Source: Macrostomum lignano
Taxonomy: Eukaryota
Reading direction: 5' to 3'
DNA: 34,381 nucleotides
Assembly (NCBI GenBank): GCA_002269645.1
Contig: NIVC01003230.1
Span: 1 to 34,381, forward strand
Under the pieces are notes generated by a model, which was not told the DNA's origin, made no database searches, and worked only from the letters and a program-made list of their open reading frames with translations. Positions 1 to 34,381 of the stretch are shown here, in pieces; within the stretch, counting starts at the first letter, position 1; each line of letters begins with the position of its first letter. Position numbers and translations under genes: made by a program.

Positions 1-255
1 GAATCACCATACATACTGACAAACTCTGAGTTTCTACGCTTTTATATCTACCTGGAGAGCTAGAGAAAGACACCAACCAAGAAGAGCTACAGATCCATAC
101 TTCAGCCTTGATGTACATAAAATAGACAGACATTTTACCTCCGACTCCGGTGACTATTACTTTTTATCTCAGCCTTTAACCCTAAATCCCCCACACGGTC
201 ATTCACTAGCTGAACTCCTAGTGATACCAGCTGACAAGAAATTAATAAAATATTA
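1..255 (+). CDS. 3' fragment of an unknown viral ORF continuing from outside the window
   Basis: Open frame ...RHQPRRATDPYFSLDVHKIDRHFTSDSGDYYFLSQPLTLNPPHGHSLAELLVIPADKKLIKY* ends just before the A-rich ATG at 264. No family recognised. Confidence 0.4.
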
Positions 256-263
256 AAATAAAA

Positions 264-699
264 ATGACAAAGATGAAACCAGAACCATCAATAAACTCAA
301 TAAAATCATTGAATCAAAGAAACCAGGTTTATATCAATTAAAGGTGTCAAAGTAAAATCGATCCCACGCAGCAAATAGTTCAGTGTAATGACAAAGACAC
401 AGCATCACAAGATGAAAAGTCAGGAGGAATCCTACCATTAGCAGCTCTTATTCCGATCATTGCAGGCGCTGTAGTGCGCAGGTGGCAGCTGGAGGTGTAG
501 CAACTGCTGTTAAAGCTGGAATGATAGAGCCCACCAGCTGGAATTGCAAAAGATTGCAAGAGACAAAGGTATAACAATTAAGGCAGGAGAGGGCTGCCCG
601 ATCGTGATGATTGTGAATGAAAATTCTGTAAGCAAGTCTGACATTGTCAAAGCCATCATGACACTGCACAATGCTGGGTTTACAATAATGCGGATGTGA
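264..699 (+). pseudogene. Adenovirus pX/mu-like (Polinton PX-type) core protein precursor, frameshifted; absent from the ORF track
   Basis: Manual translation across shifts gives KSGGILPLAALIPIIAGAV..VAAGGVATAVKAG/NDRAHQLELQKIARDKGITIKAGEGCPIVMIVNENSVSKSDIVKAIMTLHNAGFTIMRM*. The first part resembles adenovirus pX GGILPLLIPLIAAAIGAVPGIASV. AAAAATG start at 264; TGA at 697-699. Confidence 0.75.
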
Positions 700-822
700 T
701 GAGGTTTAAAACCCCACTTTATCCAGCTTCATAAACCTAAAGCTACTGATAGGATGTAGAAACAGTTCAACTTTTCTATCAGGGTGGTCACCCTCAAAAT
801 TTTTTTTATATTTTCGAGAAAA

Positions 823-3800
823 ATGCCAAAAGCCAATCCAGCAAAGATTTAGTCAACAAATATTTTTCAAAAGGCGTCTCATTTCAAGACAAAAGTAATT
901 ACTAAGAGAAGCATGTAAACAAAAGTTAACACCGACCCTGGTCACCTGGGAAGCTATGAAAAACAGTTGGAAATCATCAATCAATTAGAATCCAACCAGT
1001 ATGCGCCTATAAAAATTCTGCAAAGGAACACCAAGAGAGGAGTCGCAACTTAGTTAACAAATACGAAACTCTCACTGGTGAAAAAGCAAAGTACCCACAA
1101 AATAAGCAGGAACAAGAGAAATTAGAGCAATTAATCCATTTAAAAGAGTCGGAGCTTGCCATTGAAGAGATTAATTTTGCACAGAGAAGTTTACAGAACA
1201 TTACATAGAGTACACAATCCCAATAAACGGCACCAACGGTACCACCGCAAACATCTACGACTATAAAGACAGCATCCAATCAGTTGTTGATCACACACTC
1301 AAAACACGCAAGACTTTAAACTACAGATATCATTCAAGATTGCGTTTTATATGCCTGCAAAACCCACTGAGCATCTCGAGTATTACATGACAACAAAGGC
1401 AAAGCCATTCACCCCACAGACACACTGGATCCTTTCCTTCAAGATGTCAATAAGAAAATTGAAGCGTTTACATCCAGAGGTTCCGGATGGGTCGTGGGAG
1501 GGATTCAAAGAGCGACTGTCATGGTCATGAAATATGACCCACTTAAAGCCTCCTCTTATATAGAGCTCCCGCATAAGCTAGCCGGCAAAAAAGCTTGCAT
1601 AAATGTTAAAAATAAAGACAATTGCTGTGCTCTATGGGCAGTTCTTTCTGCACTTTTTAGTGTCCTCACCACCCCGAAAGAACCTCAAATTATCAAAATT
1701 ATTTCAACTACTATCTCATCGAATGCGAAAAGAAGGGAATCAGGTTTGACAAAGGAGGCTTGGCGATCTCTCAGATCCCAAAGCTAGAAGAAGTGTTTAA
1801 TAACAAAATTAGAATCACAGTCTTTGAGTGGAGTGAAAAAACTGAGAAAGTTCAACCGGTCAGATGTAGCAAAGACGTTTTAGATCCGAGGGGAAAAGGC
1901 GGACTGAAGTGGATCTTCTAGTGATTGGTAATTTACTAGAGGAGGCTCACTATGTTTGGATTAAAGATCTTTCAAGACTCATTCACAAGCAGTTGAATAA
2001 TCATCACGAGGCTGTTGCCATCTGCCGCTTGTGCCTTAAGCATTACAGTGGACCTGAACGCTTTGAAAAGCTAACAGAGCATGAATTATCATGCGAGGAT
2101 CACCCGACAAACTGCTCTCTTCCTTCAGCTGAAGAGAAGTATCTCCGGTTTAAGAACTATCACAAGATGGAGAAGCTCCCATTTGTTGTATATGCTGATT
2201 TCGAATGCTCAATCATGCCGGAAACTCAAAAACAAACTCAAACTCAAAAACATGTCCCCAATTCAGTAGCATATGCCTTTATTAATACAAAAGGACTTGT
2301 TGAGTATAATTATTTCTTTGGAGAGCAGTGTGTGGAGCAGTTTATTGCCAGAATGTTAGAGTTGCAAAAAGTGATTAGCACCCTTCAACCTGTTCCAATA
2401 ATGATGACTGAGGAGGATGAAAGTAATTTCCTATCAGCAACTCATTGCCACATCTGCAGGAAACATTTAACTTGCACTAATATTAAAAACCCCACCGTTA
2501 GGGACCACTGCCACTTTACTGGGAAATTTAGAGGTGCAGCGCATAACACCTGTAATCTAAAGCTAAAATCGAACATTCATGATCTAACGATATTTTGTCA
2601 CAACGCAAAGAACTATGACATGCATTTAATAGTTGAAAAAATCGGCATGATTCCAGACATACACCTTGATTGCATCGCAGAGAACAAGGAGAAGTTTAAG
2701 TGTGTTGATATTAAACAGGATAATTCGGGTACAGGTAAAATAAGACTGAAGGATTCATATCAATTTCTAGCTGCCAGTCTAGACGAACTAAGCAAGAATC
2801 TAAAAGATGAACAATGTACATATACAAAGATGTTTGCAAGTAAAATTAACAACACTGATGAATCATTTAAACTCCTGAGAACCAAAGGCTTCTACCCCTA
2901 TGAAAATATTACTGGGTATCACGTATTTGAAGAAGGTTTACCACCACAGGAGAAGTTCTTTTCAAAGCTAACAGACTCTGGAATCTCTGACAAAGACTAT
3001 GAGCACGCGAAGCATGTCTATAGTTACTTTAATTGTCAAAACTTCTTCCAGTATCACCTGCTTTACCTCTTCACAGATGTGTTTCTGCTGGCTGATGTGT
3101 TTGAAACCTTCAGATGCACCTGGTACACAGCATATGGCCTCGATCCAGCACATTATGTGTCTCTGCCTGCCACTAGCTGGGAATCTTTGCTTAAAATGAA
3201 ATGGGATCAAGATCCAGATTGGTACATTGAACTTCTTACAGACATTGACATGTACAATTTTGTCGAATCGTCAAAGCGAGGGGGAATCTCAATTTGTGTT
3301 AACAGGTATGCAAAAGCAAACAATCCCTACATTGAATCTTACAATAAGGAGCAACCCTCAAACTACATTACTTACTTGGACGCTAATAATCTCTACGGGT
3401 GGGCGATGAGTCAAGATCTTCCAGTTAGAGATTTTCGATGGCTACCCTCATCAGAATTAAATGGGACTTTTCATTGGCTGCCATTTATGAGGTTGATGTT
3501 TACATTCCACCAGAGCTTCACGACTATTTCTCTGACTTTCCACCCTTCCCAGAGAACATCAAGTGCCGAAAATAATCGAAACTCCCAATGATAATAATGG
3601 AACTTGGCACCTGTCAGGAACAGAAAAAGAACATACAGAGAAACTAACACAGAATCTAAACAACAAGACACGTTACAAAATCCATTACAAACTGCTTCAG
3701 TATTTTATCTCACTTGGTTGCAGGGTCACCAAAGTTCACCGGGCTCTTACATTTACAGAGGAAGCGTGGATGAAACCCTACATTGATAAGAACACCCAGT

Positions 3801-4657
3801 TTAGGACCAAAGCAACCAACGACTTTGACAAGAACCTCTTTAAGTTGGCCAACAACTCTGTCTATGGCAAGACTCTTGAGAATGAGCGGAAAAGAACAAA
3901 CCTGAAACTTGTTACCTCATCAGAGCCTGATGTTATTCAGGCAAATATGTCAAAGCCAACATTCAAAGAACTCCATATCTTTAATAGCTACTTAGGTGTG
4001 ATCATATTTTACAAAACCAAGGTGACGCTGCGCAAGCCGATCTATACAGGTGTCACTGTTCTCGACGAATCAAAACGTCTGATGTACCAATTCTTCTATG
4101 GCATGAAGCAGCAGTACAAGGATAAAATGAAACTCTTGTACACTGACACAGACAGTTTTATTATGGACATTCAAACAGAAGACATTTATCAGGACATGCT
4201 GCAGCAAAAAGAGTTGTTTGACTTGTCTGAGTATGATAAATCTTTCAGGACGCTGAATGGTGATCAAGTGTTTGACGCCACTAACAAGAAAGTGATTGGG
4301 AAAATGAAGGACGAGATTGCTGGTGACATAATCACTGAATTCATTGGGTTGAGAGCAAAGTCCTATTTTATAAAATGTGAGTCGTCAGACCCAATAAAAA
4401 AATCAAAGGGAATTCCGAAACGTGTGGTTAGGAAGGAAATTAATGAAGCTGAATACAGAGACGCCTTGAATTGCAACAAAAAGACATCACATGAGTTCTC
4501 AAAGCTACAATCTAAAAACCATATTATTCACACAATTCAGCAAAAGAAGATTGGACTGTCAGGTGCAGATAACAAGAGATTCATTTTTGATGACAATATC
4601 AACAGTCTACCGTTCGGGCATTGGAGGTTAGGTTTAGGAGGTGGATATTGGGTTTAG
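823..4657 (+). CDS. pPolB: Protein-primed family B DNA polymerase (terminal-protein region, exonuclease, polymerase), broken by several -1 frameshifts
   Basis: N-terminal Polinton motifs FTSRGSGW, YDPLKASSYIELP, KACINVKNKD and IPKLE. ExoI VYADFE, ExoII HNAKNYD, ExoIII YLFTDV. Pol A YLDANNLYGWAM, B KLANNSVYGK, C LYTDTDS. The missing EVDVYIPPELHDYFSDFPPFPE segment lies in a third frame at 3489-3555. The start at 823 (AAAAATG CCA AAA) is inferred. Confidence 0.95.
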
Positions 4658-4690
4658 GTTTGAGAGAAAGTTTAATAAACCTCATAAAAA

Positions 4691-5092
4691 ATGACAACAA
4701 ATAACTTTCTTGAAGATTTGGCTAACGAACTGGAAATCCCAAACTTTAGAGGAATATTTATGAGGGACACTCTGCCTGATTTTCCTCTAAGAAAGGAATG
4801 CGGCATCATGAACTTTGACACCACCGATAAGCCAGGATCTCATTGGGTTTGCTGGGTGATTGATCCCGATCGCAAGCACAAGTGTTATTACTTCGATAGC
4901 TATGGGACGGCAGTACCAGAAGAGCTAAGAAATTATATGAAGGGAAAAAATAATAAAAAAATTTATCGCTCAGACTTTATTCTCCAAGGTCTTAGCAGTG
5001 ATATTTGCGGTGAGCTGTGCATGACTGTTTTGTATGCAATGACCAAAACACGAAAGACCTACAAGGAAATTATTCTTGGCTGTGTTTCATAG
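4691..5092 (+). CDS. Adenain-like (C5/Ulp1-fold) maturation cysteine protease
   Basis: 133 aa with GSHWVCW (His), YFDSYG (Asp) and LQ...ICGELC (oxyanion Gln, catalytic Cys); A-rich start context. Confidence 0.93.
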   Translation: MTTNNFLEDLANELEIPNFRGIFMRDTLPDFPLRKECGIMNFDTTDKPGSHWVCWVIDPDRKHKCYYFDSYGTAVPEELRNYMKGKNNKKIYRSDFILQGLSSDICGELCMTVLYAMTKTRKTYKEIILGCVS

Positions 5093-5096
5093 GGGT

Positions 5097-5753
5097 TCAT
5101 TGTGCATTTCTCGTTGTACTTCTCGTTGTCCTTCTTTCCACATAATGTTGAAAAACTTTCTCGAGTTCATTTCTCAGCTGACTCATGTCATCAGTACCGA
5201 CCATGTTCAAGTTCATTCGAATTGATTGTTCATAAAGATCCTGAATGGTTTTGAACTCATCCTCTGAAATGAACTTATCCTCGATTGCCCTTGAAATGTA
5301 CCCTATGATTGATGTGTGCACCCCTTTCTCTTTTACTTGCTTCTCCTGTAGCTGCTTTAGTTTTTTTCGCCTGTTTCGCGCTAATGCTCCAGTAATTGCT
5401 GAAATAAGTCCACATGCAGCACCCACAGAGCCGAGCGGGATTGCGATTGGGGCTGTGATGACTGGCAACGTTGAGACAGCTGCAGCAGATCCAGATAGAA
5501 CAGACACAGATCCTAGAATCATATTGCTGTAGTCGAAAAATTTACAGTGGCTTTCATAGCGTTTAATTTTCTTTGTGTTGTGGAAAATATTTTTTTCAAG
5601 ATCATCGCGCATTTTTTGAATCTCCACTAGTCGAAACTGCTGAGAGTTACAAGTAATGACAGGGTAGAGTTTTTGTTGCTCATATTGGGGTGCACTAGGT
5701 GCACTAGGTGTTGTGGGAGCGTTCGGATCATAAAGAGAATTTTGAGCATCCAT
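5097..5753 (-). CDS. Polinton membrane-hairpin protein (probably the GasderminX/PW-type conserved gene)
   Basis: 218 aa: Pro-rich N-terminus (PSAPSAP, LYPVI), coiled coil, a long Gly/Ala-rich hydrophobic segment (ILGSVSVLSGSAAAV...GLISAITGAL), then basic RNRRKKLK. The family name is recalled, not tested. Confidence 0.75.
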   Translation of the reverse strand: MDAQNSLYDPNAPTTPSAPSAPQYEQQKLYPVITCNSQQFRLVEIQKMRDDLEKNIFHNTKKIKRYESHCKFFDYSNMILGSVSVLSGSAAAVSTLPVITAPIAIPLGSVGAACGLISAITGALARNRRKKLKQLQEKQVKEKGVHTSIIGYISRAIEDKFISEDEFKTIQDLYEQSIRMNLNMVGTDDMSQLRNELEKVFQHYVERRTTRSTTRNAQ

Positions 5754-5861
5754 TTTTAAGGGAATTTTTTTAAAAAAATCGGCAACTAGTTGGTGGTGGT
5801 TAGATTTGTTTTACGGTTGATTGCTTCGTCTGCAGTCACGGCAACGGGTCTCTGAATCTGC

Positions 5862-6605
5862 CTATTCATTATCTGTGAGCTCCATTCTACGCATGATCTC
5901 AAACAAGTCGGTTGGATCACTTGTTTCCCTTGTGGTCTGTGGTGCCTCTTCAGCGTCAATGTTTTTGAGATTATGCAAGCGTTCAAGACGACCGATTCTT
6001 CTCACCGATTTCTGCCATTCGGTAAAAACTAAATCTACAAAGACTTTATTTGCAGTAATTCTTACTTTGATTTGATCATGCAACGCTGTTGACTGAGTCA
6101 TGAACTCTTCTAAATTCCTCACTTTACATGTGTTGGTTGCGACGTTTTCTTTAATTCTATCATGCAATGCTGTTGACTGGTTCATGAACTCTTCTAAATT
6201 CCTCACTTTAACTGCGTTTGTGAAAACTCCTTCTTCAAGAATGCGCATCCGCCTATCAATGGAGTTTCTCAGAAGATTAATTGTCGATGCTAAATTTGTT
6301 CTTAAACCGTTGATTTGCGAGACTATCGAAGTTATTTCTGACCTAAGTTCATTAGTTGCGTTTAACAACGGCACATAAAGCTTATCACTTTCAAACTTCT
6401 GCCTAGCTACTTTAAGCCTGAGATCTTCCATGTTTATCTGTAGCTGGTGCATGGAGCGCTCTAATTGTTTCAGTCTGTTTTTATTCAGTTTGATCTCTGG
6501 GATCTTTTCGTCGCTGTTGATATATCGCCTGTCAAGGATGGATACTTGAGCTGATGTAAGAGCGCTGTTGCCAGAAATGGATTCACCTGCAAAGTTTATC
6601 GACAT
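5862..6605 (-). CDS. Coiled-coil protein with a 28-aa internal tandem duplication; function unknown
   Basis: 247-aa intact ORF with heptad pattern; KVRNLEEFMxQSTALHDxIK occurs twice (84-bp DNA period). Confidence 0.8.
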   Translation of the reverse strand: MSINFAGESISGNSALTSAQVSILDRRYINSDEKIPEIKLNKNRLKQLERSMHQLQINMEDLRLKVARQKFESDKLYVPLLNATNELRSEITSIVSQINGLRTNLASTINLLRNSIDRRMRILEEGVFTNAVKVRNLEEFMNQSTALHDRIKENVATNTCKVRNLEEFMTQSTALHDQIKVRITANKVFVDLVFTEWQKSVRRIGRLERLHNLKNIDAEEAPQTTRETSDPTDLFEIMRRMELTDNE

Positions 6606-6621
6606 CTTTTAATAGCAAATT

Positions 6622-7422
6622 TTAAATTACAGTTCTTTTTTCTTTGCTGATAATCACAAACTGGTAAGGCTGATTCCACTTGTCATAGCAAAGATTAACG
6701 AATTCCTCTTGTGAAATCTTTCTGCTTGAGTTTTTTGTTGGATTTATGAAATAGGCAGGCGCAATGACCTCATTGTAAAATCTTTTTAACCTGTCCTGTG
6801 GAATGGTTGGAAACAGGAGAATCAGATTGCAGTTCCCACGAATTGTTTTGTTCGGGAGCTCGAACCAGTTCTGTGCAATGTAAATTACATTACAATTGTT
6901 ATGTCGCCCTCTTGTAAAATAGTTTTCTATCTGCTTCTGTGGGCCTGTCATACAATCATCAAAGACGATCAAATGCTTTCTCCCCTTTTCTAGCTCATCT
7001 GGTTGGGGTAGAAGTTTGGTCTTTGGATCAGCCTGTGGATCTCCATAGGTGAACACTTTAATGTTCTGCCATTTTTCATTGTCTTTGAGGTGCTTTGCAT
7101 ATTCGGCAGCTACAATTTCAGGGTTACTGGGAAGGCTCATTTGGTTATTAAAACATGCAATAATGTCCTCTTTGTTCAGCTTGTTTTGAAGCCCTGCAAT
7201 CAGCATTCTATACTCATCTTGATACAGTGTGGGAGAGTAGATGTGCAGAGTGTCATAGTCGATAAATCCAGGTCTAAGAAGCATGTTAAAGACTCTGAAT
7301 GTTTTACCTGAACCTGACGAACCAACAACAATGCATCTGAAGTGACTCGGGATTGACTCATGATGAGAAAACTTAATCTGATTACGCGTCCAGTGAGGAT
7401 TGAAGTCGTTTGAAAAGTCCAT
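6622..7422 (-). CDS. A32/FtsK-like genome packaging ATPase
   Basis: Walker A GSSGSGKT, Walker B LIVFDD, and the A32-type FTRGRHNN motif followed by VIYIAQ. Confidence 0.95.
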   Translation of the reverse strand: MDFSNDFNPHWTRNQIKFSHHESIPSHFRCIVVGSSGSGKTFRVFNMLLRPGFIDYDTLHIYSPTLYQDEYRMLIAGLQNKLNKEDIIACFNNQMSLPSNPEIVAAEYAKHLKDNEKWQNIKVFTYGDPQADPKTKLLPQPDELEKGRKHLIVFDDCMTGPQKQIENYFTRGRHNNCNVIYIAQNWFELPNKTIRGNCNLILLFPTIPQDRLKRFYNEVIAPAYFINPTKNSSRKISQEEFVNLCYDKWNQPYQFVIISKEKRTVI

Positions 7423-7464
7423 TTTTTTCTATGATGAAAAAAAAATAATTAAATAATAAATAAT

Positions 7465-7653
7465 TTAGATGTGTCATTTTGGGACTTAGATGTGTCATTT
7501 TGGGACTTAGATGTGTCATTTTGGGACTTAGATGTGTCATTTTGGGACTTAGATGTGTCATTTTGGTACTTAATTGTGTCATTTTGGGACTTAGATGTGT
7601 CATTTTGGGACTTAGATGTGTCATTTTGGGACTTAGATGTGTCATTTTGAGAC
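7465..7653. repeat. 9 x 21-bp tandem array inside the element
   Basis: Unit TTAGATGTGTCATTTTGGGAC, head to tail; copies 5, 6 and 9 carry substitutions. Confidence 0.97.
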
Positions 7654-7696
7654 TAGTCTTGTACCTTTACATTTCTTGTACCCTCGGAAAGTACCT

Positions 7697-8083
7697 TTAG
7701 TCAAATTTGAAACCACTTCCTTTTTTAATGCTTGCTCTCATCTTCTCATAGACTGCAGGGTCCACACTGTCTGGGTTTGGGGCCAGCGGGGCCAGCGGAG
7801 CCAGAGGTTGAATCTCTTGTTTAGGTGTTACAGTATCCTTTATCTTTTTGGCTGCTGTGGCTACACTGCCAGCCGCTTCGGCAACGTTCTTGATGTTCTC
7901 TTTGTTCTCTCCAATGACCTTAAAAATCTTAGCCCCCTGAGCGATCAAATCGGCAAGGCCATTCCCGGAGCGCTCTTTTCTTGGATAGTGGCCTGCAGGG
8001 AAAAGTCCAGATCCGCGTTTAATAAGATTAAGTTCCTCTTTGTCATAGTATTTGTCAATGTCTTTTTCGAAAATAAGTGGCAT
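7697..8083 (-). CDS. Small basic putative virion core protein (128 aa, MPLIFEK...KKGSGFKFD)
   Basis: It has its own AAAAATG at 8083, 16 nt after the restored stop of the upstream gene, and contains three (K/R)xGxG motifs. It is the C-terminal part of the 528-aa ORF-track entry. Confidence 0.7.
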   Translation of the reverse strand: MPLIFEKDIDKYYDKEELNLIKRGSGLFPAGHYPRKERSGNGLADLIAQGAKIFKVIGENKENIKNVAEAAGSVATAAKKIKDTVTPKQEIQPLAPLAPLAPNPDSVDPAVYEKMRASIKKGSGFKFD

Positions 8084-8099
8084 TTTTACTTGAAATAAA

Positions 8100-9283
8100 T
8101 TATTTTTTGTTGAACCGCGAAAGCAGAAGCTCTCTCGCCCTTTTATCGATGTATTTTCTCTCAAGCATTTTGTCCAGGATGTTGACAAATTCTTTTCTAT
8201 TCTCTCTTTCATTCCGGTCTTTGCCGCTCCTAGAAGAACCGCTACTCGCTTGTAGATTTCAGCTATTCCTTTTCCAGATTTGGGTGGTTGGTCTTGGGGT
8301 TGTGGAGTTGGTTGGGCTTGTGGCTGCTGGGGAGGTGATCCAAAAGACTGCTCACTTTCAGAGATGGAACTGTCATGTGGCGCCTGTCTTTGTTGAGGTG
8401 TGAAAACTCTTTGCTTGATTCTGTTCATTCGATCTGGAGAGTGTTGTTCTAAGTGTTGCCAGTCTGTTGGGTGATCATTTTTATACTTAGCTACTTGAGT
8501 CGGATCTGCATTTTCCAGTTGCCTGAGTACTTGTTCTTCTGTGAAATGTTGCTGCTGTTGTGGCGGTTGCTGTTGTTGCTGTTGTTGTTGTTGTTGTTGT
8601 CTTATGACCTCTTCCTGATCCGGCAAACCAAACCATTGTTTAAAGTATTTGTATTTTCTAAATCTGTTCAAGACAATCCCGTTTTCATGTAAAATTTTCA
8701 AAACACCGTTGTTCTTGAGCATATCTATATCCCTATCGAGAGCAAAGGTAACAAGATCTTTGTAATTTTTGAGCTGCTTTTTAGACGTATTCTCTAGATT
8801 TTTAGTCATGTAATCAAGTAAAGTTTGAGTGAACTGGATTCTTTTAGTTTTTGCGCCTTTATTGATTGAAATGTTTTCCTTTGTCACTTCAATGTTGTAA
8901 TCCACCGGTTCCTTGGTAATTTCTTTTCGCCAGGCGCTAATTCCAAAAATATATTTTCCATCATCCACTACGGGGCCAAAAAAGTTATCCGTCACTTTCA
9001 TCTGCACCGGTTGTCCTGGTTCCTGAGCCTGTGGTTGTCCTGGTGAAGATGGGATTTTACCCAATGTGTTTTGCAAGTGGCTCTCTTGAATATCATCAAC
9101 TGCTTCCTTCACAGTGTCGAGGTTTTTCTTCGCTTCTGTGTATCCGGGTTTGTGAAATTCGGTGGCTGCTTGGACAAACTCATTGTAGGATTGTTGCTCC
9201 TTATTTATTAGCCCGGTAACTCGTTTCTCTGCTTGTGCTAGCTTCTCCAATTCAGATATCTGCTGTGTACTTTTTCGCTTCAT
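8100..9283 (-). CDS. Polinton conserved protein with polyQ/PQ linker and a C-terminal RxxxLLG...GN helix (PZ/Oncoid-like); 1-nt deletion near 8213
   Basis: Restoring one A in ACCGGAAT gives ...KRVAVLLGAAKTGNERENRKEFVNILDKMLERKYIDKRARELLLSRFNKK* with TAA at 8102-8100. This matches the RL..L.GS..AGN C-terminal pattern I recall from Polinton proteins. Confidence 0.7.
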
Positions 9284-9313
9284 TTCTTATTTTATTTTAT
9301 TTTTAGTTAAAAA

Positions 9314-10600
9314 ATGAACGACCCACTGACACCAGTTTTCTACAAAATTAACAAGCCTATTTTGAGTGATGATAGCACAATCAAAGCGACTCAGGTAAGA
9401 GTTCCCAGTCAGGAAAATCAGAATGAAACTAATCTTGGTCCTGGCCAAACACTGACATTTACATACAATGGATGTTCGTCTTTGGTTAGTGTGCACAGTC
9501 TTAAGAGCGGCTTCCATATGACATTTCAATTCAAGACAAAGGGTGGTGCGGATGCGGCTCGTGCTAACGTTGACAAGCATGATGCGGATGTGGCTCTGAT
9601 CAGTAACTTTTGGGCGTACATGTTCAAGGAGTTTAGTGTATCGAATGGGAGCACTGAGTTGGAGCGAATCGCCAACTTTGGAATTGTCTATGACGCTCAT
9701 TGTTTGATCGAGAATCCTGATTTTATTCAATTGGGAAGTGGTGCGGGTTTTATTGCAGACGAAAAAGAAGGAGATATCAATGACAGTGGCTATAAAAAGA
9801 GGAAGAAGAGATACAACTATGCATTGCAAGGTGCAGATGATGCTGCTAAAAACCCGCTGTATCGGTCTGTTGATGTATTTGTACCACTGAGATTCATGAG
9901 TGGATTCTGTAATACATTTAATCGACTGACTAGTAACTTTAGCTACACCTTTAGGATGACTAGAGATGATCGCAGTAGAGTGTTGTGGACTGGGGCGGAT
10001 CACACAAGGATGGAGGTGAAGCTAACCGGAATCGAGCTGTATTTGGAAGTCATTGAGCCAAAGACTGCACTAAAAGCGGATTATCTTAAGGCAATAGAGA
10101 AGGACATTGATGTTGCATACACGGCCTACATGTGTCGAGATGAGCGAAACGAAACTAGAACAAACATCTGCATTAAAGAGGGATCATGCAGCAATCCACG
10201 GTATATTATTATTAACATGAGAAACCCAAATAGCATTATACGCTACATGCATGGAGACGTGCGGTCCATTCAGCATGAAATCAGTGATAATCTTTACCCT
10301 GCACTGCCACAAAATGGAGATTTCAGTCAGAACAAGATTAGCAAATTTTACAGCGAGTTGGTCGACTTGGCTGTGAAAGAGAACAACGGAATTGCTATCA
10401 CTGCTCTTCAATATGGAACTCTATATCCAATGTTTGGCGCTGATGTGTCTGCCAGACAAATGCCTACTGATAACAGCCCTGTGAATATCGTGACTAACAT
10501 TGAGAGGACTGTCGCAACACCCGTGGACCTGTACATTATCTATGCATTTGAGAGGAAGGTGAAGCTTAACATGATCAACAATTCATCCAGTAAAGTTTAA
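9314..10600 (+). CDS. Major capsid protein (double jelly-roll, hexon-like)
   Basis: Intact 428-aa ORF, rich in predicted beta-strands, with an N-terminus like Polinton MCPs (PILSDDSTI...). Size and position next to the penton fit. The fold is inferred. Confidence 0.82.
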   Translation: MNDPLTPVFYKINKPILSDDSTIKATQVRVPSQENQNETNLGPGQTLTFTYNGCSSLVSVHSLKSGFHMTFQFKTKGGADAARANVDKHDADVALISNFWAYMFKEFSVSNGSTELERIANFGIVYDAHCLIENPDFIQLGSGAGFIADEKEGDINDSGYKKRKKRYNYALQGADDAAKNPLYRSVDVFVPLRFMSGFCNTFNRLTSNFSYTFRMTRDDRSRVLWTGADHTRMEVKLTGIELYLEVIEPKTALKADYLKAIEKDIDVAYTAYMCRDERNETRTNICIKEGSCSNPRYIIINMRNPNSIIRYMHGDVRSIQHEISDNLYPALPQNGDFSQNKISKFYSELVDLAVKENNGIAITALQYGTLYPMFGADVSARQMPTDNSPVNIVTNIERTVATPVDLYIIYAFERKVKLNMINNSSSKV

Positions 10601-10625
10601 ATATTTTTTTTTGTGGGTGAAAAAA

Positions 10626-11489
10626 ATGGAAGCTATAGCCGAAAGACTAAACAATATTATTTCGCACTCCAAGGAGAGCATTCCTATTACAATAACTGGG
10701 CGGATTAATGACTCAAACGGGATATTTGTTCAAAAATTAGAGCAGGCGATTAGCCTGGATCCAGGTGCTAATTACCATGTCTATCTTAACGACTTCACTG
10801 GTTGGTCAAACGTTCCCAATGTGATGGCAGCAAATAATAAGTTTTATTACAAATGGAAAGGTGCAGCAGCAGACCCTGTGGTATTCCATGTGAGCACGCA
10901 AAGTGTGGATACCTACAATAACTTTCTAGAAAACGTCTTTACTAAAAGAGGCCATTTCGAGACACCTGATGCGAGTAAGCCAGAGAAGAAACTGTTCCCT
11001 GTCAAACTAACCTATGATCTCACTGTAATGAGAGTGGTCATGCAAGTTCACAAAGATGCGGAGGTTGAGTTTAAAGATGACACTTGGTATAGGGAATTGG
11101 GATTCGTGAAGAAAGTTTATAAGGCAGAATCCACAGCGCGGACTGTCACTCAAGCATCGGGGGCCGTTAGCATGGCCCGGGAAAGTGTACGCGGTTTGTT
11201 CTTAGCACCCAATATAGCAGACATTGTAAAGGGTTTGAATATTCTAATCAGAAGCAATCTCAGTCTTGATTGGGTATTTAAGGGAAAGCGAACGAATATT
11301 TTGTACAACATCTCCAACTCTGTTGCTGGAGGACAGATGGTGGTAGAGAAACCAAATCCAGTGAAAAGAGTTGTATTGAGTAATAAAGAGATTCACGAGA
11401 TTGTGCTACAGTTTGAGACTGAAGATGGGATGGGCGTTGATTTTAATGGGGAAGAGTTTGTATTGACGTTGATCATTGAAAGAATGTAA
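10626..11489 (+). CDS. Minor capsid protein (penton, single jelly-roll)
   Basis: Typical Polinton penton C-terminus LQFETEDGMGVDFNGEEFVLTLII and internal NILIRSNL. The ATG at 10626 in AAAAAAATG context is preferred to the TTG at 10611. Confidence 0.85.
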   Translation: MEAIAERLNNIISHSKESIPITITGRINDSNGIFVQKLEQAISLDPGANYHVYLNDFTGWSNVPNVMAANNKFYYKWKGAAADPVVFHVSTQSVDTYNNFLENVFTKRGHFETPDASKPEKKLFPVKLTYDLTVMRVVMQVHKDAEVEFKDDTWYRELGFVKKVYKAESTARTVTQASGAVSMARESVRGLFLAPNIADIVKGLNILIRSNLSLDWVFKGKRTNILYNISNSVAGGQMVVEKPNPVKRVVLSNKEIHEIVLQFETEDGMGVDFNGEEFVLTLIIERM

Positions 11490-11493
11490 GAAA

Positions 11494-11733
11494 TCACAAT
11501 TGTCTAATGATTTCTACAAAGTTATAGTAGCTGTCGTAATCTTTTACATAGGTTACTCCATACTTATGAAACCAGTGTCTTTGGAGAGCTAGATTAATAT
11601 TAGGGACATTGATATCAACGTCGGGCCAATATTTTCTCATGTACTCGCTGCATTCAAGTTTGCATCGGTACTTACTCTTGTAATTAGGCTCGTGCGCTTT
11701 GTAATAAGAACCTGGAGAGACAACTGGAAACAT
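11494..11733 (-). CDS. Small Tyr/aromatic-rich hypothetical protein (79 aa), last gene before the candidate TIR
   Basis: TAAAAATG start; its stop lies 4 nt from the penton stop, the same packing as other element genes. Confidence 0.55.
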   Translation of the reverse strand: MFPVVSPGSYYKAHEPNYKSKYRCKLECSEYMRKYWPDVDINVPNINLALQRHWFHKYGVTYVKDYDSYYNFVEIIRQL

Positions 11734-11739
11734 TTTTAG

Positions 11740-12274
11740 AGAAAATTTAATTTTTTTTCAAAGGGTAAGGACCCTGGGTTAGGGGGTTTAAAGTTTTAGG
11801 GATCTGGTTTCATGTTGCGAATTGAATGTGGGGAGAAGAATGCAGATTGTTTTCTGATTGTTTCGAAGATGCTATGGGTGGATGTCAGTGGATTATGTCA
11901 GTGTCAGTGAGCATAACAGGTGTCAGTGGACCCATATTCCCATATTCTGTCAGTCATAATATGGATGGATTTAATGGGATTAAAGTTTTCGGATCAAGTG
12001 CAACCCCTCCCCTTTTTCAAGATTCTGTCGGGATAATATAGATAGATTTAATGGGATTATGGAGGACGTTTTGTGAGCGAGTGCGACCCCCCTTTTTTTC
12101 TGATTCTGTCAGGGATAATATGGATGGATTTAATGGGATTATGGAGGAGGTTTTTGGAGCAGGTGCGACCCCCCTTTTTTTCTGATTCTGTCAGGGATAA
12201 TATGGATGGATTTAATGGGATTATGGAGGAGGTGAAAAATTTTGTCCCAGAAGCCCCCTCATGACATCTACTCT
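11740..12274. repeat. Candidate right terminal inverted repeat containing about 3.5 x 80-bp direct repeats
   Basis: Non-coding. Units start ATTCTGTC at 11944, 12022, 12103 and 12185. The minus strand begins (AG)AGTAGATGTCATGAGGGGG. The partner TIR is not in the window. Confidence 0.55.
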
Positions 12275-12422
12275 TTTGTTTTACTGTGTGTTTTCCTGCT
12301 ATTTAAAATCTTCTTAATTTATTTTCGAGCTGCAGTAACAAATCAGTGTAAATATGAGCAGATGAGCTGATTTCTATTGGTTATCCAGTTGGCAGGACTG
12401 AATGCCACGCTTCACAGCTGCG

Positions 12423-12859
12423 TCAGTTCGCTTCATCACCCCCATCGGTATTCACTGTTGCACAGGAAATTTTCAATTTTTGCTTCAACGCAGCAATCGC
12501 TTTTCTTTGTTTCTCTCTCTCCAAATTGTTCCGTTTTGCTTTGCTTTGCCTGTGTTTTTCTGCTTGCTTTTTTGTTGATGCTTTTTTTGCTTTTTGTTGA
12601 TCGCTTTGAACTTGAAGCGGCAACGCTGCGAGAGACACGAGAGAGTCGAATCTAGTCATGACAGAGGGCCGCGACCGCAGGACTCGCTCCGCTGTCAATT
12701 TCTTTGCTCCAGCGATCGGTCCTGCGGCCTTGTGGCTCTCCGACCTGTAAATAGATACCGTACTACTGTTTTGCTTGTAGTAACAGTACACTGTGTACTT
12801 GTATTGTACCATGTAATTGAACTCGTTTTCAATATGATTTTCTTCATAATTAGTGGCGC
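12423..12859 (-). CDS. Last two exons (12859-12810, 12744-12423) of a putative spliced host gene with a basic Lys-rich C-terminus
   Basis: The acceptors TTCCTATAAG| and TTTACAG| and a phase-matched 65-nt GT-AG intron give APLIMKKIILKTSSITW-SESHKAAG...GDEAN*. AATAAA lies on the minus strand at 12323-12318. Confidence 0.4.
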
Positions 12860-13905
12860 CTTATAGGAAGTGCACGATGTACTATTTGTTGTTAAGTCTA
12901 GCATCAAGATATCTGTTTCATAAGATTGATTATATTCGTATAGATTATCAGCTTTGTTGAATGCTTTTGTTTATTTATTTCGTTTCAAAATGCTGCTTTT
13001 GATCGTTTCCTTAAACGGCACAATTTTTGGAGTCAATGGTCTCAAATTGTATAGAAAATTTGCTTACATATGCTTTGTTTAATACTTACAGTAGCGTAAA
13101 CGTTTTATTTAACTGTTTCGTCAGACGCACTGTTGTAACGTGACTTCAATTTTAAGCTGAAAAATCAATAAATGAATAAACCCAGTGTTTTATTTAGAAT
13201 CTATCCCACATAGTTAATCCTTTCCCAGTTTCACATCCCATACATCTGTTTTTGATTCAAATACAAGTGTTCACTAGCTATTAAACATATACTTATGATT
13301 GTCGATTGATTTATGCTTCAAAATTATGTACTGGTCTACTTTTGTTGATTACTTCTAAACGATACAGCCTACTTTCCATGCTTGAGTAGTAGAGAAGTGG
13401 ATCGTTCTTAAATTTACCTACAAATATTGTAGTAAAATCGACCTCTGGTTTTCTTTCTTAAACAAGCAAGACTCAAACGGGCGCAGCGGGGGTATAAGAG
13501 GCCTGTCGCTTTGAAAAGTAGCCAAGCTAGCAAAGTTTGTTATCGCAAATGCACAGAGTAGAAACTTTTCTTGAGCTTGCAGCGCGGGGAACCGTTTCAC
13601 CTTGTTGGCCAATGCCGACTTGGAGACGGGGGGAGAGGAGAGGCGGAGGGGTATGCCAGACATGCAGGCTCAAGAAGCTCAAGGGCAGAGAGCCGCCGGG
13701 AGGCTTCCGCAGCTACTGTACGAAAACTTTTCTTTCTGCCCTAAGAATTTCTTCAACTCTTTCATCTGTGCACCTGCTGGCTACTAGAAGAAGCAGAAAA
13801 TTGCGCTCAGGAAACGGGCGGCTTGGCGAGATCAAATCTCACCTGGAAAAGCAGAAGTTAACACGCAGCCAGCTCAGTGAAAGTAATTGTGATTTTCTGC
13901 AACAG

Positions 13906-16900
13906 CGATCCGAATGGAAGACGACGGCGAGGAGCCTCTGAGCGACGGCTCCAGCGATGACAGAGGCTCGGAGCGGGAGGGGGAGCTGCCACAGAATGGC
14001 TTGCGGACTAATGAGGCAGACAGGTGCGCCATTCTGTACGATAAGCAGAACCAGGTGAGTGACATTGACTATAAGTAGAAATTATGGATTGCTAATCTAG
14101 CTAACAGGCAGAGGAACAGACTGGATTGCTAATCTAGCTAACAGGCAGAGGAATAGAGTGGATTGCTAATCTAGCTAACAGGCAGAGGAATAAATGGATT
14201 GCTAATCTAGCTAACAGGCAGAGGAATAAATGAATTGCTAATCTAGCTAACAGGCAGAGGAATAAATGGATTGCTAATCTAGCTAACAGGCAGAGGAATA
14301 AATGGATTGCTAATCTAGCTAACAGGCAGAGGAACAGACTGGATTGCTTATCTAGCTAACATCTAGCTAACAGGCAGAGGAATAAATGGATTGCTAATCT
14401 AGCTAACAGGCAGAGGAACAGACTGGATTGCTTATCTAGCTAACATCCAGCTAACAGGCAGAGGAACAGAATGGATTGCTAATCTAGCTAACATCTAGCT
14501 AACAGGCAGAGGAACAGAATGGATTGCTAATCTAGCTAACAGGCAGATAACAGAGTGGATTGCTAATTTAGCCAGCAGGCAGAGGAGAACAGAATGGATT
14601 GCTAATCTAGCTAACAGGCAGAGGAATAAATGGATTGCTAATCTAGCTAACAGGCAGAGGAATAAATGGATTGCTAATCTAGCTAACAGGCAGAGGAACA
14701 GACTGGATTGCTAATCTAGTCAGCAGGCAGAGGAACAGAGTGGATTGCTAATCTAGTCAGCAGGCAGAGGAGAACAGAGTGGATTGCTAATCTAGCTAAC
14801 AGGCAAAGGAGAACAGAGTGGATTGCTAATCTAGCCAGCAGGCAGAGGAGAACAGAGTGGATTGCTAATCTAGCTAACAGGCAAAGGAGAACAGAGTGGA
14901 TTGCTAATCTAGCCAGCAGGCAGAGGAGAACAGAGTGGATTGCTAATCTAGCTAACAGGCAGAGGAATAGAGTGGATTGCTAATCTAGCTAACAGGCAAA
15001 GGAGAACAGAGTGGATTGCTAATCTAGCTAACAGGCAGATAACAGAGTGGATTGCTAATCTAGCTAACAGGCAAAGGAGAACAGAGTGGATTGCTAATCT
15101 AGCCAGCAGGCAGAGGAGAACAGAGTGGATTGCTAATCTAGCTAACAGGCAAAGGAGAACAGAGTGGATTGCTAATCTAGCCAGCAGGCAAAGGAGAACA
15201 GAGTGGATTGCTAATCTAGCTAACAGGCAAAGGAGAACAGAGTGGATTGCTAATCTAGCTAACAGGCAAAGGAGAACAGAGTGGATTGCTAATCTAGCCA
15301 GCAGGCAGAGGAGAACAGAGTGGATTGCTAATCTAGCTAACAGGCAAAGGAGAACAGAGTGGATTGCTAATCTAGCTAACAGGCAGATAACAGAGTGGAT
15401 TGCTAATCTAGCTAACAGGCATAGGAGAACAGAGTGGATTGCTAATCTAGCTAACAGGCAAAGGAGAACAGAGTGGATTGCTAATCTAGCTAACAGGCAG
15501 AGGAATAGAGTGGATTGCTAATCTAGCTAACAGGCAAAGGAGAACAGAGTGGATTGCTAATCTAGCTAACAGGCAAAGGAGAACAGAGTGGATTGCTAAT
15601 CTAGCTAACAGGCAGATAACAGAGTGGATTGCTAATCTAGCTAACAGGCAAAGGAGAACAGAGTGGATTGCTAATCTAGTCAGCAGGCAGAGGAACAGAG
15701 TGGATTGCTAATCTAGTCAGCAGGCAGAGGAACAGAGTGGATTGCTAATCTAGTCAGCAGGCAGAGGAACAGAGTGGATTGCTAATCTAGTCAGCAGGCA
15801 GAGAACAGAGTGGATTGCTAATCTAACTAACAGGCAAAGGAGAACAGAGTGGATTGCTAATCTAGCCAGCAGACAGAGGAGAACAGAGTGGATTGCTAAT
15901 CTAGCTAACAGGCAAAGGAGAACAGAGTGGATTGCTAATCTAGCCAGCAGGCAGAGGAGAACAGAGTGGATTGCTAATCTAGCTAACAGGCAGATAACAG
16001 AGTGGATTGCTAATCTAGCTAACAGGCAAAGGAGAACAGAGTGGATTGCTAATCTAGTCAGCAGGCAGAGGAACAGAGTGGATTGCTAATCTAGTCAGCA
16101 GGCAGAGGAACAGAGTGGATTGCTAATCTAGTCAGCAGGCAGAGGAACAGAGTGGATTGCTAATCTAGTCAGCAGGCAGAGAACAGAGTGGATTGCTAAT
16201 CCAGCTAACAGGCAAAGGAGAACAGAGTGGATTGCTAATCTAGCCAGCAGGCAGAGGAGAGCAGAGTGGATTGCTAATCTAGCTAACAGGCAAAGGAGAA
16301 CAGAGTGGATTGCTAATCTAGCCAGCAGGCAGAGAAGAACAGAGTGGATTGCTAATCTAGCCAGCAGGCAGAGATAAACAGAGTGGATTGCTAATCTAGC
16401 CAGCAGGCAGAGAAGAACAGAATGGATTGCTAATCTAGCCAACAGGCAAAGGAGAACAGAGTGGATTGCTAATCTAGCCAGCAGGCAGAGAAGAACAGAG
16501 TGGATTGCCAATCTAGCCAGCAGGCAGAGAAGAACAGAGTGGATTGCTAATCTAGCTTACAGGCAGAGGAATAGAGTGGATTGCTAATCTAGCTAACAGG
16601 CAAAGGAGAACAGAGTGGATTGCTAATCTAGCTAACAGGCAGATAACAGAGTGGATTGCTAATCTAGCTAACAGGCAAAGGAGAACAGAGTAGATTGCTA
16701 ATCTAGCCAGCAGGCAGAGAAGAACAGAGTGGATTGCTAATCTAGCTAACAGGCAAAGGAGAACAGAGTGGATTGCTAATCTAGCTAACAGGCAGAGGAA
16801 CAGAGTGGATTGCTAATCTAGCCAGCAGGCAGAGGAGAACAGAGTGGATTGCTAATCTAGCTAACAGGCAAAGGAGAACAGAGTGGATTGCTAATCTAGC

Positions 16901-19268
16901 TAACAGGCAGATAACAGAGTGGATTGCTAATCTAGCTAACAGGCAAAGGAGAACAGAGTGGATTGCTAATCTAGCCAGCAGGCAGAGGAGAGCAGAGTAG
17001 ATTGCTAATCTAGCTAACAGGCAAAGGAGAACAGAGTGGATTGCTAATCTAGCCAGCAGGCAGAGGAGAACAGAGTGGATTGCTAATCTAGCTAACAGGC
17101 AAAGGAGAACAGAGTGGATTGCTAATCTAGCTAACAGGCAGATAACAGAGTGGATTGCTAATCTAGCTAACAGGCAAAGGAGAACAGAGTGGGTTGCTAA
17201 TCTAGCTAACAGGCAAAGGAGAACAGAGTGGATTGCTAATCTAGCTAACAGGCAAAGGAGAACAGAGTGGATTGCTAATCTAGCTAACAGGCAGAGGAAT
17301 AGAGTGGATTGCTAATCTAGCTAACAGGCAGAGGAGAACAGAGTGGATTGCTAATCTAGCTAACAGGCAGATAACAGAGTGGATTGCTAATTTAGCCAGC
17401 AGGCAGAGGAGAACAGAATGGATTGCTAATCTAGCTAACAGGCAAAGGAGAACAGAGTGGATTGCTAATCTAGCTAACAGGCAGATAACAGAGTGGATTG
17501 CTAATTTAGCCAGCAGGCAGAGGAGAACAGAATGGATTGCTAATCTAGCCAACAGGCAAAGGAGAACAGAGTGGATTGCTAATCTAGCCAGCAGGCAGAG
17601 AAGAACAGAATGGATTGCTAATCTAGCTAACAGGCAAAGGAGAACAGAGTAGATTGCTAATCTAGCCAGCAGGCAGAGAAGAACAGAGTGGATTGCTAAT
17701 CTAGCCAACAGGCAGAGAAGAACAGAGTGGATTGCTAATCTAGCCAGCAGGCAGAGGAGAACAGAGTGGATTGCTAATCTAGCTAACAGGCAAAGGAGAA
17801 CAGAGTGGATTGCTAATCTAGCCAGCAGGCAGAGGAGAACAGAGTGGATTGCTAATCTAGCTAACAGGCAAAGGAGAACAGAGTGGATTGCTAATCTAGC
17901 TAACAGGCAAAGGAGAACAGAGTGGATTGCTAATCTAGCTAACAGGCAGAGGAACAGAGTGGATTGCTAATCTAGCTAACAGGCAAAGGAGAACAGAGTG
18001 GATTGCTAATCTAGCCAGCAGGCAGAGGAGAACAGAGTGGATTGCTAATCTAGCTAACAGGCAAAGGAGAACAGAGTGGATTACTAATCTAGCTAACAGG
18101 CAGATAACAGAGTGGATTGCTAATCTAGCTAACAGGCAAAGGAGAACAGAGTGGATTGCTAATCTAGCTAACAGGCAAAGGAGAACAGAGTGGATTGCTA
18201 ATCTAGCCAGCAGGCAGAGGAAAACAGAGTGGATTGCTAATCTAGCTAACAGGCAGAGGAATAGAGTGGATTGCTAATCTAGCTAACAGGCAAAGGAGAA
18301 CAGAGTGGATTGCTAATCTAGCTAACAGGCAAAGGAGAACAGAGTGGATTGCTAATCTAGTCAGCAGGCAGAGGAACAGAGTGGATTGCTAATCTAGTCA
18401 GCAGGCAGAGAACAGAGTGGATTGCTAATCTAGCTAACAGGCAAAGGAGAACAGAGTGGATTGCTAATCTAGCCAGCAGGCAGAGGAGAGCAGAGTGGAT
18501 TGCTAATCTAGCTAACAGGCAAAGGAGAACAGAGTGGATTGCTAATCTAGCCAGCAGGCAGAGGAGAACAGAGTGGATTGCTAATCTAGCTAACAGGCAA
18601 AGGAGAACAGAGTGGATTGCTAATCTAGCCAGCAGGCAGAGGAGAACAGAGTGGATTGCTAATCTAGCTAACAGGCAAAGGAGAACAGAGTGGATTGCTA
18701 ATCTAGCTAACAGGCAAAGGAGAACAGAGTGGATTGCTAATCTAGTCAGCAGGCAGAGGAGAACAGGCAACGCCAGACACACCCTGCGCTACGCATGCTC
18801 CTACCATAGCGCATTCTCGAAGGCAAGCTGGACCCTCGCGGCCAACCGGGCGACCGCCTCGCCAGCCTCTGCCTGAGCAGGCCGGCTTTTGTAGTCCGGT
18901 CCCTCCGAGAAGTCCTGGAGCCCGGCGAGCTCAGCACGGCCTGGCGCAGCTCCAAGGGCAAGGAGGCCTCCTTCAGCTGCTACAACAGAAACGTGCTGGT
19001 CGGCGTCAAGCGGCTGCAGCTCGGCGGGGTGACGGCCCGCAGCGAGGACGTTCGGCTGTATTCGGTTGGCGAGGACCCGGGCTCCCTGACAGAGCGCGAT
19101 AGCCCGGCGGGCTACCATGAGGCCTATTTCACCCGGGCCGACTTCGAGGACGATGAGGAGCAGCACGAGCTGGCCAGGGCCGCGGTGGCGATGGCAGCGA
19201 AGGAGGCGACGTCCATGCGAGGTCAGCGGCAGCCGTCGAGTTCCGTTATCACGGCGAAGCGGACTTGA
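13906..19268 (+). CDS. Spliced host gene of unknown function: exon 13906-14054 (ATG 13914), 4755-nt intron, exon 18810-19268
   Basis: Acceptor TTTTCTGCAACAG|, donor CAG|GTGAGT and acceptor CTCCTACCATAG| join in phase 0: MEDDGEEPLSD...LYDKQNQ|RILEGKLDPRGQPGDRLASL...VITAKRT*. Codons are GC3-rich. Confidence 0.65.
14085..18766. repeat. About 4.7-kb minisatellite with a 36-39-bp unit (intronic)
   Basis: Consensus TGGATTGCTAATCTAGCTAACAGGCAAAGGAGAACAGAG, with variants clustered in blocks. Confidence 0.98.
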
Positions 19269-20069
19269 CAATCCAACCGCTCTACTTTTAGTAGAGGGTC
19301 GAAAGCATTTTCTAAGCGCATTATTGTATTAACATGAAAATTTCTAATCATTTCGGCTGCGACTAGAGGCTCTACTCTAAGTAGCATCTTGTGCTCATGT
19401 GTTTATAGTATGAAAAATTGCAATTGCTAAGGCAAATCTGCATTCATTGTTGTTTCTATTTATTTTCATAGCACTCTTTTAAACACCTTTGCGATTCGCT
19501 GCGTTCAGACTAAAAGCGGGAAATTTTTTCTCCGCCTGTGCTGAGCTGATCAATAATTAATTCGGTTATTGATGGCGTCTGAGTGGAGACTGTGCTGACG
19601 AATGCAATGCAGGATGCTGGGCTCAGGCCCTATCACAGCCTCCATCCGTGATCGAAATCAATCAGCTCTAATCAAAGAAAGATGGAGAGAGCGGGCGGGA
19701 TATGGCGGGCCACGCAGCTGCAACTTGGGGGGGGATAACGGCCGGCCTCAATATGGGATTCAGAAAAGAAGGGCCGGCCCCGCGAGCACATCGAGGGAAG
19801 TGGGTGTAGAGACACGCGGGAACAGCGGATTCGGGATAATTATCCTCAGCGTATCGATTCGACAGGCATCGATCCTCTGCTGTCCCCTCCCTGAGCTCTG
19901 CTCTGCATGGCGACTGGACCGGCCGATAATGACGGCGAGGCCTCTGGCATCATCAAAGGTGCTCTCTCTCTCTCTGCCCCTCCATCTCAGCTGCTTTGAT
20001 CAGCTGTCTCCCTAAAATGAGGCTGTTCCTATGTATATTCTTGTAAATCTATCGTACCGACCATGCTCA

Positions 20070-20490
20070 TTACGATACAATACATATCGGTAGTTACAAT
20101 CAAGTTTTAAACTATTTGGCTCTCCAAATCTCTACCCTATTCTCTCTGTTTAGTGATGTTTAATAAGATACATATCGGTAGTTATAATCGAGTTTTGGAC
20201 CATTTCCCTTTCACAATCTCTACCCCATTTTCTCTTTAGTGTTGTTTATTACGATACATATCGGTAGTTACAATAGAGTTTTGGACTATTTGGCTCTCTT
20301 AATCTCTACCCGATTCTCACTTCAGTGATGTTGATTACGATACATATCGGTAGATACAATAGAGTTTAGGACTATTTGGCTCTCCTAATCTCTACCCGAT
20401 TCTCTCTCTCTTGTGATGTTTTTACGATACATATCGGTAGTTATAATCAATTCTTAGACCGTTCCCTTTCCTAATCTCTCCCCGAGTCTT
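20070..20490. repeat. Diverged tandem repeat, about 5 x 86-88 bp
   Basis: Recurrent ATACATATCGGTAG(T/A)TA(C/T)AAT...ATCTCT(A/C)CCC... Confidence 0.9.
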
Positions 20491-20982
20491 TCCTAATTTA
20501 AATTTCGGGTAGATTCAGAAATCCAGCTTTGTCCTTCACCCTGTGTGAGCGTTGAAATGCTTGCTGAACAGAGCCTGCCCCCTGCCGCTAACCAAGCTGC
20601 CCAAGGAAATCTATTCATCTAAATTCAACCGAGACCAAACGGCATTACCTACTTAGCCTTGCGGCCGGAATTTTCTGGCTGCCGCATCGCATCGGTATGC
20701 AAATTTTTATCCCATTTAAGGTGTCAGCTTTTGACGAATCGAAAACCGCTCCTAAGACGATGAGCTGAATTTTCCTTCCCGCTCCCAGTGTGCCTCGATA
20801 CCAGATACTTAATCCCATAATTCGCCAGCTTTCAGTTGTTGATTGCATCGGCTGAAATTCCGGACAGCTGTCCGACTGTCCGCCTGTCCTTCCCCGTCAT
20901 ATCAAAGAGTTGAAAATCTGCTGGGTTGACGCAAAATGCCTGCTGCAACAGATCCTGCAGCTGTGTGCATTGACAGCTAGGA

Positions 20983-22487
20983 CTGTCTCTGCTCTGTCCC
21001 CTGCTGTCTGTCCTCTGTCCCCTGCTGTCTGTCCTCTATCCCCTGCTGTCTGTCCTCTGTCCCCTGCTGTCTGTCCTCTGTCCCCTGCTGTCTGTCCTCT
21101 GTCCCCTGCTGTCTGTCCTCTGTCCCCTGCTGTCTGTCCTCTGTCCCCTGCTGTCTGTCCTCTGTCCCCTGCTGTCTGTCCTCTGTCCCCTGCTGTCTGT
21201 CCTCTGTCCCCTGCTGTCTGTGTCTTCTGCTGTCTCTGTCCCCTGCTGTCTCTGTCCCCTGCTGTCTCTGTCCCTGCTGTCTGCCCTCTGTCCCCTGCTG
21301 TCTCTCCTCTGTCCCCTGCTGTCTCTCTTCTGTCCCCTGCTGTCTGTCCTCTGTCCCCTGCTGTCTGTACTCTGTCCCCTGCTGTCTGTCCTCTGTCCCC
21401 TGCTGTCTGTCCTCTGTCCCCTGCTGTCTGTCCTCTGTCCCCTGCTGTCTGTCCTCTGTCCCCTGCTGTCTGTCCTCTGTCCCCTGCTGTCTGTCCTCTG
21501 TCCCCTGCTGTCTGTCCTCTGTCCCCTGCTGTCTGTGTCTTCTGCTGTCTCTGTCCCCTGCTGTCTCTGTCCCCTGCTGTCTCTGTCCCTGCTGTCTGCC
21601 CTCTGTCCCCTGCTGTCTCTCCTCTGTCCCCTGCTGTCTCTCTTCTGTCCCCTGCTGTCTGTCCTCTGTCCCCTGCTGTCTGTCCTCTGTCCCCTGCTGT
21701 CTCTCTTCTGTCCCCTGCTGTCTGTCCTCTGTCCCCTGCTGTCTGTCCTCTGTCCCCTGCTGTCTGTCCTCTGTCCCCTGCTGTCTGTCCTCTGTCCCCT
21801 GCTGTCTGTCCTCTGTCCCCTGCTGTCTGTCCTCTGTCCCCTGCTGTCTGTGTCTTCTGCTGTCTCTGTCCCCTGCTGTCTCTGTCCCCTGCTGTCTCTG
21901 TCCCTGCTGTCTGCCCTCTGTCCCCTGCTGTCTCTCCTCTGTCCCCTGCTGTCTCTCTTCTGTCCCCTGCTGTCTGTCCTCTGTCCCCTGCTGTCTCTGT
22001 CCCCTGCTGTCTCTGTCCCCTGCTGTCTCTGTCCCCTGCTGTCTCTGTCCCTGCTGTCTGCCCTCTGTCCCCTGCTGTCTCTCTTCTGTCCCCTGCTGTC
22101 TCTCCTCTGTCCCCTGCTGTCTCTGCCCCTGCTGTCTCTGCCCCTGCTGTCTCTGCCCTGCTGTCTGTCCTCTGTCCCCTGCTGTCTCTCCTCTGTCCCT
22201 GCTGTCTGTCCTCTGTCCCCTGCTGTCTCTGCCCCTGCTGTCTCTCCTCTGTCCCCTGCTGTCTCTCTTCTGTCCCCTGCTGTCTCTGTCCCCTGCTGTC
22301 TCTGTCCCCTGCTGTCTCTCCTCTGTCCCCTGCTGTCTCTGTCCCCTGCTGTCTCTGTCCCCTGCTGTCTCTGTCCCCTGCTGTCTCTGTCCCCTGCTGT
22401 CTCTGTCCCCTGATGTCTCTCCTCTGTCCCTGCTGTCTCTGCCCCTGCTGTCTCTGCCCCTGCTGTCTCGCCTCTGTCCCCTGCTGT
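20983..22487. repeat. 21-bp pyrimidine-rich minisatellite with a 315-bp higher-order repeat
   Basis: Unit CTGTCCCCTGCTGTCTGTCCT; the variant marker TGTCTTCTGC occurs at 21221, 21536 and 21851. Confidence 0.97.
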
Positions 22488-23184
22488 TTTAAGCAAAGCG
22501 GAATCCATTTAATCGAATTGTAACTCCATTACACAATGTATTTTATCAACAAAACTAAATACCGTCTGTAACACAGTCTGTAACACGGTAAGAGATAAAC
22601 CGCAAAGAGGAACGAAATCTGACAAAGATATTTGCGAGAAAATAATTAGAAAAAATAATCGAAAATGATTAGTCAGGTTCAGCGGCAACAGAGAATGGCG
22701 GCCCAACAGAGGATACAGTGCTGTGAACTACTAGCGCTATTCACTCTCACTCCGACACAGTCACTCACAGCTCTCTAGATTGCCAACTCGCCCACTTTGC
22801 CACATGAATAAATAATTTATTGTCAATCAACCTCTAAGCTCTCACCTCTCCTATATCCAGCTTCCCCATGCGCCTTCCACTCCGCCAGCACTTCATTTTG
22901 CTTCAGAGAGAAAAAATGAGTTAGAGAAGGGGAGAGAAGTTCAGCTTGACTGACTTTGACGCAGAGAGGGAGTGAACTGCTGAAAAAATCTGCCAGAATT
23001 CCGTCCACGCGAGGGTTATAAAGCCTCTCCACTTACTGCTGCTCAGAGTGAGCTCAGGGCGCGCGGGATTCCGCAGGCTCTGCTGGGTGAGCACAGGCAA
23101 CTCCGCCCACAGCCCTCCCCCTCCCGCTATTGTAGACCCGCTTTCAAACCCGGAGGGCTGAGCTGTCATTCAAATAATAGCCAC

Positions 23185-23779
23185 CCGCCACCAGGGAGGT
23201 GAGAGGCAGGTGAGCAGAGTCGCCACCAGGGAGGTGAGAGGCAGGTGAGCAGAGCCGCCACCAGGGAGGTGAGAGGCAGGTGGGCAGAGCCGCCACCAGG
23301 GAGGTGAGAGGCAGGTGAGCAGAGAGGGCAGAGCCGCCACCAGGGAGGTGAGAGGCAGGTGAGCAGAGAGAGGGCAGAGCCGCCACCAGGGAGGTGAGAG
23401 GCAGGTGAGCAGAGAGGGCAGAGCCGCCACCAGGGAGGTGAGAGGCAGGTGAGCAGAGAGGGCAGAGCCGCCACCAGGGAGGTGAGAGGCAGGTGAGCAG
23501 AGAGAGGGCAGAGCCGCCACCAGGGAGGTGAGAGGCAGGTGAGCAGAGAGAGGGCAGAGCCGCCACCAGGGAGGTGAGAGGCAGGTGAGCAGAGAGAGGG
23601 CAGAGCCGCCACCAGGGAGGTGAGAGGCAGGTGAGCAGAGAGAGGGCAGAGCCGCCACCAGGGAGGTGAGAGGCAGGTGAGCAGAGAGAGGGCAGAGCCG
23701 CCACCAGGGAGGTGAGAGGCAGGTGAGCAGAGAGAGGGCAGAGCCGCCACCAGGGAGGTGAGAGGCAGGTGAGCAGAGG
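23185..23779. repeat. 36-46-bp G-rich minisatellite
   Basis: Unit CAGAGCCGCCACCAGGGAGGTGAGAGGCAGGTGAG(CAGAGAGAGGG). Confidence 0.96.
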
Positions 23780-24227
23780 CCAGAGCCCATTGACCTTCAT
23801 AGCAAACGGGCCACTTACATGTAGTTTCTTTAGTCAAAACCGGCTTCATTGCAACTAGCCAGCCTAAAAAAGAATTAGAAATCATTTTTAATATACATAT
23901 TGCAAATTTCAATACTCAGTACTAACCTCTGTTAGTAGTAGCTAATTCAAAGCATCAATTAGCCACACACTGAATAATATCCGCGAGTTAGATAGAGACA
24001 GGAAGTGAATTGGGGAGAAAAGGTAGGACAGTGAGTGGGATAAATTACTAATGACGAGAAAATTAACAGAGTCGTAGCGGAAGTAACTGTGAACGGATTA
24101 AAATGGGATCCCGTTCGGTTGTGAGGGTGAAACAAAATACCCCTATAGAAGATGGACCAGCACAAGTGTAAATATAGAGTGATCAAGGGAGTTGCGACAT
24201 GACTGGCAGGTAAATAACGGGGGTAGG

Positions 24228-24908
24228 TAGAGAGGGGGGAGGAAAAGAGAGACAGGGGACAGATGGAACCGGAGGAGGGAAAGGGGGAGAGGAATATAGG
24301 GAAGAGGGATATAGGGGAGAGGGATATAGGGGAGAGGGAGAGAGAGAGGAGTGGAAGAGAGAGGGAGAGAGGGAGATAGACGGAGAGAGGAGAGTGGGAG
24401 AGAGAGGGAGAGTGGGAGAGAGAGGGAGAGTGGGAGAGAGAGGGAGAGAGGGAGAGAGAGGAGTGGGAGAGAGAGGGAGAGAAGGAGAGAAGGAGAGAGG
24501 GGAGTAGGAGAGAGAGGGAGAGAGGGAGAGAGGAGAGTGGGAGAGAGAGGGAGAATGGTAGAGAGAGGGACAGTGGGATAGAGAGGGAGAGAGAGGAGTG
24601 GGAGAGAGAGGGAGAGAAGGAGAGAAGGAGAGAGGGAGTAGGAGAGAGAGGGAGAGAGGGAGAGAGGAGAGTGGGAGAGAGAGGGAGAATGGTAGAGAGA
24701 GGGACAGTGGGATAGAGAGGGAGAGAGAGAGGGGGGAGAGGGAGAGAGGGAGAGAGGAGAGTGGGCGAGAGAGGGAGAGTGGGAGAGAGAGGGAGAGAGA
24801 GGGGGGAGAGGGAGAGAGGGAGAGAGAGGAGTGGGAGAGAGAGGGAGAGAAGGAGAGAAGGAGAGAGGGGAGTAGGAGAGAGAGGGAGAGAAGGAGAGAA
24901 GGAGAGAG
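24228..24908. repeat. GA-rich polypurine low-complexity tract
   Basis: Almost only G and A (GAGAGAGGGAGA...), with an internal duplication of about 135 bp. Confidence 0.95.
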
Positions 24909-25861
24909 GGGATTACACATGCAGGAAAGCGAGTAGGAGCGTGGGAAGGAGAGAATAGATGAGCAAAAGGATAGGTGCAGGATGGCGCCGGAGTGGCAGA
25001 GGCCAGCAGTCTGCATGCAAACTTATTTAAATAATCCTTTCTATTCTCAAGTAGTGTTTGAAAACGCTGCTATTTCAACAATTTTTCAAGAAATCTGCAG
25101 TAGAGCAGTGAGTTCAGAGAATATCGCCAGTTAGGGCCTCTCCAAGCAGGCATTGAAAAATCAATGAATGAATGATGCGAGCAGCCTGTGTGAAGGGTCC
25201 TACCTATAGTATTAGAACTCATGGCTCAGGCACTCCGAATACCTGAAGGTTACAGAGGCAATGTGCTATACCGTCTTCTTCTTTTTTTCTGGAGCAGCGA
25301 AGTGTCTCCGCCGGGCCCCTATCGGTCTGTTGGCCACTCCAGATCCCAGCCTGGAAAAAAAAGTCATTTTTCTTTCCCTTCGCATGATTGCCGCCGCTCT
25401 TGAAGAAGAGGCTTGGAGTGGGAAGTGAAGGAAATTGAGTCGGAGGGGAGCTTCTGTCAGGATTTAACAAATGGTCGGGCCAGAGGAGGCTGGCCGGGAG
25501 CGATGAAGCGAGCTAGAGTAAAGCATAACCTCGTTGGTGTGCGAGGATCGCGGGGATGAGGTGCACAACGAACTTTATGAGAGACGATGAACATTTTTCT
25601 GCAAGCAGAAAATTTTAGCTCAGAAAGACTTTCATGGAGGAGCTTAAATCTCTGATCTGAAGCAAGCCACAGGGAAAAATAATTATCTTTCTTGCTTTCA
25701 CGTCAACTCCTGTTACTGCTTTGCAACCTTTTTTACCTGTCTGCCTCGGCATATCACCGCTGCCTCGTGCTCTACTGCCGACTCTAATCCCCTCTAATCC
25801 GCTCTAATCCACTGTGGGTCTTCCGTGATGTCTGCCTCTTGGATTGACTCATAATCTCGAC

Positions 25862-26228
25862 CACTCTCCCTCTCTTACATTCTTCAGCTCTCCCTCTCTC
25901 CCTCACTCTCTCACCCTCTCCCTCTCACCCTCTCTCCTCTCTCTCCTCACTCTCTCACCCTCTCTCCCTCTCACTTTCTCTCCCTCTCACCCTGTATCCC
26001 TCTCACCCTGTATCCTCTCACCCTGTATCCCTCTCACCCTGTATCCCTCACCCTGTATCCCTCTCACCCTGTATCCCTCTCACCCTGTATCCCTCTCACC
26101 CTGTATCCCTCTCACCCTGTATCCCTCTCACCCTGTATCCCTCTCACCCTGTATCCCTCTCACCTTGTATGCCTCTCACCCTTCTTCTACTCTCCCTCTC
26201 CCTCTCCCCTCTCTCCCTCTCTCGCCTT
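25862..26228. repeat. CT-rich tract with a 16-bp repeat (CCCTCTCACCCTGTAT)n
   Basis: Direct reading of the sequence. Confidence 0.93.
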
Positions 26229-26851
26229 TCTCAAAGTCTGCCCAGTAGTCTGAGTAGTCTTACTCACCCAAAAATATCTCAATATTTATAAAACCGGATC
26301 GGCCAGACTCAGAGTTCATCCCCACCGGAGCGGATCTTTTTCAGCTTCCCAGCTTCAACTCAATCGCTATTCAGCTGGTGCAGTGGTGCTCAGCCACCGA
26401 TTCCCGCCCTTCCCCATCTGTCACTTCTCAAGAGTGCTACAAGCCGGCACAAAAAAAGCGAGATCACCAAAGCCAAGACCGGCGACGAGAGCTGAACTCA
26501 AGCACGGCTGAGCAGGGCAAGAAGGCATCGCTACTGGTATTTGAGTATGAGAAACTGAAAACCTGCGCCGCTCAGAGACCAGTGCCGCCCTGTACAGGGC
26601 CTCTCCCATACTCCCTGCTCTGCCCATGTTAGATTTTAGTAACTGGAGACATTTCCAAGCGGAATTTTCCTATTCAAAAAATTGCAAACATCCTCCCTGC
26701 CAAACTCACTCACTCGCTCCCTCTCTCTCTCTCTCTCTCTCAATCTTCTGCCTGTCTTCAAGGCAGCTCAGGTGCGCGCGAGCAAGGCGATAGAATACCT
26801 AGAATGGGAGAGAAAGAGGTGAGAGGCGGAGGCCGTTGGGACAGCCGGGAT

Positions 26852-28063
26852 TCAGCAGCCGCTGAGATGGGGAAGCTGAGGGAAGGGGACGGCTTGACTG
26901 AACAGGGAGTTCAGGCTGTCAGCTGGGGGAATTTCGCCTGCGGCGTCCGACCGGCCGACACCGAGGGGCTCCAGTTGGCGGCGCTGCTGCTGTAGCTGGA
27001 GACGCTGACGCTGCGATCGTACACTTGCTGCGGCTGCTGCTGCTGCTGATGATGATGATGAAGCTGTTGGAGATGCTGTGGCGTCTGGCCGAGCCGGCCT
27101 ATCAGAGGCGAACCGGCGGCGCTTTTGCTGGCTGAGCCGCTTCTGTAGGCAGACGGCGAGGATGCCTGCCGCTGGTACAGCAGGGCCGCCGTGCTGATGC
27201 TGCTGATGCGCCAGCAGCGGCTGCCTGGCTGGCGATCCCTGGCCAATGGAGTCCATGCCAGCCATGGAGCTCATGGCCGTCAGCGGGATGCACTCCGGCG
27301 GCAGCTTCAACCCGTCCGCGCCGACAAAGCCGCCGCTCTTGATCAAACTGCCGGCGTTGAGATCGTTGTCGTTGTCGGCGTCGCGATCCTCTTCATCGTC
27401 GTCTTCGAAGTGCTCGGCCCTCGCGCTGACGCCGCGGCGGCCGATGACTGTTGAGCGCCCGAGACCCGAGCTGCAGCAGCCGCCGCCACCGCCGCCGCCA
27501 CCGCCGCCGCCTCCGCCCGTGGCTTCAAAGTAAACGTAGCGCTTGAAGGCGAAGACGGACTGGAAGGAGCTCGCCAGGATCTGCGCCGAGTGCGCTGTCA
27601 CGGCCACGATGTGGAGGAAAATTCGACGGTCGATGCCGCGGCACCGGCTGACCAGGTACCAGTCCTGCTGGAAGTCGGCGCTGCCCGCCACGTAGCGGCG
27701 CAGGTCGGACTCGACCAGAACGCCGACAATGCTCATGCCGATGGCCATGAGGCCCAGCATGGCAGCTAGCAGGCTCAGCACCATGCTGCTGATTGAGGCG
27801 CGCGCGCCGCCGCTGCCGCGTGAGGTGCCGAGCGCCAGCAGGCCGTTGGCGGCGTAGAAGGCGCCGGTCCAGGTGCCAACGGCCAGGAAGCCGGCGAAGC
27901 ACTGGTCGAAGTGGCATGCGATCGAGGCGACAAACGCGGCCGCGCCTGTGCCGATCTGGGCCAGCGCGGTGGCCTGCACCCGCTTGGCGAAGGGCGAGCC
28001 GCCGCCACTACCGCCGCCGCCGCCTTCGCTGTCGCCGCCGTCTCGAGCACAACGCCGGCACAT
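26852..28063 (-). CDS. Host MS4A/CD20-like four-transmembrane protein with a long low-complexity C-terminal tail
   Basis: Four hydrophobic segments, including the GTWTGAFYAANGLLAL (G-W-G-F) and SMVLSLLAAMLG patterns typical of CD20/MS4A-like proteins. Poly-G/A/Q tail and GC3-rich codons. The ATG at 28063 lies 13 nt after an acceptor (CATACAG|). Confidence 0.7.
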   Translation of the reverse strand: MCRRCARDGGDSEGGGGGSGGGSPFAKRVQATALAQIGTGAAAFVASIACHFDQCFAGFLAVGTWTGAFYAANGLLALGTSRGSGGARASISSMVLSLLAAMLGLMAIGMSIVGVLVESDLRRYVAGSADFQQDWYLVSRCRGIDRRIFLHIVAVTAHSAQILASSFQSVFAFKRYVYFEATGGGGGGGGGGGGGCCSSGLGRSTVIGRRGVSARAEHFEDDDEEDRDADNDNDLNAGSLIKSGGFVGADGLKLPPECIPLTAMSSMAGMDSIGQGSPARQPLLAHQQHQHGGPAVPAAGILAVCLQKRLSQQKRRRFASDRPARPDATASPTASSSSSAAAAAAASVRSQRQRLQLQQQRRQLEPLGVGRSDAAGEIPPADSLNSLFSQAVPFPQLPHLSGC

Positions 28064-28379
28064 GATTTCAATTATTCTGTATGGTAAAGTGAAGCGCCTC
28101 GGCTGCAAGGTAGCCAGGGCAGCCGCTGTAGAATTGAGGAGACTGGGAGGGCAGGGGTGCCTATCTTATGAGCAGAAGCGCTGAAAGCTCTGCTATTGGC
28201 CGGGACCGCCGGGCTGAGGACTGGATGGCGTGACAGGGTGAGTGGATACGCCCTCGCCTTCGCTTCTGACTCCTTGACCGTGGGATAGATTAGCAACCCA
28301 TGTACTAGATTATGAATTCAGTCTAGTATTTTCATGATATTTTATTAGATTAGCGATCCTTTCCACTGCTACATCAATG

Positions 28380-29215
28380 GTGACTAGATTAGCAATCCAT
28401 TCTAATCCTTCATCACTCGTGTTGGCTAGATTAGCAAGCCATTCTAATCCTTTATTACTCATGTTGGCTAGATTAGCAATCCATTCTAATCCTTGATCAC
28501 TCGTGCTCGTGCTCACTAGATTAGCAATCCATTCTAATCCTTCATCACTCATGCTCACTAGATTAGCAATCCATTTTAATCCTTGATCACTCGTGTTGGC
28601 TAGATTAGCGAACCGTTCTAATCCTTATCCACATGTGTTGGTTAGATTAGCAATCCATTCTAATCCTTCATCACTCATGTTCACTAGATTAGCAATCCAT
28701 TCTAATCCTTCATCACTCGTGTTCACTAGATTAGCAATCCATTCTAATCCTTCATCACTCGTGTTGTCTAGATTAGCGAACCGTTCTAATCCTTATCCAC
28801 ATGTGTTGGCTAGATTAGCAATCCATTCTAATCCTTCATCACCCATGTTGGCTAGATTAGCAATCATTCCAATCCTGTATCACTCGTGTTGGCTAGATTA
28901 GCAATCCATTCTAATCCTTCATCGCTCATGCTCACTAGATTAGCAATCCATTCGAATCCTTTATCACTCATGTTGGCTAGATTAGCAATCCTTTCTAATC
29001 CTTTATCACTCATGTTGGCTAGATTAGCGAACCATTCTAATCCTTTATTACTCATGTTGGCTAGATTAGCGAACCATTCTAATCCTTTATTACTCATGTT
29101 GGCTAGATTAGCGAACCATTCTAATCCTTTATTACTCATGTTGGCTAGATTAGCAAGCCATTCTAATCCTTCATCACTCGTGTTGGCTAGATTAGCAATC
29201 CATTCTAATCCTTCA
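28380..29215. repeat. About 42-bp minisatellite sharing its core with the 14085-18766 array, in inverted orientation
   Basis: Unit GCTAGATTAGCAATCCATTCTAATCCTTCATCACTCGTGTTG; its reverse complement contains TGGATTGCTAATCTAGC(C)AAC. Confidence 0.95.
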
Positions 29216-29865
29216 TTCTCTCTATGATGCGCAACATGGCAGATCGGGTCAGCCGCAGTGCAATAATCATATTGTCGAATCATTGTGCAAAGCGGAGCCC
29301 GGGGCTAAAAAAGAAGACAGGATTTGCTGCTCGCAAATTGCTTGGGCGGGGCTTCTAGCCTCTTTGACTAGAGAGTCGCTTCTTCTTTTGTTACTTTAAC
29401 CAGCCCACCTGGCCTCATTCGGGGCCGCCTCCCGACCTACCCCGAAGCGGGATCATTAGCGAGCAGCATACCAAGCCTCCCCTCGCCATCATTCCGTTCC
29501 CCCCTTTGCTCTCCCATTTTCTCAATCATTTAATGCATCATTTTGCATGGAAACTCCTATTCTGCATTAGAAATAAAGAATCTGAGGAATAGCTCCTGTC
29601 GGATGCTCTATTCTATAACAGCTACTATAAGTAGTGGAACAAGAGCGAGCCTACACACCATTTACATCAAATAGCATTGCTTATCTTCCAGGTAACATTA
29701 AATATTTCCCTGTGTGCTGCTCTGGCCAAATTTAAGCAGTTTTTGTTTAAAAACTAATTATTCAAATACTAGTCAAATTCAATCTATCAATATGCGACAA
29801 GAAAACGCATCCAATTGGACACCCGGACACATCCAATACATGTGTATGACATACGGACACCTTCA

Positions 29866-30658
29866 ATAGATACACCAGACAGAAAACACCAGACAGGACA
29901 CCCGGAAACACCTGATAAAAAACACCTGATAAAGCACAAGAACACACCCGGACACACCTGATAGGACACTCGGACACACCAGACAACGAACCCGGACACA
30001 CCTGATAGGACACAAGGACACACCTGATAAAACACAAGGACACACCTGATAGGACACAAGGACACACTTGGTATGACACAAGGACACACCGACAACGAAC
30101 CCGGACACACCTGATAGGACACAAGGATACACTTGGTATGACACAAGGACACACCGGACAACGAACCCGGACACACCTGATAGAACACAAGGACACACCT
30201 GATAGAACACAAGGACACACCTGATAGGACACAAGGACACACTTTGTATGACACAAGGACACACCTGATAGGACACAAGGACACACCGGACAACAAACCC
30301 GGACACACCTGATAGGACACAAGGACACACCTGGTAGGACACAAGGACACACCTGGTAGGACACAAGGACACACCTGGTAGGACACAAGGACACACCTGG
30401 TAGGACACAAGGACACACCTGGTAGGACACAAGGACACACCTGGTAGGACACAAGGACACACCTGGTAGGACACAAGGACACACCTGGTAGGACACAAGG
30501 ACACACCAGACAGGACATTCGGACACACCTGATAGGACACTCGGACACACCAGACAGGACATTCGGACACACCTGATAGGACACTCGGACACACCAGACA
30601 GGACATTCGGACACACCTGATAGGACACAAGGACACACCTGATAGAACACAAGGACAC
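29866..30658. repeat. 22-bp minisatellite
   Basis: Unit GGACACACCTG(A/G)TAGGACACAA and variants. Confidence 0.95.
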
Positions 30659-31082
30659 TGTAAGCCAGGGAGCACCAGAAAAAGAAACTACAGAACAATT
30701 CCCGCACTGATTGGCCTTGTATCCCTCCAGCTTGATACTCCAATTTCATGCGCAGTCAGGCCCGAGCTGAAGCCCCAACTGCGGCTCAGGCACAGCTGAA
30801 CTGATCAAGTGGAGTCCAGTGTTTGCCCATCGCCAAGAGAATCAGAGACAGAGAGGGGGAGAAACTGAGAAAGACAGAGTTTTAGATAGAGAGAAGATCA
30901 GTAAAGTCTCTCGATTTCTCCCTAGTCCTTGAGTTTCTTTCCAGTCCAATTAGATTTACGCTGAGAGAGAGATTGAGATTGAGTAGAATTCAAGCCGATC
31001 GATTGAATAGACAGTTGCCTTAAGTTATGGAGTTCCAAAAATACTATACTAACGTCTCACTAACAATACTTGTACTTACATA

Positions 31083-31544
31083 AGTATTGCTTTTGTCAGC
31101 CTAACTGAGAATAAAGCCATCCAATGTGAGAATCCTGCCTACGCTGACTGCGAAGGGCCTGGCTGCATGCAGCCTTAGTCTATGGGCCATAGACAATAAA
31201 GGACAAGCAAAGTGATAAAAAGCCATCCAATGTGAGAATCGATTGGTCCATGCGTCGTATTCTTTTATTTTTATACCTTCTGAGCTTCTGAGCCATATGA
31301 CTAGCCAATCCTAGCTTATCCTTTATAGTCTATGGCTCATAGACTAGGCTGGACGCAGCTAGGCCCTTCGTATTCAGCGTAGGCAGGATTCTCACATTGG
31401 ATGGCTTTTTATCACTTTGCTTATCCTTTATAGTCTATGGCCCATAGACTAAGGCTGCACGCAGCCAGGCCCTTCGCAGTCAGCGTAGGCAGGATTCTCA
31501 CTTTGGATGGCTTTATTCTCAGTTAGGCTGACAAAACCAATACT
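31083..31544. mobile_element. Foldback/MITE-like palindromic element with 158-bp inverted arms
   Basis: 31083-31240 is a near-perfect reverse complement of 31387-31544. There is an internal direct duplication of about 105 bp and several nested hairpins. No ORF and no clear TSD. Confidence 0.7.
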
Positions 31545-32515
31545 GCTTTTGTTCTCCATTCTCTAGAGCAGCAGTCACTACACTCGGCCATAGACAAAAA
31601 TAGTGTGGGCCAGCTTCAAGGAGTTCTATAGTTAGCATCTGGAGTGGAAACGAGGTCAGGTCAAGGCTCTGCTCTCTGGTTAAAAGACAATCAAGTTTTC
31701 TGGCTACATTTCTACATGATTTCTACCCTGGGAGAGGCTAAAAACTGAAAAAATACAATTTCCAATGAATCTGCACTGACCTTCGGGTTGTCTCTATGCT
31801 TCAGCCTTGCTGTTAGAATTGGGAGCCAGGGCAGGGAGCGCATTTCCGTCTGAACAAATCAATTAAATACGCAGCAGCTCAAATAGACATGAAAATGCAC
31901 TTTAGGCTCGAGTCTGGGAGATCGTTGGGCCATCCAGGGCTTAAGCGGTTTAACTATTCCTATATGATGGAATTTCTCAACCCATCGAAAATTCACATAT
32001 CATATCTGCATTTGATATTATGGAGAACTACCTATACATTTATTTGAGCCGATTTCTGTATATTTAAATGATGTAGCATCTTTAGCAGCAAAAGCAGCAG
32101 ACAGGCAATATGACAACTCTTGTTGACTCAAGTAGCGAATGTCCCACTTGCACTTGCAAGCCAGCTATCCTGAACTTCCATGGTATATATTTGACACGAC
32201 CTGGCCTAGAACCACCTCCAGCCTTCTGCTCCACTGATTTCTTGTACCTCCAGGTAGCACAGCGCACTAATTAAAACGGCATCCCGATCTTATCAGTTCA
32301 ATTTAACTAATTACCTTATGCCGAGCGGGTGAGAGAGTAGATGGACAAAAAACTGTAGACTATTTTTTCTCACTAAAGTTATGGGTATGGCAATGACCTT
32401 CTAGGATTGAAACCCGGCTGTAGGACCGTGGGCTTCCATAGTATAGCGATTCTCTATTGGCTGGTTTCAATATTAATGATTAGAATTTATCCTTGTACTT
32501 TGCCTTATCCTTTTA

Positions 32516-34261
32516 GATGTTAGTGAAGAGTCTCATCTCAGGGTGAGATGTTAGTGAAGAGTCTCAGGGTGAGATTTTAGTGAAGAAGAGTCTCCAGGGT
32601 GAGATGTTAGTGAAGAGTCTCAGGGTGAGATTTTAGTGAAGAAGAGTCTCCAGGGTGAGATTTTAGTGAAGAATCTCAAGGTGAGATTTTAGTGAAGAAG
32701 AGTCTCAGGGTGAGATGTTAGTGAAGAGTCTCAGGGTGAGATTTTAGTGAAGAATCTCAGGGTGAGATGTTAGTGAAGAATCTCAGGGTGAGATGTTAGT
32801 GAAGAATCTCAGGGTGAGATGTTAGTGAAGAATCTCAAGGTGAGATTTTAGTGAAGAATCTCATCTCAGGGTGAGATGTTAGTGAAGAATCTCAGGGTGA
32901 GATGTTAGTGAAGAATCTCAGGGTGAGATGTTAGTGAAGAATCTCAAGGTGAGATTTTAGTGAAGAATCTCATCTCAGGGTGAGATGTTAGTGAAGAGTC
33001 TCAGGGTGAGATGTTAGTGAAGAGTCTCAGGGTGAGATGTTAGTGAAGAGTCTCAGGGTGAGATGTTAGTGAAGAGTCTCAGGGTGAGATGTTAGTGAAG
33101 AGTCTCAGGGTGAGATTTTAGTGAAGAAAAGTCTCAGGGTGAGATGTTAGTGAAGAGTCTCAGGGTGAGATTTTAGTGAAGAGTCTCAGGGTGAGATGTT
33201 AGTGAAGAGTCTCAGGGTGAGATGTTAGTGAAGAGTCTCAGGGTGAGATTTTAGTGAAGAAGGTCTCAGGGTGAGATGTTAGTGAAGAGTCTCAGGGTGA
33301 GATTTTAGTGAAGAAGAGTCTCCAGGGTGAGATGTTAGTAAAGAATCTCAGGGTGAGATGTTAGTGAAGAATCTCAGGGTGAGATGTTAGTGAAGAATCT
33401 CAAGGTGAGATTTTAGTGAAGAATCTCATCTCAGGGTGAGATGTTAGTGAAGAGTCTCAGGGTGAGATGTTAGTGAAGAGTCTCAGGGTGAGATGTTAGT
33501 GAAGAGTCTCAGGGTGAGATGTTAGTGAAGAGTCTCAGGGTGAGATGTTAGTGAAGAGTCTCAGGGTGAGATGTTAGTGAAGAGTCTCAGGGTGAGATTT
33601 TAGTGAAGAAGAGTCTCAGGGTGAGATGTTAGTGAAGAGTCTCAGGGTGAGATTTTAGTGAAGAAGAGTCTCCAGGGGGAGATGTTAGTAAAGAATCTCA
33701 GGGTGAGATGTTAGTGAAGAATCTCAGGGTGAGATGTTAGTGAAGAATCTCAGGGTGAGATGTTAGTGAAGAGTCTCAAGGTGAGATTTTAGTGAAGAAT
33801 CTCATCTCAGGGTGAGATGTTAGTGAAGAGTCTCAGGGTGAGATGTTAGTGAGATCTCAGGGTGAGATGTTAGTGAAGAGTCTCAGGGTGAGATTTTAGT
33901 GAAGAAGAGTCTCCAGGGTGAGATGTTAGTGAAGAGTCTCAGGGTGAGATGTTAGTGAAGAATCTCAGGGTGAGATGTTAGTGAAGACTCTCAAGGTGAG
34001 ATTTTAGTGAAGAATCTCATCTCAGGGTGAGATGTTAGTGAAGAGTCTCAGGGTGAGATGTTAGTGAAGAGTCTCAGGGTGAGATGTTAGTGAAGAGTCT
34101 CAGGGTGAGATGTTAGTGAAGAGTCTCAGGGTGAGATTTTAGTGAAGAAGAGTCTTCAGGGTGAGATGTTAGTGAAGAGTCTTAGGGTGAGATGTTAGTG
34201 AAGAGTCTCAGGGTGAGATTTTAGTGAAGAATCTCAGGGTGAGATGCTAGTGAAGAGTCTC
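32516..34261. repeat. About 1.75-kb minisatellite with a 26-bp unit
   Basis: Unit AGGGTGAGATGTTAGTGAAGAGTCTC, with recurring variants (GATTTTAG, GAAGAAGAG, TCTCATCTC). Confidence 0.98.
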
Positions 34262-34381
34262 AAAATATAGATATACCTCAAGACGGCAGTGCTTTAAAAC
34301 TGTGCAAATATCAAGGCCCTCAATAAAAATTAGCAGCGTTTTGAAAGGAATTTCCTTTCAATGTCAGGCCAGCAGGCGCTT

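Follow-up and report, generated by a model that had tools for sequence, protein, structure and literature searches.

The closest described systems are the adintoviruses of the Alphadintovirus type (Starrett et al. 2021, PMC8502044), the invertebrate Polintons of the pPolB1 class and the vertebrate Mavericks. The family formerly named Adintoviridae is now Eupolintoviridae (PMC12451622). According to a table in Jeong et al. 2023 (PMC10748475), 8 of 73 flatworm genomes together contain 748 pPolB1 copies. For vertebrates, the abstract of Barreat and Katzourakis 2021 (PMC8097293) gives a low copy number in most genomes, with the copies mostly degraded, and notes that Maverick particles had not been observed at that time. 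A literature search, with Repbase and subscription journals outside its scope, returned no flatworm description of the Polinton family reported below.

We analysed a stretch of 34,381 nucleotides (hereafter the window) from a 764-Mb eukaryotic assembly. It contains a Polinton/adintovirus provirus that is Eupolintoviridae-like. Very probably, this is a recently inserted copy of a large family that likely spreads by means of its integrase and is probably packaged in a jelly-roll capsid.

Extent and gene content of the provirus

The window holds ~12.3 kb of a ~16-kb element in a contig-truncated copy. Its left edge is the contig end and falls within the integrase gene, with the first ~3.9 kb of the element missing. 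The missing part lies on a separate contig (G000:C2302), which carries PLA2, the integrase, the left repeat and an identical 6-bp target duplication, CTTTTG. A reading of the window as a whole element was rejected. A preliminary description of this DNA had called it a near-complete Polinton; the assignment to Polinton/adintovirus with a full virion module stands, while the left end is absent and the integrase tail and protein X gene had gone unnamed. The full element reads terminal inverted repeat (TIR), PLA2, integrase, protein X (pX), protein-primed family B DNA polymerase (pPolB), protease, two open reading frames (ORFs), ATPase, two ORFs, major capsid protein (MCP), penton and TIR. Features of Polintons/Mavericks are present in the pPolB, the retrovirus-like (rve) integrase, and the TIRs with AG...CT ends and 6-bp target-site duplication. 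Those of Eupolintoviridae are a double jelly-roll MCP, a single jelly-roll penton, an adenain protease and an A32/FtsK packaging ATPase. Within the element the ORFs are tightly packed and free of introns, as first described.

The window opens with the 3′ end of the integrase gene (1–256, + strand), which is truncated where the contig begins and has a broken frame. An ORF piece at 20–256 corresponds to residues 284–344 of the integrase of a sibling copy, and the remainder of the gene is located on the partner contig. Sibling integrases exceed the cut-off for PF00665 (118 full-length integrase matches scored). An adenovirus protein X (mu)-like core protein gene follows (approximately 260–699, +); it too is frame-broken, and its pieces match a sibling ORF of 151 aa that scores over the cut-off for PF05829 (Adeno_PX, E = 4.5e-7).

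The pPolB gene (823–4657, +) matches PF03175 (41.2 bits against a cut-off of 25.8) and PF02945. Its motifs, which include Exo I and Pol A, B and C, lie at 1617, 1948, 2191, 2500, 3373, 3842 and 4139. They occupy three frames, and the gene aligns to sibling ORFs in about ten pieces; the preliminary description had missed this split. The motif at 1617 (Cys) and that at 1948 (His) mark a candidate N-terminal vOTU-like domain; a Pfam search gave no match to an OTU domain. Among 120 homologues, the Cys motif recurs in 104 and the His motif in 111, and an endonuclease-VII-like insert is common to 109 of the top 120. Long homologues at E ≤ 1e-30 numbered 4,436 among 7,999 candidates. With thousands of homologues at ~40% identity, the named ones all from animals (insects, cnidarians and molluscs), the pPolB is, by sequence similarity, of a common invertebrate type. 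A search for mitochondrial cox1, meant to point to the host phylum through the genetic code, gave only a weak fragment, and the flatworm proposed as host in the preliminary description is one possibility.

Downstream lies an adenain-type maturation protease of 133 aa (4691–5092, +), an open frame with His/Asp/Cys motifs that scores over the cut-off for PF00770; the PDB sequence closest to it is that of adenovirus proteinase (E = 0.003). A 218-aa ORF (5097–5753, −) with a hydrophobic Gly/Ala-rich segment has no Pfam match over the cut-off and a ratio of non-synonymous to synonymous change (ω) of 0.24. Its look-alikes in the Atlas are unnamed viral and mollusc clusters, and its product is possibly membrane-active. 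The adjacent 247-aa ORF (5862–6605, −; ω = 0.38) likely encodes a coiled coil, differs among copies, holds an 84-bp internal duplication and gives weak helical Pfam matches only. The A32/FtsK-like packaging ATPase of 266 aa (6622–7422, −) is an open frame over the cut-off for PF04665, with Walker A/B and RGRHNN motifs. It is allele A of two; the other, carried by siblings, is ~20% divergent. The catalytic motifs reported earlier for polymerase, protease and ATPase are thus all in place, and profile searches place these three over their cut-offs.

An intergenic array of nine 21-bp tandem copies (7465–7654) separates the ATPase from a frame at 7697–9283 (−). This frame had been read as one 528-aa protein, which we rejected: siblings carry two separate ORFs, fused in this copy only, and near 8205 the window departs from all 37 sibling stretches aligned to it. 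The upstream ORF (~395 aa) is Gln/Pro-rich and the downstream one encodes a small basic protein; neither has a Pfam domain over the cut-off. The small basic protein carries three xGxG[LF] motifs and is a candidate core protein. Beyond the capsid genes, an 87-aa stop-to-stop ORF (11494–11757, −) is a candidate only, with no Pfam match. Of the four alternating strand blocks proposed earlier, the fourth depends on this ORF.

Capsid proteins

The MCP gene (9314–10600, +; 428 aa, allele A) is an open frame. Although its AF2 model is of low confidence (pLDDT 54), the top nine structural matches are all double jelly-roll (DJR) MCPs, the best with Z = 10.9 and an rmsd of 6.3 over 288 aligned residues. 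The match to PF21738 (E = 6e-5) lies below the cut-off, which relatives of this MCP pass. A PDB sequence search gave no significant match. The penton, a minor capsid protein of 287 aa (10626–11489, +), is also an open frame, modelled at pLDDT 76. Its best six structural matches are virus vertex or capsid chains, with the mavirus penton in first place (Z = 12.7, rmsd 9.1, 237 aligned). Among its BFVD matches are proteins of virophages, adomaviruses, MELD and adintoviruses. Both candidates put forward in the preliminary description therefore match by predicted structure: the MCP model has a double jelly-roll fold and the penton model a jelly-roll fold.

A BFVD search with the MCP model returned many DJR matches and no stand-out adintovirus, the model being too weak for ranking; an Atlas search returned mostly unnamed clusters and a PF21738 cluster. 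Cluster entries for 20 MCP homologues carried no organism names. In a tree built without named references, the MCP falls in an unnamed clade of nine members, with at most 27% identity to MCPs outside it. Environmental MCPs are 71–78% identical to it. Profile scans of viral_contigs and metagenome_contigs gave no confirmed locus, and these environmental MCPs therefore come without gene context. The MCP is divergent, as had been claimed, and the suggested new lineage applies to an MCP subclade only, the pPolB being of common type. The window MCP widens the sampling of a clade otherwise known from unnamed environmental contigs.

Insertion, copy number and frame breaks

The right TIR (11745–12272, inner boundary approximate) ends in ...CTACT, matches both termini of full-length siblings and contains 82-bp tandem units (array at 11944–12233). 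The element thus ends at 12272; an end had been recognised earlier, at 12274. The target-site duplication CTTTTG follows (12273–12278), and the identical hexamer precedes the left end on the partner contig, where the upstream flank matches two empty homologous sites (of the four homologues of the flank in the assembly, two are empty). Across 34 two-ended copies, target duplications were exact in 21, had one mismatch in 5 and were missing in 8. In 1.4 kb compared between the two contig ends of this insertion there are 12 substitutions and one 27-bp indel; one end may therefore contain reads from sibling copies.

Because the start of the window is a contig end and numerous copies likewise stop where their contigs do, free viral or contaminant DNA might have been mis-joined to host sequence. 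We regard this as very improbable given the target duplication and empty sites, the hundreds of termini across many contigs and the presence of the element in 20 runs from 7 studies under one organism label. Exact termini numbered 494, against 0 for a reversed control. The family comprises ~250 or more copies, mostly a few percent apart, and the copy nearest to the window differs by 40 substitutions in 9,897 bases (0.4%). The family is large and young, and the proposed youth of the element is borne out by these figures together with the empty sites.

As assembled, the integrase, protein X and pPolB of this copy are broken, the polymerase into about ten pieces, and none of the copies examined is fully open. 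One reading is that the copy is truly pseudogenised and the family a recently extinguished burst. Neutral decay would leave more substitutions than indels, whereas the differences private to the window are 16 indels and 1 internal substitution; of these indels, 14 fall within 1.7 kb of the contig end. An excess of indels is also seen between duplicate assemblies of a single locus (mismatches/gaps of 0/4, 3/15 and 4/16). Of the private indels, the 12 that fall in the overlap are all missing from the contig with the left end of this insertion, and at the listed breaks contigs from public runs have the same form as the siblings. We consider this reading improbable; the frame breaks are probably, for the most part, indels of long-read assembly rather than decay.

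None of 20 gene-complete copies had all tested genes open, and the complete pPolB lay in a single frame in 1 of 33 copies. Error alone would give 0.1% and 8%, respectively, so that intact and dead copies are indistinguishable in the present assembly. Some copies are truly damaged, with nine distinct nonsense variants and kilobase-size insertions and deletions.

Selection, spread and comparison with described Polintons

Counted without transition correction, on copies chosen by similarity to the window MCP or penton, ω was 0.14 for the MCP, 0.24 for the penton, 0.08 for the ATPase and 0.12–0.17 for pPolB. These values point to purifying selection on all genes, the MCP included. The ATPase, ORF and capsid alleles are ~20% divergent and shuffled among copies, and ORF395 and capsid alleles occur in all four possible pairings. 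Part of the mosaicism could stem from chimeric assembly; of the two copies with a B capsid, one is without a target duplication. As selection maintains its capsid genes, which exist in two interchangeable versions, the family likely still spreads. The potential activity claimed earlier gains indirect support for the family, from purifying selection, target duplications and empty sites; this copy, with its pPolB, integrase and protein X genes broken as assembled, probably largely through assembly error, may or may not share it.

The likely route is that linear copies are made by the protein-primed polymerase of the element, inserted by its integrase and probably packaged in a jelly-roll capsid. 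By analogy with the known family, the element would be excised or copied as a linear genome, with protein-primed replication starting at the TIRs, packaging driven by the ATPase, capsid maturation by adenain, host entry helped by PLA2 and re-integration into the germline. Our analysis suggests that modules may also be exchanged between co-replicating copies.

The family may now amplify solely as an intragenomic transposon that makes no particles, its capsid genes being passengers with a selection signal inherited from earlier viral ancestors; we give this reading substantial weight, short of an even chance. Short TIR-only and deleted derivatives bear target duplications, MCP ω is higher for private than for shared variants (0.24 versus 0.06), and no RNA run carrying the element is on record. 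In two presumed-RNA runs, contig depth over the element was flat, TIR included, and far below the element-to-flank contrast of two other runs. Against this, even the private MCP variants are short of amino-acid changes (32 non-synonymous versus 35 synonymous), the MCP is among the least-diverged genes within an allele class, and both B-type copies pair a B MCP with a B penton. That this is a still-replicating animal Polinton population, with hundreds of young proviruses of an unnamed capsid clade, two capsid types recombining module by module and particles in the living host, appears unlikely on present evidence; if true, an animal Maverick virion would be directly observable. Hundreds of near-identical copies, capsid-gene selection and two reassorting capsid alleles make the host genome a good system in which to seek animal Polinton particles and to measure insertion polymorphism.

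The family shares with the Alphadintovirus type (PMC8502044) a PF03175-type pPolB, rve integrase, adenain, FtsK/A32 ATPase, hexon-like MCP, penton, PLA2, pX domain and inverted terminal repeats. In two siblings read, PLA2 (PF08398) and pX (PF05829) are separate ORFs on opposite strands flanking the integrase, whereas the Alphadintovirus type has one PLA2X protein. The MCP differs as set out above, in a comparison that had the Mayetiola and Terrapene references outside it. As in the pPolB1-class Polintons (PMC10748475), the pPolB is integrase-linked, a class likeness by homologues rather than phylogeny; unlike in that class, we recognised no fusogen gene, and the pPolB has the endonuclease-VII-like insert. 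Vertebrate Mavericks (PMC8097293) likewise have TIRs, 6-bp target duplications and intronless core genes, capsid genes included, under purifying selection. That study gives a median of 8 copies and calls the largest expansions (~280) defective, whereas the present family combines its many close copies with two coexisting capsid alleles. In other respects, the architecture and the mechanism match those of a described family.

Gene content, frame breaks and capsid folds

The element occupies bases 1–12272 of the window, which begins exactly at the start of contig C3230. This segment is gene-dense and intronless (~40% GC), and the sequence beyond 12272 consists chiefly of tandem repeats. Pfam searches matched pPolB (PF03175), which contains an insert resembling endonuclease VII, as well as adenain (PF00770) and the A32 ATPase (PF04665), and gave a DJR match below cut-off for the ORF at 9314–10600. 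Together with fold matches, these bear out the pPolB, adenain, ATPase and capsid genes of the preliminary description, which missed that pPolB is split: the gene at 823–4657 falls into about ten pieces when matched to ORFs of siblings (other family copies in the host assembly), with motifs in three frames. The description also omitted an integrase tail and a protein-X gene in bases 1–700. It likewise missed that siblings have two separate genes in place of the 528-aa ORF at 7697–9283; near 8205 the window departs from every one of the 37 aligned sibling stretches, and a single 528-aa protein was rejected. The full element in siblings measures ~16 kb, has terminal inverted repeats (TIRs) and also carries genes for a PLA2-like protein (PF08398) and for an rve integrase (PF00665).

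The frame breaks in the window are probably, for the most part, not real. Private changes comprise 16 indels (called at 85–90% agreement thresholds, shared indels not counted) versus one internal substitution, with two further substitutions at the TIR tip; 14 of these indels lie within the first 1.7 kb. All 12 private indels in the overlap with contig C2302 are absent from that contig. Duplicate assemblies of single loci differed chiefly by gaps, with 0, 3 and 4 mismatches and 4, 15 and 16 gap openings, respectively (25 and 15, and 27 and 10, in two other pairs), giving ~0.66 gaps per kb per copy. At this rate, 8% of pPolB genes and 0.1% of whole elements would be expected to be open; 1 of 33 pPolB copies and 0 of 20 elements were. 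At these breaks, contigs from four public runs have the sequence seen in siblings, which is evidence for the family and not for the window locus. Damage is real in some copies, which show 9 nonsense variants and large insertions or deletions.

The nine best structural matches of the predicted MCP model (pLDDT 54) are all DJR capsid proteins, among them those of faustovirus (Z 10.9), PBCV-1, the poxvirus scaffold, ASFV, EhV, mavirus, Sputnik and adenovirus hexon. For the predicted penton model (pLDDT 76), structural matches are the penton of mavirus (Z 12.7) and capsid chains from PBCV-1, Sputnik, aviadenovirus and EhV; in BFVD it matches, among others, proteins with virophage, adomavirus, MELD and adintovirus names. 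Because both models match capsid structures, the jelly-roll folds expected of these candidates are supported at the level of predicted structure.

The insertion site and the family in the host genome

The flank after 12272 has four homologues in the assembly. Two are filled (the window and C2016; 0 mismatches and 4 gaps where compared) and two are empty (C2218 and C2002; 97–98% identity). The empty-site sequence also identifies C2302, whose left flank closes with CTTTTG; the terminus that comes next belongs to the rare subtype present at the right end in the window. This contig bears PLA2, integrase, pX and the start of pPolB, and overlaps window 1–1355. The insertion is therefore complete in the genome and has a 6-bp duplication; it probably postdates the split of these homologous flanks. 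The overlap contains 12 substitutions and one 27-bp indel, so one contig end of this insertion may include sibling reads. An 82-bp unit in the TIR has 9 motif matches at one end and 2 at the other (window and C2302).

The adjoining flank (12299–13273) is covered by contigs of runs guessed to be RNA and contains a 129-aa minus-strand ORF (12423–12812); a host transcript may lie near the insertion. Elsewhere in the window, satellite arrays of 39-bp and 42-bp units (14445–18766 and 28377–29216) have a related motif in common, oppositely oriented in the two. A GC-rich, intronless 403-aa ORF (26852–28063, minus strand) with a weak CD20/MS4A-like match (E 0.025) is a probable host gene or exon, and inverted arms of 158 nt (31083–31544; 97% complementary, spaced 146 nt) form a possible MITE.

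Exact termini number 494 in the assembly versus 0 for the control. The terminus pattern misses the window's own subtype, and ~250 elements is thus a lower bound. The earlier suggestion of a young element agrees with this abundance and with substitution distances to the window of 0.4–8% over 46 regions. A DNA search with MCP and penton gave 471 candidates, 40 of which were scored, at 97–100%, the window itself included. Among best-scoring matches, a sample biased to intact genes, 107 of the 118 integrases lack internal stops, as do 94 of the 96 MCPs. In run X4, summed contig depth reaches tens to hundreds of thousands for the element versus ~210 in the flank, which is no more than a hint. The 34 two-ended copies, including two pairs of duplicate assemblies, show an exact 6-bp duplication in 21, one mismatch in 5 and none in 8.

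Derivative copies are also present. An 11.3-kb palindrome (C1652:28604–39932; also C276 and C3945) is an inverted duplicate of the capsid-side half, with arms 99.6–99.9% identical, no pPolB or integrase and an exact 6-bp flanking duplication; it resembles a snap-back defective genome. TIR-only (640–870 bp) and internally deleted (3.6–8.7 kb) derivatives (C124:22982–23697, C289:58541–59180, C32:1150965–1151833, C544 and C33) have exact or near-exact target duplications; they may have been mobilised in trans, or their deletions may have followed insertion. In a biased sample of 49 termini, 4 adjoin the element's own sequence, as nested or tandem copies (C4149, C2829, C1391 and C217). A 226-aa ORF, for which Pfam gives nothing over cut-off, adjoins the left TIR in four copies (C142, C217, C3530 and C1190); the remaining two-ended copies are unaligned there. 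Foreign insertions of 1.2–7.5 kb, probably other transposons, interrupt pPolB in C217, C27 and C110, that in C217 having long ORFs and 266-bp inverted repeats.

Selection and allele mosaicism

We estimated omega from distinct single-base codon variants relative to the commonest codon, without transition correction, in 32 of 35 regions chosen by similarity (the other 3 were duplicate loci), with multi-hit codons omitted. Values were 0.14 for MCP (shared variants 0.06, private 0.24), 0.24 for penton, 0.08 for ATPase, 0.25 for adenain, 0.12–0.17 for pPolB and 0.13–0.38 for ORFs of unknown function.

ATPase, ORF395 (~395 aa, within the 528-aa ORF) and MCP with penton each occur as two alleles, A and B, ~20% apart; pPolB and the protease diverge among copies within ~4%. 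B-type proteins are 83% (MCP) and 78% (penton) identical to the window's, and ~20 of 96 MCP matches span longer, like a B-type copy, their B assignment being inferred. In the order polC/ATPase/ORF395/MCP/penton, patterns across 46 regions (8 others, duplicates or holding two copies, left out) include AABAA (17), AAAAA (8), ABBAA (4), AABBB (1) and AAABB (1); all four ORF395–capsid combinations therefore occur. Assembly chimerism may produce such mosaic patterns.

Life cycle and relationships

The assembly shows 6-bp-duplicating integration, recent multi-copy spread, conserved virion genes and allele reassortment. By analogy with the known family, protein-primed replication would start from the TIRs, the genome would be packaged, adenain would carry out maturation, PLA2 would aid entry and the element would re-integrate into host DNA. 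A vOTU has been proposed to cleave the terminal protein (PMC11071308).

At E ≤ 1e-30, 4436 of 7999 candidates are pPolB homologues, mostly at ~40% identity, and named matches come from insects, cnidarians and molluscs; judged by sequence, the window's pPolB is of a common invertebrate type. The MCP has 9 close matches (43–78%) and 497 profile matches at E ≤ 0.001. In a 96-row tree (quick method, midpoint root, 61 of 156 dropped for length), it falls in a 9-row clade (SH-aLRT 100), nested with 19 other proteins, the alignable ones 22–27% identical, inside the PF21738-matching set. This upholds the divergence attributed to it in the preliminary description.

Published work records 748 pPolB1 in 8 of 73 flatworm genomes (PMC10748475), and a preprint reports common module mosaicism in this subphylum (bioRxiv 10.64898/2026.10.13.758929). 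As to the host, the size of the genome and its loci assembled more than once would be compatible with a free-living flatworm that has a duplicated genome, in line with the possible flatworm host of the preliminary description. We found no account of this family in the literature searched; supplements or Repbase may hold one. The combination of PF03175-type pPolB with PLA2 and pX suggests the Alpha type that Starrett et al. describe (PMC8502044); in this family, PLA2 and pX are separate genes. The architecture is ordinary; the family is unusually large, young and recombining, with an MCP in a clade without named members.

Follow-up and report, generated by a model that had tools for sequence, protein, structure and literature searches.

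A Maverick/Polinton protein family with conserved late-domain motifs as a candidate ESCRT-recruiting exit adaptor in Macrostomum lignano

A 218-residue protein encoded by an integrated Maverick/Polinton of Macrostomum lignano carries in its N-terminal tail a doubled PSAP and an LYPVI, motifs of the types bound by TSG101 and ALIX, and both motif types are conserved across a large unannotated family. Judged from this comparative evidence, the protein very probably binds the ESCRT machinery through ALIX and TSG101, and the account of its function to which we lean, with modest confidence, is that of an exit adaptor similar to orbivirus NS3: a membrane hairpin that recruits both host proteins so that capsids are released non-lytically in host vesicles. 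Mavericks are widely regarded as integrated, host-switching viruses, and their particles are assumed to be naked. No link of Mavericks or SLATT proteins to ESCRT was found in the literature searched, which lay largely outside subscription journals, and the late-domain reading does not appear in the accessible portions of five related reports (PMC8097293; 10.1101/2024.03.25.586562; 10.1101/2025.02.07.637071; 10.64898/2026.10.13.758929; 10.64898/2026.06.19.733378).

The element and the predicted protein

The window, which is the whole stretch of 34,381 nucleotides analyzed here, begins at the contig edge inside an integrated element, and the target gene sits between the protease and ATPase modules (Table 1). 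A protein-primed DNA polymerase B, rve integrase, adenoviral protease, A32 ATPase, capsid genes, and terminal inverted repeats mark the element as a Maverick/Polinton (adintovirus); here the integrase lies past the left edge of the contig, and its reading comes from sister copies, one of which, on contig C142, spans approximately 16 kb between its inverted repeats. The slot of the target gene, among particle-assembly genes, is unchanged in six of six further copies (seven of seven examined). No envelope gene was recognized on inspection of the element's ORFs of at least 150 aa in sister copies, and the TATAAG box of another Maverick lineage is absent upstream of the target gene. Four read runs whose RNA origin is a guess give even coverage of the entire element, uninformative as to expression.

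Table 1. Coordinates of the target gene, its parts, and the surrounding element
Feature	Position	Strand	Basis or remark
Target ORF, 218 aa	5097..5753	-	Tail with late domains, then a helical hairpin (hydrophobic tip), an acidic loop, and C-terminal helices
PSAPSAP, two overlapping P[ST]AP, TSG101-type, residues 16-22	5688..5708	-	Sequence, duplication, conservation
LYPVI, ALIX-type LYPxL/I, residues 29-33	5655..5669	-	Sequence; relatives
Charged portion of helix 1, residues 37-74, predicted coiled-coil arm	5532..5645	-	AF2 helix 37-94, block pLDDT 81-97
51 uncharged residues 75-125, predicted membrane hairpin, short turn 95-103	5379..5531	-	AF2 model and composition
Basic cluster, residues 126-133	5355..5378	-	K131 kept in at least 90% of family
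Conserved acidic helix-loop-helix, residues 154-167	5253..5294	-	S154, D159, E166 kept in at least 90% of family
Protein-primed DNA polymerase B	1371..4657	+	PF03175 E 1.3e-10; several frames here, broken as assembled
Adenovirus-type cysteine protease, convergent with target	4691..5092	+	PF00770 over cut-off
247-aa coiled-coil protein, upstream neighbor of target	5862..6605	-	ORF
A32-type packaging ATPase	6622..7422	-	PF04665 over cut-off
528-aa protein with GxG motifs, likely capsid-core protein	7697..9283	-	Putative role
Double jelly-roll major capsid protein (MCP)	9314..10600	+	PF21738 E 6.4e-5, under cut-off
Probable minor capsid (penton) protein	10626..11489	+	Follows MCP, size; no Pfam match
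Right terminal inverted repeat; element end near 12272	11745..12272	.	Matches both ends of sister copy on G000:C142
Parvovirus-type PLA2 and rve integrase in sister copies	L110:6361-6867 and L110:5305-6306		PLA2 PF08398 E 2e-13; only copies reaching far enough

Several further features of the locus were observed. The coiled-coil and 528-aa genes show 48-98% identity in pieces between copies and are far more divergent than the target, protease, and ATPase genes, which are mostly above 90%. A scan of 14 element frames gave a single late-domain-like motif besides those of the target, an LYPAL at residue 327 of the major capsid protein, which may be structural. Positions 416-574 hold a short Gly-Gly-hydrophobic peptide ORF, out of frame in this copy, which we take to be cupiennin/pX-like. 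Between the ATPase and 528-aa genes, a 21-bp tandem array of nine copies (7465-7654) gives rise to a spurious 87-aa repeat ORF, and the host DNA to the right of the element (14300-34300) consists mostly of minisatellites with 39-, 21-, 42-, 22-, and 26-bp units.

The earlier note on this DNA had described an ORF with two PSAP motifs and an LYPxI, followed by a coiled coil, a hydrophobic hairpin, and a basic cluster. The ORF and all three motifs are confirmed in place, with PSAP copies at residues 16-19 and 19-22 (the peptide quoted in that note corresponds to residues 8-33), and the remaining parts are borne out by the helix at 37-74, the uncharged stretch at 75-125, and the basic residues 126-133. 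The AlphaFold model of the target (pLDDT 86.5) pairs helices 37-94 and 104-159 as a long hairpin, tipped by the uncharged stretch and followed by two shorter helices, and the model of a second family member has the same plan (pLDDT 93.7). The longest uncharged run has a median of 50 aa in 149 aligned members, and the hairpin of the target is only moderately hydrophobic, with a 19-residue Kyte-Doolittle maximum of 1.81. Both of its flanks are basic, with net charges of +3 and +6 (medians in the family: +3 and +4), and the target protein has no signal peptide; both protein ends are therefore predicted to be cytosolic. Conservation in the family peaks at the acidic helix-loop-helix, whose loop presumably resembles a TerB loop or the latter half of an EF-hand. 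DUF533 matches 5 of 149 members weakly, and the helix-loop-helix is a possible cation sensor. Among the members scanned, no core-specific Pfam family exceeded its cut-off.

Conservation of the motifs in sister copies and relatives

At least 151 matches to the target occur in the 764-Mb genome of the host itself (594 candidates, 150 scored), and 95 of the 150 listed copies were read, namely the 15 best and 80 spread across the list. The tail is out of frame or uncovered in 19 of these, and the remaining 76 all retain LYPxI together with at least one P[ST]AP. Two tail types occur among them, 38 copies each: the first has one to four P[ST]AP in a 9-bp array with interchange of Ser and Thr, and the second mostly has a single PTAP at a different position. 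The second PSAP of the target had been attributed in the earlier note to a 9-bp duplication, and a direct sequence check does find exact copies of the unit GCACTAGGT at 5692-5700 and 5701-5709; the doubling itself is not special, given that the number of P[ST]AP varies from one to four among sister copies. A meaningful role for the doubling was rejected on this count and on the second tail type with its single PTAP. The doubling is thus slippage, whereas the presence of the motif is itself constant among sister copies.

The core could be compared in 87 of the 95 copies, which were ungapped and free of stops (79 distinct). Its pN/pS is 0.25 in this sample, which the choice of high-scoring copies biases towards intact ones, with 0.26 for variants shared by copies and 0.95 for singletons. 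These values fit purifying selection on the core during replication, followed by neutral change or read error.

Eight homologues of 42-54% identity already have the motifs in shuffled order. A profile search extended the family to 550 representatives at E<=0.001 (clusters at 50% identity), 150 of which were listed; motifs were counted in 129 of these, and 21 were dropped for a tail shorter than 8 aa, lack of an initial Met, or a late core match, several of them being nearly tail-less, perhaps truly so. [LIVM]YPx[LIV] is found in 110 of the 129 tails, against a mean of 0.9 and a maximum of 5 in 2000 tail shuffles, and P[ST]AP in 57 (shuffles: mean 0.6, maximum 5). Both motifs occur in 53 tails, with YP first in 30 and PSAP first in 23, and their distance from the core varies from 4 to 50 residues. 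The C-terminal tails, despite a greater summed length, hold no [LIVM]YPx[LIV] and two P[ST]AP. The search profile contained the tail and thus favors motif-bearing hits, a bias that is lessened, though not removed, among the 86 rows that reach significance by the core without the tail (drawn from the same 150 representatives), of which 72 have [LIVM]YPx[LIV] and 37 have P[ST]AP.

The enrichment is confined to the exact chemistry of the motifs. The near-miss P[^ST]AP occurs in 4 of 129 tails against 3.3 expected, YxxPhi without Pro in 17 against 28.9 expected, and Pro directly follows Tyr at 124 of 174 tail tyrosines. PPxY is absent from the target and not enriched in the family (6/129 vs. 3.1 expected). 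Position +3 of the YP motif is Leu in 85 of 118 family motifs, and the target has Ile instead of this canonical Leu; YPxI is reportedly an ALIX ligand as well, according to work on fungal PalA. A FastTree tree of 128 cores, read without branch support, requires no fewer than 32 changes of PSAP state, where shuffled states give a mean of 42 and a minimum of 31. Short linear motifs under selection show just this combination of exact chemistry with free placement and recurrent gain or loss. P[ST]AP is conserved, S/T-specific, and located in a predicted non-helical, presumably cytosolic tail, and the LYPxL-type motif is conserved and position-independent, as is to be expected of late domains of the P(T/S)AP and YPXnL classes.

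These same properties weigh against a reading in which the motifs have nothing to do with ESCRT, with YPxL serving as an AP-adaptor sorting signal or structural strap and PSAP arising from low-complexity drift. YPxI does fit YxxPhi, and the tail has short xAP repeats besides the 9-bp slippage, but enrichment is seen only for Pro at Y+1 and for S/T in PxAP, and the distance to the core varies widely; we consider this reading barely credible.

Conservation among homologues was one of the checks proposed in the earlier note, and its lack, together with a lack of binding or of an ESCRT-dependent phenotype, was named there as what would speak against ESCRT recruitment. Both motifs prove to be conserved family-wide with late-domain-like specificity. 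Because 11 of the 129 tails have neither motif, 72 have no P[ST]AP, and some representatives are near tail-less, the core may nonetheless function without ESCRT handles. A long-branch pair of homologues (P0074 and P0090) lacks both motifs, and the N-terminus of P0090 is metallophosphoesterase-like.

With regard to the distribution of the family, the atlas neighbors of the target are unnamed clusters from viruses and molluscs, and the cluster of the homologue P0162 is 58% viral, with Preplasmiviricota commonest. No loci of distant homologues were found in the viral or metagenome contigs searched, cluster look-ups for these homologues named only one sea-anemone protein, and no phage match to the target was found.

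Host partners, fold, and proposed role

The host encodes a TSG101 UEV (E 7e-39) and the exons of an ALIX V domain, which is split over three exons. From alignment to the human chains, we take the host UEV to retain most residues of the PTAP pocket, with differences at two (Y63H and F142V), and host ALIX to retain the Phe of the LYPxL site. A complex prediction of the host UEV with residues 1-40 of the target, in which both chains were folded without alignment, gave a score of 0.00, which weighs neither for nor against binding. TSG101 UEV (L102-L104) and ALIX V (L096-L098) each occur at three near-identical loci, which suggests duplicated chromosomes or uncollapsed haplotypes.

Late-domain classes, of which there are three, and their partners are taken here as set out in the accessible part of PMC8402826. 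According to the portion available of PMC4880917, putative late domains occur in more than 20 iridovirus proteins, of which three bound partners. Since so few bound, the presence of a motif is weak evidence by itself; conservation is what sets the Maverick motifs apart. ESCRT recruitment, as the earlier note had supposed, is well supported by the comparative evidence, namely conservation, specificity, and the presence of TSG101 UEV and ALIX V in the host.

In the exit reading, the protein would anchor in a membrane via its predicted hydrophobic hairpin with both flanks cytosolic. The V domain of ALIX would bind LYPx[LI] as the main handle, the UEV of TSG101 would bind P[ST]AP as an optional second handle, and ESCRT-III/VPS4 would then cut the neck of a vesicle that encloses capsids, resulting in the vesicle-cloaked egress that the earlier note had envisaged. 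Its most tentative steps are that the cytosolic helices might contact capsids and that the membrane used might be the plasma membrane, the multivesicular body, or the nuclear envelope. The PLA2 protein of the element would serve entry, as in other quasi-enveloped viruses without a fusogen.

The motif evidence fits equally well with an ESCRT adaptor or decoy for other cargo, which would divert surface or immune proteins of the host into multivesicular bodies, remodel the nuclear envelope, or load exosomes with viral RNA or protein while capsids remain uncloaked, and no capsid-binding element has been identified in the target protein. The position of the gene among particle-assembly genes in every copy examined argues against such a role, as does the observation that viral late domains mostly serve release (PMC8402826, accessible part), and we regard it as quite improbable.

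The predicted fold bears on two further alternatives. Viral SLATT proteins, including those of giant viruses, appear as weak rows in both fold searches (E 1e-3 to 0.2), the SLATT_5 profile reaches 27 bits in 1 of 149 members (cut-off 29.5), and the hairpin resembles those of pore formers, with AopB at E 9e-4, sub-cut-off RTX N-terminal hits in 23 of 149 members, and ApoL weakly. The target could thus be a SLATT-like pore that acts in lysis, ion flux, or anti-superinfection defence, its late domains recruiting ESCRT only for shedding or degradation of the pore and thereby timing toxicity; the SLATT proteins of polinton-like viruses have been proposed as lytic-egress or abortive-infection pores (10.64898/2026.10.13.758929, in the part available). 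Two independent ESCRT handles, with LYPxL near-universal, would however exceed the needs of turnover; PPxY, the ubiquitin-ligase handle, is not enriched, and all SLATT models fall below cut-off. This pore is unlikely in our estimation, and it can coexist with the exit reading because NS3 itself is described as viroporin-like in the text accessible to us. The amphipathic hairpin would also suit a virion-packaged entry protein that punctures endosomes, a role put forward for SLATT proteins of cryptophyte polinton-like viruses in the available text of PMC12220804. That proposal relies on the absence of lipase genes, whereas sister copies here have PLA2, and late domains are cytosolic, in a compartment that an entry protein arriving from the lumen would at first not meet. 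Such an entry function is highly doubtful.

If the exit reading is true, quasi-enveloped release would occur in a lineage of double-jelly-roll DNA viruses that persists in the germline as a transposon; it would extend ESCRT-dependent release of this kind from RNA viruses to Preplasmiviricota and allow spread from soma to germline and across species without a fusogen. The reading predicts that the particles occur in fractions of extracellular vesicles, with DNA that is protected from DNase and sensitive to detergent, and that they require host ALIX, TSG101, and VPS4; this makes the exit of Mavericks from cells directly testable. It also gives a testable function to the hitherto unannotated family.

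Comparison with known systems

The best structural matches of both models are invertebrate iridovirus proteins (S6DF61, A0A5B8RH66, and A0A068QKD3; E 1e-6 to 3e-5), which are of similar length, share 15-23% identity with the target, and are functionally uncharacterized. These are probable homologues, for which the present reading serves as a lead. A broader proposal, which we put forward as tentative and short of probable, is that animal Mavericks and probably invertebrate iridoviruses share an NS3-like ALIX/TSG101 exit protein that buds capsids into vesicles, a SLATT-type hairpin turned ESCRT adaptor. The PDB fold searches gave generic BAR, coiled-coil, and helical-bundle rows, and kinship with BAR proteins was rejected given that the best Z of 12.3 lies within the helical background.

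Viral SLATT 2TM proteins share with the target a predicted helical hairpin of two hydrophobic helices and occur in the same virus groups; they are proposed as pores, and ESCRT motifs go unmentioned in the accessible parts of the sources (PMC12220804; 10.64898/2026.10.13.758929; PMC8502044). SLATT profiles do not match the target itself, and SLATT kinship of the family is plausible. The family may correspond to the "SLATT" or Adintoc label on some adintovirus maps (PMC8502044, available part). The same portion of PMC8502044 draws adintovirus GasderminX beside the protease, as the target is, proposes it to be membrane-active, and takes a gasdermin C-terminal-like domain together with a pX-like C-terminus as its definition. 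GasderminX, a first guess from gene position, was dropped on inspection, since the C-terminus of the target is a charged helix without a Gly-hydrophobic peptide; its lack of a pX-like C-terminus makes the identity improbable, and the target is probably a different gene. No gasdermin stands among the listed rows of the PDB fold searches, which carry no weight on a gasdermin fold either way.

In hepatitis A and hepatitis E viruses, non-enveloped capsids leave in host membrane by way of ALIX or TSG101; the former virus has a YPX3L in VP2 (PMC8402826, accessible part). Unlike the target, this RNA virus carries its late-domain motifs in a capsid protein. Hepatitis E virus, also an RNA virus, undergoes TSG101-type membrane-wrapped release through ORF3, a small PSAP-bearing protein of different fold.

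The closest functional parallel is orbivirus NS3, which is approximately 220 aa long, with N-terminal late domains including PSAP, a coiled coil, two membrane helices, and basic clusters beside the membrane, in a capsid virus without a fusogen; the PSAP of bluetongue NS3 is needed for budding (PMC6949946, in the portion available). In contrast to NS3, LYPxL/I is dominant in the target family and PPxY is not enriched, a 9-residue turn without a sequon replaces the glycosylated loop between the membrane helices, and the host replicon is a dsDNA jelly-roll element and not a dsRNA virus. The NS3 profile PF01616 matches a single one of the 149 members, below cut-off (E 0.0022, 18 of the 27 bits required), and Foldseek lists orbivirus NS3 for the second model (E 0.13-0.21), the bluetongue NS3 fragment superposing on the family model with a TM by target of 0.78 and an rmsd of 2.2 (E 0.21). 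Homology aside, this analogy suggests that the target protein likely works as NS3 does.
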